Virus record (IMG/VR): IMGVR_UViG_2917849834_000006 | Span: 1-39,408 of that record | Length of the DNA stretch: 39,408 nt | Source: a virus | Lineage: Duplodnaviria > Heunggongvirae > Uroviricota > Caudoviricetes | Direction: 5' to 3' (one strand) | Shown here: positions 1 to 39,408 of the stretch, piece by piece | How the letters are laid out: each line of letters begins with the position of its first letter | Position numbering within the stretch: the stretch's first letter is position 1 | Program-made: the position numbers and the translations under genes | The notes under the pieces: model-generated | Databases searched by the model: none | Seen by the model: the letters and a program-made list of their open reading frames with translations, nothing else | What the model was told of the DNA's origin: nothing

Positions 1-90
1 TTGCCTCCCCCCCGTTGATGGGTAAAATAGCCGCAATTTTTCGTTTTCAACAAGCGCGGCGCGATGCCGCTTACTCAAGAAGAAAGAATT

Positions 91-165
91 ATGACGTTGT
101 CTCCTTATTTGCAAGAGGTGGCGAAGCGCCGCACTTTTGCCATTATTTCTCACCCCAATAATTAA
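91..165 (+). pseudogene. prfC: 5' fragment of the peptide chain release factor 3 gene (about 21 native codons) ending in a premature stop where phage DNA begins; marks the left prophage-host junction
   Basis: Translation of 91-165 is [24 protein letters not shown]; residues 1-22 match the RF3 N-terminus as I recall it (…AIISHPDAGKTT…), with divergence at about position 156 followed by AT-rich DNA. Confidence 0.5.
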
Positions 166-319
166 GCCCAAATTAAAGCTCTTTTACTCTTTCAAAGTCC
201 TTTCAGTTAATTGAGTGCTAATCATATAACTCATTTAATAACATGATGTTATGTGGTTTCTTTAATTGAAAATTCTTTCATGTAACTTTAAATCGATCAG
301 CTTGCTTTCATCAAAAATC

Positions 320-376
320 TGTACATGTGCTTGTACATAATGTACAAAACAGCAGAGGTGTTTTTTTATTTGTACA
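320..376. repeat. Cluster of four TGTACA hexamers immediately upstream of int, including the 17-bp palindrome TTGTACATAATGTACAA (331-347)
   Basis: Read directly; TGTACA at 320, 332, 341 and 371; the half-site resembles the immunity-region operators. Confidence 0.6.
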
Positions 377-385
377 AGGTGAGTA

Positions 386-1609
386 ATGGCGCTGTCTGAT
401 GCGTGGTTGCGTTCAGTCGTTGGAAAGGAACGTGATAAGGTTTTGGTTAAATCCGATCGTGATGGTCTGTCTGTCAGAGTATCACCGAAAGGTCGCGTAG
501 TGTTCCAATATCGTTATCAATGGGCAGGGAAAGGTGAGCGCCTTGATATCGGAACTTACCCGGCAACTGGATTAAAAGAGGCCAGAGAAGAGGTTATCCG
601 TCTCCGTGGTGAACTCGAGTCAAACCGCAATCCACGATTAGTCAAGCAGGCTGAAAAACGAAAAGCTACTGAAGCCATGACGGTAGAGTCTGTGATCCGT
701 GCCTGGTATGAAGCATATTGTGTAAAAAATAAAAAAGGTTCTGAACAGATACTCCGCTCGTTTGAGCTGCACCTGTTCTCTAAAATCGGGAATATCCCTC
801 ACGATGCAGCTACATTGCATGATTGGTTAGAAGTCCTGGAGCCTCTTAGCACTAAGACTCCAGCAATAGCAGACCGATTGCTAATTAACGCAAAGCAGGC
901 CCATGTCTGGGCGTATAAGAGAAAGCTCATTGAAACTCGCCCGCTGTCGGATATCACGGGTAAAGATATGGATATCCGTAAAGGTCAGAAGAAACGGTTT
1001 CTGACACATGATGAAATTAAAATCCTTTATGCTGCGATCGATGGTTCTCGAATGGTTCCTAAATACCGGGCCTTCATTAAACTATTGCTGCATTTTGGCT
1101 GCCGTAGTTCAGAGCTAATTACCGCCAGGGTGGACGATTTTGATTTCATTAATAAAGTATGGACTGTACCACCAGAACGACATAAGACTGGGGAGATAAC
1201 AGGCGAACCGCTAAAGCGGCCCATTATTGAACCGGTTGAAGAGCTTATAAAGTACGCTATTTCTATGAACAATGGTTCCGATATGCTTTTTACTAAGGAA
1301 GGAAGCAGGGAACCCGTTGGTCGGACATCATTGCAGTCGCTGCCTTACAATTTAATGCAGTACGCATGGCGGCGTTTGGGGTATCAATTCCCTCATTGGT
1401 CTCTTCATGATTTGAGGCGAACAGCACGAACAAACTTTTCTGATCTTACTGCGCCTCATATTGCAGAAATAATGCTAGGTCATAAACTGCCAGGGGTATG
1501 GCAAGTTTATGACAAGAGCGATTATCTAGAAGAACAGCGTAAAGCCTACCAGGCATGGTGGGAGAGAGTTGAATCGATCGTTACTTGTACTAACTCAGAC
1601 ACCAACTGA
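386..1609 (+). CDS. int: Phage tyrosine integrase (P4-like family)
   Basis: 407-aa ORF with RBS; C-terminal catalytic region HDLRRTARTNF…LGHKLPGVWQVYDKSDY typical of tyrosine recombinases; position next to the host junction. Confidence 0.9.
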   Translation: MALSDAWLRSVVGKERDKVLVKSDRDGLSVRVSPKGRVVFQYRYQWAGKGERLDIGTYPATGLKEAREEVIRLRGELESNRNPRLVKQAEKRKATEAMTVESVIRAWYEAYCVKNKKGSEQILRSFELHLFSKIGNIPHDAATLHDWLEVLEPLSTKTPAIADRLLINAKQAHVWAYKRKLIETRPLSDITGKDMDIRKGQKKRFLTHDEIKILYAAIDGSRMVPKYRAFIKLLLHFGCRSSELITARVDDFDFINKVWTVPPERHKTGEITGEPLKRPIIEPVEELIKYAISMNNGSDMLFTKEGSREPVGRTSLQSLPYNLMQYAWRRLGYQFPHWSLHDLRRTARTNFSDLTAPHIAEIMLGHKLPGVWQVYDKSDYLEEQRKAYQAWWERVESIVTCTNSDTN

Positions 1610-1796
1610 TAGTTCGCTCTGAGCTAGGAACGGATATTCTTATACAAACGGTGTCGCCAGATTGCAGTAAAACTATTGATTGATAAGTGAGCAGACACAG
1701 ATAAGCAGTCAATGAAACCAAAACTTCGCCAGCGATGACATTATCTGCAAGTCCTTTACTACAAACCTCCCATTTAGCTCTAATGTAAGGAATGCT

Positions 1797-2348
1797 ATGC
1801 ACCATCCAATACCCGCACAGTTAGATACGCCTGAAACCCTGAATTTTTGTCTGAAAGTTGTTCCTGATGCTCATGCTGTATTGATTAAAAATGAACCTTT
1901 CTCGGGAGCGGAAGTTATGGACTGCTTTTCGAATGTTGAAATGGTGATTGAACAGAATGGCGGAAGAGCTGTTTACGGTTGGGCTATCTGGCAGGTACCG
2001 GGAGTTTATATTGAAGCTGAGTTCCACTGTATTTGGGAGAATGATGCTGGAGAAATGCTGGATATCACGCCATATCCTTATAGTACGGAAAATATTTTAT
2101 TTCTACCTGATAGTACGCGGATTTATAGGGGGCAGCAGGTAGACAATATCCGCCAGGCTCTTGTAAATGATCCTGATGTGATCAGATGGTTGTATCTTGC
2201 TAGAAAACGTTTTGAAATATTAAATACTGGTGACCTAGCGAACCAGCATGGGCATATTGAATTGCCACCCAAATTAGCCAAAGAGTTTAGCAAAGTTGTC
2301 GATGAGATAGAAAGGCTGTATTCCCGACTAAATCTCCGATATTCATGA
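1797..2348 (+). CDS. Hypothetical protein, low-GC cargo gene between int and xis
   Basis: 183-aa ORF; no recognisable motifs; lower GC than flanking phage genes. Confidence 0.5.
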   Translation: MHHPIPAQLDTPETLNFCLKVVPDAHAVLIKNEPFSGAEVMDCFSNVEMVIEQNGGRAVYGWAIWQVPGVYIEAEFHCIWENDAGEMLDITPYPYSTENILFLPDSTRIYRGQQVDNIRQALVNDPDVIRWLYLARKRFEILNTGDLANQHGHIELPPKLAKEFSKVVDEIERLYSRLNLRYS

Positions 2349-2452
2349 CGAGAGGGTATTGCTATAACCACTGACCATTGAAGATAACGCCTACGGCAGG
2401 CTGTTCGAGTTAGTTGTATTATGGCGGCATATGCCGCCAGTTTTAATCAGTA

Positions 2453-2656
2453 TTAGCACAGCCACGAGGTCATACCTGTAATTACGGCTTTAGTTAATGC
2501 AATTAACTCCTTGTCAGAAAGTTCTTCTAGTTCCTTTCCAGGAAATAGGCCTGGTAACATGTCATTAGCAATATGTTCCAGCTCAATATATTTTCCTAAA
2601 AGTAAGGAGTCTTTGTATAGTTCAATCAGTTCTTCTTTCATCGATAAATCCCTCAT
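2453..2656 (-). CDS. Small hypothetical protein (67 aa), convergent with the upstream cargo ORF
   Basis: ORF only; acidic helical composition. Confidence 0.35.
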   Translation of the reverse strand: MRDLSMKEELIELYKDSLLLGKYIELEHIANDMLPGLFPGKELEELSDKELIALTKAVITGMTSWLC

Positions 2657-2963
2657 TCTACGCTAGAAAAAACAATCAGTTAACGTTATATAACTAGGCG
2701 ATACTCCCAGAATTCAATTCACAATAGTGCGCACTTATTGTGAAAAGTCGGTCGTGATATGTTTTGCAGATTGCCTAAAGTGACAGTATCTTGCAGCGCA
2801 TACATCAAGAATCGCCGCCGGGCGCACCAGCTGACTGACCTGTTCCCCGTTGTTCAAGGATAGCGTTGCATCGACCCGTTGAACTCACAGCATAGCGCAA
2901 GCTGTCAGATTAGGTTTGGCTTTGTGCCATAGATGTGTCAGCTCCCATCTGAGATAATACACG

Positions 2964-3158
2964 TTACTCAATAACTCCAGCAAACCTGTATATCTTGCGT
3001 GATGCCCATTTATTTGGGCAGGATTTAATATCAGGATCTGGAAAATCAGGCCTGTATTTCTGGCCAGTTCTCCTGTTTACGCTATTCCAGCGAAGAACAG
3101 TCGATACTGAAACGCCACAGAATTCGGCAACTTGTTTTGTTGTCATTAAGTTGTTCAT
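2964..3158 (-). CDS. xis: Excisionase / AlpA-like HTH DNA-binding protein
   Basis: 64 aa; TTKQVAEFCGVSVSTVLRW helix-turn-helix typical of AlpA/Xis family; first gene of the leftward operon near int. Confidence 0.7.
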   Translation of the reverse strand: MNNLMTTKQVAEFCGVSVSTVLRWNSVNRRTGQKYRPDFPDPDIKSCPNKWASRKIYRFAGVIE

Positions 3159-3778
3159 TACTTCACCTCCTGCGGCGGCTCCGGTAGCGGTATCCAGTGG
3201 GTTACTTTCGATGCCGGTTCTTCCCCATCGTCAGTAACTGCCCACCATTTGTTTCTCGACCAATCGTAATACCCTTCGAAGGTATCGCACTCAGTCCAGC
3301 CGTAAGACTTACCCCAACACCAAACATACCGTTTATCGTTCGGCATTCGCTCACTACAGCTTATCCAACCATCCGGAATTACCGGAGAGTTGCCCGACAG
3401 CTCGTTCAACTTGTAAGTCTGGCTTACAGGTTCGGCACCATGAATCATGGCGGTGCGGCGGGCGTTCCAGCCTTCATCAAAACCGACTATGCCATTATTT
3501 AAAGACGGACGAGCATCTGGCACCACCGGTACTGGTTTGGCTATATATAGCGGCTGAACATACCAGCCCTTTGATAACCAACTGTCAGCAATGTTTTTAC
3601 TCCTGGTTATTGCCGGAATACCTAAGCCATTGTCTGAATGCAGCCATGCCACCGGATCCTCTTCCAGCGATGCCAGAGCAATTTCATAAGCACGGCGCTC
3701 AATATCGTCTCGAACCTCTAGGCTGCTGATTCGTTCTTTGATTTCTTTAATCAGTTCTTTATTGGTAAATGTGGTCAT
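3158..3778 (-). CDS. DUF551-like phage early protein
   Basis: 206 aa; C-terminal W/C-rich segment ending THWIPLPEPP characteristic of DUF551. Confidence 0.55.
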   Translation of the reverse strand: MTTFTNKELIKEIKERISSLEVRDDIERRAYEIALASLEEDPVAWLHSDNGLGIPAITRSKNIADSWLSKGWYVQPLYIAKPVPVVPDARPSLNNGIVGFDEGWNARRTAMIHGAEPVSQTYKLNELSGNSPVIPDGWISCSERMPNDKRYVWCWGKSYGWTECDTFEGYYDWSRNKWWAVTDDGEEPASKVTHWIPLPEPPQEVK

Positions 3779-4139
3779 TATGCTCAGCCTCCGGCGCTTT
3801 TGGCATTACTGCCCAGTGAGTGATATTGACGTTTTCAAGGTCCCCGACCTGAAATGTCCACTGCCATTCTCCGGTTTCTTTTTGCCCCCATGTGTACCAG
3901 AGAGAACGCCAGCCAATCAGCCAGCCTTCTCCGTTAGCATCAAATAACAGAACACTTTCATTTGCTGGTGGCAGTTCAGCTGACACTGGTATTATTTTGT
4001 TTTCCAGTGCCGCACATTTAGCTTCAAGCGCGTCGAATTTACGTACCAGGTACTCAGCATTTGTTTCGTTCACTTTCAGATCTCGCGGTACACATCTCCC
4101 ACGAAGAAACCCTTCCATTTCGAAAACATTCATGCGCAT
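3759..4139 (-). CDS. Hypothetical phage early protein (DUF551-like C-terminus)
   Basis: 126 aa; W-rich C-terminus …ITHWAVMPKAPE; overlapping, coupled with neighbours. Confidence 0.5.
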   Translation of the reverse strand: MRMNVFEMEGFLRGRCVPRDLKVNETNAEYLVRKFDALEAKCAALENKIIPVSAELPPANESVLLFDANGEGWLIGWRSLWYTWGQKETGEWQWTFQVGDLENVNITHWAVMPKAPEAEHNDHIYQ

Positions 4140-4666
4140 TTGCGTAACTCCGATAACTCGTTAAAACGTTCCATAAACATCCCGTAGGCATGGTCCGGTG
4201 CCAGTGGAATCACTTTGAACATATCTGTTGCCGGGATACCTTCCAGTACAGGCCAGAAAGAGCCATCATCAAGCCCGAGATCGCGGCGTTCGGTTGCCAG
4301 CATAATGAGATCGGCATATTTCACTGGCGTGCTCATAACCGGAGGTAACCCGTATTTCTCACGGATTACGGCGTCTATTTTTTCTTCCATCCGTTTATAG
4401 TCAGGAAGAAGGCGTTTCAGTGGTGCGGGGATGTCCTGGCAATACGCTTCTGTTGCATCATGCATTAACGCTTCAAAAGCAAATTCCTGATGCACCAGCT
4501 GGCTGCAAAGCACCGCATGTTGGGCGACGCTGTAGAAGTGAGAAAGATGACCGGCAAAGCGGCAGATATTTGAAAGGGAAACCGCGATATCGTTAATAAC
4601 GATGTCGTCTTTATTTATCTTGTCATAATAAAAATGCTTCCCGGAAAAAGTTTTAATAAATGACAT
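4130..4666 (-). CDS. HD-domain phosphohydrolase-like protein
   Basis: H…HD motif (AQHAVL…LMHDATEAY); likely start is the internal ATG at 4666 preceded by GGAG, rather than the track start at 4729. Confidence 0.6.
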   Translation of the reverse strand: MSFIKTFSGKHFYYDKINKDDIVINDIAVSLSNICRFAGHLSHFYSVAQHAVLCSQLVHQEFAFEALMHDATEAYCQDIPAPLKRLLPDYKRMEEKIDAVIREKYGLPPVMSTPVKYADLIMLATERRDLGLDDGSFWPVLEGIPATDMFKVIPLAPDHAYGMFMERFNELSELRKCA

Positions 4667-5337
4667 TTCGTTCTCCACTTTATATGCGCTGCACCGCGCT
4701 GAATTTTGGGAAAAGGAAGCCCTCACCATCCGGCGATTATTGAGTCAATTACGTTTCAATAGATGCCCCAGCAGGGGCGGTTAGTTTCTCCACAAAACAG
4801 AGAAGAACACCTGCGGTGACAGCCGCCCGGATGGATTGGGTTATGAGCCCGTCGTCCGGTGATGCTCTTCTCTGTTTTGTAAAAAGAGCGGTACCAGCCG
4901 GAAGCAATGGTACAAACTGATACCGCCAAGGCAGTGGCTGTTGTGGCGGGGTTGTCACTCAGGCGTATGGTCAGCCTGACAACCCGGTGTCCTCAACGGG
5001 GAAAGAGTAACCCCGCCATACTTACCGCCGCGCCATTTCGCGGATTACCACAACGCTGAGAGCACTTAGCCAGTTCGGCGCCACACTTTGTCTCGGCTCC
5101 ATAAATGCTCTTATCGTTGCACCCTGGTCTCTTCCCAGGCGTCAAACCGAATCGCCACGCTGGTTAGGCGTCTTATCAGCATCATCATTGACTTGCACAT
5201 TCCGGCTACCTGGTTTGTTTGCCCGAGCAAGGAGTGGATTGTCCCCTTTAACGTCTCCAGACCGCTAACGACGCATGTGCCATACGCCGTGTTACAACCA
5301 AACTTTGTTTGAATCTTGCCTGTTGCATGTTTCTTTT

Positions 5338-5371
5338 GGATACATTATGTATCCCAAGGGTACATTGTCAA
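5338..5371 (-). promoter_or_regulatory. Candidate leftward early promoter (PL-like) with overlapping operators
   Basis: Minus strand TTGACA (5371-5366), 16-nt spacer, CATAAT (5349-5344); 17-bp palindrome GGATACATTATGTATCC (5338-5354) and operator-like site TGTATCCCAAGGGTACA (5348-5364). Confidence 0.45.
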
Positions 5372-5398
5372 GTATAAAAAAACCTGCCGAAGCAGGTT
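5372..5398 (-). terminator. Rho-independent terminator downstream of the cI-like gene
   Basis: Minus-strand hairpin AACCTGC-ttcg-GCAGGTT followed by a T7 run, 13 nt after the cI stop. Confidence 0.6.
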
Positions 5399-5410
5399 CA
5401 TAAATATTGA

Positions 5411-6085
5411 TTAGGTCTTTATTTTGTATCTTCTTGGTTTTCCCGAGAAAATCACTGTACCAATTATAGAGCAATTACCGTTGATCTTAATGTAAGGTTC
5501 AGGCCAGTTTGGGTTTAATGCTTTGAGGTAACGCTGTGTTCCATCTTCTATCAACCGCTTGAAGGTGGTTTCGCCTGTATCGTGCATCAATGCAATAACG
5601 TCGTCACCGTGGCAGGCAGGGACTTCAGGATCAACAAAAATCATGTCTCCTGGGCGGTACTCATCAATCATTGAATCACCAATCACCCGCAAGATATAAG
5701 TCATTTCACCACAGGGTACAGGGCAGGGATAAGTTTCTGCTGTGCTCAAATCAACCTCAGAATAACCAACTTCTTTCCATGCTCCGGCCTGTACCCATGA
5801 TATGACAGGGACTAACGTTATTTGTTTGTTAGTGATTGAAACATCAGGTTTTTTTGTGATGTTCGTTGTCTGGTGTTCTTGATCAAGCCATCCGACAGGC
5901 AGGTCGAAACATTTTTCGATGTGCCGTGCCATGCTGTCACCGATATTTTTAGTTGCACCATCTCCCATAAACCTGCTGGTCTGGGTTGGCTCGCGATCAA
6001 TCATGGTGGCAAAGGAAGAATTCCCGCCAACACCATCTCTCAGTTTTCTGGCGTTAGACCGCCGGATGTCATGGACTGTTTTCAT
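5411..6085 (-). CDS. cI-like repressor with C-terminal S24 (LexA-like) autopeptidase domain
   Basis: 224 aa; N-terminal HTH region and C-terminal VIGDSMIDEYRPGDMIFVDPE S24 signature; divergent from the cro-like gene. Confidence 0.85.
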   Translation of the reverse strand: MKTVHDIRRSNARKLRDGVGGNSSFATMIDREPTQTSRFMGDGATKNIGDSMARHIEKCFDLPVGWLDQEHQTTNITKKPDVSITNKQITLVPVISWVQAGAWKEVGYSEVDLSTAETYPCPVPCGEMTYILRVIGDSMIDEYRPGDMIFVDPEVPACHGDDVIALMHDTGETTFKRLIEDGTQRYLKALNPNWPEPYIKINGNCSIIGTVIFSGKPRRYKIKT

Positions 6086-6100
6086 AATGAAATTAAAACC

Positions 6101-6169
6101 CTTGTACCGTTAAGGTACAAGTATCTTGAAGGTTCATTTTAATCATGTAATATGTACATCGGAGGTACA
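6101..6169. promoter_or_regulatory. OR-like operator/promoter region with two 17-bp operators (TGTACC-N5-GGTACA at 6103-6119; TGTACA-N5-GGTACA at 6153-6169)
   Basis: Perfect palindrome CTTGTACCGTTAAGGTACAAG at 6101-6121; second near-identical site overlapping the cro RBS; candidate rightward promoter TTGAAG (6126-6131), 16 nt, TAATAT (6148-6153). Confidence 0.6.
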
Positions 6170-6175
6170 TATTGT

Positions 6176-6376
6176 ATGAAAGCGTATTGGGACTCTTTAA
6201 CCAAAGAACAGCAGGGCGAGTTGGCCGGAAAAGTTGGCTCAACACCAGGCTACTTACGGCTGGTTTTCAATGGTTATAAAAAAGCCAGTTTTGTGCTGGC
6301 TAAAAAAATTGAGCAATGCACGTCAGGTGCAATTACGAAATCTGACTTAAGACCGGATATCTATCCGAAAGATTAA
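6176..6376 (+). CDS. Cro-like / YdaS-like HTH regulator
   Basis: Small basic protein divergent from cI; likely start is the ATG at 6176 after GGAGG, rather than the track start at 6152. Confidence 0.65.
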   Translation: MKAYWDSLTKEQQGELAGKVGSTPGYLRLVFNGYKKASFVLAKKIEQCTSGAITKSDLRPDIYPKD

Positions 6377-6407
6377 CAGAACACCTTCAATTTTTAACCA
6401 CAGAACG

Positions 6408-6971
6408 ATGAGGCTAACCGTGGGTAAGCATCACTGGAAAGTAGAAAAACAGCCTGAGTGGTACGTGAAAGCTGTCAGAAAAACTATCGCGGCATTGCCG
6501 GGGGGTTACGCTGAAGCTGCTGACTGGCTGGATGTAACAGAGAACGCATTATTTAACCGCCTTCGTGCCGATGGCGATCAGATTTTCCCGCTGGGATGGG
6601 CAATGATTTTACAGCGCGCGGCTGGCACTCACTACATTGCGGATGCTGTCGCACAGTCTGCTGGTGGGGTGTTTGTATCGCTTCCTGAAATTGAGGAAGT
6701 AGAGAACGCCGATATAAACCAGCGCCTGCTGGAAGTCATCGAACAGATCGGGAGTTACTCAAAGCAGATTCGTTCGGCAATCGAAGATGGGGTAGTGGAG
6801 CCACACGAGCAGACAGCAATTAATGATGAGTTGTATCTGTCAATTTCGAAGCTCCAGGAGCATGCAGCACTGGTCTACAAAATCTTTTGCGCTCCAGAAA
6901 AGAGTGACGCCCGCGAGTGTGCAGCTCCGGGCGTCGTGGCGTTTTGTGTCTGTGGAGAAACTAACGCATGA
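6408..6971 (+). CDS. CII-like regulatory protein (CP76/YdaT-like), tentative
   Basis: 187-aa ORF directly after cro; family assignment is from position and general resemblance only. Confidence 0.4.
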   Translation: MRLTVGKHHWKVEKQPEWYVKAVRKTIAALPGGYAEAADWLDVTENALFNRLRADGDQIFPLGWAMILQRAAGTHYIADAVAQSAGGVFVSLPEIEEVENADINQRLLEVIEQIGSYSKQIRSAIEDGVVEPHEQTAINDELYLSISKLQEHAALVYKIFCAPEKSDARECAAPGVVAFCVCGETNA

Positions 6972-7804
6972 ACAGTTTAACGGCAAATAATCGTTTGTCG
7001 CAACAGCTGGTGGTCAGTGTCGCTGAACACCTGTTGTTACGGCATGAATGCAGATTACCAAATCACCTGGCTGTAAGTAACCACAGAGAACTTTACCTGA
7101 CTGTGGGGGGCGAGTTGTGCAGGAACTTAACCGCTGGTTTCGTGACGGAAGAGGGCTTTATGTCCATGTTATTCGTTGGGAGCCAGAAACACAGCGCGTT
7201 ATCTATCTTCGCAAAGACTACCCGCATGAGTGCTTTAGTCCTTTGTGGAAATTCAGGCGTGATTTTGTTGAGTGTGAAGGACCACCAGCACATTGATTCT
7301 GCCATTCTGGGACGTTACACTGTTCAGGCACCTTATAAAGCGGGTGCCGGGATTGGCGTCCTGGAATTGCATACGGCGACAATTGGCGCGTTAGCGTCTT
7401 TTTTGTTGCTACAACTCAGCTATACCCAAATTATGGTGGGCTGGGTGGGGGCACCGAAAGGTGCGCCGGTTTCCGTATGCGCCGGTTACGCCAACCCTGC
7501 TCAGTTCACCACCAGCGAAATTGGCGTTTCCGGTGGTGGAAGTTATCCATTGCATACGGAGGCTGCCATCATGGCTACTGTCCCAGCCCTCTCTCGTCTG
7601 AATGATGACGACTTACATAAACTCAGTTATGTAACAACTGCACTACGTGCTCTGCGCAAGGTAACTCTTTCGGATCCGCAGGCGCATCAGGTTCTGGTAG
7701 AAACCCTTCTTAACTTGCAGGCTGAACGTATTCGTCTGGCGGATAAGGCTAATTTTCATATTCACCGTCTCCTTAATATCAGCGGAGGGCATCGTCATGC
7801 TTAA
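6968..7804 (+). CDS. Hypothetical protein (early right operon)
   Basis: 278-aa ORF with overlapping stop/start coupling; an alternative-frame protein-like ORF at about 7078-7260 leaves the reading frame in this segment uncertain. Confidence 0.4.
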   Translation: MNSLTANNRLSQQLVVSVAEHLLLRHECRLPNHLAVSNHRELYLTVGGELCRNLTAGFVTEEGFMSMLFVGSQKHSALSIFAKTTRMSALVLCGNSGVILLSVKDHQHIDSAILGRYTVQAPYKAGAGIGVLELHTATIGALASFLLLQLSYTQIMVGWVGAPKGAPVSVCAGYANPAQFTTSEIGVSGGGSYPLHTEAAIMATVPALSRLNDDDLHKLSYVTTALRALRKVTLSDPQAHQVLVETLLNLQAERIRLADKANFHIHRLLNISGGHRHA

Positions 7805-8033
7805 TCCGTTGATTCTCAATATTTGCCGTTTGCTTCAGCGTAAAAAAACATCAATTCCTACAGTTGGGCAGTGGTACACCACGCCTGCAGGGCATGTTCT
7901 ACGTGTTAGCCTGGTTGACCGTGAATGTCAGAAGGTGATTTGTGAACCGCTGGGCCGTAATTACCGCGTCAGTATGCCGCTTATAGCCTTTCGCTCCGGA
8001 AAAAACATGAAGCATCTCGGAGGTGCAGCATGA
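7797..8033 (+). CDS. Hypothetical protein
   Basis: 78-aa ORF, ATGCTTAA overlap with the upstream gene. Confidence 0.4.
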   Translation: MLNPLILNICRLLQRKKTSIPTVGQWYTTPAGHVLRVSLVDRECQKVICEPLGRNYRVSMPLIAFRSGKNMKHLGGAA

Positions 8034-8848
8034 GTATGGAGCTGATGGTTAAAGCGATGAAAATTCGAGTGGGTAATCCATTGCGAAAACTGGTTCTGAT
8101 CAAGCTGGCTGATAATGCCAGCGATCAGGGTGAGTGCTGGCCCAGCTACCAGCATATTGCTGACCAGTGCGAGATTAGCAAACGTTCTGTGATGAATCAT
8201 ATTGCGGCCCTTTGTGAGTCCGGGCTGGTAAAAAAAGTCACCCGGAAAGGTGAAAAAGGTAACTCAAGTAATATCTATCTCCTTCATCTGGATGGTGCAG
8301 GAGATTCACTAGGGGGTAGTGCAAATAATTCACTATCTGGTGCAGCAAATTCACCAGGTAGTGCAGGAGTTGCACCAGGGGGTAGTGCAGGAGATTCACC
8401 CAGAACCAGTCACTCTTTTGAACCAGTCAAAGAATCAGTCAATGAACCAATAGCTTTTGGTGCATCTGCTGATGAGTCTGTGCGAGTTCGTTCAAACCGA
8501 CCGGAATACTCTCCGGAGTTTGAGCAGGCATGGCTGGCATATCCCAAACGTGCTGGTGGCAATTCAAAATCTGCAGCCTTCAAAGCCTGGAAAGCCCGTT
8601 TGAATGAGGGGGTAAACCCCGAAACCATGCTGGAAGGTGTGAAACGCTACGCGGGCTGGGTATCTGCGATGGGTAACAGTGGCACACAATTTGTGAAACA
8701 GGCTGTCACGTTCTTTGGTCCGGATCGTCATTTCGAAGAATCCTGGGAAGTTCCTGCGGTATCTGCAGCCAGACGCGAGGACCCGTACTTCAAAGCCAGT
8801 TACGACAACGTGGACTACAGCCAGATCCCGGCAGGATTCAGGGGGTGA
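8030..8848 (+). CDS. Replication initiation protein (phage replisome organiser N-terminal HTH domain, O-like)
   Basis: N-terminal KLVLIKLADNASDQGECWPSYQHIADQCEISKRSVMNHIAALCESGLV winged-helix domain; internal G/S/A-rich linker encoded by iteron-like DNA repeats. Confidence 0.65.
   Translation: MSMELMVKAMKIRVGNPLRKLVLIKLADNASDQGECWPSYQHIADQCEISKRSVMNHIAALCESGLVKKVTRKGEKGNSSNIYLLHLDGAGDSLGGSANNSLSGAANSPGSAGVAPGGSAGDSPRTSHSFEPVKESVNEPIAFGASADESVRVRSNRPEYSPEFEQAWLAYPKRAGGNSKSAAFKAWKARLNEGVNPETMLEGVKRYAGWVSAMGNSGTQFVKQAVTFFGPDRHFEESWEVPAVSAARREDPYFKASYDNVDYSQIPAGFRG
8290..8400 (+). repeat. Iteron-like direct repeats inside the replication gene (candidate origin)
   Basis: Five or more copies of (G/A)GTGCA(G/C) with repeated GGTGCAGGAGATTCAC and GGGGGTAGTGCA units. 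Confidence 0.5.
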
Positions 8849-9339
8849 TCATGAGTCTTTTGAATGAAGTTCAGAAATTCATTGAAGCCCATCCGGGGTG
8901 TACTTCCGGAGACATTGCGGATGCTTTTACAGGTTACTCACGGCAGCGCGTTCTGCAGTCAGCAAGCAAGTTACGTCAGAGTGGGCGTGTGGCTCACCGT
9001 TGTGAAGGGGATACACGCAGACATTTCCCGCGCCTGACTGAGAGAGCGCAGGAGCCGGAACCACAACCAGTTCGTGAAACCAGACCTGTGCGCAATTTCT
9101 ATGTCGGCACTAACGATCCACGGGTGATTTTGTGCCTGACCCGCCAGGCTGAAGAACTGGAGTCAAGGGGCTTATACCGTCGTGCTGCAACCGTGTGGAT
9201 GGCGGCATTCCGTGAAAGCCACTCCCAGCCAGAACGAAACAATTTTCTGGCGCGTCGTGAGCGGTGCTTACGGAAAAGCAGCAAGCGCGCTGCATCGGGT
9301 GAAGAGTGGTATCTGTCAGGGAATTACGTGGGGGCTTAA
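8845..9339 (+). CDS. PerC-like transcriptional activator family protein, tentative
   Basis: 164 aa; C-terminal LYRRAATVWMAAFRES… resembles PerC-family proteins common in enterobacterial prophages. Confidence 0.35.
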   Translation: MIMSLLNEVQKFIEAHPGCTSGDIADAFTGYSRQRVLQSASKLRQSGRVAHRCEGDTRRHFPRLTERAQEPEPQPVRETRPVRNFYVGTNDPRVILCLTRQAEELESRGLYRRAATVWMAAFRESHSQPERNNFLARRERCLRKSSKRAASGEEWYLSGNYVGA

Positions 9340-9992
9340 TGAGTAATAAATATTGCCAGGCGCTGGTGGAACTGCGGAACAAACCAGTCCATGAACTGAA
9401 GGAAGTGGGCGATCAGTGGCGCACGCCGGACAACATTTTCTGGGGAATTAACACCCTGTTTGGCCCGTTTGTTCTGGATCTGTTCACTGACGGTGATAAC
9501 GCCAAATGTGCTGCGTATTACACGGCGGAAGACAACGCGCTGGCGCATGACTGGTCAGAACGTCTTGCGGAGCTTAAAGGTGCTGCCTTTGGTAATCCCC
9601 CATACAGCCGCGCCAGTCAGCATGAGGGGCAATACATCACCGGCATGCGTTACATCATGAAACATGCCAGTGCCATGCGTGATAAGGGCGGGCGCTATGT
9701 TTTCCTGATCAAAGCTGCCACCAGCGAAGTGTGGTGGCCGGAAGATGCGGACCATATTGCTTTTATTCGCGGGCGTATTGGTTTTGAACTGCCTGCCTGG
9801 TTTATCCCGAAGGACGAGAAGCAGGTGCCGACAGGAGCGTTCTTCGCTGGTGCTATTGCTGTTTTCGACAAGACCTGGAAGGGACCGGCAATCAGCTACA
9901 TCGGGCGCGATGAACTTGAGGCATGTGGTGAGGCGTTTCTGGCGCAGGTTCGCCAGCAGGCGGAAAAACTGGTCAGGGAGATGGCGGCATGA
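9339..9992 (+). CDS. Phage DNA N6-adenine methyltransferase (Dam family)
   Basis: GNPPY motif (AFGNPPYS); likely start is the ATG at 9339 (TAATG overlap with the upstream stop). Confidence 0.8.
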   Translation: MSNKYCQALVELRNKPVHELKEVGDQWRTPDNIFWGINTLFGPFVLDLFTDGDNAKCAAYYTAEDNALAHDWSERLAELKGAAFGNPPYSRASQHEGQYITGMRYIMKHASAMRDKGGRYVFLIKAATSEVWWPEDADHIAFIRGRIGFELPAWFIPKDEKQVPTGAFFAGAIAVFDKTWKGPAISYIGRDELEACGEAFLAQVRQQAEKLVREMAA

Positions 9993-10315
9993 CGACGTTA
10001 ACTCAATGCCAGCAGCAGGTGCTGGATATGCTGATTTCTTATCAGAAAGAACGTGGCTTCCCGCCAACCAATCAGGAGGTGGCAACCATGCTGGGATACC
10101 GTTCGGTGAATGCAGCGGTGGAGCATCTTCGCTCACTGGAGAAAAAAGGCGTCATCACGATAAAGCGTGGTGTGGCCCGGGGGATAACGCTTCATACCGC
10201 GGTGAAGGACGACGACAGCGAGGCGGTCGAGATTATCCGATCACTGCTTGCCGGTGAGGAAAACGCCAGGCTGCGTGCAGCCTACTGGTTACATGAGAGG
10301 GGCCTGAAAGTATGA
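9989..10315 (+). CDS. LexA-type N-terminal DNA-binding domain protein
   Basis: 108 aa; winged-HTH resembling the LexA DNA-binding domain; no peptidase domain. Confidence 0.5.
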   Translation: MTTLTQCQQQVLDMLISYQKERGFPPTNQEVATMLGYRSVNAAVEHLRSLEKKGVITIKRGVARGITLHTAVKDDDSEAVEIIRSLLAGEENARLRAAYWLHERGLKV

Positions 10316-10701
10316 AGCTGATTCTGCCTTTTCCGCCCAGCGTGAACACGTACTGGCGACACCCCAACAAAGGGGCGTTTGCAGGTAAGAGCCTGATAAG
10401 CGCGGCGGGACGCAAATTCCAGAGCGCGGCGTGTGCAGCAATAGTTGAGCAGTTACGTCGTCTGCCAAAACCAACGTCGGCACCTGCTTCAGTGGAGATC
10501 GTGTTGTTTCCTCCGGATAACCGGATCCGCGATCTGGACAACTATAACAAGGCGCTGTTTGACGCCCTGACCCACGCGGGTGTGTGGGAAGACGACAGTC
10601 AGGTGAAAAGAATGCTGGTGGAGTGGGGACCGGTTATCCCGGAAGGGAAGGTCGAGATCACTATCAGTAAGTACGAGAAAACGGCGGGTGCAGCCGCCTG
10701 A
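10312..10701 (+). CDS. rusA: RusA-type Holliday junction resolvase
   Basis: 129 aa; LPFPPSVNTYWRH…DLDNYNKALFDALTHAGVWEDDSQV matches the RusA family. Confidence 0.9.
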   Translation: MKLILPFPPSVNTYWRHPNKGAFAGKSLISAAGRKFQSAACAAIVEQLRRLPKPTSAPASVEIVLFPPDNRIRDLDNYNKALFDALTHAGVWEDDSQVKRMLVEWGPVIPEGKVEITISKYEKTAGAAA

Positions 10702-10720
10702 TCAAGAGGAGAAACGAAGT

Positions 10721-11518
10721 ATGAATAATCTGATGGTCATTGATGGTATTGAAGTTCGTCGTGATGCTTATGGGCGTTACAGCCTGAACGATCTGCACAG
10801 GGCTGCCGGTTCTCTGGATAAGCATAAGCCTGCATACTGGCTCCGCAATGAGCAAACTGAACGTTTAATAAGCGAGTTGCAGATTTGCAACTCGGTCAAT
10901 ATAGAGCCAGTTAACGTTATTCGTGGCGGAAATAACCAGGGGACGTATGTCTGCAAAGAACTGGTGTATGCCTATGCAATGTGGATCAGCCCGTCATTCC
11001 ATCTGAAGGTGATCCGTACTTTCGACATGGTAACCAGCGCACCTGAAAAATTATCCGGACAGGCTGCTGACAAGATGCAGGCTGGCGTGATTCTGCTGGA
11101 CTTTATGCGTCGGGAGTTAAACCTGTCTAACTCATCTGTGCTTGGGGCCTGTCAGAAACTCCAGGAGGCTGTTGGCTTACCGAATCTGGCACCGCGCTAT
11201 GCCATTGATGCTCCTGCTGACGCGCCTGATGGCTCAAGTCGCCCTACGCTGTCGCTGAGTGCACTGCTGAAACAGTATGGTATCCGCCTTACGGCTAATC
11301 AGGCATATCACCAGATGGTGAAGCTGGGGATCGTCGAACAGCGCGAACGATACAGCCGTACCGCGATTAACAACATCAAAAAATTCTGGTCGCTGACAGC
11401 GAAAGGCTGCATGTTCGGCAAGAACATCACCAGTCCCGCAAATCCGCGCGAGACGCAGCCGCATTTCTTCGAATCCCGATTCCCTGAGCTGTTAAAGCTG
11501 CTCGATACCGTTCATTGA
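10721..11518 (+). CDS. KilA-N domain protein (antirepressor-like)
   Basis: KilA-N signature GTYVCKELVYAYAMWISPSFHLKVI; likely start is the ATG at 10721 after AGGAG, rather than the track start at 10688. Confidence 0.75.
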   Translation: MNNLMVIDGIEVRRDAYGRYSLNDLHRAAGSLDKHKPAYWLRNEQTERLISELQICNSVNIEPVNVIRGGNNQGTYVCKELVYAYAMWISPSFHLKVIRTFDMVTSAPEKLSGQAADKMQAGVILLDFMRRELNLSNSSVLGACQKLQEAVGLPNLAPRYAIDAPADAPDGSSRPTLSLSALLKQYGIRLTANQAYHQMVKLGIVEQRERYSRTAINNIKKFWSLTAKGCMFGKNITSPANPRETQPHFFESRFPELLKLLDTVH

Positions 11519-11519
11519 G

Positions 11520-12515
11520 GTGACCGTGAGAGCACTACTGACCCCTGAAATTGCCCCGCGCATGGGGATCGTATTGTTCAGGCCAGGTTCAGAGCTGATG
11601 CCCTTGTTTATGCAGGGGCGTGTCCTGCTGGAGCCTGAGCCGGAACGTTATTCATCTTTCGCCAGTGGTGCCGTTCCGGCGGCATCACAACCGCTGGCGG
11701 ATGATCCTGCCGTTCAGGCCGTGTTCCGCAATGAGGCAGTGATCCGTCGTGCTGGTGGCGTGGAATGTCTTGAAAGCTGGTTACTTCGTGAAAAAGGCTG
11801 CCAGTGGCCTCATTCCGACTGGCACAGCGAGAACATGACCACAATGCGACACGCGCCGGGCGCAATCCGTCTGTGCTGGCACTGCGATAACCAGCTGCGC
11901 GATCAGTTCACGGAACGGCTGGAATCAATGGCAACGGATAACTGTGCCCGCTGGGTGTTGTCTGTAGTCCGTCGGGATCTCGGTTTTGATGATAACCATG
12001 CCGTGACAATGCCGGAACTGTGCTGGTGGCTGATTCGTAATGACCTGGCGGATGCCTTACCTGAAAGCGCAGCCCGTAAGGCGCTGAGATTACCGAAACC
12101 TGTTGTGCCGTCTGTCACCCGGGAAAGTGACCTTGTGCCTTCGGTTCCTGCCACCAGCATCATCCAGGATAAAGCGAAAAAGGTGCTGGCGCTGAAAGTG
12201 GATCCGGAGTCGCCAGAGTCTTTTATGTTACGCCCAAAACGCCGCCGCTGGGTTAATGAAAAGTACACGCGCTGGGTTAAGACACAGCCGTGTGCATGTT
12301 GTGGAAAGCCTGCTGATGATCCCCACCACCTGATAGGCCATGGTCAGGGTGGAATGGGTACAAAAGCGCATGACCTCTTTGTGTTGCCTTTGTGCAGAAA
12401 GCATCACGACGAGCTGCATGCGGATACCGTGGCATTTGAAGAGAAGTATGGCTCTCAGCTGGAGCTGATATTTCGTTTTATCGATCGTGCGCTGGCAATT
12501 GGCGTATTGGCGTAA
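11520..12515 (+). CDS. DUF968 / Ref-like HNH-motif protein
   Basis: C-terminal cysteine/histidine cluster CACCGKPADDPHHLIGHG…CRKHHDELH; GTG start. Confidence 0.55.
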   Translation: MTVRALLTPEIAPRMGIVLFRPGSELMPLFMQGRVLLEPEPERYSSFASGAVPAASQPLADDPAVQAVFRNEAVIRRAGGVECLESWLLREKGCQWPHSDWHSENMTTMRHAPGAIRLCWHCDNQLRDQFTERLESMATDNCARWVLSVVRRDLGFDDNHAVTMPELCWWLIRNDLADALPESAARKALRLPKPVVPSVTRESDLVPSVPATSIIQDKAKKVLALKVDPESPESFMLRPKRRRWVNEKYTRWVKTQPCACCGKPADDPHHLIGHGQGGMGTKAHDLFVLPLCRKHHDELHADTVAFEEKYGSQLELIFRFIDRALAIGVLA

Positions 12516-12528
12516 GTGGAGAACGAGC

Positions 12529-13281
12529 ATGAACCTTGAAGCCTTACCAAAATATTACTCCCCAAAATCTCCAAAATTGAGCGATGACGCACCGGCGACA
12601 GGCTCAGGTGGTTTAACGATTACGGATGTGATGGCTGCGCAGGGGATGGTGCAGTCGAAAGCACCGCTTGGGTTTGCCTTATTCCTGGCAAAAGTTGGTG
12701 TTCAGGATCCTCAATTTGCGATTGAAGGTCTGCTCAATTACGCGATGGCACTGGATAACCCGACATTGAACAAATTGAGTGAAGAAACCCGGTTACAGAT
12801 CATCCCTTACCTTGTGAATTTTGCCTTTGCTGATTATTCCAGGTCTGCGGCAAGTAAGGCTCGCTGTGAGCATTGTGCTGGTACTGGATTTCATAATGTA
12901 TTGCGCGAAGTGGTGAAACACTCCAGAAGCGGGGAATCTGTTATCAAGGAAGAGTGGGTGAAGGAACTATGTCAGCATTGCCATGGTAAGGGAGAAGTCA
13001 GCACGGCTTGCAGAGGGTGTAAGGGTAAAGGCATTGTCCTGGATGAAAAAAGAACCCGGCTTCATGGCGCGCCTGTTTATAAGATTTGTGGGCGTTGCAA
13101 TGGAAATCGGTTTAGTCGTTTACCGACCACACTGGCACGACGTCATGTCCAGAAGCTGGTACCAGACCTGACTGATTATCAGTGGTACAAAGGATATGCA
13201 GACGTCATTGATAAACTGGTAACAAAGTGCTGGCAGGAAGAAGCATTCGCAGAGTTACAGTTGCAAAAAGTGACACGATAG
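12529..13281 (+). CDS. Late gene antiterminator Q-like protein
   Basis: Zinc-binding CxxC…CxxC cluster (CEHCAGTG…CQHCHGKG…CRGCKGKG…CGRC); position just upstream of the lysis cassette; likely start at 12529. Confidence 0.65.
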   Translation: MNLEALPKYYSPKSPKLSDDAPATGSGGLTITDVMAAQGMVQSKAPLGFALFLAKVGVQDPQFAIEGLLNYAMALDNPTLNKLSEETRLQIIPYLVNFAFADYSRSAASKARCEHCAGTGFHNVLREVVKHSRSGESVIKEEWVKELCQHCHGKGEVSTACRGCKGKGIVLDEKRTRLHGAPVYKICGRCNGNRFSRLPTTLARRHVQKLVPDLTDYQWYKGYADVIDKLVTKCWQEEAFAELQLQKVTR

Positions 13282-13472
13282 CTACATTTTTAATGATTTT
13301 CTCCGCATAATGCTTGCAATTTTCAAAAAATATGGTTAGCCTTAACGTAAAGATGGGCATTGAATGTCTAACTTTTATAAACCCGCTCAGGCGGGTTTAT
13401 GTTGCATGTTTTTTGAACAGGTGATATTGTGATCTCCATCACATTTGTGATGCTGGTTGAAAGGAGATCACC

Positions 13473-13676
13473 ATGCAAAATAGTAAACACACGACCAAGA
13501 AGGTCGTGGCAATTGCAAATAATATTGAGATTGGCTCAGTATTAGTGTCTGCTACTCAGAAAAGTATTCTGCTGAATACTGGTTGGGAATTACCAATTAT
13601 AGAAGTAGACAAGCTGTCTCATTCCTATGAGGTTTACATTAAACCTCGTCATAAAACCCTCCATCCTTCGCGATGA
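13473..13676 (+). CDS. Small hypothetical protein between Q and the lysis genes (moron position)
   Basis: 67-aa ORF with GGAG RBS, lower GC, followed by an intrinsic terminator. Confidence 0.45.
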   Translation: MQNSKHTTKKVVAIANNIEIGSVLVSATQKSILLNTGWELPIIEVDKLSHSYEVYIKPRHKTLHPSR

Positions 13677-13693
13677 TGAAAGTAAGATTTTTG

Positions 13694-13719
13694 AGGCCGC
13701 CTACGGGCGGCCTTTTTTA
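13694..13719 (+). terminator. Rho-independent terminator upstream of the holin gene
   Basis: AGGCCGCC-tacg-GGCGGCCT followed by a T6 run. Confidence 0.65.
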
Positions 13720-13805
13720 TGCGCACTTCTGCAAATCAGCGTTATAACCAGCTTCTTTCCCTTTTACTCGTTGCACTTCCGGTAACCGGAGGTGGGAATT
13801 ATGAA

Positions 13806-14141
13806 ATGCACAACGATCCTCATTCCTGGCCTGACTTACTTGAATTGTTACAGAGCTGGTGGCGTGGAGACACACCACTGGGCGCAGTGATTATGTCGAT
13901 TGTTATGGCTGGATTGCGCATTGCCTATTTTGGCGGTGGTGGTGGCTGGAAGCGAAAAACGCTCGAGATTTTGCTCTGTGGTGCTCTTACGCTGACTTTT
14001 GCATCCGCGCTTGAGTATGTCGGATGGCCTAAATCGCTTTCTGTTGCCATTGGTGGCGGCGTTGGGCTGATCGGTGTCGATGCTATTCGTGGGGCTGCAA
14101 TGCGAGTAATCGGTAACAAGTTTGGTAGCTCGAAGGAGTAA
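13806..14141 (+). CDS. Holin (lambda S-like, three TM segments)
   Basis: Three hydrophobic segments and charged C-terminus; immediately upstream of the endolysin gene; start uncertain (ATG at 13806 preferred over track start 13719). Confidence 0.7.
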   Translation: MHNDPHSWPDLLELLQSWWRGDTPLGAVIMSIVMAGLRIAYFGGGGGWKRKTLEILLCGALTLTFASALEYVGWPKSLSVAIGGGVGLIGVDAIRGAAMRVIGNKFGSSKE

Positions 14142-14144
14142 TTT

Positions 14145-14621
14145 ATGCAGGTGTTAAATTCCCAGCGTAAAGCTTTCCTTGATATGGTGGCATGGTCAGA
14201 AGGAACGGATAACGGGCGACAACCGACACGTAACCACGGTTATGACGTTATTGTCGGTGGAGAACTCTTCACTGATTACTCCGATCACCCTCGCAAACTT
14301 GTCACGCTAAACCCGAAACTCAAATCAACAGCTGCAGGCCGTTATCAACTTCTTTCACGCTGGTGGGATGCTTACCGCAAGCAGCTTGGGCTGAAAGACT
14401 TCTCTCCCAGAAGCCAGGATTCAGTGGCATTACAGCAGATTAAAGAGCGTGGCGCTTTACCGATGATTGATCGCGGTGATATCCGTCAGGCTATCGATCG
14501 TTGCAGCAATATCTGGGCGTCATTACCCGGTGCAGGTTACAGTCAGTATGAACATAAAATCGGTGACCTGATTGCCCGATTTAAAGAGGCTGGTGGGGTG
14601 GTAAATGAAGTTGAGTTATAA
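14145..14621 (+). CDS. R: Endolysin, lambda R-type lytic transglycosylase
   Basis: 158 aa; near-identical over most of its length to lambda R as recalled (…NQRKAFLDM…AWSEGTDNGRQ…YDVIVGGELFTDYSDHPRKLV…). Confidence 0.95.
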   Translation: MQVLNSQRKAFLDMVAWSEGTDNGRQPTRNHGYDVIVGGELFTDYSDHPRKLVTLNPKLKSTAAGRYQLLSRWWDAYRKQLGLKDFSPRSQDSVALQQIKERGALPMIDRGDIRQAIDRCSNIWASLPGAGYSQYEHKIGDLIARFKEAGGVVNEVEL

Positions 14622-14994
14622 GCTGGTTATCTCTGCTTTCTTCGTTACTGTCGTCAGTTCTATCATCTGGTCAGCCAACTACTACAGCAAATATCAGCAC
14701 GAAAAGAAACGTGCTGATGATGCTGCACGAAATGCTGAATCAGCAACTGCTATTACCAATAACGTCCTGCAATCAGTGCAAATCATAAATACAGTTCTGG
14801 AGGCTAACCAGCATGCAAAACAGCAGATCGCACTGGAGTCACAGAGAACCCAGGAAGATATCAAAGCGGCTGTTGCGGATGATGATTGTGCTTCACGTCC
14901 TGTGCCTGCTGCCGCTGCTGACCGGTTGCGGAAATTCGCGAACGGTTTACGTGAGCGCTCCGGTGGCACCACTGCCAGCCAGTCTGACTTCTGA
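14605..14994 (+). CDS. Rz-like inner-membrane spanin
   Basis: N-terminal TM segment, coiled-coil-like periplasmic region, position after the endolysin. Confidence 0.7.
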   Translation: MKLSYKLVISAFFVTVVSSIIWSANYYSKYQHEKKRADDAARNAESATAITNNVLQSVQIINTVLEANQHAKQQIALESQRTQEDIKAAVADDDCASRPVPAAAADRLRKFANGLRERSGGTTASQSDF

Positions 14995-15154
14995 TACTCC
15001 TGTACCGTTTATACCCAATCCGCTGACGTATGGTGCCAGTCTGGAGTTGAATGTGAGTCTGTTGTCAGCGTTGGGACAATGCAATATTGACAAAGCGGGG
15101 ATTAGAAAGATAGAGGCGAGCCGGTCAGGTAGAAATGAATCAGGCTCAAAGTGA
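14879..15154 (+). CDS. Rz1-like outer-membrane lipoprotein spanin, starts inside Rz in the +1 frame and extends beyond it
   Basis: Signal peptide with lipobox LLTGC and proline-rich mature region. Confidence 0.65.
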   Translation: MMIVLHVLCLLPLLTGCGNSRTVYVSAPVAPLPASLTSDTPVPFIPNPLTYGASLELNVSLLSALGQCNIDKAGIRKIEASRSGRNESGSK

Positions 15155-15236
15155 AGCGGAAAAGGTCTGTGGCACAAACTGATGCTGCCATAATTACAGC
15201 CTGATGACTTGTGGAATGAAACATGTTGAACCTCCT

Positions 15237-15797
15237 TAATTGATGTGATTCGAGTGAGGAAGGCATTCTGTCCTTCTATAGTGTCCAGTAAATCAAACAG
15301 GAAGCTTGTCTCACGTGTGAGACAAGCCTCTCCATTAGCGAGTTGTATTGATTACAACTCTTCAAAGAGTTCATTACTGGGTAGATGAAAATAGTTTCAC
15401 GACGAATGGAGGAGACTATGTCGGTGGCTTCTTCATTGGAGTACATATGCTCCCTCGAACCTCAAAAGCATGCCGAGTTCGCGGCTGCCGCCATACCACG
15501 ACTGACCCGTGTTGAAGCTCCGTAATTGATGTTATTCGAGTGAGGAAGGCATTCTGCCCCCCTATACTGTCCAGTAAATCAAACAGGAAACTTGCCTCAC
15601 GCGTGAGACAAGCCTCTCCCATCAGTGAGTTGTATTGATCTCGACTCTTCAAAGAATTCATTACTGGGTAGATGAAAATAGTTTCACGACGAATGGAGGA
15701 GGCTATGTCGGTAGCTTCTTCATTGGAGTACATATGCCACCACGAACCCCAAAAGCCTGCCGTGTTCGCGGCTGCCGCCATACCACAACTGACCCGT
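15237..15797 (+). repeat. Two diverged tandem copies of a ~286-bp unit (15237-15515 and 15523-15797), each with a long palindrome and an HNH-gene 5' end
   Basis: Direct comparison: about 90% identity between copies; copy 1 holds a 22-codon remnant MLPRTSKACRVRGCRHTTTDPC* (15447-15515), copy 2 holds the intact HNH start. Confidence 0.8.
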
Positions 15798-16084
15798 CAG
15801 GCTATTGCGAAAGCCACAAAAGTGAAGGCTGGAAGCAATACAAGCCAGGACAATCCCGTCATCAGCGCGGTTATGGTTCGAAGTGGGACGGTATCCGCGT
15901 GCGCGTCCTGAAGCGTGACAAAGGTTTATGTCAGTTATGTCTGCGTGCTGGTGTGGTGCGTGAGGCGAAAACCGTTGACCACATAATTCCTAAAGCGCAT
16001 GGCGGCACAGATTCAGACAGCAATCTGCAGAGCCTGTGCTGGCCGTGTCATAAGGCGAAGACGGCTCGTGAACGGCTGAAGTAA
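15734..16084 (+). CDS. HNH endonuclease (packaging-associated)
   Basis: HNH motif …DHIIPKAHGGTDSDSNLQSLCWPCHKAK…; directly upstream of the terminase small subunit; ATG at 15734 with GGAG RBS. Confidence 0.85.
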   Translation: MPPRTPKACRVRGCRHTTTDPSGYCESHKSEGWKQYKPGQSRHQRGYGSKWDGIRVRVLKRDKGLCQLCLRAGVVREAKTVDHIIPKAHGGTDSDSNLQSLCWPCHKAKTARERLK

Positions 16085-16208
16085 GAACCAGTTCCCACTG
16101 CCAGAGGGGAGGGCGGGTCAAATCCCTGTGACCTGACGCCTTCAGGACTGCCCGCCCCATCGTTTTTTTATACCCGCGAAAAATGAAATTTAACCAGGAG
16201 TGCCGCAT

Positions 16209-16703
16209 ATGGCTGGAACGGCGGGGCGTTCCGGGCGTCGCCCCAAGCCAACGGCGCGCAAGGCGCTGGCCGGAAACCCCGGCAAGCGAGCCCTGAACAA
16301 AGATGAACCCGTTTTTACGCCCATCAAAGGTGTTGAGCCACCGGAGTGGTTCGCTGAAGAAGAGCTCCCTCTCGCCACGATCATGTGGCAACTGACAACC
16401 AAAGAACTCTGCGGTCAGGGCCTGCTGTGCGTGACTGACCTCGCAGTGCTTGAGCGGTGGTGCGTGGCCTATGAGTTCTGGCGACGTGCTGTGAAAAATA
16501 TTGCCAGACAGGGCAACACCATCACCGGTGCAATGGGCGGCATGGTCAAAAATCCGGAGCTGACCGCCAAAAAAGAACAGGAGTCCGAGATGAGCAGTAC
16601 GGGGGCAATGCTCGGACTCGACCCCAGCAGCCGCCAGCGTCTGATTGGCCTGGCGGGGCAGAAGAAAGCCACTAACCCGTTTCTGAAAATTATCGAATCA
16701 TGA
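16209..16703 (+). CDS. Terminase small subunit (P27/HK97 family)
   Basis: Position between HNH and large terminase, size, charged N-terminus; ATG at 16209 with GGAG RBS. Confidence 0.8.
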
Positions 16704-18433
16704 GCCGGAAATCTTACCCCAACGTAAATGCTGCAAATCAGTATGCCCGGGATGTCGTGCGCGGAAAGATTGTTGCCTGCCAGTTTGTGATTCAGGCCTG
16801 CCAGCGCCATCTTGATGACCTGATGGCGGAAAAAAGTAAGTCGTTTCGTTACCGCTTCGACAAGGACCTGGCTGAACGGGCCGCCAAATTTATTCAGCTG
16901 TTGCCGCACACCAAGGGTGAGTGGGCATTTAAACGGATGCCCATCACGCTGGAGCCGTGGCAGCTATTTGTGATCTGCTGTGCGTTTGGCTGGGTCAATA
17001 AAGGCACCCGGTTGCGCCGCTTCCGGGAGGTGTATACCGAAATTCCCCGTAAGAACGGCAAATCGGCAATCTCTGCCGGTGTTGCCCTGTATTGTTTTGC
17101 CTGTGATAACGAGTTCGGCGCGGAAGTGTATTCCGGTGCCACGACGGAGAAACAGGCATGGGAAGTCTTTCGTCCGGCACGACTGATGTGTAAACGCACA
17201 CCCATGCTGACGGAAGCGTTCGGGATTGAGGTTAACGCCTCAAACATGAACCGTCCGGAGGATGGTGCGCGGTTTGAACCGCTGATCGGTAACCCCGGTG
17301 ATGGTTCATCACCCCACTGTGCCGTGGTGGATGAATATCACGAGCACGCCACAGATGCGCTTTACACCACAATGCTTACCGGGATGGGGGCGCGACGCCA
17401 GCCACTGATGTGGGCCATCACCACCGCCGGGTACAACATTGAGGGGCCGTGCTATGACAAGCGGCGGGAAGTTCTCGAGATGCTCAACGGTTCGGTACCC
17501 AACGATGAACTGTTCGGGATCATCTATACCGTTGACGAAGGCGATGACTGGACCGACCCGGAGGTGCTGGAAAAAGCCAACCCGAATATTGGCGTGTCGG
17601 TTTATCGCGAATTTTTGTTAAGTCAGCAGCAGCGTGCGAAAAATAACGCCCGTCTGGCAAACGTCTTTAAAACAAAACACCTCAATATCTGGGTGTCGGC
17701 GCGTTCGGCGTATTTCAACCTGGTGAGCTGGCAGAGCTGCGAGGATAAATCACTGACCCTTGAGCAGTTCGAGGGGCAGCCGTGCATTCTGGCCTTTGAC
17801 CTGGCGCGTAAGCTGGATATGAACAGCATGGCGCGACTTTATACTCGCGAGATTGACGGTAAAACGCATTACTACAGTGTGGCCCCGCGTTTCTGGGTAC
17901 CGTATGACACGGTGTACAGCGTCGAGAAAAATGAAGATCGACGGACAGCCGAACGCTTTCAGAAATGGGTGGAAATGGGCGTTCTGACCGTTACCGATGG
18001 TGCGGAGGTGGATTATCGCTACATCCTCGAGGAGGCCAAAGCGGCGAACAAAATCAGCCCGGTCAGTGAGTCACCCATCGACCCCTTCGGGGCGACCGGG
18101 TTGTCACATGACCTTGCTGATGAAGACCTGAACCCCATCACTATCATTCAGAACTACACCAACATGTCCGACCCGATGAAAGAGCTGGAAGCGGCAATTG
18201 AATCGGGGCGCTTTCATCATGATGGCAATCCCATCATGACCTGGTGTATCGGCAACGTGGTCGGCAAAACCATTCCGGGTAACGATGATGTGGTGAAGCC
18301 CGTCAAAGAGCAGGCGGAAAACAAAATCGATGGTGCAGTTGCGCTGATTATGGCGGTTGGCAGAGCCATGCTGTACGAGAAAGAAGACACGCTGTCTGAC
18401 CACATTGAGTCCTATGGGATCCGCTCGCTTTAA
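16700..18433 (+). CDS. Terminase large subunit
   Basis: 577 aa; ATPase and nuclease regions typical of Terminase_1; coupled to the small subunit (ATGA overlap). Confidence 0.9.
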
Positions 18434-18444
18434 CTGAGGTAATT

Positions 18445-18627
18445 ATGATCATGCTGATTTTCGCGCCTCTGGTGGGCGTGCTGGGGGCGCTTTTGCTGGC
18501 GTATGGTGCCTGGCTGATTTATCCCCCGGCGGGGTTTGTTGTTGCCGGGGCGTTGTGCCTGTTCTGGTCGTGGCTGGTGGCGCGATATCTCGACCGTACA
18601 CAGTCGTCTGTCGGCGGAGGTAAATAG
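18445..18627 (+). CDS. Small hydrophobic protein between terminase and portal
   Basis: 60 aa, two predicted TM helices. Confidence 0.4.
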
Positions 18628-19868
18628 TGTTCTTTTCGGGATTATTTCAACGAAAAAGTGACGCGCCGGTGACCACGCCAGCAGAGCTGGCGGATGCTAT
18701 CGGGCTGTCATATGACACCTATACCGGAAAGCAGATCAGCAGCCAGCGGGCCATGCGACTGACGGCGGTTTTTTCCTGCGTCAGGGTGCTGGCAGAGTCG
18801 GTCGGGATGTTGCCCTGCAATCTGTATCACCTGAACGGCAGCCTGAAACAGAGAGCCACCGGCGAACGTCTGCATAAGCTGATCTCCACGCATCCCAATG
18901 GCTATATGACGCCGCAGGAGTTCTGGGAGCTGGTGGTCACCTGTCTGTGCCTGCGGGGAAACTTTTACGCCTACAAAGTGAAAGCATTTGGTGAAGTGGC
19001 TGAACTGCTGCCCGTCGATCCCGGCTGTGTGGTACCGAAGCTTAACAGTAGCTGGGAGCCGGTCTATCAGGTCACATTCCCGGACGGCTCCACGGATGTA
19101 CTGAGCCAGGAAGATATCTGGCATGTGCGCACGCTGACGCTGGACGGACTGGTGGGGCTGAATCCCATCGCCTATGCCCGCGAGGCAATATCGCTGGCAG
19201 CTGCGACCGAAGAGCACGGGGCCAGACTGTTCAGCAATGGCGCGGTGACGTCCGGTGTGTTGCGTACAGAACAGACGCTGTCGGATCAGGCTTATGAGCG
19301 CCTGAAGAAAGATTTTGAGGAGCGTCACACCGGGCTTGGCAATGCTCACCGCCCGATGATCCTTGAGATGGGGCTGGACTGGAAGTCGATGGCGCTGAAC
19401 GCCGAGGACAGCCAGTTCCTGGAAACCCGCAAGTTTCAGCTTGAAGAAATCTGTCGTCTGTTCCGTGTGCCATTGCACATGGTGCAGAACACCGATCGCG
19501 CCACCTTCAACAATATCGAAGAGCTGGGGCTGGGATTTATCAACTATTCACTGGTGCCGTATCTGACCCGCATTGAGCAGCGGATCAACACCGGACTGGT
19601 ACGAAAAAGTAAGCAGGGCGTTTATTACGCCAAATTTAACGCCGGGGCGTTACTGCGCGGGGATATGAAGTCCCGTTTTGAAGCCTACGCCACCGGGATC
19701 AACTGGGGAATTTACTCTCCCAATGACTGCCGCGACCTGGAAGATATGAATCCGCGTCCCGGTGGTGATGTCTATCTCACACCGATGAACATGACCACGA
19801 AACCCTCCGATGGCAGTAAAGCCGGTAAGCAGAAGGATAACGCCAATGCAGACGAAACAACGTCTTGA
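18627..19868 (+). CDS. Portal protein (HK97 family)
   Basis: 413 aa; conserved position after the large terminase; GTG start with GGCGGAGG RBS. Confidence 0.9.
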   Translation: MFFSGLFQRKSDAPVTTPAELADAIGLSYDTYTGKQISSQRAMRLTAVFSCVRVLAESVGMLPCNLYHLNGSLKQRATGERLHKLISTHPNGYMTPQEFWELVVTCLCLRGNFYAYKVKAFGEVAELLPVDPGCVVPKLNSSWEPVYQVTFPDGSTDVLSQEDIWHVRTLTLDGLVGLNPIAYAREAISLAAATEEHGARLFSNGAVTSGVLRTEQTLSDQAYERLKKDFEERHTGLGNAHRPMILEMGLDWKSMALNAEDSQFLETRKFQLEEICRLFRVPLHMVQNTDRATFNNIEELGLGFINYSLVPYLTRIEQRINTGLVRKSKQGVYYAKFNAGALLRGDMKSRFEAYATGINWGIYSPNDCRDLEDMNPRPGGDVYLTPMNMTTKPSDGSKAGKQKDNANADETTS

Positions 19869-20496
19869 TGTACCGCTGAGTCTGAAATCTGTCAGTGACT
19901 CCGGTGAGTTTGAAGGGTATGGCTCCGTCTTTGGTGTAAAGGACAGCCACGATGATGTGGTGATGTCCGGGGCATTTGCTGCTTCCCTGCGGGCGTGGAG
20001 TGACAGAAAAGCGTTACCTGCGCTGCTCTGGCAGCACCGCATGGATGAGCCCATCGGCGTTTACACCGAAATGAAGGAAGACGATGTCGGGCTTTACGTC
20101 AGGGGGCGGTTGCTCATTGATGATGATCCCCTGGCAAAACGCGCACATGCACACATGAAGGCCGGTTCGTTAACCGGCCTTTCTATTGGGTACGTCCTGA
20201 AGGACTGGGAATACGACCGGACGAAAGAAGCCTTTCTGCTGAAAGAAATCGACCTCTGGGAAGTCAGTCTGGTGACGTTCCCGTCTAACGACGAGGCGCG
20301 GATCAGCGACGTCAAGAACGCGCTGGCCCGCGGGGAAATCCCCGAACAGAAAAAAATCGAAAGAGTCCTGCGTGATGTCGGACTCTCCCGTACCCAGGCC
20401 AAAGCATTCATGGCCGGGGGCTATGGCGCACTGTCCCTGCGCGACGCTGAGGATGTGGGCTCTGCACTGAATGCACTTAAAAATCTGAACTTCTAA
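19846..20496 (+). CDS. Prohead protease (HK97 family, S78)
   Basis: Position between portal and capsid; likely start is the ATG at 19846. Confidence 0.85.
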   Translation: MQTKQRLDVPLSLKSVSDSGEFEGYGSVFGVKDSHDDVVMSGAFAASLRAWSDRKALPALLWQHRMDEPIGVYTEMKEDDVGLYVRGRLLIDDDPLAKRAHAHMKAGSLTGLSIGYVLKDWEYDRTKEAFLLKEIDLWEVSLVTFPSNDEARISDVKNALARGEIPEQKKIERVLRDVGLSRTQAKAFMAGGYGALSLRDAEDVGSALNALKNLNF

Positions 20497-20510
20497 TCAG
20501 GAGAAATACG

Positions 20511-21716
20511 ATGGCGGTTGATATTAAAGATGTGGAACAGGTCGCGCAGGAGCTGCAGCAGAAGTTTGACGACTTCAAGGCAAAGAACGACAAGCGCGTG
20601 GATGCGATTGAGCAGGAAAAAGGCAAACTTGCCGGGCAGGTGGAAACCCTGAACGGGAAACTCAGCGAGCTGGAAAATCTCAAAAGCGACCTTGAAAAAG
20701 AGCTGCTTGAGCTGAAACGTCCGGCAGGTGGTGCGCAAAATAAACTGGCCACAGAGCACAAAGAGGCGTTTGTGGGCTTTCTGCGTAAAGGCCGTGAAGA
20801 CGGTCTGCGCGATCTGGAGCGCAAGGCATTGCAGGTGGGCACCGATGAAGACGGTGGCTATGCCGTGCCGGAAGCACTGGATCGCAACATTCTTACCCTG
20901 CTGAAAGATGAAGTGGTGATGCGCCAGGAAGCCACGGTGATCACTGTTGGCGGTTCCGACTACAAAAAACTGGTGAATCTGGGCGGCACGGCTTCCGGAT
21001 GGGTGGGCGAGACTGACGCGCGCCCCCAGACTGCCACCTCAAAACTGGGACTGATTGAACCTTTCATGGGGGAAATCTACGGTAACCCGCAGGCCACTCA
21101 GAAAATGCTGGATGATGCCTTCTTCAACGTGGAGGCCTGGATCAACAGCGAGCTGGCGACCGAATTTGCCGAACAGGAAGAAATTGCCTTTACCACCGGT
21201 GATGGCACCAAGAAGCCAAAAGGGTTCCTGGCGTATGAATCCACCGATGAAACCGATAAGGTTCGTGCGTTCGGTAAACTTCAGCATATTGTATCCGGTG
21301 AAGCGACGACGGTGACCGCAGATGCCATTATCAAACTGATTTACACGCTGCGTAAGGCACACCGCACTGGCGCGAAGTTCATGATGAACAACAACAGCCT
21401 GTTTGCCATCCGTCTGCTGAAAGACACCGAGGGTAACTATCTGTGGCGTCCGGGGCTGGAGCTGGGGCAACCGTCCTCTCTGGCGGGTTACGGTATCGCT
21501 GAAAACGAACAGATGCCGGATATCGCCGCTGATGCGAAAGCTATTGCATTTGGTAACTTCAAACGGGGTTACACCATCGTTGACCGTATCGGCACCCGCA
21601 TTCTGCGCGACCCGTACACCAATAAACCGTTTGTCGGTTTTTATACCACCAAGCGCACCGGCGGGATGCTGGTCGATTCGCAGGCCATCAAACTGCTGAA
21701 GATTGCAGCGGCGTAA
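20511..21716 (+). CDS. Major capsid protein (HK97 fold)
   Basis: 401 aa with N-terminal coiled-coil delta domain; position after the protease. Confidence 0.9.
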   Translation: MAVDIKDVEQVAQELQQKFDDFKAKNDKRVDAIEQEKGKLAGQVETLNGKLSELENLKSDLEKELLELKRPAGGAQNKLATEHKEAFVGFLRKGREDGLRDLERKALQVGTDEDGGYAVPEALDRNILTLLKDEVVMRQEATVITVGGSDYKKLVNLGGTASGWVGETDARPQTATSKLGLIEPFMGEIYGNPQATQKMLDDAFFNVEAWINSELATEFAEQEEIAFTTGDGTKKPKGFLAYESTDETDKVRAFGKLQHIVSGEATTVTADAIIKLIYTLRKAHRTGAKFMMNNNSLFAIRLLKDTEGNYLWRPGLELGQPSSLAGYGIAENEQMPDIAADAKAIAFGNFKRGYTIVDRIGTRILRDPYTNKPFVGFYTTKRTGGMLVDSQAIKLLKIAAA

Positions 21717-21765
21717 TCACTCAGGGGCGCTGAACTGCGCCCCCTGTTCTGACGGGTGAAGAATC

Positions 21766-21954
21766 ATGATCCTGAAACAAGATCTGAAATGGTCACCGGA
21801 CGGTATGCGCGTTGAGATCATTCGTGCTGGTGAGTATGAAGATAAAGAATTACCCGAACGGGTACGTGAAATTGCCACTGCAGCAGGGATTGTTTCTGAT
21901 AAGAGAACACCTGTTGCACGGGTATCTGATAAGGCTAAAAAACAGCATTCATAG
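21766..21954 (+). CDS. Small hypothetical protein
   Basis: 62-aa ORF between capsid and connector genes. Confidence 0.3.
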   Translation: MILKQDLKWSPDGMRVEIIRAGEYEDKELPERVREIATAAGIVSDKRTPVARVSDKAKKQHS

Positions 21955-21965
21955 AGGTAGCCCAA

Positions 21966-22271
21966 ATGATGCCTACTCTGGAAGAGCTTCGTGTTCAGTG
22001 CCGGATTGATGATGACAATGAACAGGAGAATGCACTTCTTATGATGTATCTGGCAGCAGCCAGAGAAGAGGCTGAAAAGTTTTTAAACCGGACACTTCAC
22101 GATGAAACTGTTCCTGATCAGGATACGACCGGGCTTGTAATAACACCGCTGATAAAGCTGCGTCTTATGCAACTGGTTGGCTACTGGTACGAGAACAGGG
22201 AAATGCAGGATGCTGTACCTGATTTTTTCTATACCGGACTCCGAATGTATCGGTTTCATCCCGGAACATAG
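21966..22271 (+). CDS. Head-tail connector protein (gp6-like)
   Basis: Size and position; MMYLAAAREEAEKFLNR…LVGYWYENRE pattern. Confidence 0.75.
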   Translation: MMPTLEELRVQCRIDDDNEQENALLMMYLAAAREEAEKFLNRTLHDETVPDQDTTGLVITPLIKLRLMQLVGYWYENREMQDAVPDFFYTGLRMYRFHPGT

Positions 22272-22280
22272 GAGGATTTC

Positions 22281-22619
22281 ATGCAGGCAGGAAGATTACG
22301 TGATCGCGTGGTTATTCTGAATATTACGACCTCCCGTACCCCTTCCGGTCACCCGGAGGAAACCCTGAAAGAGGGGGCTACGGTATGGGCAGAGGTTAAG
22401 GGGATCAGTGGGCGGGAACGTATATCGGGCGGTGCGGAAACCGCGCAGACAACAGTCAGAGTCTGGATGCGATTTCGGCGCGATGTGACGGCCGCCTCAC
22501 GTCTGAAAGTGCTGACAGGGGCATTCAAGGGAGCCATTCTGAATATCGACGGGCCGCCGATCCCGGACGCACGATCCTCCAGGCTTGAAATACTTTGCAG
22601 CCAGAGAGGTGGAATGTGA
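22281..22619 (+). CDS. Head closure / head-tail adaptor protein
   Basis: Size and position in an HK97-like head-tail joining module. Confidence 0.7.
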   Translation: MQAGRLRDRVVILNITTSRTPSGHPEETLKEGATVWAEVKGISGRERISGGAETAQTTVRVWMRFRRDVTAASRLKVLTGAFKGAILNIDGPPIPDARSSRLEILCSQRGGM

Positions 22620-23065
22620 CGGATTTTAGTCTGGATTTTTCTGGCCTGGCGGATATTGCAAGAGATCTGGAACTTCTCAGCAGAGCAGAGAGTAATAAGG
22701 TGCTTCGCGATGCCTCCCGTGCCGGTGCAGAGGTTATCCGGGAGGCGGTTATTGACCATGCGCCAGAGCTAACCGGAAAACTGAAGAAAAACGTGGTTAT
22801 TCTGACTCAGCGTTCACGGCGTCGTGGTGAAATTATCTCTGGTGTCCACATTCGTGGGCGGAATCTGCGAACCGGAAACAGTGATAACAGCATGAAAGCC
22901 AGCGATCCGCGAAACGCGTTTTACTGGCGTTTCGTGGAGCTGGGGACTATCAATATGCCTGCCCATCCGTTCATTCGCCCGGCCTTTGATATGACAGAGG
23001 AGCTGGCAGCACAGGTTGCCATGAAGCATATGAATCAGGCTATTGATGGGGTGCTGAGTAAATGA
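22595..23065 (+). CDS. HK97 gp10-family neck protein
   Basis: Size and position; overlapping coupling. Confidence 0.65.
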   Translation: MQPERWNVTDFSLDFSGLADIARDLELLSRAESNKVLRDASRAGAEVIREAVIDHAPELTGKLKKNVVILTQRSRRRGEIISGVHIRGRNLRTGNSDNSMKASDPRNAFYWRFVELGTINMPAHPFIRPAFDMTEELAAQVAMKHMNQAIDGVLSK

Positions 23066-23406
23066 GAGAAGCCACGCTGTATGCTCTTCTGTCCAAACTG
23101 GCCGGAGGGCAGGTTTATCCTTATGTGGTCCCGCTGACGGAGGGAAAGCCTGCGGTATTTCCACCATGGCTGGTGTTTTCAGTGGTGTCTGACATCGCGT
23201 CTGATGTGCTTGATGGTCAGGCTGAATCCAGAATCACAGTGCAGATTGATATCTGGGCAACGGCTCCTGATGACGCAGATGATATCCGTGAGCAGGCGCT
23301 TGATGCGGTAAGGGAACTGGCACCATCCGTTATTTCTAAAACTCAGGGTTATGATCCTGATTCCCGTCTGAGCAGAGCTACGCTTGAATTTCAGGTAATT
23401 GCCTGA
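23062..23406 (+). CDS. Tail terminator-like protein (DUF3168-like)
   Basis: Size and position immediately before the major tail protein. Confidence 0.6.
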   Translation: MREATLYALLSKLAGGQVYPYVVPLTEGKPAVFPPWLVFSVVSDIASDVLDGQAESRITVQIDIWATAPDDADDIREQALDAVRELAPSVISKTQGYDPDSRLSRATLEFQVIA

Positions 23407-23426
23407 GGTTGTTAATGATTTTACCC

Positions 23427-23450
23427 ACCCGCCGCTGGCGGGTTTTTTAT
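23427..23450 (+). terminator. Hairpin plus T-run immediately upstream of the major tail gene
   Basis: ACCCGCC-gct-GGCGGGT followed by T6. Confidence 0.5.
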
Positions 23451-23465
23451 TTTCAGGAGACGAGT

Positions 23466-24170
23466 ATGTCCTCTAATTTTGAACGTTCTCAGCAGACCAA
23501 AGTCATGATCTCGTCTGCACCGGTAACGGCAGAAACGCTGAGTTCTGCCAGTTTTCTTGAACTGAGCTGTACGATTAAAGAGGTTCAGTTTACCGCCGGG
23601 CAGAAACAGGATATTGATGTCACTACGCTGTGTTCTACCGAGCAGGAGAATATCAACGGTCTTGGGGCTGCTTCAGAGATTTCCATGTCAGGAAACTTTT
23701 ATCTCAACGCTGCCCAGAACGCGTTGCGTAGTGCTTATGACAACGACACCACATACGGTTTCAAAGTTATTTTCCCGTCAGGAAATGGATTTACCTTTAT
23801 GGCAGAAGTTCGCCAGCATACCTGGTCTGTGGGAACCAACGGTGTTGTTGCTGCCACATTTTCCCTGCGCCTGAAAGGAAAGCCCTCTCTGACCACTGAA
23901 CCTTTGAAACTCCTCTCTGATTTGAAAAGTACACTACAGGTTTCTGCCAGTGAAACGCTGAATATGTCTGTTGAGGCATCAGGTGGTGTGCCTCCTTATT
24001 CATATGTCTGGAAGAAAGGCAGCTCTCCAGTTTCCGGGCAGACATCGGCAACTTTCAACAAGGCCTCCGTGACATCCGGAGATGCCGGTGCGTATACCTG
24101 TGAGGTTTCTGATTCAGCAAGCCCGGTTAATAAGGTGACCTCCACTTCCTGCACCGTAACTGTCAGTTAA
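23466..24170 (+). CDS. Major tail protein with C-terminal Ig-like domain
   Basis: ATG at 23466 after AGGAG; C-terminal Ig-like segment (…GGVPPYSYVWKKG…GAYTCEVSD…). Confidence 0.85.
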   Translation: MSSNFERSQQTKVMISSAPVTAETLSSASFLELSCTIKEVQFTAGQKQDIDVTTLCSTEQENINGLGAASEISMSGNFYLNAAQNALRSAYDNDTTYGFKVIFPSGNGFTFMAEVRQHTWSVGTNGVVAATFSLRLKGKPSLTTEPLKLLSDLKSTLQVSASETLNMSVEASGGVPPYSYVWKKGSSPVSGQTSATFNKASVTSGDAGAYTCEVSDSASPVNKVTSTSCTVTVS

Positions 24171-24175
24171 GGAGG

Positions 24176-24556
24176 ATGAAATCTATGTCTAAAAATATCC
24201 GCAATCTGGCACTGGCGACGATGTCTGGTTTTCGCCACAAAACAGTTGATGTTCCTGAGTGGGAAGGTACAACGGTTGTATTACGGGAACCCTCTGCAGA
24301 AGCCTGGTTACGTTGGCAGGAGATCGTTAAAACCGGAGATGATGATACACCGTTATCAGTTGCGGAGCGTGCCCGCCGAAATCTGGAAGCGGATGTTGAA
24401 CTGTTCATCGATGTTCTGTGTGATACCGGGATGCAACCCGTGTTTTCAGCGGATGATCGGGAGCAGGTACTTGCAGTATATGGTCCGGTACATGCGCGAC
24501 TGCTTCGTCAGTCACTGGAACTGATCACTGATGCTGAAGTTATTAAAAAAAAGTAG
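24176..24556 (+). CDS. Tail assembly chaperone (gpG-like)
   Basis: Position before the tape measure; ends at a slippery A-run. Confidence 0.75.
   Translation: MKSMSKNIRNLALATMSGFRHKTVDVPEWEGTTVVLREPSAEAWLRWQEIVKTGDDDTPLSVAERARRNLEADVELFIDVLCDTGMQPVFSADDREQVLAVYGPVHARLLRQSLELITDAEVIKKK
24545..24553 (+). other. Programmed -1 ribosomal frameshift site (AAAAAAAAG) joining the G-like and T-like chaperone frames
   Basis: The -1 frame is open from 24547 through 24858; conserved G/GT arrangement upstream of tape measure genes. Confidence 0.65.
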
Positions 24557-24858
24557 CACTTCCGGGTATTCGTTTTCTGATGATGCTGGCGCTCAGGATG
24601 GGGCGCACATTGTCAGAGTTACGCCGGGAAATGTCTGCATCGGAAATCATGATGTGGGCAGAATTTGACAGGATCAGCCCGCTGGGTGACGAGCGGGCTG
24701 ATATCCGGGCTGCCCAGATAGTTTCTGCAGTTTACGGGGCGCAGGGTGTCAAAGTTCCACTGAATGAAGCGATTCTTCAGTGGGAGGTCGTTCCTGCAAA
24801 TAATATTAAAGATCCGTTCACAGCGTTTGAAAATGCATTATTTGCAGCGACACAATGA
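24547..24858 (+). CDS. Tail assembly chaperone gpT-like extension (made as a G-T fusion by -1 frameshift)
   Basis: ORF in the -1 frame relative to G with no independent RBS. Confidence 0.7.
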   Translation, partial: KKVALPGIRFLMMLALRMGRTLSELRREMSASEIMMWAEFDRISPLGDERADIRAAQIVSAVYGAQGVKVPLNEAILQWEVVPANNIKDPFTAFENALFAATQ

Positions 24859-24913
24859 TCTTCTTACTTTACTGGATTATGATTCCGATTTTTATTAAGT
24901 AAATAAGGAGATA

Positions 24914-25258
24914 TTGATGGAAGTTATTCTTATTGCGCTAGTCCTGGGGTTAATTCCGGCTATTATCGCGCAAAGTAAAGGGCGTTCATTTTGGGGATGG
25001 TGGATATACGGAGCCTTACTCTTTATCGTTGCCCTAGTTCATTCACTTGTAATCCAAAAAGATGAAAAAACGCATGAGCAACAAATGGTGAGCAATGGCA
25101 TGAAAAAATGCCCTTACTGTGCGGAGTTGATCAAAGAAGAAGCCATTAAGTGTAAGCATTGCGGTAGTGATTTAACACATAACCCTGATAGTACCGTTTC
25201 GCAAAAAACGGATGATGAATATCTTGAAGAAGCAAGGCGTAAGGCTGGGCTTCTTTAA
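24914..25258 (+). CDS. Moron: small membrane protein with C-terminal zinc-ribbon (CPYC…CKHC)
   Basis: Low-GC insert between the chaperone and tape measure genes with its own AT-rich upstream region, RBS and terminator; two N-terminal TM helices. Confidence 0.55.
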   Translation: MMEVILIALVLGLIPAIIAQSKGRSFWGWWIYGALLFIVALVHSLVIQKDEKTHEQQMVSNGMKKCPYCAELIKEEAIKCKHCGSDLTHNPDSTVSQKTDDEYLEEARRKAGLL

Positions 25259-25262
25259 AAGC

Positions 25263-25289
25263 AAAAACCGCTTCGGCGGTTTTTTTTTG
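25263..25289 (+). terminator. Rho-independent terminator after the moron
   Basis: AACCGC-ttcg-GCGGTT followed by T9. Confidence 0.7.
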
Positions 25290-25303
25290 CCTGGAGAACG
25301 AGA

Positions 25304-28300
25304 ATGGCGTCACTACGCGAACTGATTATAAAAATCTCGGCAAATTCGCAGTCATTCCAGTCAGAAATTGCGCGAGCTTCACGTATGGGACAGGAGTACT
25401 ACCGTACCATGCAGAACGGAGGTCGACAGTCTGCAGCTGCATCCCGTGATATGCGGCGAGCACTGGCAGAAGTGACCGAGCAGATAAATACGGCGAAGTC
25501 TTCGGCAATGAATATGGCTGGCGCATTTGCCGGTGCTTTTGCCACTGGACATCTTATATCTCTTGCGGATGAATGGAGCTCAGTAAATGCCCGTCTGAAG
25601 CAGGCCACGCAGTCCAGCGATGATTTCCAGGCATCACAGCGCGAATTAATGGCGATCAGCCAGAGAACGGGTACTGCTTTTGCTGATAACGCCAGTCTTT
25701 TTGCACGTTCGGCTTCTTCCATGCGGGAATATGGTTACAGATCTGAGGAAGTACTGAAAGTTACCGAGGCCATTTCTACAGGATTGAAATTGTCCGGAGC
25801 CAGTTCTGCGGAAGCCAGCTCGGTGATCACTCAGTTCAGCCAGGCACTGGCGCAAGGGGTTCTGCGCGGTGAAGAGTTTAATTCAGTAAATGAAAGCGGT
25901 GATCGTGTTATTCGTGCTCTGGCTGCAGGAATGGGGGTTGCCCGTAAAGATCTGAAGGCAATGGCGGATGATGGAAAGCTGACCGCCGATAAGGTTGTTC
26001 CTGCACTGATTAGCCAGCTTGGTACGCTGCGGGATGAATATGCAGCCATGCCTGATACCGTATCATCCTCTGCAACCAAAGTTGAAAACGCCTTTATGGC
26101 CTGGGTTGGTGGTGCGAATGATGCCAGCGGTGCAACGAAAACGCTTACCGGAATAATGAATGGTGTTGCGAATAATATTGATACGGTTGCCACGGCGGCG
26201 GGAGCTCTGGTTGCAATTGGTGTAGCCCGATATTTTGGCAATATGGCGTCTTCTGCGGGCTCTGCAACTGCCGGGTTAATTACTGCTGCCAGAAACGAAG
26301 TGGCTCTTGCTGAGGCACAGCTCAGAGGGACACAGATAGCAACAGCCAGAGCGCGGGCGGCATTGTATCGTGCGCAGCAGGCGGTTGTGGCTGCCCGTGG
26401 TACAGAAAAACAGGCTGCAGCAGAAGCGAAACTGGCAACCGCACAGGCTTCACTTACCCGTAATATTGCTGCCAGAACAGCGGCACAGGCAACGCTGAAT
26501 AACGTTACGTCAGTTAGTAGTCGGTTGTTAAGCGGTGCTCTGGGGCTGGTTGGTGGTGTGCCTGGACTTGTCATGCTGGGGGCGGCGGCCTGGTACACAA
26601 TGTATCAGAACCAGGAGCAGGCCAGAGAATCAGCGCGTCAGTATGCCGCAACAATCGATGAAATTCGCCAGAAAACGTCTGCAATGTCACTTCCTGAAGC
26701 GGCAGATAATGAGGAAAAGACGCGGCAGGCTCTGGAGGAGCAGAACAGGTTAATTGACGAGCAGAAAAGTAAGATTAAATCCTTACAGGAAAAAATTGCT
26801 GGCTATCAGTATGTCCTGGCAAACCCGGGCTGGACAACCGATAACGGTTTTATGATTAACCACATGACGTCGGTGAAAACTGTCACAGAAGGGCTTGCAG
26901 AAGCAACAAGTCAGCTGGCTGTTGAGCAGTCCCGACTTTCCGGAATGCAGGAAAAAGCCCAGTCAATCCAGGATGTGCTTGCCGGGCTGGAAGAACGACG
27001 AGTGGCGCTGATCCGCCAACAGGCAGCGGAACAAAACAAAGCATATCAGTCATTACTGATCATGAATGGCCAATATACCGAGTTTAATCGTCTTCTTGGG
27101 CTTGGTAATGAATTACTTCAGCAGCGACAGGGGCTGGTGAATGTACCGTTACGGCTGCCACAGGCTGCTCTGGATGATAAACAGCAGAACGCGCTGAATA
27201 ACACTGAGCGAGAGCTGACCTTATCCCGTCTGAAGGGGGAAGCGCGTGAGCGTACTCGTCTGGGCTATGTAGCGGATGATCTCGGTTTTGTGGGGGATGC
27301 CTATCAGACGGCAAGGCAAACTTATATCAACAACGCGCTGGAAGCATGGCGTAACAACCAGGCGAATAAGCCAAAGGTACGTGGTGGAAAATCGGAAGCA
27401 GAAAAAACGGAAGATGCTTATAACAGACTGATTAAACAACAAAAAGAACAAATAGCACTGGCAGGACAGAATACTGAACTGGCTAAGATGAAATACCAGG
27501 TCAGCCAGGGCGAATTATCAACCTTATCAGAAGCGCAGAAACAAACCCTTTTACAGAATGCAGCACTCATCGACCAGAAAAAAATTCGTGAGCAAATTGC
27601 TGCTTATGAAAGCAGCCTGGCGGACAGTAACGCCAGTGTCAGGGCATCAAATGAGGCTCAGTTGTTAGGGTATGGAGACGGAACACGAATACGTGAGCGG
27701 CTTCAGGAAATGTGGAACATCCGACAGGAGTTTGAGCAGAAAAATAATGAGTTGCTGAGACAGTACCAGACCGGAGAAATCGAAGAAGCCCTGTGGAAAC
27801 AGGAAAAAACGCTGAATGAAAAATATCTGGAGGAGCGTCTCAACGATCAGCAGGATTATTATGCAAAGGCCGATGCTTTACGCAGTAACTGGAATGCCGG
27901 GCTCAAAGAGGGGCTGACGAACTGGGCAGACAGTGCCACTGATTATTCTTCACAGGCGGCAGACGTGGTCGTTTCCACTATGGATGGTCTGGTTTCAAAT
28001 ATTTCCGAGGCACTGGCCGGAAACGTTGTGGACTGGAGAAACTGGGGGAGTTCGATCCTTCAGGAAGTTTCAAAAATCCTGATGAACGTGGCCATTGTTA
28101 ACGGGCTGAAATCACTCTCCGGGACAATGTCGGGAGCGGGGGGATGGATTGGTAGTGTTGGCGACTGGCTTTCCGGTGCAGTAGCGAACGCAAAAGGCGG
28201 TGTTTACACATCGGCAAATCTGAGTGCTTACAGTAACACCATTGTGGATACGCCGACGTACTTTGCTTTTGCGAAAGGTGCCGGGCTGATGGGGGAAGCC

Positions 28301-28546
28301 GGACCTGAAGCTATCATGCCGCTTACGCGGGCGGCGGACGGTTCTCTTGGGGTCAGGGCTATTGGCAATGTGAATGGTGGTGGCGGATTTGTCTATTCTC
28401 CCGTGTATCACATCAATATTCAGAATAAAGGGAGCAATGGCGAGATTGATACGCAGTCAGCCAGGGGGCTGGTGGATCTGATCGACAGCAGGGTTGTGTC
28501 AATTATGCAGTCATCACGTCGGGACGGAGGATTATGCAGTGCCTGA
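25304..28546 (+). CDS. Tail tape measure protein
   Basis: 1080 aa, Ala/Gln-rich coiled-coil, position before M-L-K-I-J. Confidence 0.9.
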   Translation: MASLRELIIKISANSQSFQSEIARASRMGQEYYRTMQNGGRQSAAASRDMRRALAEVTEQINTAKSSAMNMAGAFAGAFATGHLISLADEWSSVNARLKQATQSSDDFQASQRELMAISQRTGTAFADNASLFARSASSMREYGYRSEEVLKVTEAISTGLKLSGASSAEASSVITQFSQALAQGVLRGEEFNSVNESGDRVIRALAAGMGVARKDLKAMADDGKLTADKVVPALISQLGTLRDEYAAMPDTVSSSATKVENAFMAWVGGANDASGATKTLTGIMNGVANNIDTVATAAGALVAIGVARYFGNMASSAGSATAGLITAARNEVALAEAQLRGTQIATARARAALYRAQQAVVAARGTEKQAAAEAKLATAQASLTRNIAARTAAQATLNNVTSVSSRLLSGALGLVGGVPGLVMLGAAAWYTMYQNQEQARESARQYAATIDEIRQKTSAMSLPEAADNEEKTRQALEEQNRLIDEQKSKIKSLQEKIAGYQYVLANPGWTTDNGFMINHMTSVKTVTEGLAEATSQLAVEQSRLSGMQEKAQSIQDVLAGLEERRVALIRQQAAEQNKAYQSLLIMNGQYTEFNRLLGLGNELLQQRQGLVNVPLRLPQAALDDKQQNALNNTERELTLSRLKGEARERTRLGYVADDLGFVGDAYQTARQTYINNALEAWRNNQANKPKVRGGKSEAEKTEDAYNRLIKQQKEQIALAGQNTELAKMKYQVSQGELSTLSEAQKQTLLQNAALIDQKKIREQIAAYESSLADSNASVRASNEAQLLGYGDGTRIRERLQEMWNIRQEFEQKNNELLRQYQTGEIEEALWKQEKTLNEKYLEERLNDQQDYYAKADALRSNWNAGLKEGLTNWADSATDYSSQAADVVVSTMDGLVSNISEALAGNVVDWRNWGSSILQEVSKILMNVAIVNGLKSLSGTMSGAGGWIGSVGDWLSGAVANAKGGVYTSANLSAYSNTIVDTPTYFAFAKGAGLMGEAGPEAIMPLTRAADGSLGVRAIGNVNGGGGFVYSPVYHINIQNKGSNGEIDTQSARGLVDLIDSRVVSIMQSSRRDGGLCSA

Positions 28547-28880
28547 ACCTGAAGTTTTTAACTGGATCCCCCGCGAGGGGATGGAGACGACACGAAAGCC
28601 ATCTGTTATTACAGTAAAGTTCGGTGACGGATATGAACAGCGACGGGCTGGTGGTCTGAATGCGGATCTGAAAACCTTTAAACCGGTATTTCGTGTCACA
28701 GATGAATATTCCCGCGCCGCGCTGGACAGTTTTTTATCCCGTCATGCCGGGATGCGTGCTTTTTTGTGGCGTCCGCCAAAACACAACAGGACTGTGAGGG
28801 TTGTCTGCAGGGAGTGGAGTACTTCGGATAATGCCATGTATACCGATTTTAACTGTACCTTTGAAGAGGTCACTCACTGA
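28539..28880 (+). CDS. M: Minor tail protein M
   Basis: …KFGDGYEQRRAGGLNADLKT…FLWRPP… matches lambda gpM as recalled; likely GTG start at 28539 after GGAGG. Confidence 0.85.
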   Translation: MPEPEVFNWIPREGMETTRKPSVITVKFGDGYEQRRAGGLNADLKTFKPVFRVTDEYSRAALDSFLSRHAGMRAFLWRPPKHNRTVRVVCREWSTSDNAMYTDFNCTFEEVTH

Positions 28881-29578
28881 TGCAGGATATACAACAGGAA
28901 ACACTGAATGAGTGTACAAAAGCGGAGCAATCCGCACTGGTCGTGCTCTGGGAAGTCGATCTGACAGAAGTCGGTGGCGAGCGTTATTTTTTCTGTAATG
29001 AGCAGAACGAAAAAGGTGAGTCAGTCACCTGGCAGGGGCGGCAGTATCAGACGTATCCCATTCAGGGGAGCGGATTTGAGATGAACGGCAAAGGAGCCAG
29101 TGCCAGACCAACACTGAAAGTCTCTAATCTGCACGGTATGGTCACCGGGATGGCGGAAGATCTGCAGAGTCTGGTCGGCGGAACGGTGGTCCGGCGTAAG
29201 GTTTACGCCCGTTTTCTGGATGCGGTGAACTTCGTCAACGGAAACAGTGACGCCGATCCGGAGCAGGAGGTGATCAGCCGCTGGCACATCGAGCAGTGCA
29301 GCGAACTGAACGCGGTCAGTGCCTCCTTTGTATTGTCCACGCCGACTGAAACGGATGGCGCTGTTTTTCCGGGGCGTATCATGCTGGACAACACCTGCAC
29401 CTGGACCTATCGCGGTGATGAGTGCGGTTATAGCGGACCTGCTGTCGCGGATGAATATGACCAGCCGACGACCGATATCACGAAGGATAAATGCAGCAAA
29501 TGCCTGAGTGGCTGTAAGTTTCGCAATAATGTCGGCAACTTTGGCGGCTTCCTTTCCATTAACAAACTTTCGCAGTAA
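28880..29578 (+). CDS. L: Minor tail protein L
   Basis: 232 aa; near-identical to lambda gpL as recalled, including the C-terminal Cys cluster. Confidence 0.95.
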   Translation: MQDIQQETLNECTKAEQSALVVLWEVDLTEVGGERYFFCNEQNEKGESVTWQGRQYQTYPIQGSGFEMNGKGASARPTLKVSNLHGMVTGMAEDLQSLVGGTVVRRKVYARFLDAVNFVNGNSDADPEQEVISRWHIEQCSELNAVSASFVLSTPTETDGAVFPGRIMLDNTCTWTYRGDECGYSGPAVADEYDQPTTDITKDKCSKCLSGCKFRNNVGNFGGFLSINKLSQ

Positions 29579-29583
29579 ATCCC

Positions 29584-30327
29584 ATGACACAGACAGAATC
29601 AGCGATTCTGGCGCACGCCCGGCGATGTGCGCCAGCGGAGTCGTGCGGCTTCGTGGTGAGAACGCCGGAAGGGGAAAGATATTTTCCCTGCGTAAATATC
29701 TCCGGTGAGCCGGAGGATTATTTCCGGATGTCGCCGGAGGAGTGGCTGCAGGCAGAGATGCAGGGTGAGATTGTCGCGCTGGTGCACAGCCATCCCGGTG
29801 GTCTGCCCTGGCTGAGTGAGGCCGACCGGCGGCTGCAGGTGCAGAGTGATTTGCCGTGGTGGCTGGTCTGCCGGGGGGCGATTCACAAGTTCCGCTGTGT
29901 GCCACATCTTACCGGGCGGCGCTTTGAGCACGGGGTGACGGACTGTTACACGCTGTTCCGGGACGCTTACCATCTGGCGGGGATTGAGATGCCGGAGTTT
30001 CATCGCGGGGATGACTGGTGGCGTAACGGCCAGAATCTCTATCTGGATAATCTGGAGGCAACGGGGCTGTATCAGGTGCCGTTGTCAGCGGCGCAGCCGG
30101 GCGATGTGCTGCTGTGCTGTTTTGGTTCATCGGTGCCGAATCATGCCGCCATTTACTGTGGTGACGGCGAGCTGCTGCACCATATTCCTGAACAACTGAG
30201 CAAACGAGAGAGGTATACCGACAAATGGCAGCGACGCACACACTCCCTCTGGCGTCACCGGGTATGGCACGCATCTGCCTTTACGGGGATTTACAACGAT
30301 TTGGCCGCCGCATCGACCTTCGTGTGA
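29584..30327 (+). CDS. K: Tail assembly protein K (NlpC/P60 and JAB/MPN domains)
   Basis: 247 aa; high similarity to lambda gpK as recalled. Confidence 0.9.
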   Translation: MTQTESAILAHARRCAPAESCGFVVRTPEGERYFPCVNISGEPEDYFRMSPEEWLQAEMQGEIVALVHSHPGGLPWLSEADRRLQVQSDLPWWLVCRGAIHKFRCVPHLTGRRFEHGVTDCYTLFRDAYHLAGIEMPEFHRGDDWWRNGQNLYLDNLEATGLYQVPLSAAQPGDVLLCCFGSSVPNHAAIYCGDGELLHHIPEQLSKRERYTDKWQRRTHSLWRHRVWHASAFTGIYNDLAAASTFV

Positions 30328-30872
30328 AAACGGGGGCCGAAGCCATCCGGGCGCTGGCCACGCAGCTTCCGGCGTTTCGCCAGAAACTGAATGAGGGCTG
30401 GTATCAGGTGCGCATTGCCGGGCGTGATGCAGGCGAAAATGAATTATCTGCCCGTCTTAATGAGCCGCTGGTAAATGGTGTCGTGATCCACATTGTGCCG
30501 CGTCTGGCGGGAGCTAAAAGTGGCGGTGTTTTTCAGGCAGTGCTGGGTGCGGCGCTGATTGCGGTGGCATGGTGGAACCCTGTGGGCTGGCTGGGTGCCG
30601 CGGCTGTATCGGGCATGTATGCGGCAGGGGCCAGTATGATCCTGGGTGGTGTGGCCCAGATGCTGGCACCGAAAGCCCGGACGCCCACAGCGACCAGCAC
30701 GGATAACGGTAAACAGAACACCTATTTCTCCTCACTGGATAACATGGTTGCCCAGGGCAATGTTCTGCCCGTTCTGTACGGTGAAATGCGCGTGGGGTCA
30801 CGGGTGGTTTCTCAGGAGATCAGCACGGCAGACGAAGGGGATGGTGGTCAGGTTGTGGTGATTGGTCGCTGA
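30225..30872 (+). CDS. I: Tail assembly protein I
   Basis: 215 aa; MAATHTLPLASPGMARICLYGDLQRFGRR… matches lambda gpI as recalled; overlaps the K 3' end as in lambda. Confidence 0.9.
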   Translation: MAATHTLPLASPGMARICLYGDLQRFGRRIDLRVKTGAEAIRALATQLPAFRQKLNEGWYQVRIAGRDAGENELSARLNEPLVNGVVIHIVPRLAGAKSGGVFQAVLGAALIAVAWWNPVGWLGAAAVSGMYAAGASMILGGVAQMLAPKARTPTATSTDNGKQNTYFSSLDNMVAQGNVLPVLYGEMRVGSRVVSQEISTADEGDGGQVVVIGR

Positions 30873-30932
30873 TGCAAAATGTTTTATGTGAAACCGCCTG
30901 CGGGCGGTTTTGTCGTTTATGGAGCGTGAGGA

Positions 30933-33900
30933 ATGGGTAAAGGCAGCAGTAAGGGGCATACCCCGCGCGAAGCGAAGGACAACCTCAAATCCACGCAGTT
31001 GCTGAGTGTGATCGATGCCATCAGTGAAGGGCCGGTTGAAGGTCCGGTGGATGGATTAAAAAGCGTGCTGCTGAACAGTACGCCGGTGCTGGACAATGAG
31101 GGGAATACCAACATCTCCGGCGTCACGGTGGTGTTCCGGGCAGGTGAGCAGGAGCAGTCACCGCCGGAGGGATTTGAATCCTCCGGCTCCGAGACGGTGC
31201 TGGGTACGGAAGTGAAATATGACACGCCGATCACCCGGACCATCACGTCGGCAAACATCGACCGTCTGCGCTTTACCTTCGGCGTGCAGGCACTGGTGGA
31301 AACCACCTCAAAGGGTGACCGGAATCCGTCGGAAGTCCGCCTGCTGGTTCAGATACAGCGTAATGGTGGCTGGGTGACGGAAAAAGACATCACCATTAAG
31401 GGCAAAACCACGTCGCAGTATCTGGCCTCGGTGGTGGTGGATAACCTGCCGCCGCGCCCGTTTAATATCCGGATGCGCAGGATGACGCCGGACAGCACCA
31501 CAGACCAGCTGCAGAACAAAACGCTCTGGTCGTCATACACCGAAATCATCGATGTGAAACAGTGCTACCCGAACACGGCACTGGTCGGCGTGCAGGTGGA
31601 TTCGGAGCAGTTCGGCAGCCAGCAGGTGAGTCGTAATTATCATCTGCGCGGGCGCATTCTGCAGGTGCCGTCGAACTATAACCCGCAGACGCGGCAATAC
31701 AGCGGTATCTGGGACGGAACGTTTAAGCCAGCATACAGCAACAACATGGCCTGGTGTTTGTGGGATATGCTGACCCATCCGCGCTACGGCATGGGGAAAC
31801 GTCTTGGTGCAGCAGATGTGGATAAATGGGCGCTGTATGTCATCGGCCAGAATTGCGACCAGTCGGTGCCGGACGGTTTTGGCGGCACGGAGCCGCGCAT
31901 CACCTGTAACGCTTACCTGACCACACAGCGTAAGGCGTGGGATGTGCTCAGTGATTTCTGTTCGGCGATGCGCTGTATGCCGGTATGGAACGGGCAGACG
32001 CTGACGTTCGTGCAGGACCGACCGTCGGATAAGGTGTGGACCTATAACCGCAGTAATGTGGTGATGCCGGATGATGGCGCGCCGTTCCGCTACAGCTTCA
32101 GCGCCCTGAAGGACCGCCATAATGCCGTTGAGGTGAACTGGATTGACCCGAATAACGGCTGGGAGACGGCGACAGAGCTTGTGGAGGACACGCAGGCCAT
32201 TCTCCGTTACGGTCGTAACGTCACGAAAATGGATGCTTTTGGCTGTACCAGCCGGGGGCAGGCACACCGCGCCGGGCTGTGGCTGATTAAAACGGAGCTG
32301 CTGGAAACGCAGACCGTGGACTTCAGCGTGGGCGCAGAAGGGCTGCGCCATGTACCGGGTGATGTTATTGAAATCTGCGATGATGACTATGCGGGGATCA
32401 GCATTGGCGGGCGCGTGCTGGCGGTGAACAGCCAGACCCGGACGCTGACGCTCGACCGTGAAATCACGCTGCCATCCTCCGGTACCACGCTGATAAGCCT
32501 GGTTGACGGGCAGGGGAGTCCGGTCAGCGTGGAGGTTCAGTCCGTCACCGACGGCGTGAAGGTGAAAGTGAGTCGGGTTCCTGACGGCGTTGCCGAATAC
32601 AGCGTGTGGGGGCTGAAGCTGCCGACGCTGCGCCAGCGCCTGTTCCGCTGTGTGAGTATCCGTGAGAACGATGACGGCACGTATGCCATCACTGCCGTGC
32701 AGCATGTACCGGAGAAAGAAGCCATCGTGGATAACGGGGCGCACTTTGACGGCGACCAGAGCGGAACGGTGAACGGTGTCACGCCGCCCGCGGTGCAGCA
32801 CCTGACTGCAGAAGTCACCGCAGACAGCGGGGAATACCAGGTGCTGGCGCGCTGGGACACGCCGAAGGTGGTGAAGGGGGTGAGCTTTATGCTTCGCCTG
32901 ACCGTGGCAGCGGATGACGGCAGTGAGCGGCTGGTCAGCACGGCCAGGACGACGGAAACCACATACCGCTTCAGGCAACTGGCGCTGGGGAACTACAGGC
33001 TGACAGTCCGGGCGGTAAATGCGTGGGGGCAGCAGGGGGATCCGGCGTCGGTATCGTTCCGGATTGCCGCACCGGCAGCGCCATCGCGGATTGAGCTGAC
33101 GCCGGGCTATTTTCAGATAACCGCAACGCCGCATCTTGCCGTTTATGATCCGACGGTACAGTTTGAGTTCTGGTTCTCGGAAAAGCAGATTGCGGATATC
33201 AGGCAGGTTGAAGCCAGCGCGCGTTATCTTGGTACGGCGCTGTACTGGATAGCCGCCAGTATCAATATCAAACCGGGCCATGATTATTATTTTTACATTC
33301 GCAGTGTGAACACCGTTGGCAAATCGGCATTTGTGGAGGCTGTTGGCCAGCCGAGTGATGATGCATCCGGCTATCTGGATTTTTTCAAAGGAGAGATAGG
33401 GAAAACCCATCTGGCTCAGGAGTTGTGGACGCAGATTGATAACGGTCAGCTTGCGCCTGACCTGGCTGAAATCAGGACGTCCATTACGGATGTCAGCAAT
33501 GAAATCACGCAGACCGTCAATAAGAAACTGGAAGACCAGAGTGCAGCGATCCAGCAGATACAGAAGGTTCAGGTTGATACAAATAATAACCTGAACAGCA
33601 TGTGGGCTGTGAAGCTGCAGCAGATGCAGGACGGACGCCTTTATATCGCGGGTATTGGTGCCGGTATTGAGAATACCCCTGACGGTATGCAGAGTCAGGT
33701 GCTGCTGGCGGCGGACAGGATTGCGATGATTAATCCTGCGAATGGCAATACAAAGCCGATGTTTGTTGGTCAGGGCGATCAGATATTTATGAATGAAGTG
33801 TTCCTGAAATATCTGACGGCTCCCACCATTACCAGCGGCGGTAATCCTCCGGCATTTTCCCTGACACCGGACGGGCGGCTGACGGCGAAAAATGCGGATA

Positions 33901-34415
33901 TCAGCGGTAACGTGAACGCGAACTCCGGGACGCTCAACAATGTCACGATTAATCAGAACTGCCGGATTCTGGGAAAACTGTCAGCCAACCAGATTGAAGG
34001 CGATATTGTTAAAACGGTGGGAAAAGCCTTTCCGAGAAATAGCAGTTATGCCAGCGGTACAATAACGGTCACGGTGTACGATGACCAGGCTTTTGACCGT
34101 CAGATAGTAATCCCCCCCGTTCTGTTTCGCGGTGGTAAGCATGAAAACTTCAACAGCAACAACCAACAGTCATACTGGTATTCAACCTGTAAGCTGCAGG
34201 TGCTGAAGAACGGACAGGAAATCTTTCAGCAACCCGCGACGGATGTCAGCAGGGTATTTTCATCAGTCATTGATATGCCTGCCGGACACGGCCATGTCAC
34301 CCTGACTTTCAATGTTTCTTCATATGGTGCAAATAACTGGACGCCAACGACCAGTATCAGCGACCTTCTTGTTGTCGTGATGAAGAAATCAACAGCCGGC
34401 ATCAGTATCAGTTGA
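30933..34415 (+). CDS. J: Tail tip host-specificity protein J
   Basis: 1160 aa; N-terminal and central regions closely match lambda J as recalled; C-terminal receptor-binding region present. Confidence 0.95.
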
Positions 34416-34434
34416 ATTTTAAAACCCAAATTCG

Positions 34435-34459
34435 GGCACCAGAAATGGTGCCTTTTTTA
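34435..34459 (+). terminator. Rho-independent terminator after J
   Basis: GGCACC-agaaat-GGTGCC followed by T6. Confidence 0.65.
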
Positions 34460-34467
34460 TTTGTGGA

Positions 34468-36531
34468 GTGAATATGGCAGTACAGATTTCAGGTGTGCTG
34501 AAAGACGGTGCAGGAAAACCGATACAGAACTGCACCATTCAGCTCAAAGCAAAACGTAACAGCACCACAGTTGTGGTGAACACGGTGGCCTCAGAAAATC
34601 CGGATGAAGCCGGACGTTACAGCATGGATGTTGAGTATGGCCAGTACAGCGTCGCCCTGCTGGTTGAAGGTTTTCCGCCTTCACATGCCGGGACCATCAC
34701 CGTGTATGAGGATTCTAAGCCGGGGACATTGAATGATTTTCTGGGCGCTGCAACAGAAGATGATGTTCGTCCGGAGGCACTGTATCGTTTTGAAAAGATG
34801 GTGGAAGAGGCGGCACGCAACGCTGAAGCCGCCTCTCAGAGCGCAGCGGCAGCAAAGAAATCAGAAACAGCAGCGGCATCGTCCAGGAACGCGGCGAAAA
34901 CATCAGAGACGAATGCAGGTAACAGCGCGAAAGCGGCAGCTTCTTCAAAAACAGCCGCACAAAATGCAGCAACAGCGGCAGAACGTTCAGAGACAAATGC
35001 CCGTGCGTCAGAGGAAGCCTCCGCAGACAGTGAAGAGGCTTCCCGCCGTAATGCAGAGTCAGCCGCTGAGAATGCCGGAATCGCCACCACAAAAGCGCGG
35101 GAGGCCGCAGCAGACGCAACAAAGGCCGGGCAGAAAAAGGATGAGGCTCTGTCGGCAGCGACACGAGCTGAAAAGGCGGCAGACCGCGCAGAAGCCGCAG
35201 CGGAAGTGACTGCAGAGCCCTATGCGAATATAGTGCCGCCGCTGCCTGATGTGTGGATACCGTTTAACGATTCACTGGATATGATTACGGGGTTTTCGCC
35301 ATCATATAAAAAGATTGTTATTGGTGACGATGAAATAACAGTGCCAGGCGACAAGATTGTTAAGTTTAAACGAGCTTCAACAGCAACATATATCAATAAG
35401 TCAGGCTCGTTTGTTGTGGCAGATGTTGATGAAGCCAGATTTGAAAAGTCTGGTTTACTGATAGAAGGGCAACGTACTAATAATTTCATTAACAGTAATG
35501 CACCAGAAGCATGGAACTTTAATAATAAACGTCTTGATGTAAACAGTAATCTCGATCCATTTGGATTCAGCTATGGTGTTCTGACGTATAAAGATTCATC
35601 TGATACCGGGCCTGTGACGCTCATTTCAACAGGAACAGGTCGGGTTATCTCTGTGGAAAATGGTGACTCTGTTACAATTTCTGCCCGATTCAAGGGAAAC
35701 GGAATCAGGGCGAGAATGCGCATATCGAAGCTGAATGATGATGGCGCAGGGAATACTTTTATAGCAGATGCGCTTCTGGATTTGAGCAATCTGACATTAA
35801 AAAGTGATGTGCTTTCGTCATCTTTCGTAGTGGAAAACAGCGGATGGATATTCTTTCAGTCAACCTATAAATCTGATTCATCACAAAATATATATGCCCG
35901 AATAGAAATGTATCAACAGGAAGGCAATGAAATTAAGGTCGGTGACAGTATATCAATGGCAACGCCTCAGGTTGAGAAAGGAACTGCTGCATCATCATTC
36001 ATCATAACAGGGGGAACACCGGCAACGCGAGCCAGTGATATTGTGACAATCCCATTAAATAAAAACTGGGTGCGAAGGCCACTGACAGTACTGACAGAGT
36101 GCAGTGTCTCATGGGACGTTATGCCAAATACCACGGGCGCAGCAAGGATATTAAATATTTCCACTACGGGAGACTCAACAGATATAGCTGACCAGAGTTA
36201 TATGTATCTTGGTTTTATCTCAAAGGGCTCAAAAGCAATCATCACGAATGGAAAGGGAACTATGGCAGAGATAAAAAGTGACATTGCTGTTTCAGGGCGA
36301 AAAAACATTATTGGCGGAAGGTTTAAAGAAGACGGGAGTCTGTCTGTAGTGGTAAATGGAAATATCGGTGGTGCATCGGTTTCGCCTTATAATGATACAA
36401 GATATCTTAATGGTTTCATGAATATAGGGGGGCAATCCTCCACCGGAGACAGGCATTTATTTGGACATGTCAGAAATCTGCGAATCTGGCACAGGGAATT
36501 GAATGACAGGCAATTAAAAGAGGCCGTATGA
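34468..36531 (+). CDS. stf: Side tail fibre protein, chimeric (lambda Stf-like N-terminus, divergent low-GC C-terminal domain)
   Basis: N-terminus MAVQISGVLKDGAGKPIQNCTIQLKAKRNSTTVVVNTV… resembles lambda Stf; Ala-rich coiled-coil middle; C-terminal ~400 aa unrelated and lower GC. Confidence 0.85.
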   Translation: MNMAVQISGVLKDGAGKPIQNCTIQLKAKRNSTTVVVNTVASENPDEAGRYSMDVEYGQYSVALLVEGFPPSHAGTITVYEDSKPGTLNDFLGAATEDDVRPEALYRFEKMVEEAARNAEAASQSAAAAKKSETAAASSRNAAKTSETNAGNSAKAAASSKTAAQNAATAAERSETNARASEEASADSEEASRRNAESAAENAGIATTKAREAAADATKAGQKKDEALSAATRAEKAADRAEAAAEVTAEPYANIVPPLPDVWIPFNDSLDMITGFSPSYKKIVIGDDEITVPGDKIVKFKRASTATYINKSGSFVVADVDEARFEKSGLLIEGQRTNNFINSNAPEAWNFNNKRLDVNSNLDPFGFSYGVLTYKDSSDTGPVTLISTGTGRVISVENGDSVTISARFKGNGIRARMRISKLNDDGAGNTFIADALLDLSNLTLKSDVLSSSFVVENSGWIFFQSTYKSDSSQNIYARIEMYQQEGNEIKVGDSISMATPQVEKGTAASSFIITGGTPATRASDIVTIPLNKNWVRRPLTVLTECSVSWDVMPNTTGAARILNISTTGDSTDIADQSYMYLGFISKGSKAIITNGKGTMAEIKSDIAVSGRKNIIGGRFKEDGSLSVVVNGNIGGASVSPYNDTRYLNGFMNIGGQSSTGDRHLFGHVRNLRIWHRELNDRQLKEAV

Positions 36532-36806
36532 AAGATTTAACTTTGAAGTTTCATGACAAACTGCAGTTTAAGGCCTTCCTGTCATCTCTTGGCTGGGCGG
36601 AAGATGAAGACCTCCAGAATAAACTGTTAGTTGATGAAATTGGTGTCACCTACACAGAAACAGGGGTAACTGAAGAGGGAGAACCTGTCTGTATCCGGAA
36701 TGACGGTTATTTTGTCAACATTCGTATTCTTGATGACTTGTTTGATGTTTCTGTATTCTCTGATTATGTCGTGGAGCTGGAAACACCGCTTCGGGAATGG
36801 AGCTGA
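36528..36806 (+). CDS. Hypothetical protein, possibly a tail fibre assembly chaperone
   Basis: 92 aa, acidic, ATGA overlap with the tail fibre gene; function inferred from position only. Confidence 0.4.
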   Translation: MKDLTLKFHDKLQFKAFLSSLGWAEDEDLQNKLLVDEIGVTYTETGVTEEGEPVCIRNDGYFVNIRILDDLFDVSVFSDYVVELETPLREWS

Positions 36807-36818
36807 AAGGAGGAAATA

Positions 36819-37104
36819 ATGGATATAAGCCCCTTACTTCATGCACTTTGTGCTGTAGCTGCGCAGATACTGGTTGGTCTTTTTACCGGAAACTGGGTTT
36901 ACGGTGCGATAGCCGGTTGTACGTTCTTCATTGCGCGTGAACACACCTAGGCAGAATATCGCTGGATTGAAATGTTCGGGCATGGCAAGCGTATGAATAT
37001 GCCGTGGTGGGGCGGTTTTGATCCACGTGCTTGGGATGTGGCAAGCCTGATGGATTTTGCGGTGCCGGTGGTAGCGTGTCTGCTGGTCTGGCTGTTTATC
37101 CGTT
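36819..37104 (+). pseudogene. Small membrane-protein ORF interrupted by an in-frame TAG (amber) after codon 43
   Basis: Strong RBS AAGGAGG before the ATG at 36819; MDISPLLHALCAVAAQILVGLFTGNWVYGAIAGCTFFIAREHT-TAG-AEYRWIEMFGHGKRMNMPWWGGFDPRAWDVASLMDFAVPVVACLLVWLFIR; frame stays protein-like after the stop. Confidence 0.45.
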
Positions 37105-37112
37105 AAACATAA

Positions 37113-37148
37113 AAAGCCGCAGCAACTTGTCATGGCAGGATACTGCGG
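37113..37148 (-). terminator. Hairpin between convergent genes, candidate terminator of the RT operon
   Basis: AGCCGCAG … CTGCGGCT 8-bp stem with 20-nt loop; T-rich tract follows on the minus strand. Confidence 0.45.
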
Positions 37149-37213
37149 CTGGTTTGTGAGTTTAAATAGTGTGTTTATTACGGTATATTTAAAGGACTTA
37201 ATGGATTACATAT

Positions 37214-38590
37214 CTATGATATTCCTGAAATATCCTCTTCAAGTTCTTTTACTGATTTCGCAATTTTAAATTTAAATTTCCTCTCTATTTCACTATTGCT
37301 AAGTTTTTTTTCCTTCTCTTTCCCTATCCACATAGAAACAAGTTCTCGTTTCTGAGATATATGTAGATTGTCAAAGTTAGGTATGTATTTAAAAGTCTCC
37401 GCTCTACCTCTGCGGAGTTCATAGAAAGTTTTAATCAAAGACTTTGGTTTTATTTCTGATAAAAGGCCGAATCGGCGGATAAGATTATTGATAGTATGAT
37501 TAACAGAGCGAAGTTGAGCTGTTGAGGTTATTTGTGAGAAGTACGATACCCATCCCAATCGTTTACCTTCAAACACACATCCCGTAATTCTGAGATTTAG
37601 TTTCCACTGACAATATGCAACAGCTCGTTCTTTATCGCGCTTACTTTTAGCTTGTAGTAGAGCGTGCCTATATGCAGTAAAAATTTTTGCTAAGGATGAC
37701 TCAAATCTAAGAATGCTCTCATGTTTTATCAATAATTCTCGATTTTCTATGTGGTATCCCAAAAAGTTAAAACTTTCATCCAAGCTGCCTACTTTGGATT
37801 TTGAGTTCTCTTCATTTAATGGATGTGGGTTTAAATTTAATGATTGAAGCTTATCAATGATATGAGATGTTATTTTTGTTGCTTGATATTTGGGCGTTAA
37901 AATAAGAATGTCATCAACGTATCGCATGTACCATATGCCATGCATTTTATTGATTTCATCATCGAAATTAGATAGTGATATTTCAGCTAAAATGTTTGAT
38001 ATCGCTAATCCCTGAGGTACTCCTCTGGTATTATTAGGGATACCTTTGCTTCCTGTACTTCCACTTACAGTAGGTACGATTAATGATGATGTTATTAACT
38101 GTCTAATTTCTTTTTTTCTAATCTTATTTTTTATTGCATTAAATATCAATTTATGTTCAATTGAAGGATAGAAACTTTTAAGATCTATTTTTGCATATTC
38201 AGCATATAGACTGCAGTTTAATGCTTCTTTCAATGAGTCAATTACTGTATGTGGTAGTTTTAATCTGGAATTAGGATATATTTCCGTAAGGCATTCACAG
38301 AGAGCCCTAAGAGTAATTCTGTCCCTAGCAGTTGGTATGGAAATCTGTCTGGGGGTAGAGTTAGCCCCTTTAGATATTAATTTTTCTTTATATGCTGTAA
38401 ATTTATAATTGCCAGAATTAACCTTTTCAAAAATGAAAGTGATCTCATTGTTTATTGTTAAATCAAGTTTTGATGGGCGAATCCGATCTATGCCAATCGC
38501 TCCTGATTCTTTGATTTTTTCAGTGTATACTTTTAGAAGGTTTTTTTTCGAGAATGACTTTTTAAAAATTCTACTTGCAGTCATAGTCAA
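37214..38590 (-). CDS. Reverse transcriptase (prokaryotic defence-type; retron/Abi/DRT-like, family unassigned)
   Basis: RT motifs read in translation: PRQISIPTARDRITLRAL, IDLKSFYPSI, GVPQGLAISNILAEI, WYMRYVDDILIL (YVDD catalytic box), FLGYHI; C-terminal extension of about 150 aa; about 30% GC; track start is TTG, an ATG lies at 38584. Confidence 0.9.
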   Translation of the reverse strand: MTMTASRIFKKSFSKKNLLKVYTEKIKESGAIGIDRIRPSKLDLTINNEITFIFEKVNSGNYKFTAYKEKLISKGANSTPRQISIPTARDRITLRALCECLTEIYPNSRLKLPHTVIDSLKEALNCSLYAEYAKIDLKSFYPSIEHKLIFNAIKNKIRKKEIRQLITSSLIVPTVSGSTGSKGIPNNTRGVPQGLAISNILAEISLSNFDDEINKMHGIWYMRYVDDILILTPKYQATKITSHIIDKLQSLNLNPHPLNEENSKSKVGSLDESFNFLGYHIENRELLIKHESILRFESSLAKIFTAYRHALLQAKSKRDKERAVAYCQWKLNLRITGCVFEGKRLGWVSYFSQITSTAQLRSVNHTINNLIRRFGLLSEIKPKSLIKTFYELRRGRAETFKYIPNFDNLHISQKRELVSMWIGKEKEKKLSNSEIERKFKFKIAKSVKELEEDISGIS

Positions 38591-39113
38591 TCCAAAGATA
38601 TATTAATGGTAGTATATAAAGTGCGGCAGTAATAAATATTCGAAGTAATATCCATAAATTAACAATTATTTTTTCTTTTTGTGTGGGGAGCCTCGTCGTA
38701 AGTCCAACTTGAGTTACCCTTGAAACTTTATCATCTATCTCACGATGATTCTCAACCTCATTGAGCAAATTAAAATATTTTTCTTTCTGTTCAGGAGTTA
38801 ATTGTTGGCCGTTGGTAATGTCAAAATAGAGTCGCTGTAGTGCAATATAATTCCTTCTCATGGCTATTGCTCGACCACGAAAATCTAGGTTAGATACGAT
38901 CAGAGAAATACCTAGTAGAGCCACTGAAAGTATCGCTGCAACGATATCTGTATTATCTCCTAGAACTTTTGGAAATCGTAACGTTACAATTGAAAGCACC
39001 GCACTCAATATAGCATACCAAACGAGGATTAATTGAGAGTGTTTTTCAAGCCATTCTAGTCGATGGTGCGCTTGGATACGGGCTTTATATGTAAACCAAA
39101 TATTGTCATGCAT
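38571..39113 (-). CDS. Small multi-pass membrane protein co-transcribed upstream of the RT (candidate effector)
   Basis: 180 aa; three hydrophobic helices (about residues 27-45, 57-77, 152-176) around a charged middle region; AGGA RBS; ends 8 nt before the RT ATG; same low GC. Confidence 0.7.
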   Translation of the reverse strand: MHDNIWFTYKARIQAHHRLEWLEKHSQLILVWYAILSAVLSIVTLRFPKVLGDNTDIVAAILSVALLGISLIVSNLDFRGRAIAMRRNYIALQRLYFDITNGQQLTPEQKEKYFNLLNEVENHREIDDKVSRVTQVGLTTRLPTQKEKIIVNLWILLRIFITAALYILPLIYLWIDYDCK

Positions 39114-39134
39114 AAAAGATCCTTTTTTAAAAGC

Positions 39135-39275
39135 GGAAGGGGCAGGATATATTGGAACCGTTGAACATCCTGCCCGGCAGGATCAGTGAGCATAAGCTCA
39201 ACAGTAAAATATTACTGTTCATTATCAGAGCCGCCCTTGCATGCGCAAGAGGAAAAACCTGCCCCATCCTTTTGA
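39135..39275 (-). ncRNA. Candidate structured non-coding RNA upstream of the membrane-protein/RT operon (possible msr-msd-like element)
   Basis: Nested inverted repeats: GGGCAGGAT (39140-39148) with ATCCTGCCC (39167-39175); GGAAGGGGCAGG (39135-39146) with CCTGCCCCATCC (39258-39269); small hairpins CTTGC-gcat-GCAAG and CAGTAA-tatt-TTACTG; no ORF. Confidence 0.25.
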
Positions 39276-39408
39276 ATTATTACAATTTAATGATCTTAAA
39301 GTCAATACAAGTGAATGGTGTCCAGGGATGATGAACTTAATGAACAAACCACTCGTCAGCAGACTCCCAAGTATCTTTCAGAGTTTCCTGAACAACAGTT
39401 TTAGCTGA

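Follow-up and report, generated by a model that had tools for sequence, protein, structure and literature searches.

The window, by which we mean the whole stretch of 39,408 nucleotides analysed here, carries a tandem duplication between its lysis genes and its packaging genes. A repeat search and a MAFFT alignment show two direct repeats, arranged head to tail at a period of 286-287 nt, within positions 15214-15797, after the stop codon (15154) of the gene for an Rz1-like o-spanin and before the body of an HNH endonuclease gene. The two units (copy 1, 15223-15509; copy 2, 15510-15796) are each 287 nt long and are 90.9% identical, which agrees well with the first-pass annotation of this DNA, where a duplication at about 90% identity had been described; the start given there for the repeat, 15237, is 14 nt too far to the right. 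The o-spanin gene (14813..15154, plus strand; named from the annotation of Shigella phage SfIV) is the last of the lysis genes and provides the left-hand context of the repeat.

The first 63 nt of the HNH gene are contained in each unit and only copy 2 continues into an intact gene, as had been described from the first reading. In copy 1 the ATG at 15447 opens a frame of 22 codons, MLPRTSKACRVRGCRHTTTDPC, whose stop codon ends at 15515 (15447..15515, plus strand), and the same MLPRTSK allele stands at the head of truncated HNH pseudogenes in three other loci (L091, L104 and L115). The intact HNH gene (15734..16084, plus strand; 116 aa; Pfam PF01844, E 8e-17) is of the packaging-associated type, is adjoined by a P27-family TerS gene (16200-16703) and is followed by TerL (16700-18433). 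From the Pfam matches and the annotated relatives this is an HK97/SfIV-type HNH-terminase packaging module, with HNH directly upstream of cos, and the placement of the repeat upstream of such a module holds.

Origin and allelic history of the duplication

At the duplication junction (15480..15539) the sequence reads GACCCGT up to the breakpoint and GTTGAAGC beyond it, beginning GTTGAA, and codon 21 of HNH is fused to the base adjoining the start codon of a short minus-strand open reading frame, ORF40. Comparison of the parental edges gives a microhomology of 1 nt, which points to illegitimate recombination. Of 5426 complete E. coli genomes, 19 match a 60-nt probe for the junction at 100% identity and all of the others match it over half its length only, and two copies with the same junction position are found in 6 of 57 IMG/VR loci. 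Because the junction is common to 19 complete genomes and six IMG/VR contigs, the assembly artefact that the first-pass annotation had allowed for is ruled out. The duplication has a single origin.

The unit is present as a single copy in SfIV, in the O157:H7 prophages and in most other relatives, SfIV and O157:H7 matching the same 1.1 kb minus 286 nt, and the comparison with related prophages also revealed allelic sources for both copies. Copy 1, which is 100% identical in 14 duplication-bearing E. coli genomes, shares 98.6-99% identity with the single-copy alleles of L091, L104, L115, L097, E. coli EC9682 and others, and copy 2 shares 98.3% with those of L071 and L082. The divergence between the copies had been read as the mark of an old duplication. 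Since, however, each copy is 98-99% like single-copy alleles and yet only about 91% like its neighbour, the divergence is allelic and not the result of slow decay in place; it pre-existed between prophage alleles or came in by recombination. The pairs of alleles also vary among the carriers, different duplication-bearing genomes showing identities to window copy 1 and copy 2 of 100% and 96%, 95% and 99%, or 90% and 87%, which implies either reassortment by homologous exchange or an origin between two already diverged phages.

In its single junction, its 1-nt microhomology, its head-to-tail arrangement and its polymorphism in the population, the repeat is like any ordinary tandem duplication formed by illegitimate recombination; what sets it apart is that its copies, at 91% identity, are distinct alleles and not the identical products of a recent event. 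A lambda-type prophage of E. coli WP5-W18-ESBL-11 also carries the duplicated module, and there HNH is a 150-nt pseudogene. The duplication itself is probably neutral.

The palindromes and their pairing

Each unit contains a palindrome. That of copy 1 lies where it was first reported, at 15304-15327, and reads GCTTGTCTCAC-GT-GTGAGACAAGC; its counterpart in copy 2, at about 15590-15613, has one mismatch on the plus strand. Read as minus-strand RNA, hairpin 1 (15301..15330) has 13 base pairs and is followed by CCUGUUUGAUUU, and hairpin 2 (15587..15616) has a U.G wobble at the position that is a C.A mismatch on the plus strand. The order of features on the minus strand of copy 1 is the hairpin, GAGGCTTGTCTCAC-ACGT-GTGAGACAAGCTTC, then CTGTTTG (7 nt), a promoter-like sequence, a leader of 37 nt, a Shine-Dalgarno sequence, 5 nt and an ATG.

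Folding favours the minus strand in both copies. For hairpin 1 the minus strand gives -22.5 kcal/mol (z -5.6) and the plus strand -18.4 kcal/mol (z -4.5), and for hairpin 2 the values are -18.1 against -8.7 kcal/mol. Across 18 distinct alleles, 95.7% of cells are paired on the module strand as opposed to 85.0% on the other, with compensatory double changes at three pairs and frequent G.U pairs. This strand-biased pairing, together with the compensatory changes, fits a minus-strand RNA hairpin and not a fixed protein-binding site.

The palindromes had at first been suggested as possible protein-binding sites, with HNH and the small terminase named for a binding check. A reading in which an old duplication diverged in place, and in which the palindromes are such sites near cos, has in its favour the position of the repeat near the packaging genes and the perfect symmetry of the palindrome. 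The linear records of SfIV, SfV, SfII, SfI and ST64B, however, end at about 16138-16193 of the window, downstream of HNH, and the cos end of SfIV, SfV, SfI and ST64B is some 350-400 nt downstream of the repeat; the SfIV genome is oriented from the small terminase gene to cos at its end (PMC3851460). The palindrome varies by compensatory substitutions and G.U wobbles that keep the pairing on the minus strand only, unlike a fixed protein site, and the same module precedes a lambda-type Nu1/A terminase where HNH is truncated. With the nearly identical single-copy alleles that exist for each copy, these observations largely refute the old-duplication and binding-site view, which we consider very improbable. 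A cos or terminase recognition site at the repeat was likewise ruled out, as the phage genome ends fall after HNH and outside the repeat.

A different account would keep the hairpin and assign it to the plus strand, where it would serve in the leader of the late mRNA to guide processing or to confer stability, with an anti-Shine-Dalgarno-like sequence, ACCTCCTTA, regulating HNH translation and with any resemblance to promoters being incidental. The region does sit inside the late operon, with Rz1 before it and HNH after it; hairpin 1 is stable on the plus strand too, at the values given above; and ACCUCCUUA could pair with GGAGGAG at 15407-15413. Against this, the pairing favours the minus strand, and it is copy 2 that actually precedes HNH and in which the plus-strand hairpin (-8.7 kcal/mol) and the anti-Shine-Dalgarno sequence have decayed. 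We judge a plus-strand leader to be improbable, and further evidence bearing on it is given below.

As to what a minus-strand hairpin might do, a scan with a terminator-like consensus flags both hairpins on the minus strand, the U-rich tail CCUGUUUGAUUU being interrupted. The hairpin could be a terminator or insulator, or it could be the 5' hairpin of a transcript from the T7-type element described below; with its U-rich tail, it could also end such transcripts short of ORF40. In the predicted leader RNA a 5' stem-loop is no better than in shuffled sequence (z 0.84), and a search with Rfam 15 at gathering thresholds gave nothing in 15100-16200, the sole matches in the window being C4 and isrK at 7.3-7.5 kb.

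An SP6/K1E-type promoter sequence on the minus strand

A distant BLAST comparison of the leader with phages returned a 59-nt match, on the opposite strand, to ACG-C91, mutPK1A2 and ULINTec6, all of which are SP6-like podophages. The homology extends over about 55 nt and covers the hairpin and a promoter at the syntenic gp19-gp20 junction, where SP6, K1E, K1-5 and ACG-C91 share a layout of a hairpin, some 15 nt and a promoter (the junction is gp17-gp18 in K1E). The core of hairpin 1, GTCTCACACGTGAGAC, is identical to that of the hairpin in the gp19-gp20 intergenic region of ACG-C91, so that the palindrome has a homologue that is an intergenic hairpin, which argues again against a protein site.

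The promoter-like sequence of copy 1 (15273..15293, minus strand) reads ATTTACTGGACACTATAG followed by AAG, with a predicted +1 G at 15276. Given in full as ATTTACTGGACACTATAGAAG and read from 15293 to 15273, it agrees exactly, at 21 of 21 positions, with the consensus of K1E, K1-5 and ACG-C91, for which we took about 21 nt, from -17 to +4, as the defining extent of an SP6/K1E-type promoter. With a position weight matrix (PWM) it scores 35.6 bits, the top of the range of ACG-C91's own promoters (29.3-35.6 bits). In ACG-C91 the 21-mer occurs at nine sites with three mismatches or fewer, four of them exact, all intergenic and all on the plus strand, and it is also found upstream of gp18 of K1E and of the corresponding gene of K1-5; this repeated, intergenic, single-strand occurrence identifies it as a promoter of the Vectrevirus RNA polymerase. 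The plus-strand leader account offers no explanation for the 21/21 identity or for the 59-nt podophage homology.

The conserved core of SP6-type promoters has been defined (PMC13029058), and for SP6 the best initiating triplet, from +1 to +3, is GAA (PMC7429497). Copy 1 has an intact core, CACTATAG (-7 to +1), followed by AAG, and combines the core with a G start and GAA. The corresponding site in copy 2 (15559..15579, minus strand), ATTTACTGGACAGTATAGGGG, is degenerate: it carries C-5G and GG at +2/+3, its core CAGTATAG being followed by GGG, so that neither the core nor the start is preserved, and it matches at 18 of 21 positions with 24.6 bits, below the natural range. In the SfIV allele the promoter sequence AGGTGACAC (ATTTAGGTGACACTTTAGAAG as the full site) agrees at 20 of 21 positions with the SP6 consensus, which was checked against eight sites in the SP6 genome, and carries A-3T. 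The effect of C-5G and A-3T was judged solely from natural promoter variation.

The alleles fall into two kinds with respect to their podophage counterparts. Those of E. coli are Vectrevirus-like, combining the ACG-C91 hairpin core with the K1E-type promoter sequence, and that of SfIV is SP6-like, its hairpin GTCCAACGCGTTGGAC comparing with GTCTAACGCGTTGGAC in SP6. Where the SfIV allele departs from those of E. coli, in the hairpin and across -12 to -10 of the promoter, it does so as SP6 departs from K1E; the spacer between hairpin and promoter tracks the prophage lineage and not the podophage. Past the promoter we found no homology of the leader or ORF40 with SP6 gp20 or K1E gp18.

Compared with the SP6-like phages (Molineuxvirinae: SP6, K1E, K1-5 and ACG-C91), then, the module has an identical 21-nt promoter sequence in copy 1, a 16-nt hairpin core identical to that of ACG-C91, and the same order (hairpin, about 15 nt, promoter) in the same orientation. 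It differs from them in that it resides in a temperate prophage of the HK97/lambda type with no single-subunit RNA polymerase of its own, and in that its spacer, leader and downstream ORF are unrelated to the podophage sequence. From these comparisons the hairpin and the SP6-type promoter sequence appear to derive from the gp19-gp20 intergenic region of SP6-like podophages.

A T7-type element upstream of the hairpin

Directly upstream of the hairpin, and on the same strand, each copy has a second promoter-like element, in this case of T7 type. That of copy 1 (15328..15350, minus strand) reads CAATACAACTCGCTAAT followed by GGAGAG, with a predicted +1 at 15333, and is weakened by A-6G; that of copy 2 (15615..15637, minus strand) reads CAATACAACTCACTGAT followed by GGGAGA and carries A-3G. 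Such phage-RNA-polymerase promoter look-alikes on the minus strand, which make up the main content of the unit, had been missed on the first reading.

The T7-type elements were scored with a PWM derived from the 17 promoters annotated in T7, which themselves score 26.0-39.2 bits. The SfIV allele (CAATACGACTCACTAATGGGGAG) reaches 26.2 bits, inside the range of real T7 promoters, and is followed by window copy 2 (CAATACAACTCACTGATGGGAGA, 24.7 bits), the commonest allele, of the L077 type (CAATACAACTCACTAATGGAGAG, 22.4 bits), and window copy 1 (CAATACAACTCGCTAATGGAGAG, 17.2 bits). When both strands of the 39-kb window were scanned, the two best sites were those of the module, at 24.7 and 17.2 bits, and the next best reached 7.1 bits.

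A T7-type promoter can be defined as a match from -17 to +6 that includes the positions at which none of the 17 T7 promoters varies, namely -15, -14, -10 to -6, -4 and -3. Neither window copy conforms to this definition, copy 1 because of A-6G and copy 2 because of A-3G, and all of the invariant positions are kept in the commonest allele elsewhere and in the SfIV allele; the fit to a T7-type promoter is therefore best outside the window, and within it the element is degraded. The form in which TAAT is followed directly by GGGAGA is repeated in T7-like genomes of 39-40 kb, for example that of FE44, which is related to Escherichia phage 285P, and we take it to be a real promoter variant. Set against the promoters of the T7 group (Studiervirinae, including those of the FE44/285P type), the module sequence from -16 to +5 lies within natural T7 variation and the SfIV allele has 14 consecutive consensus bases; unlike T7 promoters, the window copies each have one change at an invariant position, and unlike T7 itself, the module combines -2A with -1T, a combination absent from T7. 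The two window copies are complementary in quality, copy 1 having the perfect K1E-type sequence and a damaged T7-type element and copy 2 the reverse.

The downstream open reading frame

The Shine-Dalgarno sequence of copy 1 (15230..15238, minus strand) is perfect, TAAGGAGGT, and stands 5 nt upstream of the ATG at 15224 that opens ORF40 (15102..15224, minus strand; MFHSTSHQAVIMAASVCATDLFRFTLSLIHFYLTGSPLSF), the 3' half of which overlaps the end of Rz1 in antisense. Every single-copy module retains the ATG together with the Shine-Dalgarno sequence, the latter as a TAAGGAAGT variant in a few. In copy 2 of the window no ORF lies behind the K1E-type site, the ATG having become ACG and the Shine-Dalgarno sequence having decayed to TACGGAGCT; it has similarly decayed in most second copies, where the duplication turned the ATG into ACG.

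The ORF is 40 codons long in 60 of the 60 loci that hold it whole, with one more locus cut at the end of a contig. Its peptide has no Pfam match and no clear transmembrane segment on inspection; a tblastn search of phages returned nothing beyond this module itself and, in Klebsiella phages, sequence antisense to Rz1, and a search of 5.8 billion proteins gave E. coli copies only. Between SfIV and E. coli there are 18 nucleotide differences in the first 20 codons, with no bias to third positions, and the peptide is not conserved. As the peptide is unconserved and the ORF shares its 3' half with Rz1, which constrains it from the other strand, the ORF40 protein may not be the payload of the module.

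In about half of the loci iss/bor lies 180 nt downstream on the same strand. A scan for sigma-70-like promoters on both strands of 14900-16300 found none, and no terminator for the minus-strand unit was found downstream as far as 14900. Of what would define a moron (a promoter of its own, an ORF with a ribosome-binding site, and a terminator, set between conserved phage genes), the module shows promoter look-alikes, a Shine-Dalgarno sequence and an ORF, and it is missing from related HNH loci of other species. Like the lambdoid morons (for example bor/iss downstream of Rz), it is a small opposite-strand unit between lysis and packaging genes, and often it is directly upstream of iss/bor; unlike them, its promoter look-alikes are of the phage-polymerase type and not sigma-70, and no downstream terminator was found.

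Distribution of the module

Of 5426 E. coli genomes, 628 (about 12%), O157:H7 among them, carry the module, identified by its leader, and in none is it annotated. Its host range is confined to prophages of E. coli and Shigella, phage SfIV included, and a metagenome scan found the same alleles and no others; E. coli K-12 DLP12 lacks it. This confinement and the small number of alleles limit the power of comparison. The HNH homologues found in 64 other species have no such leader before them and no PWM matches nearby, and the module is retained beside an HNH pseudogene in a lambda-type prophage; both observations count against a plus-strand leader serving HNH.

Within 104 module-bearing loci (0.99 Mb) every PWM match of at least 18 bits falls inside the module (112 for K1E, 102 for SP6 and 82 for T7) and none elsewhere. 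Contamination by cloning vectors, in which T7 and SP6 promoters flank polylinkers, was considered and rejected: the elements are in tandem and not convergent, they are of the K1E type and a variant T7 type rather than vector sequences, and over 600 complete genomes have the module, as does phage SfIV. A brief search of the open-access literature yielded no report of SP6, K1E or T7 promoters, or of the promoter strings, in prophages, and the paper on SfIV does not mention the module (PMC3851460).

The main rival to the interpretation that we develop below is that the module is a recombination scar, in which pieces of podophage DNA (the T7-type promoter, and the SP6-type hairpin and promoter) were captured by illegitimate or short-homology recombination in past infections and have been hitch-hiking without a selected function, the duplication being neutral. 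The homology to podophages, limited to 55 nt or so, the mosaic breakpoints, which split the hairpin precisely in its middle in L072 and fall just past the promoter in L165, the core-breaking changes in several alleles and the lack of constraint on the ORF40 peptide all speak for it. What it leaves harder to understand is that two promoter types from two subfamilies of phages should be adjacent and co-oriented directly before a perfect Shine-Dalgarno sequence and an ATG, that 1 Mb of the same prophages holds no further instance of either type, and that both elements are intact in the commonest allele. Neutral drift or the transfer of a single patch is also unlikely to make the SfIV and E. coli differences copy the SP6/K1E pattern with a spacer that follows the prophage lineage, and the module outlives the loss of HNH. 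On balance we think a scar rather unlikely.

Discussion

We favour, with moderate confidence, a reading of the sequence in which the repeat unit is a moron-like cassette on the opposite strand that an invading podophage would transcribe with its own RNA polymerase, and which has been duplicated, reassorted and spread among prophages. The anatomy, homology, specificity, population distribution and hairpin strand bias were observed directly, and from the sequence we infer that the promoters may fire and that their product may have an effect. The changes at invariant positions (A-6G, A-3G, C-5G and A-3T) mean that some of the promoter elements may be dead.

The proposed history and mechanism would run as follows. 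One illegitimate recombination would have joined codon 21 of HNH to the base beside the start of the minus-strand ORF and so doubled the 287-nt module; the duplication would then have spread among lambdoid and HK97-like E. coli prophages, its copies being reshuffled by homologous recombination with diverged alleles present elsewhere as single copies. Lying opposite the late genes, the cassette would carry two look-alikes, in the same direction, of promoters for single-subunit phage RNA polymerases. A transcript from the T7-type element would start with the stable hairpin, and about 15 nt further on would come the SP6/K1E-type promoter, the short leader, the Shine-Dalgarno sequence and the 40-codon ORF. 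In the lysogen the cassette would be silent. On infection by a T7-like or SP6/K1E-like podophage that shuts off the host polymerase, the polymerase of the invader would read the cassette leftwards, which would yield the peptide of ORF40 as well as a long antisense RNA across the lysis genes, the most likely outcome being harm to the invader or some other benefit to the prophage. T7 shuts off the host polymerase and its own polymerase stays active (PMC11436027), and since T7-like and SP6/K1E-like podophages inactivate the host enzyme, a cassette driven by the invader makes biological sense.

Taken a step further, and more tentatively, the module can be pictured as a tripwire. It would be an insulated cassette whose sole promoters mimic those of T7-like and SP6/K1E-like phages, expressed only by the polymerase of the invader and immune to the shut-off of host transcription, and it would act against the invader or in favour of prophage escape. 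The bases of the hairpin and those that set promoter specificity would track the local podophage (SP6-type in SfIV and K1E-type in E. coli), and the duplication would stack two alleles of complementary promoter quality. Systems of trans-activation offer precedents: the late promoters of P4 are activated by the Ogr protein of P2, PICIs are induced, and abortive infection has its own triggers. The logic would be the same, in that genes are silent until a specific foreign phage brings the activator; unlike P4 with P2 Ogr and the PICIs, the putative activator here would be the invader's own RNA polymerase acting on mimicked promoters.

What appears to be new here is a moron-like unit with promoter look-alikes of a foreign phage-polymerase type, the tandem duplication itself being ordinary. 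The module documents that podophages, which are strictly lytic, and temperate siphophages have exchanged sequence or that one mimics the other. Defences that need new host transcription should be blinded by T7-like and SP6-like phages, which silence the polymerase of the host early in infection, and a cassette run by the polymerase of the invader would, if the proposal is true, be a simple way round the shut-off and a natural counterpart of engineered T7-promoter kill switches. An effect on growth would matter in practice, as phages of the K1E/K1-5 and T7 types are used in phage therapy and diagnostics. Should the tripwire function prove true, these prophages would carry what is arguably a new class of infection sensor.

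Mosaicism of the duplicated module

The duplicated arrangement of the module recurs, as in the window, in a lambda-type prophage of E. coli WP5-W18-ESBL-11 (compared locus L130, 17001-18524), where it is flanked by iss on one side and, on the other, by a 150-nt HNH pseudogene followed by a terminase of the Nu1/A type. The truncated HNH allele of this prophage is common to three loci that carry a single copy of the module (L091, L104 and L115). In two further loci the junctions between mosaic segments fall within the module itself: in L072 (around 5996-6060) the breakpoint coincides exactly with the midpoint of the hairpin, and in L165 (77-97) it lies just past the K1E-type promoter, 4 nt beyond the promoter start. 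The positions of these breakpoints suggest that the hairpin and the K1E-type promoter are hot spots for recombination.

An open reading frame of 121 codons extends across both repeat copies on the minus strand (window 15416-15781). It is most likely spurious, since it owes its existence solely to the duplication and its frame runs through the hairpin and the promoter.

Neighbouring genes and the cohesive-end site

The SP6-like podophage ACG-C91, which is matched by the promoter and hairpin of the module, itself has an HNH endonuclease gene (L069 35958-36344), lying directly upstream of and adjoining its small terminase gene.

The stretch of the window between the stop of the HNH gene and the start of TerS holds, at ~16107-16160, an inverted repeat that is long and rich in GC, GAGGGCGGG ... 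CCCGCCCC, with seven consecutive T after it. Comparison with the linear genome records of phages SfIV, SfV and SfII places their ends at ~16138-16141, inside this repeat, and the cohesive-end site thus appears to lie in the loop of the inverted-repeat structure.

Elsewhere in the window, Rfam matches at the gathering score identify the Hfq-binding RNA isrK (7328-7404) and the C4 antisense RNA (7429-7516), both on the plus strand; the two together are a typical feature of the immunity region of ant/immI type in P1, P7 and P22-like elements.

In L003 (1029-1322) and in about half of the IMG/VR loci, ORF40 is followed at a distance of ~180 nt by the serum-resistance lipoprotein gene iss/bor, which lies on the same strand, so that a leftward transcript starting in the module would read iss/bor in the sense direction.

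Follow-up and report, generated by a model that had tools for sequence, protein, structure and literature searches.

The window, our term for the whole 39,408-nucleotide stretch of viral DNA analysed here, is a mosaic prophage. Positions 1-13380 are ~96% identical to Stx2c-converting phages, and the lysis/packaging/head region (4157-21842) is ~95% identical to the E. coli phages vB_EcoM-689R6 and 720R4 and to the Sf phages. At the locus of interest an HNH endonuclease gene, preceded by lysis genes of the Rz/Rz1 type, is separated from the genes for the small terminase (TerS), large terminase (TerL) and portal protein by a spacer of 125 nt (16085-16209, HNH ORF stop to small terminase ORF start). 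The gene features are as follows.

15734-16084, + strand: HNH endonuclease gene, cos-cleavage accessory nuclease (116 aa, start ATG at 15734; Pfam PF01844, E 8e-17)
16196-16200, + strand: AGGAG, the Shine-Dalgarno for small terminase, with 8 nt between it and the ATG at 16209 (sequence reading)
16209-16703, + strand: small terminase, P27 family (164 aa; Pfam PF05119 Terminase_4, E 2e-21)
16700-18433, + strand: large terminase (577 aa; Pfam PF03354 and PF20441)
18627-19868, + strand: portal protein gene (Pfam PF04860, E 4e-108)

The HNH, TerS, TerL and portal ORFs are all full length. The HNH protein is 45% identical over 42 aa to gp74 of HK97 (E 9e-11), and its counterparts are labelled HNH or homing endonuclease in the annotations of SfI, SKA5 and 689R6. 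TerL is 26% identical over 524 aa to HK97 gp2 (E 3e-30). The coordinates of the window TerS are those of SfV orf1, and a homologue was absent among PDB sequences. A strict HK97 packaging system fits only in part: TerL and HNH are homologous to gp2 and gp74 as such a system requires, but at the sequence level TerS shows no homology to gp1, the arginine-clamp nonamer. BLASTP, hhalign and Pfam all found no similarity between TerS and HK97 gp1, with PF05119 assigned to the former and no Pfam family to the latter. A 60-aa hydrophobic ORF (18445-18627) lies between TerL and portal and overlaps a terminator-like hairpin at 18463-18490.

The first-pass annotation had pointed to a GC-rich inverted repeat and T-run between HNH and TerS as a candidate terminator or cos region. 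The window sequence reads as it described: GGGCGGG at 16111-16117 and CCCGCCC at 16151-16157 flank 33 nt, and a TTTTTTT run (16163-16169) starts 5 nt past the right arm, with arms and T7 run all inside the 125-nt spacer. By itself the repeat is weak evidence, being only mildly unusual. A perfect 7-bp inverted repeat with a loop of 3-40 nt arises in 18% of dinucleotide shuffles of the spacer and an all-G/C one in 0.7%, while the whole window holds 4 all-G/C inverted repeats against ~1 expected. The 55 nt from 16106 to 16160 fold at −26.3 kcal/mol (z = −2.2), and the fold of the whole spacer is unremarkable (z = −0.5).

Comparison with other phages indicates that the spacer is very probably the cos region of an HK97-like prophage of the SfV/SfI/phiP27 type, a reading to which we assign a probability of about 0.92. 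We take the site as real because it is homologous to experimentally mapped phage termini, and not because of the repeat statistics. Run-off sequencing of SfI virion DNA showed 10 nt to be missing relative to the prophage, 5'-TGCCCGCCCC-3', and these were defined as cos (PMC3636060). TGCCCGCCCC occurs once in the window, at 16149-16158, with every base as in the SfI cos 10-mer, and the SfI primers cos-F and cos-R (PMC3636060) match exactly at 15734-15755 and at the complement of 16231-16250. The last base of the SfI record matches 16158 and its first base 16159. SfI, SfII, SfIV and SfV have an identical cos site (PMC3851460). The run-off mapping of ends that the first-pass annotation had suggested as a check has therefore already been done on the near-identical SfI (PMC3636060); the cos site is already established in near-identical phages, and there is no new signal here.

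A megablast search of 15600-16800 against phage records returned SfIV at 99.7% and SfV, SfI and SfII at ~97% identity, in addition to E. coli and Salmonella phages. Identity to the Sf phages within the spacer is 92-99%, and four of the matched linear phage records begin inside it. The record of the Stx2e phage phiP27 labels the homologous sequence, CGCCCGCCCC, "cos-site". The record of Edwardsiella phage EPP-1, a free-phage isolate, breaks at 16158/16159 (...TGCCCGCCTC before the break, CCCCAATTTTTATGACCGCGAAA after it). The ends of HK97 can be set in register with these (right end ...GGGCAGGGGGGGGGATCAAATC-(21 nt)-GACCGCCGCCAAA, left end GTTTGAATTTAACGCTAACCCGATTTTTTTAG), and the HK97 genome therefore stops exactly 10 nt past a conserved GAC, as does that of SfI. 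The flanking blocks are collinear with SfI, SfV, phiP27, EPP-1 and more than 100 relatives, and the site lies between HNH and the TerS/TerL/portal genes, the gene order of an SfV/SfI/phiP27-type cos. The SfI 10-mer, the phiP27 annotation, the HK97 termini and the homology of TerL and HNH to gp2 and gp74 thus all agree, and the proposal of a cos region is borne out. One detail is contrary: the first base of the SfV and SfIV records falls at 16142 rather than 16159, 7 nt upstream of the SfI-mapped end. The cos mechanism of SfV was termed "postulated" by the SfI authors (PMC3636060). The mapped termini are those of homologues, and the element could itself be a defective prophage copy. A literature search with the TGCCCGCCCC string returned unrelated papers only.

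The anatomy of the region was compared in two samples of relatives. The first, picked by the right-hand block, consisted of viral contigs (at least 120 loci, with 80 unique cores among the matches listed). The second was picked by TerS protein similarity alone and consisted of 43 genome loci with TerS identity down to 50%, giving 38 upstream regions; its genera include Edwardsiella, Serratia, Xenorhabdus, Photorhabdus, Morganella, Gilliamella and Cupriavidus, among others. Both samples have the same layout: a left block, a spacer of fixed length, GAC with a C-rich 10-mer, and a right block. Across many genera the three blocks recur at a constant spacing relative to the cut, while how far they lie from the TerS start codon differs. 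In the window the elements are as follows.

16106-16128, + strand: left conserved block GGGGAGGGCGGG-TCAAATCCCTG, holding the left arm of the repeat (16111-16117), 21-52 bp upstream of the cut
16129-16145, + strand: variable spacer, free in sequence among relatives and kept in length
16146-16148, + strand: near-invariant GAC directly 5' of the 10-mer, also in HK97
16149-16158, + strand: cos cleavage core, the 10-nt cohesive end TGCCCGCCCC, matched to the SfI run-off mapping and including the right arm (16151-16157)
16159-16189, + strand: right conserved block ATCG-TTTTTTT-ATACCCGCGAAAAATGAAAT, including the T7 run; probable TerS recognition site

As the 10-mer spans 16151-16157, the right arm of the repeat is the cohesive end itself. 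Staggered nicks at 16148/16149 (bottom strand) and 16158/16159 (top strand) would give 3' overhangs of 10 nt.

The left block follows the pattern of a G-run and then TCAAATC(C/T)CTG. It is kept in the 80 unique viral-contig cos regions (among the matches listed), in the 38 TerS-selected regions and in HK97 (GGGGGGGGATCAAATC). Of the GAC bases, A and C are the same in all 52 non-redundant sequences. The variable spacer of the window contains a 5-bp mini-hairpin (helix 2), CCTGA at 16132-16136 with TCAGG at 16142-16146, for which 55% of cells are paired among relatives. A conserved mini-hairpin was rejected: small GC hairpins occur in many relatives (mean z = −0.7), though not at aligned positions.

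On the terminase side, a near-invariant block, TTTTTATACCCGCGAAAAATGAAAT (16163-16189), begins with the T7 run, and relatives follow the pattern (N)TC-(A/T-rich)-TTTTTAYACCCGCGAAAAATGAAAT. The sequence TTTTTAYACCCGCGAAA occurs once in the window and in at least 120 viral contigs; CCGCGAAA is retained in 38/38 TerS-selected upstream regions, always equally far from the cut and in nearly all cases as part of the complete block. Because the right block keeps a constant distance from the cut and a variable one from the TerS start, it is part of the cut site and not of the TerS translation signals. In Photorhabdus and Xenorhabdus prophages the gap from the right block to the TerS start codon is longer by 40-60 nt.

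Among characterised phages, the closest to the window are SfI, SfII, SfIV and SfV, which have the identical 10-mer and likewise place cos between HNH and TerS. Relative to SfI and SfV, the window lacks one G in its left block (GGGGAGGGCGGG) and carries two substitutions in the variable spacer; variants of left block and spacer similar to those of the window occur in relatives. It also differs from the Sf phages by a 287-bp tandem duplication upstream of HNH and by its early region, which resembles Stx2c phages instead. In phiP27 (AJ298298, misc_feature 21806-21815, CGCCCGCCCC) the 10-mer agrees at 9/10 bases and the three-block layout and P27-family TerS are shared, whereas spacer identity is ~76%, the run is T5 instead of T7, and TerS is 49% identical.

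The likeness to HK97 is uneven. Its left half has the same layout as that of the window, a G-run with ATCAAATC, a 21-nt spacer, and GAC followed by a 10-mer at which the genome stops. The right half shares an ACCCG core and an A/T tract (a T-tract) at a similar offset, but reads CTAACCCGATTTTTT where the window reads CCCGCGAAAAATGAA. The HNH gene lies ~320 bp from cos in HK97 and 64 bp from it in the window.

Lambda cos (cosQ-cosN-cosB) follows the same logic, with an upstream element required when packaging ends and a downstream region, by the small-terminase gene, that the small terminase binds. Lambda has 12-nt 5' overhangs, the unrelated Nu1 small terminase with R sites, an IHF site and no HNH partner. 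A lambda-type cos is ruled out here by the 10-nt end, the Terminase_4 TerS and the HNH gene. We also rejected an IHF site at TCAAATC, where GGTCAAATCCCTG of the window matches the consensus WATCAANNNNTTR only partly, with 3 mismatches; a literature search on an IHF site at TCAAATC found no evidence bearing on the question.

In HK97, cleavage leaves 10-nt 3' overhangs and TerS binds +15 to +29 at CTAACCCGATTTTTT, with an ACCCG core and an A/T tract (PMC11331095); this site requires both its C:G pair at position 21 and its A-tract (PMC11331095). The HK97 HNH protein gp74 stimulates cos cleavage by TerL (PMC9410871). By analogy, during lytic growth TerS, TerL and the adjacent HNH protein would cut concatemeric DNA at TGCCCGCCCC (16149-16158); we attribute the staggered nicks at the 10-mer to TerL and HNH. 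The nicks would be staggered by 10 nt and would most likely leave 3' overhangs. We infer the 3' polarity in this element because the SfI run-off reads left a gap, not an overlap, and because HK97 has 3' overhangs. On this model the packaged molecule would begin at 16159, next to the terminase genes, and its HNH-proximal end would carry the 10-mer.

The T-run/ACCCGCGAAAAAT block is a probable TerS recognition site. We assign the right block to TerS because it has an ACCCG core and A/T tract at ~+14 to +30, as does the HK97 TerS site; with 16159 as +1, the interval +15 to +29 corresponds to 16173-16187 and reads CCCGCGAAAAATGAA. The analogy is limited in that HK97 TerS has no sequence similarity to the window TerS. 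HK97 shares the left block despite this unrelated TerS, and the left block is therefore more likely read by TerL/HNH. Its role would be in cleavage or, speculatively and by position, in ending a packaging round like lambda cosQ.

These relationships raise the possibility that the cos is modular. The homologous TerL-HNH pair would recognise the left half (G-run with TCAAATC, fixed spacer, GAC with 10-mer), and a change of TerS would be accompanied by replacement of the right half alone. We offer this tentatively and lean against it. The same reservation attaches to a joint proposal in which the upstream G-run and TC serve as an additional docking site in inverted orientation, similar to cosQ, which fixes the nick position or ends the packaging round. 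The literature searched contained no description of a modular cos arrangement.

An unlikely alternative gives the inverted repeat a role of its own as a DNA element, either binding two protomers of the nicking complex or extruding a cruciform that marks the cut. The inverted copies of G-run and TC would then be GGGCGGGTC on the top strand (16111-16119) and GGGCGGGCAGTC on the bottom strand (complement of 16146-16157). All relatives, HK97 included (GGGGGGGGATC, GACCGCCGCC), do have a left block rich in G and a 10-mer rich in C, and the segment from G-block to C-block folds better than shuffles (mean z = −1.2). Cognate left and right blocks also pair slightly better than permuted ones (−19.26 vs −18.70 kcal/mol, permutation p ~0.002), but this gain is small (0.6 kcal/mol) and confounded by relatedness. 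Position-specific covariation is absent, and the centre of symmetry (~16134) is offset from the cut by some 15-25 nt, in contrast to the two-fold symmetric cosN of lambda.

The arms fare no better as a conserved structural unit, for which both RNAalifold and covariation counts were negative in 52 relatives. RNAalifold on the 52 non-redundant regions gave no consensus hairpin (−0.3 kcal/mol). The seven arm pairs together with the inner 5-bp hairpin were paired in 67.2% of cells, compared with 66.6% in shuffles (52 sequences), and the covariation score of 0.212 (0.196 in shuffles) was equalled by 58/500 shuffles. In 35/52 sequences the C:G pair at the centre of the repeat is disrupted. The complementarity of the arms comes mostly from a G-run facing a C-run, which weighs against a dedicated element. 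Rfam gave no family match, with nothing in 15900-16400 better than E = 3.4 or near a gathering score.

We regard it as very improbable that the repeat is an intrinsic (rho-independent) terminator that ends lysis/HNH transcription before the packaging genes, perhaps besides a cos role. Its location is intergenic, 16106-16160 is foldable at the energy given above, and T7 lies 4-5 nt downstream. However, a simple consensus scan makes no call there, and in place of a compact stem there is a multibranched "loop" of 33 nt with the U-run starting 4-5 nt past the stem. Nor is a stem maintained, the 52 relatives having neither a consensus hairpin nor covariation; in relatives the T-run goes down to T5 after A's. 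The terminator half of the first-pass proposal is accordingly dropped. The T-run does not serve as its tail either: it is part of the conserved right block, beyond the cut towards the terminase genes, and its conservation within TTTTTAYACCCGCGAAA reaches well beyond any terminator tail. In lambdoid phages late transcription must pass from the lysis genes through cos into the head genes, which also counts against termination at this point.

It is scarcely credible that the repeat is a chance feature of a decayed prophage that no longer packages DNA: the shuffle frequency of 18% for some perfect 7-bp inverted repeat would allow it, but the 10-mer and both flanks are intact and (nearly) identical to those of the plaque-forming SfI, SfV, SfIV, 720R4 and SKA5, and the HNH, TerS, TerL and portal ORFs retain their full length.

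The cos site is known and common. The HNH-cos-TerS region is present in 1518/5426 complete E. coli genomes (~28%). Its recognition sets the genome ends of this prophage type at 16148/16149 and 16158/16159, an aid in linearising and comparing such prophages, and has little importance beyond annotation. The fixed block spacing, with a left half common to HK97 and a right half that tracks the TerS family, is a modest by-product, and this comparative picture of the blocks could guide mutagenesis of HNH-dependent cos cleavage.

Elsewhere in the window we observed a strong terminator-like hairpin on the + strand at 13693-13714, just upstream of the lysis genes, with a 9-bp stem (7 GC pairs), a 4-nt loop and TTTTAT. 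It is possibly a late-operon terminator that is read through by antitermination.

The tandem duplication has a unit of ~287 bp (15214-15510 and 15500-15797, 88-92% identical) and repeats the region upstream of HNH together with its first 64 nt, so that the first copy holds a truncated 5' fragment of HNH. Some E. coli prophages have the duplication (e.g. strain XH993, a full-length match); it is absent from O157:H7 prophages, where the match falls into two pieces and is 286 bp shorter. Each copy contains a palindrome with a 13-bp stem, GAAGCTTGTCTCACGTGTGAGACAAGCCTC or a variant of it (15301-15330 and 15587-15616), that the scan labels terminator-like on the minus strand.

Two small RNAs scored above the Rfam gathering score in the window: the isrK Hfq-binding RNA (7328-7404, 61 bits) and, directly after it, the C4 antisense RNA (7429-7516, 81 bits). 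isrK and C4 are a known small-RNA pair of prophage immunity/antirepressor regions.

Follow-up and report, generated by a model that had tools for sequence, protein, structure and literature searches.

Tail module and the G and T reading frames

The window, that is, the whole analyzed stretch of 39,408 nt from a tailed-phage record (IMG/VR IMGVR_UViG_2917849834_000006), was searched against Pfam, and its genes were compared with the RefSeq annotation. All features described below lie on the plus strand. A HK97-gp10-like gene, a tail-completion gene and a lambda-like major tail tube protein gene (23466-24170, RefSeq coordinates; Phage_TTP_11/12 and Ig_2/Ig_3 matches) are followed by a gene for a G-like tail assembly chaperone (24185-24556), a T-like reading frame extending to 24858, an additional ORF, the tape measure protein gene (25304-28546, 1080 aa; Phage_HK97_TLTM at 6e-92, TMP_3 and Tape_meas_lam_C) and lambda M-like genes. 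The tail tube protein carries an in-frame C-terminal Ig-like domain (Ig_2/Ig_3) at residues ~175-252, counted on the ORF that starts at 23409.

The G protein matches Phage_TAC_1 (PF06222) with an E value of 3.4e-57 and 192.2 bits against a gathering cut-off of 25, over model positions 1-124 of 124. Its translation had been taken to begin at ATG 24176. The downstream ATG 24185 is the likelier start, being preceded by AAGGAGG, the strongest Shine-Dalgarno (SD) sequence of the module (-12.1 kcal/mol), and being the one used by RefSeq. With this start, G has 123 aa and a fusion of G with T would have 224 aa.

The T part comprises 101 codons in the -1 frame relative to G (24553-24858, ending with TGA 24856-24858). 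The product of the -1 frame matches Phage_tail_T (PF06223), the family of lambda gpT, at 3e-17 and 63.3 bits against a cut-off of 25.9; the match covers model positions 1-72 of 73 and residues 30-101 of the product.

The additional ORF between T and the tape measure gene (24917-25258, 113 aa) has a Zn_ribbon_3 match, a hydrophobic N terminus and a GC content of 36-41% compared to ~50%, and lies outside the frameshift cassette. The preliminary description had placed G and T upstream of the tape measure gene, which is right as to order, but T does not adjoin that gene because this ORF intervenes. It is absent from phage Evi, and a different small gene (gp15-like) occupies the same slot in HK97-like phages. 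A terminator-like hairpin at 25263-25284 immediately follows the ORF, and in Evi-type relatives the same hairpin directly follows T. The ORF looks like a moron-type cargo insertion. A 1.25-kb query that included it was covered to at least 80% in only 43 of the 901 matching E. coli genomes.

Sequence and geometry of the slip site

Bases 24539-24556 read GTT ATT AAA AAA AAG TAG in the frame of G, whose C terminus is accordingly ...AEVIKKK*. Base-by-base reading thus bears out the earlier statement that the G-like ORF ends in A AAA AAA AG followed by TAG. A run of eight A occupies 24545-24552, with G at 24553; it would also be the substrate for transcriptional slippage, a competing explanation considered below. 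The slippery heptamer A_AAA_AAG lies at 24547-24553 in the X_XXZ_ZZN phase, with two lysine codons for the P and A sites, and the 0-frame stop adjoins it.

The codons of all three frames were read across the region. From 24547, the -1 frame runs AAA AAA GTA GCA CTT CCG GGT ATT CGT TTT CTG ATG ATG and onward to TGA 24856-24858, so it is open into T as described before; immediately upstream it is closed by TAA 24544-24546, the upstream limit of the region in which G can be joined to T. The overlap between this TAA and the 0-frame TAG 24554-24556 is only 7 nt, and the heptamer fills all 7. It therefore sits inside the only three-codon stretch in which slipping back by one base would connect G with T. 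The junction peptide predicted earlier, ...AEVIKKKVALPGIRFLMM..., is the correct one for a -1 shift on A_AAA_AAG 24547-24553.

When all X_XXY_YYZ heptamers were phased in the 42 plausible genes of the window (~11,500 codons), the copy at 24547 was the sole in-phase A_AAA_AAG. As a bare string on both strands of the window, AAAAAAG was not enriched (14 found versus 9.2 ± 3.0 expected), and the site is special by its phase and position only, not by string count. One other in-phase X_XXA_AAG heptamer was found, G_GGA_AAG at 23142-23148 in the tail-completion gene (23062-23406), which is identical to the lambda G/GT site. A shift there would merely truncate the protein, and this heptamer is probably incidental since its -1 frame ends after 14 codons.

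Comparison across related loci

Seventeen G homologs were aligned and used to collect 50 loci from bacterial genomes and 80 from IMG/VR, to which three annotated loci were added. In each locus G, the G stop codon and the frame of the T homolog were located, giving 85 distinct loci from Escherichia, Pectobacterium, Brenneria, Serratia, Morganella, Proteus, Providencia, Yersinia, Kosakonia, Pantoea, Erwinia and other genera. In 80 of the 85, T occupies the -1 frame and the overlap contains an A_AAG in the proper phase. The full A_AAA_AAG is present in ~50 of these 80 and A_AAA_AAA in two more, and in 78 of the 80 the shift motif closes with AAG, the rarer lysine codon.

The position of the motif relative to the G stop codon differs between lineages. 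A_AAA_AAG with the stop adjoining was found in Escherichia, Pectobacterium, Brenneria, Symbiopectobacterium, Serratia, Morganella, Proteus, Providencia, Yersinia, Kosakonia and Buttiauxella, and the heptamer stands 12 or 24 nt before the stop in some Serratia-type loci. The two loci with A_AAA_AAA have TAG next. Thirteen loci have a tetramer only (GCA_AAG, GTA_AAG or GAA_AAG; L007, L021, L024, L026-L031, L034, L044, L051 and L053, with the G stop region at ~2360-2400 in each). A stop codon follows 0-1 codon after the tetramer in 13/13 of them, which hints that the stop codon may be part of the signal. In about 20 loci of the HK97 type (HK446 and Enterobacter prophages), the corresponding sequence is CGG_GAA_AAG, located 15 nt upstream of the stop; it does not form a canonical X_XXY_YYZ heptamer.

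Five of the 85 loci depart from the arrangement (L023, L038, L078, L116 and L016), the first four by the length of the A run. With the seven A of L078 (at 2360) and L116 (at 2360), the reading of G continues through 37 codons of the +1 frame. Nine A in L038 (at 2353), from the degenerate genome of a Symbiopectobacterium symbiont, and six A in L023 (at 2376), where relatives have seven, both produce an in-frame G-T fusion. The A9 variant of L038 may be real; many of the variants in A-run length are likely homopolymer sequencing errors, because several of the extended proteins carry further indels. The fused or extended G proteins P0002, P0005 and P0094 were rejected as natural fusions on account of further indels and noisy assemblies. 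A conserved product of the +1 or -2 frame was also rejected: the open stretch of the +1 frame is 37 codons long in the E. coli clade and ranges from 3 to 37 codons elsewhere, so a +1 product is not conserved.

Candidate stimulatory elements

Upstream of the heptamer, the best pairing with the anti-SD sequence was -0.5 kcal/mol (22 nt upstream), compared to a mean of -3.6 in the coding background, and thus no SD-like stimulator was detected there. A dnaX-like upstream SD element was discarded as well: the GAGGT of relatives with 89% identity is separated from the heptamer by only 4 nt and lacks conservation.

Downstream, a hairpin of 26 bp with bulges is predicted at 24560-24629 and begins 6 nt past the heptamer. 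For the segment 24554-24660, folding gave a z score of -4.1 against shuffled sequences, and the 76-nt segment from 24554 is among the most stable 2% of all 76-nt segments of the 39-kb window. Several of the 25 most stable 76-nt folds of the window start at 24627-24676, in the part of T at 24627-24750 that follows this hairpin, with energies down to -39.5 kcal/mol; structure is thus unusually abundant in the coding region of T. In a subclade (nine sequences), RNAalifold predicted a 16-bp core at 24575-24618 with two covarying pairs; one change from AUG to GCG (Met to Ala) is matched by the synonymous change of ACA UUG to ACG CUG. Across 22 diverse relatives, RNAalifold predicted no pairs. When the minimum free energy structure of the window was imposed on the alignment of these relatives, 66% of it was paired with weak covariation, and the outer helix was paired in only 40% of cells. 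The invariance of the apical helix is accounted for by the conserved peptide ALRMGR, which it encodes.

On this modeling, the hairpin is a possible frameshift stimulator, and it might equally well be a mask over the ATG of T that occludes initiation. The claim of a proven stimulator was dropped, given the lack of a consensus across the 22 relatives and the coding explanation for the apical helix. In the cluster headed by ECs1801, a hairpin was predicted in 85% of the members with a 5-nt spacer, although it was no more stable than its surroundings (difference 0.02) (Sharma et al. 2014).

Proposed recoding and competing explanations

A programmed -1 ribosomal frameshift yielding a 224-aa G-T fusion is, in our judgment, the very probable explanation. 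That this is the conserved G/GT frameshift of the tail chaperones, as the preliminary description proposed, is supported by the protein families, the synteny, the arrangement in 80 of 85 loci, the linker described below, the joined CDS of HK446 and the ECs1801 case. Most ribosomes translating G would read AAA AAG and terminate at TAG 24554, releasing the 123-aa chaperone. A minority would slip back by one base with the single E. coli tRNA-Lys species on AAA in the P site and AAG in the A site; both tRNAs would re-pair with AAA AAA, and decoding would continue with GTA GCA CTT to TGA 24856. The predicted fusion has the junction ...EVIKKK/VALPGIRFLMM.... If the two products act as gpG and gpGT do in lambda, the tape measure protein would be coated by G in many copies and by G-T in few, with the T domain bringing in the tail tube protein, and both G and G-T would be left out of the virion.

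T could also be made alone from ATG 24580 or ATG 24583, for example by re-initiation after TAG 24554, with the heptamer being incidental. This is the course of the RefSeq and GenBank annotation, in which T is a separate CDS; ATG 24580, the first canonical start, lies 24 nt downstream of the G stop codon, close enough for coupling, and is invariant in 22 diverse relatives. Its invariance is, however, explained by the methionine of the conserved F-L-M motif that it encodes. The 21 nt upstream of it pair with the anti-SD at only -3.8 kcal/mol, compared to -6 to -12 kcal/mol in most neighboring genes, which places T among the weakest of the module and supports the earlier statement that it has no ribosome-binding site of its own; both ATGs are, moreover, buried in the predicted stem. 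The nine codons that link the slip site to the ATG (24553-24579) are free of stops in the -1 frame in every one of the 80 loci with T in that frame, and their variation is unlike that of an untranslated spacer. In the 22 relatives, their column entropy is 0.62, 0.73 and 1.18 at -1-frame codon positions 1, 2 and 3, the same pattern as in the body of T (0.78, 0.37 and 1.17), and the peptide V-(A/K)-x-P-G-x-x-F-L-M is kept through synonymous changes. Because the variation falls mainly on third positions of the -1 frame, this comparison argues that the linker is translated in the -1 frame as part of the fusion. In lambda, Levin et al. in 1993 reportedly saw no free T made. An incidental heptamer also sits poorly with the strong avoidance of in-phase A_AAA_AAG in E. 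coli genes (z = -10.1; PMC4066793 Table S3). Synthesis of T solely on its own, with no fusion that matters, is very unlikely, although some independent or re-initiated T may be made.

Two further explanations lead to the same product. RNA polymerase could add one A on the run of eight at 24545-24552, and a message with nine A would encode the identical ...IKKKVALPG... protein. For E. coli RNA polymerase to slip efficiently, a run generally has to be at least 9 long. Variants with six, seven and nine A do occur among database relatives, although these are DNA-level changes or sequencing errors, and transcriptional slippage is known in some IS elements, Thermus dnaX and Shigella spa13 (PMC5009743). 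The 13 tetramer-only and ~20 HK97-type loci, however, keep the G/T geometry with runs of only 3-4 A, too short for polymerase slippage to be expected, so the family-wide mechanism cannot depend on a long homopolymer, and the AAG codon found in 78 of 80 loci is predicted by ribosomal slippage of tRNA-Lys and not required by the polymerase. Transcriptional slippage as the main route is therefore highly improbable. Alternatively, a single tRNA-Lys on AAG in the P site, with the slowly decoded TAG in the A site, could slip to AAA so that GTA is read next, making the first four bases of the heptamer dispensable. Such shifty stops are a described phenomenon (Weiss et al. 1987, as cited in PMC5009743), and Z_ZZN tetramers promote -1 shifts in E. 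coli (PMC4066793). The TAG directly 3' of the heptamer in the window and the 13 distinct tetramer-only relatives, all with a stop 0-1 codon later, agree with it. In other relatives A_AAA_AAG stands 12 or 24 nt and the HK97-type GAA_AAG 15 nt before the stop, so the family as a whole does not depend on an adjacent stop, and the retention of the full heptamer in most clades suggests that tandem slippage matters. Single-tRNA slippage, which is highly improbable, would be a variant of the programmed ribosomal frameshift with the same product and the same site, and not a separate explanation.

Within the programmed -1 frameshift, the adjacent stop codon may help the shift, to judge by the relatives with a tetramer plus stop. 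A broader proposal, speculative and on balance unlikely, would make the stop directly after AAG a working part of the signal (a -1 shifty stop) in this HK97-type chaperone family, with lineages moving between the heptamer and the tetramer plus stop (GCA_AAG_TAA). The hairpin of the subclade would then block internal initiation and not act as a stimulator, and the eight A would add transcriptional slippage in the clade of the window.

The efficiency of the shift is probably between 0.3% and a few percent. In E. coli, A_AAA_AAG gave 0.29% without a stimulator, 4.3% with the IS911 stimulator and 39% with the IS3 pseudoknot; the lambda heptamer G_GGA_AAG gave 0.28% unstimulated, and its stimulated values were almost identical to those of A_AAA_AAG (PMC4066793 Table S3). 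Since no SD-like stimulator was detected and the hairpin is kept only in the subclade, the efficiency could be as low as the unstimulated 0.3%. Because the two heptamers are nearly equal in slipperiness, a low-percent yield near the ratio of lambda, where G:GT is ~30:1 and the function has been described (PMC5009743), is plausible.

Relation to known frameshift systems

The phenomenon is already known as the G/GT frameshift (Levin et al. 1993; Xu et al. 2004), found here in the HK97-type protein family. Several features are shared with lambda gpG/gpGT: the major tail gene and the tape measure gene flank two small ORFs, the second of these occupies the -1 frame and is entered through an X_XXA_AAG heptamer located close to the 3' end of the first, the T part belongs to PF06223, and the heptamers are equally slippery (0.28% in lambda and 0.29%). 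The second ORF has no initiation signal of its own in lambda and a weak SD sequence in the window. In contrast to lambda, the heptamer is A_AAA_AAG and not G_GGA_AAG, the G protein belongs to PF06222 (HK97 type) and falls outside the lambda gpG family, the stop adjoins the heptamer, the overlap is only 7 nt, and an extra gene precedes the tape measure gene. The lambda frameshift is said to have been treated in studies by Levin, Hendrix and Casjens in 1993 and by Xu, Hendrix and Duda in 2004, 2013 and 2014.

HK97 gp13/gp14 and the corresponding genes of HK446, HK544, HK106 and mEp234 show the same families and -1 arrangement, their G being 66% identical to that of the window, and these HK97-like phages likewise have a small extra ORF (gp15 type) between T and the tape measure gene. 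They differ in the slip region, which is CGG GAA AAG 15 nt before the G stop, without a canonical heptamer and without the eight A. In the HK446 record, the homologous pair is entered as one joined CDS with the description "similar to HK97 gp14".

Closer to the window is ECs1801/ECs1802 of E. coli O157 Sakai prophage Sp9 and Stx phages, with a G protein 69% identical. It ends, like G of the window, in AAA AAG TAG, with A_AAA_AAG directly before the stop (AGA AAA AAG TAG in ECs1801); the preceding codons are GCC AGA instead of GTT ATT, giving six A instead of eight, and no Zn-ribbon ORF follows T in that locus. ECs1801 heads the cluster A_AAA_AAG_25 of 53 genes, listed as a true frameshift case and corresponding to GeneTack cluster 10 (Sharma et al. 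2014). The homologous site is therefore already catalogued; the clade of the window itself is ~30% diverged from it.

With E. coli dnaX and the elements IS911 and IS3, the window shares A_AAA_AAG decoded by a single tRNA-Lys and has a predicted stem-loop ~6 nt downstream. Cassettes of the dnaX/IS911 type call for an SD-like element 6-17 nt upstream of the heptamer and a conserved stable structure that begins 5-9 nt downstream. Unlike dnaX and IS911, the window has no upstream SD-like stimulator (-0.5 kcal/mol), and its hairpin is not demonstrably selected. The outcome also differs, as dnaX gives a truncated product at 1:1, whereas the shift here would give a C-terminal extension, presumably at a low level.

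Distribution and annotation

The window comes from an E. coli prophage. A 1.25-kb region of it is present with at least 99% identity in 27 complete E. coli genomes and with 80-90% identity in ~870 more. RefSeq annotates only 24580-24858 for T, as a separate "tail assembly protein T", and omits the G-T fusion; in RefSeq/PGAP and in several GenBank phage records, separate CDSs are given for the G and T of this clade of prophages. The 224-aa fusion is therefore missing from the protein databases, and the start of T in them is doubtful. The main value of the finding lies in annotation, where the only gap relative to known biology is found; biologically it is one more case of a textbook recoding event. 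The series of heptamer, tetramer plus stop and HK97-type GAA_AAG could be used to test the minimal requirements of a -1 signal in enterobacteria. In one record, L001 (ON470580.1, 1584-2257), the G/T region is annotated as three overlapping "tail assembly chaperone" CDSs, the middle one of which spans the slip site in the +1 frame and is almost certainly an annotation artifact.

What the first reader, a model, noticed from the sequence alone, without database searches (positions are those of the whole stretch)
24859..25295. Moron with its own promoter region and terminator between tail chaperone and tape measure genes
A low-GC insert encodes a 114-aa protein with two N-terminal TM helices and a C-terminal zinc-ribbon (CPYC…CKHC), bracketed by an AT-rich upstream region and a strong intrinsic terminator. 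Autonomous cassettes like this in tail operons are often lysogenic-conversion or superinfection-exclusion genes. I do not recognise this combination.
Basis: partly seen in the sequence, partly recalled or inferred. Interest (0 to 1): 0.55.

Follow-up and report, generated by a model that had tools for sequence, protein, structure and literature searches.

The report
Membrane zinc-ribbon moron before tape-measure gene
A small accessory gene sits in an E. coli prophage at the site where phage HK97 carries its classic "moron" gene 15; it encodes an uncharacterised inner-membrane zinc-ribbon protein that most plausibly blocks DNA injection by rival phages, but that function has not been tested.

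Summary
Window 24917-25258 (+) encodes a 113-aa protein (not 114) with two transmembrane (TM) helices and a Cys4 zinc ribbon. The region is 39.8% GC against 49.9% for the window. It lies between tail chaperone G/T and an HK97-type tape measure protein (TMP).

It is a genuine moron. The close relative phi467 lacks it, and 57 of 102 sampled HK97-type T-TMP junctions are empty. A promoter-like element travels with the gene: GTGAC(A/T)-17-TAGGAT in most relatives, ATGATC-17-TATGAT here.

One correction: the terminator hairpin is not cassette-specific. It precedes the TMP gene in 49 of 50 empty junctions with 31-80 nt gaps.

This is the site of HK97 gene 15, the archetypal moron and a proven superinfection-exclusion protein. 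The cargo here is unrelated to gp15. It is the commonest cargo at this hot spot (15 of 45 occupied junctions), and nearly all the other cargo carries signal-peptide, lipoprotein or TM features.

The gene is under strong purifying selection (dN/dS about 0.08-0.11). The family is large, spans many phyla, and has no Pfam model for its hairpin and no literature. Pseudomonas phages carry an Imm_superinfect + zinc-ribbon protein at the same site.

Best guess, about 40%: an injection-blocking exclusion protein. Verdict: new member of a known kind, moderate interest.

The parts
24176..24556 (+). Tail assembly chaperone G (upstream flank, not part of the insert)
   Evidence: PF06222 Phage_TAC_1, E 3.4e-57
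24580..24858 (+). T part of the G-T frameshift chaperone. Its last ~70 nt (24787-24858) already diverge from the empty-site relative phi467, so the left recombination boundary lies inside T.
   Evidence: PF06223 Phage_tail_T, E 2.1e-17. The phage hits stop at query position 286-287, i.e. window ~24786. Alignment A1.
24855..24860 (+). Candidate -35 (ATGATC). It overlaps the TGA stop of T. It corresponds to GTGAC(A/T) or TTGATA in relatives.
   Evidence: Comparative upstream alignment and hexamer scoring
24878..24883 (+). Candidate -10 (TATGAT, 5 of 6), 17 nt after the -35 and 33 nt before the ATG. It corresponds to the conserved ATTAGGATT (TAGGAT) of relatives.
   Evidence: At least 32 of 46 distinct upstream sequences have (G/T)TGA(C/T)(A/T)-17-TAGGAT, with the -10 ending 27-32 nt before the start codon
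24906..24911 (+). Shine-Dalgarno AAGGAG
   Evidence: Read from the sequence
24917..25258 (+). Moron CDS, 113 aa: two-TM hairpin, Cys4 zinc ribbon and short C-terminal helix
   Evidence: (phrog_8436, E 3e-51)
24920..24976 (+). TM helix 1 (residues 2-20; invariant G11, P14, A15, A18)
   Evidence: AF2 model; alignments A2 and A3
24977..24988 (+). Hairpin loop K21-G22-R23-S24 (invariant or nearly invariant)
24989..25054 (+). TM helix 2 (residues 25-46; invariant F25, W28, W29, Y31, G32, A39, H42)
25100..25174 (+). Zn_ribbon_3 domain (residues 62-86; C65, C68, C79, C82)
   Evidence: PF13248, E 1.1e-8, above the gathering score; the four Cys are invariant
25263..25288 (+). Terminator-like hairpin (AAAAACCGC-UUCG-GCGGUUUUU) with a T9 run. 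It is a resident feature of the T-TMP junction and serves as the moron's terminator.
   Evidence: I8. Present in empty sites.
25304..28546 (+). Tape measure protein, HK97 type (downstream flank)
   Evidence: PF06120, PF20155, PF09718; 56% identity to HK97 gp16

Best explanation
Shown:
- This is a moron, an accessory transcription unit in the late tail operon of an HK97-like E. coli prophage, inserted between the stop codon of tail chaperone T and the hairpin that precedes the tape measure gene.
- It encodes a 113-aa protein with two predicted TM helices and a Cys4 zinc ribbon.
- It is under purifying selection.
- It is dispensable for the tail module, because close relatives lack it.

Inferred from sequence conservation:
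- It carries its own sigma-70-type promoter (-35 ATGATC at 24855-24860, -10 TATGAT at 24878-24883), so it can be made from the repressed prophage.
- Its transcripts stop at the resident hairpin at 25263-25288, which keeps the TMP gene silent in lysogens.

Inferred from domain fusions, moderate confidence:
- The protein is an inner-membrane hairpin with both ends in the cytoplasm. The invariant SKGRSF/WW loop faces the periplasm and the zinc ribbon faces the cytoplasm.

Inferred by analogy, not tested:
- Like HK97 gp15 at the same site, and like T4 Imm, it acts as a superinfection-exclusion protein. It would stop incoming siphophages after adsorption by interfering with the TMP-dependent channel, or with its host inner-membrane partner, so that DNA does not reach the cytoplasm.
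For: Moron status:
- phi467 goes from T to the TMP gene in 45 nt and lacks the gene.
- 57 of 102 sampled junctions are empty and 45 are occupied.
- GC is 39.8% against 49.9%.
- A promoter-like element is conserved with the gene across loci whose T genes differ.

Precedent:
- HK97 gene 15 occupies the same position in front of a TMP that is 56% identical.
- gp15 is a prophage-expressed inner-membrane protein that blocks genome injection, with specificity mapping to the tail (PMC3594210).

Envelope targeting of the hot spot:
- Nearly all cargo found at the 45 occupied junctions carries TM, signal-peptide or lipoprotein features. This family accounts for 15 of the 45.

Parallel architecture:
- Pseudomonas phage YMC11/02/R656 gp065 is PF14373 Imm_superinfect (1.6e-18) plus Zn_ribbon_3. 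It also lies between the chaperone and the TMP gene, and it aligns to this protein at 3e-14.
- T4 Imm has been reported to bind the T4 TMP directly (preprint 10.64898/2026.03.06.709160).

The gene is real and its product is constrained:
- dN/dS is 0.078 and 0.11 in the two pairs where dS was not saturated.
- The hairpin motif is invariant.

Cargo behaviour:
- The gene also occurs at another tail-operon moron cluster, next to an integrase, and in chromosomal islands.

The phage has its own lysis cassette at about 13.7-15.2 kb, so a holin role is not needed.
Against: - There is no experimental or expression evidence of any kind.
- There is no hit to any PADLOC defence model apart from spurious zinc-ribbon matches.
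- The hairpin does not match PF14373: none for this protein and none among the 25 most frequent families in 150 relatives.
- Profile comparison is weak: 55% probability over 21 columns against the Imm + zinc-ribbon family, and 5.6% against T4 Imm itself.
- The inferred topology (N-in) would be opposite to that reported for T4 Imm.
- The hairpin motif is almost invariant across many bacterial phyla and occurs in non-phage contexts. That fits a conserved cellular partner better than a fast-evolving phage TMP target.
- The protein sequence has co-diverged with T and the TMP (r 0.79 and 0.61). That pattern is equally expected from linkage alone.
Confidence: 0.4

Rival explanations
1. It is a lysogenic-conversion or host-physiology gene unrelated to phage exclusion. 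The prophage captured a small membrane-anchored zinc-ribbon protein of cellular origin. It acts on a conserved host membrane component (for example a transporter, envelope stress or lipid-linked process) and changes host fitness in some other way.
For: - The family spans many phyla and occurs in chromosomal, non-phage contexts with no conserved neighbours.
- The hairpin motif is nearly invariant over 2786 representative clusters, which suggests a conserved cellular partner.
- HK97 gp15 itself derives from the cellular YebO family (PMC3594210), so capture of host membrane proteins at this site has precedent.
- Other morons such as lambda Lom have non-defence roles (PMC3594210).
Against: - In Enterobacterales the gene is overwhelmingly prophage-borne and sits at the gp15 site: all 77 of the 80 best IMG/VR loci in which the gene and both neighbours could be read.
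- It is the commonest cargo at a hot spot whose one characterised cargo is an exclusion protein.
- A parallel Imm-domain + zinc-ribbon protein occupies the same site in Pseudomonas phages.
Confidence: 0.3
2. It is an abortive-infection or membrane-damaging effector. The cytoplasmic zinc ribbon senses a phage product or incoming DNA. The hairpin then oligomerises and depolarises the membrane, killing the infected cell rather than excluding the phage.
For: - Small two-TM effectors are common in defence systems. This same window carries a DRT UG17 reverse transcriptase with a SLATT two-TM partner.
- Zinc ribbons often bind nucleic acids or proteins.
- SHOCT and second zinc-ribbon tails hint at oligomerisation.
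Against: - No PADLOC effector model matches.
- It is a single gene with no partner.
- Constitutive expression of a pore former from a prophage promoter would be costly.
- Nothing in the sequence indicates a trigger.
Confidence: 0.1
3. It has a lytic-cycle function for the phage itself: an accessory factor for TMP or tail assembly, or a holin/antiholin-like protein (two TM helices plus a charged C-terminus), expressed with the late operon.
For: - It lies inside the late tail operon and would be co-transcribed during lytic growth.
- The architecture superficially resembles class II holins.
- The sequence co-diverges with T and the TMP.
Against: - It is absent from close relatives with the same T and TMP (phi467; 57 of 102 junctions empty).
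- At the same site it is replaced by unrelated lipoproteins.
- It is found outside phages.
- The window has its own holin, endolysin and Rz/Rz1 cassette at about 13.7-15.2 kb.
Confidence: 0.05

Closest known systems
HK97 gene 15 moron (gp15, YebO-like superinfection-exclusion protein)
   Same: - Identical genomic position: between the G/T tail chaperone and an HK97-type TMP (56% identical).
- Small, low-GC insert followed by a hairpin terminator just before the TMP start.
- Predicted inner-membrane protein.
- Absent from relatives.
   Different: - No sequence similarity (BLASTP E = 5).
- gp15 is 62 aa, with one TM helix, and belongs to PF13974 YebO. This protein is 113 aa with two TM helices and a Cys4 zinc ribbon.
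- The exclusion phenotype of gp15 is proven. This protein's function is untested.
T4 Imm / Pfam PF14373 Imm_superinfect
   Same: - Small inner-membrane protein built on two hydrophobic segments joined by a short basic loop.
- Shared local motif P-x-x-I-A-x-x-(K/R)-G (T4 P26...R33-G34; here P14...K21-G22).
- T4 Imm blocks genome injection and is reported to bind the TMP.
   Different: - No PF14373 match.
- hhalign gives 5.6% probability against T4 Imm and 55% over 21 columns against Imm + zinc-ribbon proteins.
- The second hydrophobic segment is not alignable.
- The inferred topology is opposite.
- T4 Imm has no zinc ribbon.
Imm_superinfect + Zn_ribbon_3 proteins of Pseudomonas prophages (e.g. 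YMC11/02/R656 gp065, annotated 'immunity to superinfection')
   Same: - Same order of parts: two-TM hairpin, then a CPYCAE...C..CG zinc ribbon.
- Same position between chaperone and TMP.
- BLASTP 3e-14, 30% identity.
   Different: - Its hairpin is a bona fide PF14373 domain with a longer loop and second helix, and it has an extra C-terminal domain (195 aa in total).
- Its name comes from the Pfam domain. No experiment was found.
Other prophage inner-membrane exclusion proteins (P22 SieA; E. coli DicB acting on ManYZ/PtsG)
   Same: They are prophage-encoded and act at the inner-membrane step of genome entry (papers listed).
   Different: The sequences, sizes and genomic locations are unrelated.

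Membership tests
Moron (Juhala/Hendrix sense) | Extra DNA that is absent from otherwise similar phage genomes | tested here: met
   phi467 and 10 other E. coli phages match up to ~24786 and lack the gene. 57 of 102 HK97-type junctions are empty.
Moron (Juhala/Hendrix sense) | Base composition different from the neighbouring genes | tested here: met
   39.8% GC against 48-51% for G, T and the TMP; lowest 6.4% of windows
Moron (Juhala/Hendrix sense) | Own promoter | tested here: inconclusive
   A conserved -35/17/-10 element is found at a fixed distance from the ATG in at least 32 of 46 distinct relatives, with the window version ATGATC-17-TATGAT. The generic scan is not above chance, and activity was not measured.
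Moron (Juhala/Hendrix sense) | Own terminator | tested here: not met
   A hairpin with a T-run follows the gene. The same hairpin precedes the TMP gene in 49 of 50 empty junctions with 31-80 nt gaps. It is shared, not cassette-specific. It did move with the gene in Klebsiella phage locus L004.
Moron (Juhala/Hendrix sense) | Expression from the repressed prophage | not testable with these tools
   Needs RNA-seq or 5'RACE of a lysogen
HK97 gp15 / YebO (PF13974) | Sequence or profile similarity to gp15/YebO | tested here: not met
   BLASTP E = 5. PF13974 matches gp15 but not this protein.
HK97 gp15 / YebO (PF13974) | Blocks genome injection of HK97-like phages | not testable with these tools
   Requires plating-efficiency and DNA-entry assays
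Imm_superinfect (PF14373, T4 Imm) | Match to the Pfam model | tested here: not met
   Not listed even at E <= 1. It is not among the 25 most frequent families found in 150 hairpin relatives.
Imm_superinfect (PF14373, T4 Imm) | Profile-profile similarity of the hairpin alone | tested here: inconclusive
   hhalign gives 55% probability, P 1.2e-4, over TM1 and loop only. Against T4 Imm it gives 5.6%.
Imm_superinfect (PF14373, T4 Imm) | Binds the tape measure protein | not testable with these tools
   Reported for T4 Imm in a preprint. Needs co-purification or two-hybrid assays here.
Zn_ribbon_3 (PF13248) | HMM score above the gathering threshold and four conserved Cys | tested here: met
   34.6 bits against 27. 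C65, C68, C79 and C82 are invariant. Zinc binding itself was not tested.
PHROG 8436 (phage protein family, unknown function) | Full-length profile match | tested here: met
   E 3.2e-51, residues 1-111 on profile positions 1-108 of 110
Class II holin | Located in the lysis cassette and needed for lysis | tested here: not met
   The gene lies in the tail operon. A separate holin/endolysin/Rz/Rz1 set is read at about 13719-15154. The gene is absent from close relatives.

The most novel reading that the evidence does not exclude
The IPAxIAxSKGRSFxxWWxYG hairpin plus zinc ribbon would define a large, unrecognised class of injection-blocking immunity proteins. The class has 2786 representative clusters, no Pfam model for the hairpin, and is the commonest cargo at the classic T-TMP moron site. 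Members would work through a conserved host inner-membrane partner of siphophage tape measure proteins rather than by binding the variable TMP itself. That would explain why the periplasmic loop is invariant across phyla.
Probability: 0.25. Interest if true: 0.6.

Novelty: new member of a known kind. Interest (0 to 1): 0.4.

Why it matters
The step at which siphophage DNA crosses the inner membrane is poorly understood. HK97 gp15 and T4 Imm are among the few tools that probe it.

If this protein blocks injection, it would be a third, sequence-unrelated handle on TMP-mediated channel formation. It is present in about 0.8% of complete E. coli genomes (43 of 5426) and in many Enterobacterales prophages, so it would matter for phage-therapy host range.

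The survey also shows that the T-TMP junction of HK97-like tails is a busy hot spot. About 44% of sampled junctions were occupied, almost all by envelope-type proteins. That gives a ready list of candidate exclusion or conversion genes.

If the protein has no phage phenotype, the finding is simply one more uncharacterised moron.

Tried and rejected
- Generic promoter scan: not above chance. Replaced by comparative analysis.
- PADLOC, NCBIfam and PDB sequence searches: only spurious zinc-ribbon matches such as HEase, TcaA N-terminus and bL32.
- Foldseek against viral structures: only unnamed 'zinc-ribbon containing' phage proteins. The model has mean pLDDT 75.6 and pTM 0.36.
- Homology to gp15: none.
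- Homology of the hairpin to PF14373 / T4 Imm: not established.
- Transposon-like ends or target duplications around the insert: none.
- Rfam and tRNA scans: nothing in the region.
- Conserved gene neighbours outside Enterobacterales: none.
- Horizontal shuffling of the gene between TMP types: no discordant pairs found. The gene co-diverges with its neighbours.
- Literature searches for the family, its accessions, and 'zinc ribbon' with exclusion: nothing. Cumby et al. 2012 (PMC3430355) is not held.
- Topology from the positive-inside rule: ambiguous. Domain fusions favour a cytoplasmic zinc ribbon, but PF14373 relatives suggest the opposite orientation.
- A linker-fused AlphaFold model with the TMP was considered and not run. 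The T4 preprint reports that such predictions did not match the experimental density.

Full report
**What is there**

- T is 24580-24858 (PF06223). G is 24176-24556 (PF06222). The TMP is 25304-28546 (PF06120, PF20155, PF09718).
- The TMP is 56% identical to HK97 gp16, so the window is an HK97-like siphophage prophage of E. coli.
- The ORF reported from 24914 (TTG, 114 aa) most likely starts at the ATG at 24917, 5 nt after AAGGAG. That gives 113 aa, as RefSeq annotates the identical gene, 'zinc ribbon domain-containing protein' WP_021543566.1.
- AlphaFold2 with a 26-sequence alignment predicts helices at 2-20, 25-46 and 50-59, a small beta ribbon at 62-73, and a helix at 99-109. Mean pLDDT is 75.6.
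- Pfam Zn_ribbon_3 matches residues 62-86 above its gathering score.
- GC is 39.8% against 49.9% for the window.
- A hairpin (CCGC-UUCG-GCGG, extended by A:U pairs) with nine T follows at 25263-25288.

**It is a real gene and a real insertion**

- The protein has at least 1761 homologues. The core, residues 1-86, is highly conserved.
- dN/dS against relatives is 0.078 and 0.11 in the two pairs where dS was not saturated.
- Phage phi467 and ten other E. coli phages match the window only up to about 24786. They pass from T to the TMP gene in 45 nt without the gene.
- I sampled HK97-type junctions with a degenerate TMP-start pattern in IMG/VR. Of 102 usable loci, 57 had a T-to-TMP gap of at most 80 nt and 45 carried inserted DNA.
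- No repeats or transposon-like ends flank the insert.
- The left boundary of divergence lies inside the 3' end of T.

**Promoter and terminator**

- The generic promoter scan was not above chance.
- The upstream regions of 46 distinct relatives share one element at a fixed place. It reads GTGAC(A/T) or TTGATA, then 17 nt, then TAGGAT, with the -10 ending 27-32 nt before the start codon. The -35 often contains the stop codon of T.
- The window's version is ATGATC (24855-24860), 17 nt, then TATGAT (24878-24883), ending 33 nt before the ATG.
- This conservation persists where the T genes differ, so it is not a coding constraint. It supports a promoter that belongs to the cassette. Activity remains untested.
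- The terminator is a different matter. The same kind of hairpin plus T-run sits directly before the TMP start in phi467, in 49 of 50 empty junctions with 31-80 nt gaps, and in 42 of 45 occupied ones. The stems differ by compensatory changes.
- The hairpin is therefore a resident feature of the junction. Morons insert upstream of it and use it.
- In one Klebsiella phage (L004) the gene sits in another context and has taken the hairpin and a few bases of the TMP leader with it.

**The site is the classic moron site**

- HK97 gene 15 lies between the tail chaperone and the TMP. The word moron was first used for it.
- gp15 is expressed from the prophage and inserts in the inner membrane. It blocks genome injection by HK97 and HK75, with specificity mapping to the tail. 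It derives from the cellular YebO family (PMC3594210).
- The protein here is unrelated to gp15.
- In my sample, the 45 occupied junctions carried this family 15 times and gp15-like proteins twice. The rest were a variety of lipoproteins and signal-peptide proteins, and nearly all cargo had envelope-targeting features.
- Of the 80 best IMG/VR relatives of this gene, the gene was located in 78. All 77 of those with readable flanks place it between a T-sized ORF and, where the contig continued, a TMP-sized ORF of 707-1176 aa.
- Its sequence co-diverges with T (r 0.79) and with the TMP N-terminus (r 0.61), with no discordant pairs. It is an old resident of this site in part of the lineage, not a frequent hopper.
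- More distant members occur elsewhere: in another tail-operon moron cluster between K and I/J (L089), beside an integrase (L093), in a Pantoea chromosomal island (L090), and across many bacterial phyla without conserved neighbours.

**Relation to T4 Imm**

- Pseudomonas phage YMC11/02/R656 gp065 is also encoded between chaperone and TMP. It is a PF14373 Imm_superinfect hairpin followed by the same type of zinc ribbon, and it aligns to this protein at 3e-14.
- That architecture is widespread.
- A 2026 preprint reports that T4 Imm binds the T4 TMP and that R33 and W50 matter for function.
- The local motif P-x-x-I-A-x-x-(K/R)-G is shared: T4 P26...R33-G34, and here P14...K21-G22.
- Homology of the hairpins is not established. 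PF14373 does not match this protein. It is not among the 25 most frequent families found in the top 150 hits of a hairpin-only profile search.
- hhalign gives 55% probability over 21 columns against the Imm + zinc-ribbon family and 5.6% against T4 Imm.
- The hairpin is its own domain, with 2786 representative clusters at E <= 1e-3, and no Pfam family was found for it.

**Topology**

- Several relatives continue after the zinc ribbon with a third TM helix and an S/T/P-rich, Cys-containing domain. K/R residues lie on the N-side of that third helix (P0385, P0316, P0361, P0370, P0292).
- This places the zinc ribbon in the cytoplasm and the invariant SKGRSF/WW loop in the periplasm.
- PF14373 proteins with an N-terminal zinc ribbon have an extra TM helix before the hairpin, and T4 Imm is reported to be N-out. 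That implies the opposite orientation for that family.
- I leave topology at moderate confidence.

**Function**

- The best-supported reading is a prophage-expressed inner-membrane protein that blocks genome entry of superinfecting siphophages at the TMP/inner-membrane step. It rests on position, the precedent of gp15, the envelope nature of the cargo at this hot spot, and the parallel Imm + zinc-ribbon proteins.
- None of this is a test. I put it at about 0.4.
- The main rival, at about 0.3, is a captured cellular membrane protein with a host-physiology role. It is favoured by the pan-bacterial spread and the invariance of the hairpin motif.
- An abortive-infection effector (about 0.1) and a lytic-cycle role (about 0.05) are less likely. 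The phage has its own lysis cassette, and close relatives do without the gene.
- No defence-system model, solved structure or paper covers the family.

**Verdict**

The finding is a correct recognition of a moron at the archetypal moron site. It carries an uncharacterised but very common cargo family. It is a new member of a known kind and a good experimental candidate, not a surprise in kind.

Noticed in passing
window 37214-39113 (- strand): A defence-associated reverse transcriptase system lies downstream of the tail fibre genes in a region of about 30% GC. It consists of RT_UG17 (458 aa, PADLOC E 1.9e-158) and a SLATT two-TM partner (180 aa, E 1e-56). It is a second cargo module of this prophage.
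   Followed up: partly
window 7328-7516 (+): Rfam matches above gathering score: isrK Hfq-binding RNA (7328-7404) and C4 antisense RNA (7429-7516), adjacent to each other.
   Followed up: no
window 25263-25288; loci L096-L215: A terminator-like hairpin plus T-run directly precedes the TMP start codon in 49 of 50 'empty' HK97-type T-TMP junctions with 31-80 nt gaps and in 42 of 45 occupied ones. The stems differ by compensatory changes (CCGCTTCGGCGG, CCCGCGGCTGCGGGC, CCTGCTGTGGCAGG). Its role inside a late operon is unexplained: it could be a dosage attenuator for the TMP, or a landing pad or scar of morons.
   Followed up: partly
loci L096-L215 (T-TMP junctions): The other cargo at the same hot spot is a zoo of small envelope proteins. 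One recurrent lipoprotein family has the motif KDPDSAKF...YVCG..N(A/S)KNS(F/Y)GAYTG (L185, L196, L156, L209, L126, L210, L204, L144, L098, L100). There are also Cys-rich secreted proteins (L130, L177, L200) and several unrelated lipoproteins.
   Followed up: no
L006 3015-3779 (Pseudomonas phage vB_PaeS-D14C): Two unannotated ORFs lie between T and the TMP gene: a 138-aa lipoprotein and a 103-aa two-TM + zinc-ribbon protein with yet another hairpin sequence. The deposited record annotates only a 58-aa minus-strand ORF there.
   Followed up: partly
L241, L273, L093: In three deltaproteobacterial or Desulfobaccales genomes, the family member lies directly downstream of a DUF2130 or RmuC-type gene. 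This is the only hint of a recurring neighbour outside phages.
   Followed up: no
window 24917-25258, residues 92-113: The C-terminal tail KTDDEYLEEARRKAGLL is conserved among the 113-aa forms. It weakly matches the C-termini of two unrelated PHROGs (19323 and 5031; E about 1e-3). It resembles the end of SHOCT domains, which 4 of 150 hairpin relatives carry.
   Followed up: no

Follow-up and report, generated by a model that had tools for sequence, protein, structure and literature searches.

Introduction

The best-described recurrent amber mutations of the type considered here are the lacI hotspots A6, A15 and A34 of Coulondre, Miller, Farabaugh and Gilbert (1978). Each is a G:C to A:T transition affecting the second C of the pentamer CCAGG, and such changes are about 10-fold over-represented (PMC12606429, reviewing Coulondre et al. 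1978). The hotspots are absent without cytosine methylation, and the introduction of a new site introduces a new hotspot (PMC12606429). The T:G mismatch in CTWGG/CCWGG is normally corrected by very-short-patch (Vsr) repair (PMC2715241). The locus described in the present study shares with the lacI hotspots the pentamer, the affected base, the transition and the resulting change of a Gln codon CAG to TAG, and in both cases the change recurs at one site. lacI, however, is a laboratory reporter, whereas the gene analyzed here is a natural prophage gene from wild isolates, for which we infer methylation, Dcm dependence and rate elevation.

For the gene itself, an intact orthologue is known from phage 21 (CPT_21_24, UMO75439.1, annotated as "putative membrane protein"; phrog_1443), which comprises 97 codons with CAG at codon 44. 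The N-terminal halves of the two genes are near-identical, with one differing residue (V27 in our sequence, A27 in phage 21), whereas the C-terminal tail reads LLVNRG in phage 21 and LFIR in our sequence. Both genes show the same synteny, with a side tail fibre gene followed by a 92-aa gene, the small gene and variable cargo. The same lesion is already known from other genomes, in which RefSeq flags an internal stop. The pseudogenes FH07_RS06995 (strain ST648), EGY17_RS16205 (FDAARGOS_497) and AOY94_RS11390 (A41), designated "hypothetical protein, internal stop", belong to the same family and carry TAG at the same codon. They differ from our sequence at 21 other nucleotides, at both their 5′ and 3′ ends and in the tail-fibre module upstream, and they are located at a DLP12-like site by appY/ompT rather than by a reverse transcriptase (RT)-SLATT cassette.

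In-frame TAG codons at Gln positions are also found in gut phages that have recoded TAG to Gln. These phages carry suppressor tRNAs, contain many in-frame TAGs in their late genes and avoid TAG as a terminator. The locus studied here resembles them in having an in-frame TAG where relatives have Gln, but all three of these traits were tested and are absent.

Here we analyzed a DNA stretch of 39,408 nt from a member of the Caudoviricetes (IMG/VR record IMGVR_UViG_2917849834_000006), hereafter called the window, which originates from contig PDIA01000063.1 of GCA_004745155.1, a contig recorded in 4 samples. The original prediction, made from the sequence alone, had proposed a well-initiated small membrane-protein gene interrupted by an amber codon and had offered two alternatives, a recent nonsense pseudogene or a gene dependent on amber suppression or readthrough. 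The best explanation, to which we assign as a whole a probability of roughly 0.8, is that a conserved gene for a small inner-membrane protein is present here as a recent nonsense (loss-of-function) allele. It is almost certain that a nonsense change has hit a gene that is otherwise intact.

Results and Discussion

Gene layout and prophage context

The window represents a lambdoid prophage, carrying an integrase gene (386-1606) and genes for an S24 (CI-type) repressor, Ash, KilA-N, DUF968 and the Q antiterminator. The late operon is uninterrupted and ends with J (30933-34415) followed by a 687-aa side tail fibre, and the small gene is the last conserved gene of this lambdoid late (tail-fibre) operon. 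The same gene order is annotated in phage 21 (CPT_21_22 to CPT_21_24), mEp460 and E. coli MS21324. The predicted position of the gene at the border between the tail module and the RT cassette is correct. The features of the locus are as follows.

36528..36806, plus strand: upstream 92-aa gene (phrog_1361), the usual syntenic partner, with its TGA at 36804-36806
36807..36813, plus strand: Shine-Dalgarno sequence AAGGAGG, read from the sequence, 5 nt upstream of the ATG
36819..36950, plus strand: 5′ part of the gene, 43 sense codons and the amber codon, encoding helix 1 and the first two-thirds of helix 2
36951..37106, plus strand: untranslated 3′ remainder of the gene, codons 45-95 and TAA, with the rest of the invariant motif, the loop GKR.NMPWWGGFD and helix 3
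36972..37106, plus strand: 44-codon ORF starting at Met52, called separately by gene callers, a possible but weak reinitiation product

Translation would start at the ATG at 36819-36821, for which a duplex of -11.6 kcal/mol between the Shine-Dalgarno and anti-Shine-Dalgarno sequences is predicted; a ribosome-binding site is annotated for the phage 21 orthologue as well and is common to the window gene. The 43-codon product, MDISPLLHALCAVAAQILVGLFTGNWVYGAIAGCTFFIAREHT, ends at the amber TAG at codon 44 (36948-36950), and the frame past this TAG remains open for 51 codons until the TAA at 37104-37106. The proposed AAGGAGG ribosome-binding site, the ATG, the TAG after 43 codons and the roughly 50 further open codons can thus all be read in the sequence. 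By itself, a run of 51 open codons says little (p about 0.086, assuming uniform composition), and for coding past the stop it is therefore the match to phrog_1443, the gapless orthologues and the pN/pS values that are decisive. An antisense ORF of 99 codons (36834-37133, minus strand) spans the whole gene; pN/pS in the plus frame and homology indicate that, of the two, the plus strand is the coding strand.

When codon 44 was repaired to Q, the resulting 95-aa product matched phrog_1443 with E 4.6e-57, residues 1-94 aligning with positions 1-94 of the 97 profile positions, and phage 21 CPT_21_24 is the intact orthologue of the window gene. A functional member of the family should have an uninterrupted ORF of ~95-100 codons with an intact REHTQAEYRWI motif, in place of which the window allele has TAG at codon 44. 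Judged by its sequence, the window gene is consequently placed in the family by descent, as a pseudogene. The gene was found in 53 phage records. Of 5426 complete E. coli genomes, 1907 carry it, the median copy number being two, and homologue clusters (n=574) reach Salmonella, Citrobacter, Enterobacter, Leclercia, Aeromonas and Comamonas.

Neither a Pfam domain nor an informative name was present among the 574 homologue clusters. Searches of Pfam, NCBIfam and PADLOC for a function of the intact protein gave nothing significant, a PDB sequence search with the intact protein yielded no match, and the best hit of Foldseek against PDB and BFVD had an E value of 0.48. An Rfam-type RNA family search of positions 36000-39408 gave no hit at E 0.1 or below. 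With low confidence, we would guess that the intact protein is an accessory protein of the inner membrane, of the kind involved in lysogenic conversion or exclusion, and not a virion part, based on its three hydrophobic helices, its position at the operon end beside a cargo hotspot and the persistence of null alleles in an otherwise intact-looking prophage.

The lesion at codon 44

Codon 44 is CAG (Gln) in all four annotated orthologues (phage 21, mEp460, MS21324 and PhiR11_1) and in 80 of the 80 best IMG/VR loci. The intact orthologues of 95-97 aa align gap-free through the stop position and none of them ends there, so that the comparison of orthologues suggested with the original prediction indeed returned a sense codon. 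In alignments of 32 and 43 homologues, including those from Salmonella, Citrobacter, Aeromonas and Comamonas, Q44 is invariant down to 55-58% identity, as are the neighbouring residues R40, E41, T43, A45, E46, Y47, R48, W49 and I50, which yields the invariant motif REHTQAEYRWI around Q44.

The structure was modelled on an intact homologue with 92% identity, standing in for the repaired window sequence. The AlphaFold model is confident (pLDDT 92) and contains three helices (4-23, 26-52 and 74-96); the prediction of two hydrophobic helices was thus roughly right. The stop is located halfway along helix 2, so that helix 3 is lost. Since the 43-residue product is without most of the invariant motif, which is broken between REHT and QAEYRWI, and without the conserved loop and helix 3, it is most likely non-functional.

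Analysis of 41 distinct intact haplotypes resulted in pN/pS values of 0.23 for codons 1-43, 0.16 for codons 45-94 and 0.011 for the core codons 36-70. This purifying selection in relatives bears out the assumption that the frame downstream of the stop is conserved as protein. The window allele itself shows two private changes in 282 nt, the nonsense mutation and one synonymous change in codon 13, and the absence of decay past the stop argues for a recent lesion. The CAG orthologues, the purifying selection, the two private changes and the RefSeq annotation of an internal stop all support the recent nonsense pseudogene among the two alternatives offered originally. We conclude that the gene is an ordinary recent nonsense pseudogene at a known hotspot, with no special decoding system. 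The allele may be leaky rather than fully null, as Gln inserted by a low level of natural readthrough at UAG would give the wild-type protein again.

A Dcm site as probable mutational hotspot

The site of the change overlaps a Dcm recognition pentamer.

36947..36951, plus strand: CTAGG, mutated Dcm site, which is CCAGG in all intact relatives; T36948, the former inner C, is the first base of codon 44

The wild-type context ACC-CAG-GCA contains the Dcm pentamer CCAGG, and the changed base is its inner C (C-to-T). In the proposed mechanism, which also underlies the lacI amber hotspots, 5-methylcytosine at the inner C of CCAGG would deaminate spontaneously to T and escape Vsr repair. Methylation and deamination are deduced here from the sequence context, the host genes dcm and vsr lying outside the window, and no cytosine methyltransferase was present among the 10 early-region window proteins scanned. 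Dcm-linked deamination is the probable cause of the lesion. Such a hotspot would be built into every E. coli copy of the gene, which would account for the independent origin of the same TAG on several prophage backgrounds, and loss of the gene would be tolerated because it is accessory and often present in several copies per genome.

The distribution of the TAG allele was surveyed with a 41-nt megablast query centred on the T with 20 nt on each side, so that any exact 28-mer seed must span the T. TAG was found in 38 complete E. coli genomes (of 1907 carrying the gene), which mostly represent one clone, and the exact TAG string was also present in one IMG/VR contig and four metagenome contigs. 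No exact TAG-bearing match was obtained among the GTDB species representatives. The TAG alleles fall on the following backgrounds.

ST648-type TAG: almost all of the 38 complete genomes, as well as the one contig from IMG/VR and the four from metagenomes; identical over 282 nt, apart from the stop, to the CAG alleles at loci L088 and L091
Phage-21/sitABCD-type TAG: loci L095 and L096; L095 shows 0 other differences in 282 nt from the CAG allele at locus L014 and others
Window TAG allele: this window only; the nearest CAG alleles (L013, MS21324) differ at 10 other sites, with no exact CAG parent in the sample

A CAT-type TAG allele did not occur in the complete E. coli genomes and exists in draft and Logan assemblies. 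The window allele is separated from the ST648 type by 21 other sites and from the phage-21 type by 11. Among these differences are those 4 nt upstream of the T (position 126) with respect to the phage-21 type and 20 nt downstream (position 150) with respect to the ST648 type, which limits any shared recombination tract to 23 nt or less. The same change thus recurs on at least three haplotype backgrounds, two of them with exact CAG parents, and the simplest reading is that C-to-T events at a single hotspot occurred independently. In the 84 sampled alleles no further premature stop was detected, a comparison that is biased because the TAG carriers came from a search aimed at the site. The survey was directed at codon 44 alone and does not speak to over-representation among all null mutations of the gene.

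Among the 30 listed TAG genomes, only A41 deviates from the ST648 type, and in the two genomes inspected the ST648-type TAG allele adjoins appY/ompT. RefSeq annotates the lesion as "internal stop" in all three of the TAG-carrying complete genomes inspected (of 38). The TAG-carrying genomes listed, for example strain ST648, ECONIH1 and FDAARGOS_497, harbour 3-6 copies of the conserved core, and this redundancy may relax selection in those genomes. The A41 copy (NZ_CP028735.1, about 3961-4185; locus L006) has the same TAG, and its first ~30 codons have given way to unrelated sequence; it is a further-decayed version of the gene. Genes for a manganese catalase and ferritin-like proteins and sitD are located downstream of this copy.

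The mechanism is a textbook one and the prophage gene is dispensable, so the finding carries little weight for biology at large. It provides, nevertheless, a clean natural example of a lacI-type Dcm amber hotspot recurring in wild prophage populations, and it suggests that the phrog_1443 gene is dispensable for keeping the lysogen.

Alternative explanations

As methylated motifs are involved, the TAG might be a sequencing or base-calling artefact at a Dcm-methylated CCWGG site of a genome that really carries CAG. Nanopore base-calling is known to produce modification-induced errors at methylated motifs including CCWGG when the model is untrained on them (PMC11610603), and "alleles" with a -1 frameshift occur at the same site in indel-rich assemblies. 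Nevertheless, an independent Logan assembly of SRR6148340 is identical to the NCBI assembly at all 4298 nt compared, including the TAG, the contig has been recorded in 4 samples, and the exact 43-aa product is on record from both GCA_004745155.1 and Logan SRR6148340. The 89 other CCWGG sites in the window are intact and none of its late genes is broken, which makes a systematic miscall at the methylation motif unlikely. Moreover, the same substitution is present in 38 complete genomes of many laboratories, 4 metagenome contigs and a viral contig, and we consider an artefact very improbable. A different question is whether the TAG alleles go back to a single ancestral allele that recombination carried from prophage to prophage. 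Mosaicism is pronounced in lambdoid prophages, alleles hardly differ in the core around codon 44, and short conversion tracts leave no trace. For two of the TAG types, however, there are CAG alleles that match them at all 281 other sites compared, and a tract shared between the window and the other types could not exceed the 23 nt given above. A single origin is therefore unlikely, and recurrent mutation at the hotspot is preferred.

The gene might still be functional if the TAG were decoded as Gln by a supE-type tRNA-Gln or a near-cognate tRNA-Gln, as envisaged in the second alternative of the original prediction. The lost residue would fit, since supE and near-cognate UAG decoding by tRNA-Gln insert Gln, and the downstream half is undecayed, the only other private change in the gene being synonymous. 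This lack of decay is, however, equally well explained by recency. In addition, ARAGORN found 0 tRNA genes in the 39.4 kb window, and of its 41 long ORFs, 5 use TAG as a true terminator, among them the neighbouring RT and SLATT genes. All 84 other alleles sampled have CAG in place of the stop, which argues against a conserved regulatory feature, and the A41 copy, combining the same TAG with a 5′ truncation, looks like ongoing decay. Dependence on suppression or readthrough is consequently quite unlikely. The missing tRNA genes, the use of TAG as terminator and the unconserved stop also led us to reject recoding and programmed readthrough, as did the finding that no other conserved gene of the window contains an in-frame TAG, the late genes being uninterrupted. 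A split gene, in which translation terminates at the TAG and reinitiates at ATG 36972 (Met52) and the 43-aa and 44-aa halves assemble, could be proposed as well, given that this ATG lies 21 nt past the stop and that the 44-46-aa ORF has been called as a gene on hundreds of contigs and forms a PHROG of its own (phrog_34165). Against this, the Shine-Dalgarno interaction of the Met52 start reaches -3.1 kcal/mol compared to -11.6 kcal/mol for the main start, the break falls inside the invariant motif and helix 2 with residues 44-51 (QAEYRWIE) lost from both pieces, and phrog_34165 appears to exist because gene callers split the pseudogene; we give this explanation hardly any weight. It is likewise extremely improbable that the Dcm site within the T-Q-A codons serves as a two-way mutational on/off switch, a contingency-like polymorphism under selection. 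Vsr very-short-patch repair converts CTWGG back to CCWGG at T:G mispairs, so that deamination of CCAGG to CTAGG would turn the gene off and Vsr repair would favour turning it on again. The evidence that bears on such a switch consists of the recurrent "off" events. The preferred reading remains a recent loss-of-function allele arising at a Dcm hotspot.

Database artefacts at the same site

Three database artefacts were exposed in the course of the analysis. The 43-aa database proteins P0003, P0005, P0029 and P0030, which show other N-terminal haplotypes, were considered as independent TAG alleles and rejected, since 8 of the 10 P0003 and P0029 loci are contigs ending at codon 43/44. These draft and metagenome contigs (L097-L104) stop exactly at this position, with CCC or CCCA as the last bases, which leaves L095 and L096 as the TAG alleles among the P0003 and P0029 loci. 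The contig ends are presumably due to the multi-copy core repeat (median 2 copies per genome), which breaks short-read assemblies.

Products of a -1 frameshift (ACC-AGG for ACC-CAG-G; L105-L110) were also dismissed as further hits, as the respective assemblies show 1.5-2.8 gap openings per kb, whereas the TAG loci have 0-0.5. In the same assemblies the sit and tail-fibre genes nearby are broken up, and the -1 frameshift "alleles" are probably long-read artefacts from indel-prone assemblies. A putative +1 frameshift product (P0002) is present at the same CCC run. Finally, phrog_34165, which comprises 46 positions, matches only the C-terminal 44-46-aa piece of the gene (E 8.3e-33) and is apparently a "family" that goes back to gene calls splitting the pseudogene.

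Downstream boundary and cargo

The 3′ border of the gene is followed by a hairpin.

37115..37150, both strands: stem-loop with -23.5 kcal/mol and z -3.45 on the plus strand and -19.5 kcal/mol and z -3.10 on the minus strand

This hairpin separates the convergent late operon and RT cassette, has a U-run after it on the minus strand and is likely to act as a bidirectional terminator. It is conserved in relatives with other cargo, namely MS21324, mEp460 and PhiR11_1. A simple terminator scan had skipped it because of its long loop. As this terminator hairpin is all that lies 3′ of the small gene, no downstream late gene is exposed to polarity.

The point at which homology ends varies between relatives, from ~10 to 55 nt past the stop codon (37096 to about 37160 in the window), and the cargo beyond the gene differs as follows.

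Phage 21: sitABCD
mEp460: dinI and int
ST648: tail-fibre-assembly fragment and appY (appY/ompT)
Window: UG17 reverse transcriptase and SLATT cassette, then dinI

Comparison of the loci L001, L002, L003 and L007 marks the region 37096-37213 as a putative cargo-insertion hotspot. The window carries at 37214-39113 (minus strand) a two-gene defence cassette, inserted between the end of the late operon and dinI. It encodes a 458-aa reverse transcriptase (PADLOC RT_UG17, E 1.9e-158) and, upstream of and overlapping the RT gene, a 180-aa protein assigned to RTasSLATT/Pfam SLATT_5 (E 1e-56). Both genes of the cassette terminate in TAG.

Follow-up and report, generated by a model that had tools for sequence, protein, structure and literature searches.

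In published DRT10 systems (Tang et al. 2025, PMC12632851; Sanchez-Nieto et al. [quoted passage not shown] Table S1 of the DRT10 paper includes, among its entries, E. coli reverse transcriptases (RTs) closely related to the one studied here, beginning MTASRIFKK and ending ELEEDISGIS.

The window (the whole 39,408-nt stretch of viral DNA analyzed here) contains a low-GC cassette that, judging by its sequence, is a DRT10 (UG17) anti-phage module, arranged on the minus strand as promoter, 137-nt ncRNA, SLATT_5 and RT. An original prediction had described a 9-bp direct repeat flanking this cassette, interpreted either as a footprint of insertion (target duplication or recombination site) or as part of an RNA structure. 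The best overall explanation, which we hold with considerable confidence, is that the cassette is DRT10 cargo, the right-hand copies of the repeat are helices of the ncRNA, and the left-hand copy is a coincidence in the loop of a backbone hairpin. This explanation builds on direct observation of family assignments, the structure and covariation of the ncRNA, the limits of the cassette, and how the hairpin alleles are distributed. The module comprises the following features:

37214..38584, minus strand: UG17 (DRT10) reverse transcriptase gene, 456 aa, ATG at 38584, YVDD motif, C-terminal Ser456
38571..39113, minus strand: SLATT_5 two-transmembrane effector gene, 3' end overlapping the RT start by 14 nt
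39133..39269, minus strand: predicted DRT10 ncRNA, 137 nt, with basal stem, four small stem-loops and an 18-nt template loop
39276..39305, minus strand: candidate sigma-70 promoter, TTGACT, 18-nt spacer, TG-extended AATAAT, with the putative start ~7 nt downstream at G39269

The RT matches the PADLOC RT_UG17 profile over its full length (1-429/429 of the profile, E=1.9e-158; runner-up Drt3a, 1e-36) as well as Pfam RVT_1 (E=7.4e-21), contains the motif ...MRYVDDILIL..., and ends in ...ELEEDISGIS; an identical 456-aa product has been annotated by RefSeq. Its C-terminal Ser, conserved in 14/14 RT homologs, is a candidate priming residue. The adjacent gene matches PADLOC RTasSLATT (E=1e-56) and Pfam SLATT_5 (E=4.9e-28), and its stop codon (38571-38573) lies inside the RT gene, giving the SLATT-RT order of DRT10. 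As far as sequence features can tell, the locus therefore combines a UG17 RT, an adjacent SLATT_5 gene, a structured ncRNA (~137-143 nt in DRT10 systems), an A-B-A' loop, and YxDD with a C-terminal Ser, the features by which DRT10 membership is recognized. The ncRNA-SLATT-RT order, the overlap between the two genes, the 456-aa RT with YVDD and Ser456, and the 137-nt ncRNA with basal stem and four small stem-loops are all shared with the Eco3DRT10-like clade of DRT10/UG17, by analogy with which the allele in the window would be expected to act in defense.

A scan of positions 36500-39408 against Rfam yielded no family match at E<=1, and the ncRNA was recognized via the literature and its homologs. 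Its predicted fold (MFE -56.9 kcal/mol, z -4.39) pairs nt 1-12 with nt 124-135 in the basal stem and leaves nt 104-121 as the template loop. The consensus fold of 15 loci contains 34 pairs, 14 of them with compensatory changes, and 99.6% of cells are paired in this consensus (vs ~50% in slid controls), a value reached by 0/500 shuffles. Among E. coli alleles the ncRNA is identical at 137/137 positions while flanks and genes differ by 2-7%, and the invariant stretch corresponds exactly to 39133-39269. The candidate promoter outscores all other promoter-like sequences of the region (10/12 plus TG, a consensus match only); transcription would start at G39269, and the same promoter possibly also serves the operon.

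Within the window, the nine bases GGCAGGATA are present as two exact copies only, at 37134-37142 and 39141-39149. The direct repeat thus exists as described and its right copy had been placed correctly, while the left copy had been positioned two bases off, at 37132-37140. The 8-mer GGCAGGAT, reported as a third copy at 39177-39184, is likewise real, with its true position at 39176-39183. An inverted copy of GGCAGGAT, at 39167-39174, had been overlooked. These copies fall within three structural elements:

37116..37149, both strands fold: backbone hairpin at the end of the tail-fiber operon, stem GCCGCAG/CTGCGGC, 20-nt loop containing GGCAGGATA
39135..39149, minus strand: basal-stem 3' arm (RNA CCUGCCCCUUCC, 39146-39135) and the final 3 nt of the template loop, plus strand GGAAGGGGCAGGATA
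39167..39183, minus strand: SL5, the stem-loop directly 5' of the template loop

The suggestion that the repeat is part of an RNA structure is borne out by fold and covariation for the copy at 39141-39149 (nt 121-129 of the ncRNA), which belongs to the 3' arm of the basal stem, and for that at 39176-39183, which is the 5' arm of SL5. It fails for the copy at 37134-37142, which sits in the backbone hairpin loop instead and is unrelated to the ncRNA helices. In the basal stem (helix 1; both sides vary in 7 of its 10 pairs), GGGGCAGG (nt 5-12) pairs with CCUGCCCC (nt 124-131). In SL5, AUCCUGCC (nt 87-94), the 5' arm, corresponds to the third copy as read on the plus strand, and GGCAGGAU (nt 96-103), the 3' arm, to the inverted copy. 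GGCAGGAT builds two helices, which is why the motif and its complement together have four occurrences in the ncRNA gene. The SL5 core helix GAUCC/GGAUG (helix 5) is conserved in 15/15 loci, while its extension by UGCC/GGCA, which duplicates basal-stem sequence and distinguishes the locus from Eco3DRT10, is restricted to the E. coli and Xenorhabdus clade. We considered whether sequence sharing between SL1 and SL5 might be a general DRT10 feature; other homologs share only AUCC(C/U), and the 8-nt duplication is clade-specific.

The template loop contains one further feature:

39151..39163, minus strand: predicted A-B-A' template, with CAA-CGGUUC at nt 107-115 and, directly after it, the realignment site CAA(U) at nt 116-119

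The run CAA-CGGUUC-CAA (nt 107-118) begins 3 nt past SL5, and the pattern (U)CAA...(U)CAA, with a period of 9-10 nt, is conserved in 15/15 aligned loci. Template (nt 107-115) and A' (nt 116-119) are numbered identically in Eco3DRT10 (PMC12632851), but the template here reads CAACGGUUC followed by CAAU, vs the reported CAAUGAUUC followed by CAAU, and the identity between A and A' spans 3 nt rather than 4. By homology with Eco3DRT10, protein-primed, telomerase-like synthesis would generate tandem 9-nt cDNA repeats from CAACGGUUC, realigning at CAA, with SL5 fixing the 5' template boundary; the predicted repeat, which also differs from that of Eco3DRT10, would be 5'-GAACCGTTG-3'. An 8-nt register, GUUC-AACG-GUUC (nt 104-115; CGTTGAAC repeats), is found only in enterobacterial sequences and is missing from the Pseudomonas homologs, and the conserved CAA...CAA register is therefore preferred.

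Lambdoid phages contain moron or cargo slots between their tail-fiber genes and int, flanked by conserved terminators and linkers. The 2.2-kb segment appears, from its genes and flanks, to be DRT10 cargo in such a variable slot of a lambdoid prophage, extending from the tail-fiber operon terminator to dinI-int, and alternative cargos occupy the same slot in other phages. Its right backbone flank is:

39337..39408, minus strand: 3' end of a dinI-like gene that runs off the window, annotated DinI-like in loci L001, L002, L003, L066 and L067

Homology to empty-site phages on the left covers the whole hairpin and ends at ~37153-37179; on the right, homology to cassette-free genomes restarts at 39337 (query 2338), the final nucleotide of the dinI stop codon. 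Relative to empty sites, the cassette therefore extends from ~37153/37180 to 39336 (2.2 kb, about 30-37% GC). Global alignment of the empty-site spacer to the whole cassette is meaningful for the first three blocks only (37102-37179), and, since differing upstream genes confound such alignment of the left flanks, these were inspected directly. In the empty sites L001 and L002, the hairpin is retained and joined to dinI via a ~70-bp spacer; empty-site phages with the hairpin include mEp460_4F5 and PhiR55_1.

The hairpin folds on both strands (-23.5 and -19.5 kcal/mol; z -3.45 and -3.10), and the left repeat copy does lie within its 20-nt loop, as had been stated, between GCCGCAG (37116-37122) and CTGCGGC (37143-37149). 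On the minus strand it is followed in the window by a U-run (UUUUUAUGUUU), which suggests that it is a terminator of leftward transcription and probably ends the SLATT-RT operon as well. In 21 cassette-free loci the loop reads GATAGGATA or GACAGGATA (the AT or AC allele); the former, usual at cassette-free sites, matches GGCAGGATA at 7/9 positions, a match that the two substitutions of the GC allele raise to 9/9. The GC loop accompanies the cassette in 7 loci plus the window, and apparently in all 188 cassette-bearing E. coli genomes, judged by class representatives only. The exact GGCAGGATA hairpin also exists in E. coli lacking the cassette, in 9 complete genomes (L068 and 8 more), and the same stem with other loops is located downstream of tfa genes.

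If the RT/SLATT cassette had left the repeat behind on insertion, as a target-site duplication or as the core of a site-specific recombination site, this would account for an exact 9-mer near both ends of a low-GC segment and for the GGCAGGATA loop allele in every occupied locus examined. We nevertheless give this reading almost no credence. The copies had been said to bracket the cassette almost exactly; comparison with empty-site phages places the left copy 11-38 bp outside it, and the right copy ~190 bp inside it, within a conserved structured RNA, while the junctions lie at ~37153-37180 and 39336/39337. This positioning rules out a target duplication. Aligning prophages that lack the RT, as had been proposed, yields an empty site consisting of the hairpin (usually with GATAGGATA) and a ~70-bp spacer rather than a single copy of the repeat. 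Empty sites already have the hairpin, the exact GC allele of which also exists without the cassette, and ~45-70 bp of spacer has been replaced by the cassette instead of a clean insertion. No transposase or integrase is encoded among the ORFs of the cassette. Target-site duplications and att core sites resemble this arrangement in having short direct repeats near both ends of foreign DNA; the repeats here differ in lying off the junctions, with one copy in a functional RNA gene, an empty site that is not 'one copy', and a segment without a recombinase.

Nor is the repeat kept with the cassette elsewhere. No flanking repeat above the null was detected in 14 DRT10 loci of other genera (Xenorhabdus, Photorhabdus, Buttiauxella, Pseudomonas, Stutzerimonas), where matches between the RT-downstream sequence and the locus's own ncRNA (5-9 nt) do not exceed non-self matches (6-10 nt). 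One locus, L062, has a 9-mer match in its downstream hairpin, which is within expectation. A 9-mer match of this kind is at chance level: GGCAGGATA is expected 0.22 times per window; the window contains 1,101 direct 9-mer pairs <=3 kb apart, 315 of them spaced 1.5-2.5 kb; shuffling of the junction zones (101 bp and 227 bp) produces a common 9-mer in 9.3% of trials in direct orientation and 16.3% in either; and 26/210 unrelated pairs of ncRNA and RT-downstream sequence have a common match of 9 nt or longer. The left-hand copy at 37134-37142, in the loop of a terminator hairpin belonging to the phage itself, is a match at the level of chance, and the repeat accompanies the module within E. coli only since the same hairpin travels with the cassette.

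The cassette and hairpin together are found behind three distinct left flanks, and would move as a unit when prophages recombine through homologous sequence, with one crossover in dinI and the other within the hairpin or to its left. Such joint exchange, requiring no insertion mechanism, would explain why, in most genomes, the GC allele goes with the cassette; we infer this hitch-hiking history from the sampled loci. The hairpin might alternatively be the cassette's own 3' terminator, co-imported with it, with the hairpins of empty sites representing remnants of cassette loss. In a tfa-type context, homology to the window begins at position 37116, precisely where the hairpin starts, other tfa-type loci have different loops, and in the window the U-run follows the hairpin on the minus strand. 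We consider this improbable: hairpins with the same stem and various loops lie after the late operon of many lambdoid phages, whether these have unrelated cargo or no cargo at all, and are followed there by a conserved ~60-bp spacer that is missing from cassette-bearing loci; moreover, the sequence after the RT is unrelated in DRT10 loci of other genera, and the minus strand lacks a U-run in the tfa-type context.

A functional connection between hairpin and ncRNA can also be envisaged, in which the terminator loop (UAUCCUGCC on the SLATT-RT mRNA, GGCAGGAUA on the phage late transcript) would pair with or mimic ncRNA nt 95-103 / 121-129, such that operon expression or prophage late transcription would modulate ncRNA folding or RT loading. 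The 9/9 match is confined to the cassette-linked hairpin allele and present in each cassette-bearing E. coli locus examined, across three left contexts; the motif sits in an exposed loop; and an alternative ncRNA fold using the same motif lies only 3.3 kcal/mol above the MFE. We regard this interaction as very unlikely, however, as the GC allele also occurs without the cassette, the Xenorhabdus, Photorhabdus, Buttiauxella and Pseudomonas relatives have no self-match beyond the null, and an inner helix on the plus strand pairs part of the loop motif. Covariation between loop and ncRNA is uninformative among E. coli alleles, the ncRNA being invariant. Published in vitro DRT10 activity needed just the RT, chemically synthesized ncRNA and dNTPs, and the terminator loop is therefore not required for cDNA synthesis. 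The substitutions that raised the match from 7/9 to 9/9 could in principle have been selected. That the loop's identity to nt 121-129 (complementary to the 3' arm of SL5) was in fact selected rather than carried along by hitch-hiking, and would gate template access together with the alternative fold of the SL1/SL5 duplication, seems to us less probable again; if true, such gating might, for example, silence DRT10 while the prophage itself is being induced.

An insertion scar would have indicated a mobility mechanism for a defense cassette, which is not the case here. The locus instead offers a clean DRT10 annotation in the cargo slot of a lambdoid prophage, with ncRNA boundaries, the predicted template CAACGGUUC and the predicted repeat GAACCGTTG, and points to homologous exchange, between the conserved terminator hairpin and dinI, as the way in which the module spreads through E. 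coli prophages. The annotation is of practical use and will not surprise a specialist, as the DRT10 system in the window is an ordinary one of a kind already described.

Its placement, too, shows nothing unusual for lambdoid moron or cargo slots, in which a low-GC autonomous transcription unit is likewise bounded by a conserved hairpin and dinI-int; other cargos cross over after the conserved ~60-bp spacer, whereas the left crossover here is in or left of the hairpin. Like the msr-msd of retrons, with its a1/a2 inverted repeats, the module has a structured, RT-associated ncRNA whose ends pair in a basal stem, but DRT10 does not follow the logic of 2'-5' branched msDNA, and its template is a 9-nt loop segment. 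Retron identity was rejected, with no Rfam hit at E<=1 and UG17, rather than a retron RT, as the best RT model. By homology with Eco3DRT10, the A-B-A' template and SL5 would correspond to the template, alignment region and boundary element of telomerase RNA; DRT10 differs in being bacterial, protein-primed and equipped with a membrane effector, and the likeness is one of working, not of membership.

The 9-bp repeat GGCAGGATA occurs as two exact copies in the window, at 37134-37142 (copy 1, two bases from where the original prediction had placed it) and 39141-39149 (copy 2). The 8-mer GGCAGGAT has an additional plus-strand copy at 39176-39183 and a minus-strand copy, missed in the first reading, at 39167-39174, so that the right-hand cluster reads GGGCAGGAT-N18-ATCCTGCC-C-GGCAGGAT. 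Copy 1 lies inside the 20-nt loop of a hairpin with the stem GCCGCAG (37116-37122)/CTGCGGC (37143-37149).

The low-GC stretch (∼30-37% GC vs. ∼45-55% in the tail genes) contains two minus-strand genes:

37214-38584, minus strand: UG17 reverse transcriptase, RT (PADLOC RT_UG17, E=1.9e-158, full length; Pfam RVT_1)
38571-39113, minus strand: SLATT_5 two-transmembrane protein (RTasSLATT, E=1e-56; SLATT_5, E=4.9e-28)

This UG17+SLATT pair is a DRT10 defence system, a tripartite module (ncRNA, SLATT, RT) whose RT copies an A-B-A' template into protein-primed cDNA made of tandem repeats; the template is located in a loop directly 3' of stem-loop SL5 within a ∼137-143-nt ncRNA upstream of SLATT (PMC12632851; bioRxiv 10.64898/2026.04.29.721553). 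The cassette is present in 188 of 5,426 complete E. coli genomes. Several E. coli strains carry IS2 or IS1 within it (e.g. NC_020163.1 APEC O78, NZ_CP082087.1, NZ_CP025851.1), and the SLATT annotation is split in strain 510016, pointing to repeated inactivation of the system.

In the window, a lambdoid prophage, J and the side tail fibre precede two small ORFs, the hairpin, the cassette and dinI, in this order; in relatives, dinI is followed by int and attR, adjoining prfC or dusA. mEp460_4F5 and PhiR55_1, which lack the cassette, have the same small ORF and the same hairpin (loop GATAGGATA), then a ∼70-bp spacer and dinI. Left-hand homology to these empty sites continues across the hairpin until ∼37153-37179 (42/47, then 16/23 identical) and restarts on the right at 39337, the dinI stop. 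The cassette thus extends from ∼37153/37180 to 39336, placing copy 1 outside it and copy 2 ∼190 bp inside, so that the repeats do not bracket it as had been proposed; copy 1 is part of the phage backbone, in the loop of a probable terminator. The suggestion that the repeat is an insertion footprint, either a target duplication or a recombination core, is contradicted by these boundaries, by the empty sites and by 14 foreign loci, and no recombinase lies within the cassette.

The tail-fibre genes are separated from the hairpin by a small membrane-protein ORF (36819-37106, plus strand) that contains an in-frame TAG at 36948-36950 where relatives have CAG; it is intact (95 aa) in mEp460_4F5 and annotated by RefSeq with an ‘internal stop’ in CAVP819 (L066).

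Among IMG/VR and fetched records, the GGCAGGATA loop (the GC allele) occurs in the window and seven further loci, all with the cassette, and the GATAGGATA or GACAGGATA loop in 21 loci, none of which has it (0/21). Cassette and hairpin are found together behind three different left flanks, namely the small membrane ORF, a truncated rrrD and a tfa gene; in the tfa context, homology to the window begins with base 37116 exactly. Tfa genes without DRT10 are followed by the same stem with quite different loops. The hairpin is thus a conserved boundary element of this cargo slot, and the GC allele probably moves together with the cassette during prophage recombination. This association is not obligatory: TCM3e1 (L068) has the exact 41-nt GC-type hairpin followed by an empty-type spacer and unrelated cargo, and a 75-nt query across its hairpin/spacer junction matched nine complete genomes, four at 100% and five at 98.7% (hairpin confirmed exact in two of the five).

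A conserved ∼60-bp spacer ending in ...GATTTTA lies right of the hairpin in cassette-free loci (L005, L006, L009, L016, L068 and others), and at least four unrelated cargos start after it, which makes the stretch from the late-operon terminator to dinI-int a hotspot for cargo. DRT10 differs from the other cargos in replacing most of this spacer. The same cassette-dinI(-int) block is found at two chromosomal sites, beside prfC (L003) and beside dusA (L067), consistent with spread by lambdoid-prophage recombination beyond vertical descent alone.

For 39125-39275, the predicted minus-strand fold (-56.9 kcal/mol, z = -4.39) has a basal stem that surrounds an 18-nt loop and four small stem-loops. 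The best promoter-like site of the region, TTGACT-N18-(TG)AATAAT (39305-39276), predicts a start at ∼G39269, from which the ncRNA features are numbered:

39269-39133, minus strand: predicted ncRNA, 137 nt
39141-39149: copy 2, nt 121-129, final three template-loop bases and first six of the basal-stem 3' arm
39176-39183: copy 3, nt 87-94, 5' arm of SL5
39167-39174: inverted copy, nt 96-103, 3' arm of SL5
nt 5-12: GGGGCAGG, further complementary copy, 5' arm of the basal stem

The two right-hand copies (really three or four) are thus helices of the predicted DRT10 ncRNA; the original alternative of a role in RNA structure holds for these, and fails for copy 1, which sits in a backbone hairpin loop. 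SLATT-upstream regions were aligned with those of 14 loci from Xenorhabdus, Photorhabdus, Buttiauxella, Pseudomonas and Stutzerimonas (RTs 59-83% identical). The consensus structure of the window and these loci has 34 pairs, 14 with compensatory changes; paired cells reach 99.6%, vs. 48-54% with partners slid, and none of 500 shuffles attained the observed covariation. Both sides have changed in seven of the ten basal-stem pairs, and the template loop keeps (U)CAA...(U)CAA, with a period of 9-10 nt, in 15/15 sequences; the predicted cDNA repeat would be GAACCGTTG. Among E. coli alleles, 39133-39269 is identical at 137/137 positions, with the nearest SNPs immediately beyond both predicted ends, despite differences of 2-7% in RT, SLATT and flanks (identities of 97-98%, 96% and, for flanking non-coding DNA, 93-97%), which independently supports the ncRNA boundaries. 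Rfam holds no model for this ncRNA.

A second, overlapping A-B-A' register, GUUC-AACG-GUUC (nt 104-115; 39155-39166, minus strand; period 8 nt), is confined to enterobacterial homologues and might provide a cryptic site for realignment that blurs the repeat period, an effect reported for Eco1DRT10. SL5 and the basal stem also have in common the 8-nt sequence AUCCUGCC/GGCAGGAU (39135-39183 and 39258-39265, minus strand). Because their arms duplicate it, a partner-swapped fold is possible (-53.9 vs. -57.2 kcal/mol, 3.3 above the MFE, ∼2% of the ensemble). The duplication is restricted to the clade of E. coli and Xenorhabdus; in more distant homologues, sharing is limited to AUCC(C/U).

A functional interaction between the hairpin loop and the ncRNA would fit the 9/9 match in every cassette-bearing E. 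coli locus examined, but finds no positive support: the ncRNA is invariant among E. coli alleles, leaving no covariation to look at, relatives have no counterpart, the GC allele also occurs without the cassette, and cDNA synthesis in vitro requires just RT, ncRNA and dNTPs (PMC12632851). The window contains 1,101 direct 9-mer pairs ≤3 kb apart; shuffled junction zones have a common 9-mer in 9.3% of cases (direct) or 16.3% (either strand), as do 26/210 unrelated ncRNA/RT-downstream pairs (9-mer or longer), and self-pairs in the 14 foreign loci match no better than these unrelated pairs. The backbone loop already matched at 7/9 positions before the GC allele arose, and copy 1 is a chance-level match that probably hitch-hikes with the cassette. 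The only parallel, in Pseudomonas sp. RGM 3321 (L062), is a hairpin in the 30 nt that directly follow the RT stop (CAGGCAG-UCCC-CUGCCUG) that has the 9-mer CCCCTGCCT in common with the 3' basal-stem arm of its own ncRNA, no more than expected by chance, as 12% of unrelated pairs do so.

The module belongs to the Eco3-like clade of DRT10, a known and already described defence system, and Table S1 of PMC12632851 includes close E. coli relatives of the window RT. This RT (456 aa counted from ATG) contains YVDD and ends in Ser456, matching S456 of Eco3DRT10, its priming serine at the C-terminus. The predicted ncRNA fold corresponds to the published DRT10 architecture, and CAACGGUUC (nt 107-115) and CAAU (nt 116-119) have numbering identical to that of the Eco3DRT10 template and A' site.

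Follow-up and report, generated by a model that had tools for sequence, protein, structure and literature searches.

What kind of system is formed by a reverse transcriptase (RT) gene and a membrane-protein gene that lie side by side at the edge of a prophage? The pair was found in a 39,408-nucleotide stretch of viral DNA (the window), and a reading made from the sequence alone had taken it for an RT-plus-effector anti-phage module, possibly uncharacterised and of no family that could be assigned. The first part of that proposal is supported by the models that the two proteins match, those of DRT10 (UG17) and RTasSLATT. The second part did not hold, as the RT matches the PADLOC UG17 profile over its full length, and UG17 was defined bioinformatically by 2022 by Mestre et al. 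(PMC9226505) and characterised experimentally, as DRT10, in 2025-2026 (PMC12632851; 10.64898/2026.04.29.721553). It is very probable that the locus is a complete, apparently intact DRT10 system of the same type as Eco3DRT10, with the architecture of UG17 subtype A, and that a lambdoid prophage carries it as a moron at its right end. Judged by its sequence, the locus is already known in kind, a near-identical copy of the E. coli DRT10 characterised in 2025-2026.

Both open reading frames were found on the minus strand where the sequence-only reading had placed them:

37214-38584, minus strand: reverse transcriptase gene, UG17 (DRT10), 456 amino acids from the ATG (PADLOC RT_UG17)
37217-37219, minus strand: codon of the C-terminal Ser456, the predicted protein-priming residue (last residue in the translation)
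37910-37921, minus strand: codons of the catalytic YVDD box, residues 222-225 in the 456-amino-acid numbering (translation)
38571-39113, minus strand: SLATT_5 family membrane effector gene, 180 amino acids (PADLOC, Pfam and NCBIfam models and hydropathy)

Neither open reading frame is due to chance, given HMM E-values of 1e-158 and 1e-56. The 456-residue RT that starts at the ATG at 38584 is the RefSeq annotation of the same gene. A TTG at 38590 would give 458 residues (ORF coordinates, minus strand), and in the 458-residue annotation of Eco3 the two N-terminal residues are spurious according to Tang et al. (PMC12632851). The SLATT_5 gene is adjacent to the RT gene and overlaps it by 14 nucleotides counted from the ATG, or 20 counted from the TTG, which is the subtype A architecture.

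The GC content of the module was 0.337, compared to 0.508 for positions 1 to 36806 of the window; the contrast that had been estimated by eye (about 30% versus about 52%) was thus real, and its values were roughly right. The plus strand carries the tail-fibre genes and other large ORFs of the late genes, and the module lies past the tail-fibre genes on the minus strand, at the prfC-proximal end of the lambdoid prophage, which confirms the prophage accessory position that had been described. This slot is fixed in lambdoid prophages, in the order tail-fibre genes, module and DinI-like gene, at at least three chromosomal integration sites. A DRT10 system was present in 188 of 5,426 complete E. 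coli genomes. In all E. coli contexts examined a DinI-like gene adjoins the module, and it was considered as a fourth component. This was rejected, and the gene was read as prophage architecture, since the neighbours in the Buttiauxella and Pseudomonas loci are umuDC or unrelated genes and a DinI-like gene is absent. A small neighbouring gene (36819-37106) has an internal stop in the window.

The profile searches that the earlier reading had called for place both proteins in DRT10 families. The RT matched PADLOC RT_UG17 with an E value of 1.9e-158 (525.9 bits; residues 3-458 of the protein, positions 1-429 of the 429 in the profile). The second-best PADLOC family was Drt3a (1e-36), and there were secondary matches to Drt2 (2.7e-25) and Drt9 (3e-20). 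Pfam RVT_1 spans residues 74-281, so that about 175 C-terminal residues remain; a C-terminal extension had also been noticed from the translation. The YVDD box, also correctly read from the translation, was unchanged in 11 homologues that share 59-83% identity with the RT. The terminal serine was likewise unchanged in the 11 homologues and directly follows a conserved ELEEDI motif. In Eco3DRT10 the equivalent residue, S456 (S458 in the NCBI numbering), has been shown by Tang et al. to have a priming role (PMC12632851).

Tang et al. 2025 worked with three model systems from E. coli, among them Eco3DRT10 (E. coli 703491, RT OKX54664; PMC12632851). A comparison that took in the first 399 residues of OKX54664 found 9 substitutions in 399 comparable residues (97.7% identity). 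The two RTs have the YVDD box and the terminal priming serine in common. No exact match to the 458-residue RT was found in the protein collection searched.

The membrane protein had been described as having three helices and as possibly SLATT-like, and both descriptions were borne out. Kyte-Doolittle analysis detected three hydrophobic helices (approximately residues 25-48, 54-79 and 147-175), and the protein scored above the curated cut-offs of Pfam SLATT_5 (4.9e-28; 98.2 bits, cut-off 29.5) and NCBIfam SLATT_5 (135.5 bits, cut-off 60), with a PADLOC RTasSLATT match at 1e-56. Its exact 180-residue sequence is that of WP_135489604.1 from Escherichia sp. E4702, and it differs from the Eco3 SLATT at 10 of 180 residues (94% identity).

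The gene order that had been proposed, with a structured RNA followed by the membrane protein and the RT, was also supported, with the RNA lying upstream of the span (37214-39113) to which the sequence-only reading had assigned the module:

39133-39269, minus strand: DRT10 ncRNA, 137 nucleotides by analogy with Eco3DRT10 (fold and covariation)
39258-39269 paired with 39135-39146, minus strand: ncRNA basal stem SL1
39234-39251, minus strand: ncRNA stem-loop SL2
39200-39219, minus strand: ncRNA stem-loop SL3
39188-39199, minus strand: ncRNA stem-loop SL4
39167-39183, minus strand: ncRNA stem-loop SL5
39147-39166, minus strand: single-stranded template loop of the ncRNA
39155-39163, minus strand: predicted template A-B, 5'-CAAC GGUUC-3', ncRNA positions 107-115 (homology to the Eco3 template)
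39151-39154, minus strand: A' realignment segment, 5'-CAAU-3', ncRNA positions 116-119 (role from Tang et al.)
39276-39305, minus strand: sigma-70-like promoter candidate, TTGACT, 18-nucleotide spacer and TG-extended AATAAT (promoter scan)

The minimum free energy of the ncRNA was -57.2 kcal/mol (z = -4.95), and none of 200 shuffled sequences was as stable. In an alignment of 15 loci that represent 6 genera, the five helices had 95.8% of their cells paired, with 18 compensatory pairs, a level of covariation that was reached in none of 500 shuffles, and slid controls were 46-54% paired. From the work of Tang et al. we infer that the ncRNA would end at 39269 and 39133. A 5' end at 39269 puts C, A and U at positions 116, 117 and 119, which are the C116, A117 and U119 of Tang et al. 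The minimum-energy fold also contained a helix between GG/CUG (positions 38-44) and the template loop; it was 90.5% paired with one compensatory pair and was judged spurious, and RNAalifold gave no helix between these positions and the loop. The template loop was treated as single stranded, as in the published model. A permissive Rfam 15 search of 36500-39408 returned no family at E ≤ 1, and the DRT10 ncRNA thus had no match there.

The site at 39276-39305 probably serves as the promoter. It matches the consensus at 10 of 12 positions, it was the best promoter-like site in the scan, and 7 nucleotides separate the end of its -10 hexamer from the proposed 5' end of the ncRNA. The scan gave no second site of this kind on the minus strand, and the predicted 3' end of the ncRNA is 19 nucleotides away from the ATG of SLATT. 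Loci of Xenorhabdus, Buttiauxella and Photorhabdus have TTGAC or TTGAT and an A/T-rich -10 element at the equivalent alignment position.

The pattern CAAC-GGUUC-CAAU (A-B-A') begins 3 nucleotides past SL5 and occupies positions 107-119, equivalent to the positions in Eco3. All 15 loci in the alignment kept CAA at A and again at A'. Around the template UUCAA and CAA were invariant in the same alignment, and the B segment differed between loci both in sequence and in length, so that the period was 9 or 10. Compared with that of Eco3DRT10, the ncRNA is colinear, with the same five stem-loops and with the 9-nucleotide template and the 4-nucleotide A' at equal positions, and the order of ncRNA, SLATT and RT is common to both systems.

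An alternative is that the locus is DRT10 by descent but no longer functional, as decaying prophage cargo with a truncated SLATT or without expression. The SLATT ends in ...DYDCK* rather than the ...DYDCKQNF* of Eco3, three residues short as a result of TAG in place of CAG, and the small neighbouring gene at 36819-37106 is interrupted. Decay is also known in related E. coli copies (in APEC O78, a split RT together with an IS2 element upstream of the ncRNA). However, both ORFs are intact; the YVDD box, Ser456, the ncRNA helices, the A-B-A' pattern and the promoter-like site have all been kept; and the SLATT residues that were lost fall beyond the last hydrophobic helix. Furthermore, six complete genomes have an ncRNA segment identical to that of the window, and the 180-residue SLATT is annotated in both of those that were examined (L001 and L017). 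Thus, it seems very unlikely that the locus is a decayed one. Among the three loci examined outside the group that shares the ncRNA segment, all three had a SLATT of 183 residues, and from these sequences the 180-residue form appears to be a minority form.

A retron, in which the RT would make msDNA from an msr-msd RNA and act with a two-transmembrane effector like that of retron Ec48, would share the general logic of an ncRNA, an RT and a membrane effector, and there was weak similarity to retron models (NF038233, 60.6 bits; PADLOC 2TM effector, 1e-4). Retrons prime from the 2'-OH of a branching guanosine, whereas the RT here has a conserved C-terminal priming serine. The NF038233 score is far from its cut-off of 235 and from the 526 bits for UG17, the ncRNA is built like that of DRT10, with five stem-loops, no msr or other Rfam family was found in 36500-39408 at E ≤ 1, and flanking inverted repeats of at least 20 nucleotides were not found. 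A retron is therefore exceedingly improbable.

Just as little credence can be given to the RT of a mobile group II intron or of a diversity-generating retroelement, both of which the sequence-only reading had rightly doubted. The TIGR04416 RT/maturase model aligned to residues 16-374 with an E value of 2.3e-41, but its 142.1 bits fell short of the cut-off of 300, and GIIM was also below threshold. The closest solved structures by sequence were group II intron RTs, and TERT chains were among the PDB sequence matches (E ~6e-8); neither a DRT10 RT nor a SLATT_5 protein was among the solved structures in the PDB copy searched. The RT is flanked by the SLATT gene, and intron RNA domains were not found in the Rfam search (36500-39408, E ≤ 1). 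Repeats like the TR/VR pair of diversity-generating retroelements were not found in 36000-39408, where the sole direct repeat was a chance-like, T-rich 21-nucleotide pair with 76% identity. DRT3 (UG3+UG8) was rejected, with NF041747 Drt3a reaching 111.4 bits where its cut-off is 200 and with one RT gene in a locus that would need two.

For DRT10, published work has documented defence, the need for all three parts, tandem-repeat cDNA, serine priming and the A-B-A' rules (PMC12632851). Phage resistance has been shown for Eco1-3 DRT10 (PMC12632851) and for the system of Escherichia sp. E3659 (10.64898/2026.04.29.721553), and Eco3DRT10 has already been put through most of the checks that the sequence-only reading had proposed: challenge with a panel of phages, mutation of YVDD to YVAA, removal of SLATT and detection of cDNA (PMC12632851). 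The E3659 system, a UG17-A from a Pseudomonadota host with an RT gene of 1,338 nucleotides (33,297-31,960), belongs to the same family; it has an overlapping SLATT-RT pair with the ncRNA directly upstream, makes tandem-repeat cDNA and needs all three parts (10.64898/2026.04.29.721553). It differs in its 143-nucleotide ncRNA with six stem-loops and its 7-nucleotide repeat. Control by SbcB and an SSB-like trigger were reported by Sanchez-Nieto et al. 2026 for the E3659 system but not for the Eco3 type (10.64898/2026.04.29.721553). The UG17 tree of Sanchez-Nieto et al. holds 484 sequences. On whether cDNA falls or rises upon infection, the two preprints contradict each other (PMC12632851; 10.64898/2026.04.29.721553).

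From the conserved template and the approximately 98% identity with the Eco3 system, for which the mechanism of repeat synthesis has been shown in vivo and in vitro (PMC12632851), we infer that the DRT10 locus of the window would work as follows. The RT would bind the ncRNA and prime DNA synthesis with the hydroxyl of its C-terminal serine, copy the short A-B template just 3' of SL5, and halt at a boundary defined by SL5. The nascent 3' end would then unpair and re-anneal to A', and the match between A (CAAC) and A' (CAAU) would provide three Watson-Crick pairs and a dG:rU wobble. Telomerase-like cycling of this kind would yield kilobase-length, single-stranded tandem-repeat DNA with a 9-nucleotide unit, covalently joined to the RT and produced constitutively. 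Phage infection may alter the state or abundance of this DNA, with host ExoI/SbcB and phage SSB-like proteins implicated, and the altered DNA is thought to activate the SLATT protein, a presumed pore former, leading to abortive infection. The coupling of cDNA to SLATT is the least certain step of this proposal.

Related class 2 UG/Abi RTs, DRT9 (UG28) and DRT2 (UG2), also use an ncRNA template for repetitive cDNA synthesis, although the Drt9 and Drt2 scores of the RT are far below its UG17 score. The ncRNA of DRT9 has been reported to be similar in architecture to that of DRT10, and DRT9 is protein primed (PMC12632851). However, DRT9 primes from tyrosine and copies a poly-U template into poly-dA, and DRT2, which lacks a SLATT effector, produces a concatenated gene (neo) through rolling-circle copying. 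Tang et al. noted that telomerase and DRT10 share repeat-addition processivity on a short internal RNA template, and that an alignment segment (A') and a structured boundary at the 5' side of the template are found in both, SL5 being comparable to the telomerase TBE (PMC12632851). In contrast to telomerase, which extends chromosome ends, DRT10 is protein primed and functions in immunity, and its RT, at 456 residues, is without the TEN and TRBD domains. DRT10, a compact bacterial RT with a telomerase-like mode of action, has been proposed as an evolutionary relative of telomerase.

As one more copy that is approximately 98% identical to a published model, the locus adds little on DRT10 itself, and the only local differences from Eco3 are a natural template allele and the shorter SLATT. 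Its modest value is that a sequence-only reading picked out a genuine RT defence module, that it documents the fixed slot in lambdoid prophages, and that it points to the Eco3 template as an apparent minority allele.

The Eco3 template, CAAUGAUUC, has been demonstrated experimentally to give d(GAATCATTG)n (PMC12632851). The template of the window is CAACGGUUC, which differs at positions 110 (a polymorphic base, C here and U110 in Eco3) and 112, and as a result the repeat predicted for its cDNA is 5'-GAACCGTTG-3', i.e., d(GAACCGTTG)n, rather than GAATCATTG. A further difference from Eco3DRT10 is that A and A' match at three of four bases here, the fourth being the wobble. CAACGGUUC is carried by the window, an ST131 prophage, the APEC O78 prophage and a Xenorhabdus homologue, and one E. 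coli locus (L018) has the exact CAAUGAUUC within an otherwise near-identical ncRNA. CAACGGUUC appears to be the older, commoner allele and CAAUGAUUC a derived one; the Eco3 template appears to be in the minority in E. coli.

Tang et al. have speculated that SLATT monomers bind each repeat, multivalently (PMC12632851). If SLATT or phage triggers recognise the sequence of the repeat, the locus of the window would be a natural second "code word". That the polymorphism is functionally meaningful, with template alleles and SLATT variants as co-evolving specificity pairs, is a long shot. G112 also opens an alternative 8-nucleotide register, GUUC-AACG-GUUC, which could in principle compete with the 9-nucleotide template.

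The reverse transcriptase (RT) matched the PADLOC RT_UG17 profile over its whole length (E = 1.9e-158), with Drt3a as the runner-up family (1e-36), and its partner exceeded the curated cutoffs of both Pfam and NCBIfam for SLATT_5 and matched the PADLOC RT-associated SLATT model (1e-56). Pfam recognized only RVT_1 in the RT (residues 74 to 281), and scores against the group II, Drt3a, Drt2, and retron equivalog models were all far under the cutoffs. Mestre et al. 2022 (PMC9226505) predicted that UG17 and SLATT together form a defence system, which has since been named DRT10 and characterized in two preprints, Tang et al. 2025 (PMC12632851) and Sanchez-Nieto et al. 2026 (10.64898/2026.04.29.721553). 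These matches bear out the proposal of an RT-based defence module with a SLATT-like membrane protein, which came from a sequence-only reading; its further suggestion, that the module might be uncharacterized and its RT without an assignable family, did not hold. The module is real and falls in an already characterized family, where it closely matches a model system, Eco3DRT10 (Eco3) of E. coli 703491, the main one studied by Tang et al. Compared with the Eco3DRT10 sequences in Table S1 of Tang et al. (RT, OKX54664; 399 RT residues available), the window RT differed at 9 of the 399 comparable residues (97.7% identity), and its SLATT differed at 10 of 180 residues and was 3 amino acids shorter. 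The exact window SLATT protein sequence is on record solely from Escherichia sp. E4702. The elements of the module are as follows.

37214-38590, minus strand: RT ORF, 458 aa from a TTG start
37910-37921, minus strand: YVDD codons, from translation of the RT ORF
38571-39113, minus strand: membrane-protein (SLATT) ORF, 180 aa
39163-39151, minus strand: predicted template A-B and A', CAAC-GGUUC-CAAU, at the same positions as in Eco3
about 39269-39133, minus strand: ncRNA, numbering matched to the Eco3 ncRNA, ends inferred
39305-39276, minus strand: promoter-like site TTGACT-18-(TG)AATAAT, the best candidate in the region

Both ORFs, the encoded YVDD box, and the three hydrophobic helices of the membrane protein were found as first described, as was the low GC content of the module (0.337 versus 0.508 in the rest of the window). 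The module also lies on the strand opposite to the late genes, with all large upstream ORFs, including those for a 1160-aa J-like protein and a 687-aa tail fibre, on the plus strand. The SLATT and RT genes overlap by 14 nt. In RefSeq, the RT gene of a near-identical E. coli locus encodes 456 aa from an ATG equivalent to window position 38584, and Tang et al. (PMC12632851) called two N-terminal residues of the 458-aa Eco3 RT annotation spurious. Next to the module in the closest complete genome come a DinI-like gene and, after it, prfC, which marks the end of the prophage. The window terminates within the DinI-like gene (39337-39408, minus strand), and the last 23 codons of this gene give exactly the C-terminal residues of the 82-aa DinI-like protein found in E. 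coli E400634. Between the tail-fibre genes and the RT lies a small gene for a predicted membrane protein (36819-37106, plus strand), which has an in-frame stop in the window (AREHT-stop-AEYRW); its counterpart is intact in E400634 (95 aa, Q at the stop position), and the APEC O78 copy, also interrupted by an internal stop, is annotated as a pseudogene.

According to both DRT10 preprints (PMC12632851; 10.64898/2026.04.29.721553), SLATT is immediately preceded by an ncRNA, which in Eco3 measures 137 nt. The window has 223 nt from the DinI-like stop (39337) to the SLATT ATG (39113), and this spacer contains the promoter-like site and a stable fold (z = -4.95) that begins 7 nt downstream of it. 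The spacer was aligned with the equivalent regions of 14 loci from Xenorhabdus, Buttiauxella, Photorhabdus, Pseudomonas, and Stutzerimonas, found through their RTs (59 to 83% protein identity). The 15 loci share a basal stem and four internal stem-loops, with 95.8% of helix cells paired and compensatory changes in 18 pairs, values equalled by 0 of 500 shuffles; sliding the 3' partners by 1 to 3 columns lowered pairing to 46 to 54%, and RNAalifold independently recovered the same five helices. With the 5' end set at 39269, bases 116, 117, and 119 are C, A, and U, as in C116, A117, and U119 of Tang et al. (PMC12632851), and by this agreement the window ncRNA is colinear with that of Eco3. Eco3 and another E. 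coli locus (L018) have U at position 110, where the window has C. The inferred ncRNA 3' end (the basal stem, then UUUU) lies only 19 nt from the SLATT start codon (39113-39133, minus strand), and a scan of the ncRNA/SLATT strand found no second promoter-like site. It is therefore probable that transcription of the SLATT-RT mRNA either reads through from the ncRNA promoter or starts within the ncRNA.

The Eco3 template A-B reads CAAU-GAUUC, with A' (CAAU) directly after it, and yields d(GAATCATTG)n (PMC12632851). Across the 15 loci UUCAA before B and CAA after B are invariant, and B differs among loci in both sequence and length, so that the period is 9 or 10; as read from the alignment, this pattern is the published A-B-A' rule. 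For the window the predicted cDNA product is d(GAACCGTTG)n. Pairing with A' at the fourth base of A would be a dG:rU wobble; Tang et al. (PMC12632851) found this fourth position tolerant. G112 of the window creates an alternative GUUC...GUUC register of 8 nt. Eco3 has a weaker UUC...UUC equivalent, yet makes 9-mers, and we therefore expect 9-mers from the window template.

YVDD and the last residue, Ser456, which is preceded by a conserved ELEEDI motif, were invariant across 11 homologues with identities down to 59%, and Tang et al. (PMC12632851) showed that S456 is the priming residue. The C-terminal extension that had been thought to fit no family is present and resolves into two parts: an apparent thumb/maturase-X-like region, as indicated by alignments of the group II RT/maturase model (reaching residue 374) and of Drt3a (reaching residue 432), and a tail of ∼80 aa ending in the predicted priming serine. 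No solved structure of a DRT10 RT or of SLATT_5 was present in the PDB copy searched; the nearest relatives with structures, by sequence, were group II intron RTs, DRT2, DRT3a, and 9ioa (a 499-aa chain with the sole label RNA-dependent DNA polymerase), with TERT more distant.

The window locus is unlikely to be a decayed DRT10 copy: all known functional determinants are intact in the window, and the sole concern in this respect is the shorter SLATT. Relative to the Eco3 type, one C-to-T change (38571-38584, minus strand) makes a SLATT CAG codon a TAG stop, with loss of the last three residues (QNF), and is synonymous in the overlapping RT frame (AGC to AGT, Ser). SLATT is 180 aa in both near-identical genomes examined (L001 and L017) and 183 aa in three other E. 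coli loci examined. A related copy in E. coli APEC O78 (L019; NC_020163.1, 1905-5344), in a prophage at dusA beside a tyrosine integrase, has its RT broken into two ORFs and an IS2 about 300 nt upstream of SLATT, just past the ncRNA promoter region, and is probably decaying. Other RT classes were rejected: a group II intron (subthreshold model score, no intron RNA detected) and a diversity-generating element (no TR/VR pair in the repeat search), which had been named as refuting cases, and a retron, which had been entertained (subthreshold score, no msr/msd match, no inverted repeats).

The ncRNA was carried by 188 of 5,426 complete E. coli genomes, always on the chromosome; 6 equalled the window across an 84-nt template-proximal segment, and 34 had the exact Eco3-type segment. 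Every sampled locus outside the Eco3-type group (APEC O78, ST131, and the Xenorhabdus homologue) has the window template, which points to CAACGGUUC as the older and more common allele. Prophages at prfC, dusA, and yecD/aspS carry the cassette with tail-fibre genes on one side and a DinI-like gene on the other. The DinI-like gene was rejected as part of the system and is regarded as prophage architecture because it does not adjoin the system in the Buttiauxella or Pseudomonas loci.

The ST131 locus (L020; strain 4993, 2623-6081) carries the window's template allele in a different prophage, by yecD/aspS, with about 95% identity for the RT and about 91% for SLATT; the DinI-like gene there has a frameshift, and the tail-fibre assembly gene has a gene for a macro-domain protein beside it. 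Some genomes with near-identical DRT10, such as L017 (NZ_OZ040973.1, 4280-6030), have an extra ∼1.75 kb that separates the DinI-like gene from prfC and contains a second DinI-like gene along with a DUF4760 gene and a capsid-gene fragment; this segment may be a second-prophage remnant or another accessory gene. In Buttiauxella sp. B2 (L003; 435-2125 and 4556-7234) the DRT10 homologue lies directly downstream of umuD/umuC, with no obvious prophage tail region around it; beyond it are several unannotated ORFs and, by eye, a SRAP/YedK-like gene, neighbours that may indicate a defence island.

Follow-up and report, generated by a model that had tools for sequence, protein, structure and literature searches.

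A very probable DRT10 (UG17) template RNA gene at the right end of an Escherichia coli lambdoid prophage

The DNA analysed here (the window, 39,408 nucleotides in full) is a lambdoid prophage of Escherichia coli, with an integrase ORF at positions 386-1609 and genes for a J-type tail tip and a tail fibre (Table 1). In E. coli E400634, the locus of which is 99.3% identical to the window, the prophage adjoins prfC. On the minus strand, the order of genes at the right end is a dinI-like gene, an intergenic stretch of 223 nt (39114-39336), a SLATT_5 gene and a reverse transcriptase (RT) gene. No feature is annotated in RefSeq between the dinI-like and SLATT genes. The dinI-like gene, a full-length homologue of which matched Pfam DinI (6.5e-20), is the same-strand upstream neighbour of the intergenic stretch and lies outside the DRT10 module described below. 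The stretch 39114-39408 consists of the intergenic sequence and the final 72 bases of this gene. The first-pass annotation had taken all of it to be non-coding and possibly cut off by the window edge. The non-coding part was found to be 39114-39336, whereas 39337-39408 is the 3' end of the dinI-like gene. Only this gene is cut by the window end; the RNA and promoter identified here are both complete.

The RT was found to be 456 aa long, starting from an ATG at 38584 and ending in Ser456 (...DISGIS). Its start overlaps the SLATT stop (38571) by 14 nt, and a TTG two codons upstream of the ATG is the same GenBank misannotation that was noted by the authors of the Eco3DRT10 study. The active site is YVDD, in the context MRYVDDILIL. 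Residues Y222-D225 and S456 were invariant in 20 RT homologues, down to 59% identity. The RT_UG17 profile of PADLOC was covered in full (positions 1-429 of 429), and the runner-up model, Drt3a, reached 125 bits. In comparison with the RT of Eco3DRT10 (OKX54664), 388 of 397 residues were identical (98% over the 397 residues available). Of 42 fetched loci that were examined, 39 had a SLATT-like ORF upstream of the RT. Homologous RTs are labelled 'retron-type reverse transcriptase' in several database entries.

Table 1. Features of the window, with their positions and the basis for each. RNA nucleotides (nt) are numbered from the 5' end of the non-coding RNA.
Feature	Position	Strand	Basis
DRT10 (UG17) ncRNA, 137 nt	39133..39269	minus	Published Eco3DRT10 numbering, fold, covariance-model matches
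Sigma-70-type promoter of the ncRNA	39276..39305	minus	TTGACT, 18-nt spacer, AATAAT with TG before it
Basal stem (SL1) 5' strand, nt 1-12, GGAUGGGGCAGG	39258..39269	minus	Pairs with nt 124-135; covariation, RNAalifold
SL2, nt 19-36	39234..39251	minus	Fold; 3/7 pairs compensatory, U-G pair invariant; RNAalifold
SL3, nt 51-70, AACAGUAA/UUACUGUU	39200..39219	minus	Repeat; 7/8 pairs compensatory; RNAalifold
SL4, nt 71-82, GAGC-UUAU-GCUC	39188..39199	minus	Fold; 2/4 pairs compensatory; RNAalifold
SL5, nt 87-103, AUCCUGC-CGG-GCAGGAU	39167..39183	minus	Repeat; 3/7 pairs compensatory; RNAalifold
Template loop, nt 104-123, GUUCAACGGUUCCAAUAUAU	39147..39166	minus	20-nt unpaired segment between SL5 and basal stem
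Predicted template A-B, nt 107-115, CAAC-GGUUC	39155..39163	minus	Same positions as Eco3DRT10 template CAAUGAUUC
Predicted realignment segment A', nt 116-119, CAAU	39151..39154	minus	Identical to Eco3DRT10 A'
Basal stem (SL1) 3' strand, nt 124-135, CCUGCCCCUUCC	39135..39146	minus	Repeat, covariation, RNAalifold
SLATT (SLATT_5) two-transmembrane effector gene	38571..39113	minus	Pfam SLATT_5 4.9e-28; PADLOC RTasSLATT 1e-56
UG17/DRT10 RT gene	37214..38584	minus	PADLOC RT_UG17 1.9e-158, 526 bits
dinI-like gene, 3' end	39337..39408	minus	RefSeq annotation of the E. coli E400634 locus; window reads ...DEWFVH*
J-type tail tip gene	30933-34415		
Tail-fibre gene	34468-36531		

The intergenic stretch had been described as rich in inverted repeats, and on re-examination of the sequence all of these were present. 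The sequences GGGCAGGAT and ATCCTGCCC (39140-39148 and 39167-39175) are 9 nt long and 100% complementary with a spacing of 18 nt, and GGAAGGGGCAGG and CCTGCCCCATCC (39135-39146 and 39258-39269) are 12 nt long and 92% complementary with a spacing of 111 nt. A second copy of GGCAGGAT was also found, at 39176-39183, which is one base off the 39177-39184 given for it. The small hairpins reported inside the 12-nt pair are there as well, with AACAGTAA and TTACTGTT (39200-39207 and 39212-39219) forming one and two more seen in the fold. Folding of the minus strand gave a z-score of -3.24 for the 223-nt intergenic stretch and -4.58 for a 137-nt core, and in both cases 0 of 200 shuffles (for the intergenic stretch, dinucleotide shuffles) folded as well. 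The minimum-energy fold of the 137-mer comprises a basal stem, four stem-loops (SL2-SL5) and an open template loop. In SL5, ATCCTGC is paired with GCAGGAT across a 3-nt loop, directly 5' of the template loop. A weak internal helix between nt 38-44 and 110-116, which overlaps the template, is also part of the minimum-energy fold; it was missing from the RNAalifold result and was dropped from the model.

The ends of the RNA were placed with the help of Eco3DRT10, the RNA of which is 137 nt long with the template at nt 107-115 and the segment A' at nt 116-119 (PMC12632851). The region was aligned with five other E. coli genomes to set the template register, which was fixed through the positions quoted in that paper and the E. 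coli genomes that have the exact published template. E. coli CE10 and MS20654 carry the exact Eco3 template CAATGATTC followed by CAAT, and the RNA of the window aligns to them in register. RNA nucleotide n then corresponds to window position 39270 - n. This numbering puts nt 1 on the first G of GGAUGGGGCAGG (39269), with which the basal stem begins, and nt 137 (39133) two bases beyond the complementary CCUGCCCCUUCC. The 12-nt long-range repeat is therefore the basal stem of the RNA.

A promoter scan against the consensus gave 10 of 12 matches, plus the TG, and the -10 hexamer ends 6 nt ahead of RNA nt 1. Likewise, most of 27 homologous loci have a -10-like TAGAAT, TAAGAT or TATAAT, often with TG in front of it, that ends 6-7 nt upstream of the RNA start. 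Independent transcription from the native promoter has been demonstrated for a UG17-A ncRNA (10.64898/2026.04.29.721553). In the window the basal stem is followed by a U-tract, and the SLATT ATG lies 19 nt past the RNA 3' end. This interval includes a Shine-Dalgarno sequence, AAGGA, at 39120-39124. Since the gap is no longer than that, the SLATT and RT genes are probably transcribed by read-through from the ncRNA promoter.

We built a covariance model (R1) from six E. coli copies and the structure of the 137-nt RNA and searched it in 44 loci, which had been fetched by RT alignment from one-genome-per-species contigs. R1 matched in every locus with an RT at least 50% identical to that of the window, which makes 27 distinct loci (E = 9e-10 to 1.6e-30), and all matches were directly upstream of SLATT on the same strand. 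The positive loci came from Xenorhabdus, Photorhabdus, Buttiauxella, many Pseudomonas, Stutzerimonas, Stenotrophomonas, Bordetella and one MAG. Conservation of the repeats alongside the RT, on which the first reading of the region depended, was thus seen in 27 of 27 loci. There was no match of R1 in the alphaproteobacterial UG17 loci (L028-L043), the RTs of which are 31-35% identical, and this is consistent with the published statement that ncRNA models work only within subtypes.

In the alignment of the 27 sequences, standard pairs filled 96.6% of the pair cells, as compared to 49-55% when the partners were slid. Both sides had changed in 24 of 37 pairs, and 0 of 500 shuffles reached any of the observed measures. 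Compensatory pairs were found in each of the five helices; in the basal stem, 9 of 11 pairs had changed on both sides and 97.6% of the cells were paired. Because the R1 alignment is fitted to the model, the test was repeated with a plain MAFFT alignment and RNAalifold, which recovered the five helices with 17 of 34 pairs compensatory. Folding and covariation thus bear out that the RT operon is preceded by the gene for a structured non-coding RNA, in which the flanking repeat closes a core of small hairpins. The invariant U-G pairs establish that the transcribed strand is that of SLATT and RT. The plus strand was also considered as the RNA and was rejected: its fold was less defined (centroid -39.1 vs minimum free energy -61.5 kcal/mol), the invariant U-G pairs would turn into C-A, and all homologue matches were on the SLATT/RT strand.

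The template loop of the window is of the same length as the stretch of 20 positions that was mutated in the loop of Eco3DRT10 (PMC12632851). Among the template loops of the homologues, GGGAUGUUCAA was near-invariant. In 24 of 27 loops, a direct repeat of 4 nt or more was present in an A-B-A' arrangement, in comparison to 6.0 +/- 2.2 (maximum 12) in shuffled loops. The repeat was nearly always (U)CAA(N); it started at loop position 3-4 and came back after 9-11 nt. In the window the arrangement reads CAAC-GGUUC-CAAU (nt 107-119) and starts 3 nt past SL5. The RNA belongs to the RT and most likely carries its template, and the general idea of the first-pass annotation was right in this respect. 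We infer that SL5 is the template-boundary element; in Eco3DRT10 the repeat products were abolished by scrambling SL5 (PMC12632851).

The 9-nt repeat with its 18-nt spacing, which had been proposed as a hairpin, belongs to a different fold. Here GGGCAGGAU (nt 95-103) pairs with AUCCUGCCC (nt 122-130) and GGCAGG (nt 7-12) with CCUGCC (nt 89-94), so that the 5' arm of SL5 is joined to the basal 5' strand and its 3' arm to the basal 3' strand. This alternative fold, with the template in a hairpin loop, arises because the arms of SL5 resemble those of the basal stem in the lineage of E. coli and Xenorhabdus. It lies 3.3 kcal/mol above the conserved fold in the 137-mer (-53.9 vs -57.2 kcal/mol), and with the 5' flank included it was the minimum-energy fold. 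Across the homologues, however, the alternative pairing was paired in 70.9% of cases as compared to 69.5% in shuffles, and 4 pairs had changes on both sides against 4.1 expected. This gives no covariation support. The letters of the 9-bp hairpin can pair, but the conserved fold is SL5 together with the 12-nt long-range pair, and the hairpin was rejected as a conserved structure. It is a by-product of the likeness of the SL5 and basal stem sequences in this lineage, and at most a lineage-specific alternative conformer.

These two folds are also the basis of the alternative that survives best, although we consider it very improbable. The region would then be a cis-acting leader of SLATT-RT, in which two exclusive folds (the basal stem with SL5, or a 9-11-bp hairpin enclosing the loop) switch read-through or translation of a toxic SLATT, with templating secondary or absent. 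The distance of 19 nt from the RNA end to the SLATT ATG, with no room for a separate promoter, the U-tract after the basal stem, the small energy difference between the folds, the rank of the alternative in the longer transcript and the conspicuous set of four similar GGCAGG/CCTGCC arms all fit such a leader. The failure of the alternative pairing to covary speaks against it, and so does the conserved fold, which keeps the template in an open loop. The conserved A-B-A' repeat is left unexplained by a pure leader. Furthermore, the RNA of DRT10 homologues accumulates as a discrete species, acts in trans, binds the RT and templates cDNA (PMC12632851; 10.64898/2026.04.29.721553).

The first-pass annotation had compared the region to a retron msr/msd with a1/a2 flanking repeats. 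Under this reading the RT would prime from the 2'-OH of a branching G and copy an msd hairpin into multicopy single-stranded DNA. In its favour are the 12-nt inverted repeat, which brackets a structured core and immediately precedes an RT operon that includes a membrane effector, and the retron-type label of the homologous database entries. The assignment did not hold, and we find it hardly credible for this locus. The RT scored 526 bits with RT_UG17 and 49 bits with RT_VI, the sole retron-type-looking name among the 25 PADLOC models listed. At gathering score, no Rfam 15 family matched in the window except C4 and isrK, both elsewhere, and at E <= 10 the region had only chance matches to SNORD43 and MEG8; this negative result is weak on its own, since few types of retron are represented among the Rfam models, and the DRT10 RNA itself is absent from Rfam 15. 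The core consists of four short hairpins (4-8 bp) and the 20-nt loop, without a long msd stem, and the gene order is ncRNA-SLATT-RT. In addition, Eco3DRT10, with its 98% identical RT, primes from the C-terminal serine of the RT and not from the 2'-OH of a branching G. It copies 9 nt of the loop repetitively into protein-primed tandem repeats, and its kilobase-length single-stranded DNA is RNase-insensitive with a 5' end protected by protein (PMC12632851). With a UG17 RT, no msd hairpin and serine priming in Eco3DRT10, the element has neither a1/a2 repeats nor a branch-point G, and it would not be expected to yield msDNA of the retron kind.

Finally, chance palindromes, or repeats left over from the prophage end or attachment site without any RNA function, would be in keeping with a region near the right prophage end beside prfC, but this reading, to which we give practically no weight, is already refuted by the covariation result, as the region has fold z-scores of -3.2 and -4.6, the element accompanies SLATT-RT across unrelated contexts and genera with compensatory changes, and the prophage/host junction, as judged from the E. 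coli E400634 locus, lies beyond the dinI-like gene and not within the repeat region.

UG17, or DRT10, is a tripartite module of an ncRNA, SLATT and an RT, in which the RT makes protein-primed tandem-repeat cDNA from a short ncRNA template; defence needs all three parts and is modulated by SbcB and a phage SSB-like protein (PMC12632851; 10.64898/2026.04.29.721553). All sequence-testable defining features of DRT10 are present in the window. These are an RT of the UG17 clade with YVDD and a C-terminal serine, an adjacent, coupled SLATT_5 gene, and a structured ncRNA of ~137-143 nt upstream of SLATT, with A-B-A' in a loop 3' of a stem-loop. We are highly confident that the region encodes the ncRNA of an anti-phage defence module of the DRT10 (UG17) type, which the lambdoid prophage carries as cargo at its right end. 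The initial reading was right that there is an RNA gene here, one that is real, functional and unannotated, but the family it assigned was wrong.

In comparison to the Eco3DRT10 template region (CAAU-GAUUC-CAAU), the window differs at two positions, with C in place of U at nt 110 and G in place of A at nt 112. The plus strand at 39155-39163 reads GAACCGTTG, and this is the repeat unit that the window allele is predicted to make, as opposed to GAATCATTG for Eco3DRT10. In the latter, a change at nt 110 appears in the cDNA product (PMC12632851). By our reasoning U110C would give a cDNA 3' end of ...GTTG that still pairs with CAAU by a G-U wobble. The identity of A and A' drops from 4 to 3 nt as compared to Eco3DRT10, with the wobble at the fourth position. 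The two substitutions also extend a rival repeat from UUC to GUUC, giving GUUC-AACG-GUUC with an 8-nt period and 4-nt homology, from which the unit CGTTGAAC would be expected. This register is not the conserved one among the homologues. It could reduce the precision of the repeat, as cryptic re-annealing sites do in Eco1DRT10 (PMC12632851). In view of the two-base template difference and the competing 8-nt register, both the repeat unit as given here and its precision are to be taken as predicted.

The RNA was found in 188 of 5,426 complete E. coli genomes; 154 of these had the template of the window and 34 that of Eco3. E. coli thus has at least two natural alleles of the template, and the one studied experimentally is the minority among sequenced E. 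coli. It is conceivable, though we regard it as unlikely, that the template sequence and register are under diversifying selection and that the alternative fold acts as a lineage-specific switch gating access to the template. Such selection could arise if SLATT reads the repeat sequence-specifically or if phage counter-defence targets the repeat.

The mechanism that we propose for the window follows Eco3DRT10 and UG17-A. The RT would bind the RNA and use the hydroxyl of Ser456, its own last residue, to prime DNA synthesis. It would copy CAACGGUUC (nt 107-115) as far as the boundary set by SL5, after which the nascent 3' end (...GTTG) would unpair and re-anneal to CAAU (nt 116-119), with a dG-rU wobble at the fourth position. 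Repetition of this cycle would yield long single-stranded tandem repeats, (GAACCGTTG)n, covalently joined to the RT. The abundance of the cDNA, set by the host exonuclease SbcB and phage SSB-like proteins, is thought to control SLATT and in this way abortive infection. Both published studies put forward the link from cDNA to SLATT as a proposal, and they disagree on whether phage infection lowers or raises the first-strand cDNA (PMC12632851; 10.64898/2026.04.29.721553).

The reading of the region as a DRT10 template RNA is already known, since the element is an allele of a system that was published in 2025-2026. No new question is opened by it, as family, fold and mechanism are all in those publications; novelty is limited to the natural polymorphism at two template bases and to how frequent it is. 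What is gained for the window is a correct annotation, namely a previously unannotated RNA gene with its promoter, helices, template and a concrete predicted product. DRT10 itself is a compact bacterial RT with an RNA that adds tandem repeats in a telomerase-like manner, and it is a proposed relative of the telomerase ancestor.

The closest known system is the Eco3DRT10 ncRNA of E. coli 703491 (RT OKX54664), the most thoroughly characterised DRT10 system (Tang et al. 2025, PMC12632851). It shares with the window the order ncRNA-SLATT-RT with overlapping SLATT and RT, the 137-nt frame, the stem-loops, the 20-nt template loop and the A' CAAU. The five Eco3DRT10 positions at which mutation was lethal to defence (the first three bases of segment A, C116 and A117) are unchanged in the window. 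The two systems differ at nt 110 and nt 112 and in the repeat that results. The UG17-A ncRNA of Escherichia sp. E3659, compared here by its description (Sanchez-Nieto et al. 2026, 10.64898/2026.04.29.721553), is likewise part of a tripartite module with a structured RNA and a promoter upstream of SLATT. This RNA is ~143 nt long, SL1 is essential and the template loop has two short direct repeats. Unlike in the window, the template ACUUAUUACU gives a 7-nt repeat, AGTAATA.

DRT9 (UG28) and DRT2 (UG2) are, like DRT10, class 2 UG/Abi RTs with an upstream structured ncRNA and a short template that is read repetitively, and the DRT9 RNA has been described as structurally similar to the DRT10 RNA (PMC12632851). 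The PADLOC models Drt9 and Drt2 gave 70 and 87 bits with the RT of the window, as compared to 526 bits for UG17. DRT9 differs from DRT10 in that a poly-U tract is copied into poly-dA, primed from a tyrosine, whereas DRT2 builds a gene by rolling-circle copying, primed from the RNA 3' end. Retron msr/msd RNAs resemble the DRT10 RNA in that they are associated with an RT and lie upstream of it, have an inverted repeat at their termini and belong to a defence of the abortive-infection type, but the retron RT clade, the msd hairpin, branching-G priming and an msDNA of fixed length are all absent from DRT10. Telomerase RNA resembles the DRT10 RNA, as a functional analogy only, in its short template, its downstream realignment segment, its 5' boundary helix and its iterative reading. 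Telomerase primes from the chromosome end and not from a serine of the protein, and the DRT10 RNA is far smaller.

Complete E. coli genomes yielded 190 occurrences of the DRT10 RNA. These lie in 188 records, which means that two genomes carry two copies. The chromosomal position of the DRT10 region varied widely from strain to strain, suggesting that the DRT10 cargo moves on prophages inserted at several sites. In some strains (NZ_CP082087.1 and NC_020163.1) the matching region was not continuous: its two parts lay on either side of an annotated IS2 transposase. The dinI-like gene upstream of DRT10 was annotated as frameshifted in strain 01G17CRGN001 and in the ST131 strain 4993, and the alignment of E. 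coli copies also revealed a G-to-A change in the loop of SL5, the stem-loop just 5' of the template loop, in strain 4993.

Based on the homologue alignments, the single-stranded linkers of the ncRNA (GGUUYUUCCUCU, GGGCGGYUCUGAUAAU, CACUGAUCC and GGGAUGUUCAA) were found to be near-invariant from E. coli to Bordetella, and the helices were less conserved than these linkers. The linkers are likely to be sites at which the RNA contacts the RT. In the alphaproteobacterial UG17 loci (fetched homologues L028-L038, L041 and L042), the RT shows 31-35% identity and a SLATT-like ORF lies upstream of it. The Eco3-type RNA model, a covariance model built from six E. coli RNA copies, had no match in these loci, which presumably carry a different ncRNA subtype, in line with the literature.

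Features located in the window
Feature	Position	Strand	Evidence or location
Conserved ncRNA linkers	nt 13-18, 37-50, 83-86, 101-109 of 39133-39269	-	homologue alignments
isrK	7328-7404	+	Rfam, 61 bits
C4 antisense RNA	7429-7516	+	Rfam, 81 bits
Small hydrophobic ORF	36819-37106	+	between tail-fibre genes and RT

Elsewhere, in the early region of the lambdoid prophage, isrK is directly followed by the C4 antisense RNA (7328-7516, plus strand), and together they are a P1/P7-type antisense immunity pair. The small hydrophobic ORF is probably a pseudogene in the window, having an in-frame stop at codon 44, where the intact 95-aa copy of E. coli E400634 has Gln. Pfam gave no match for the E400634 copy.

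The mechanical ORF call took as start codon of the RT a TTG that lies two codons 5' of the ATG (38584-38590, minus strand), giving a protein of 458 aa. With this start, the RT has the same N-terminal extension as the Eco3DRT10 RT in GenBank OKX54664, where the two additional residues are a misannotation according to Tang et al. (PMC12632851).
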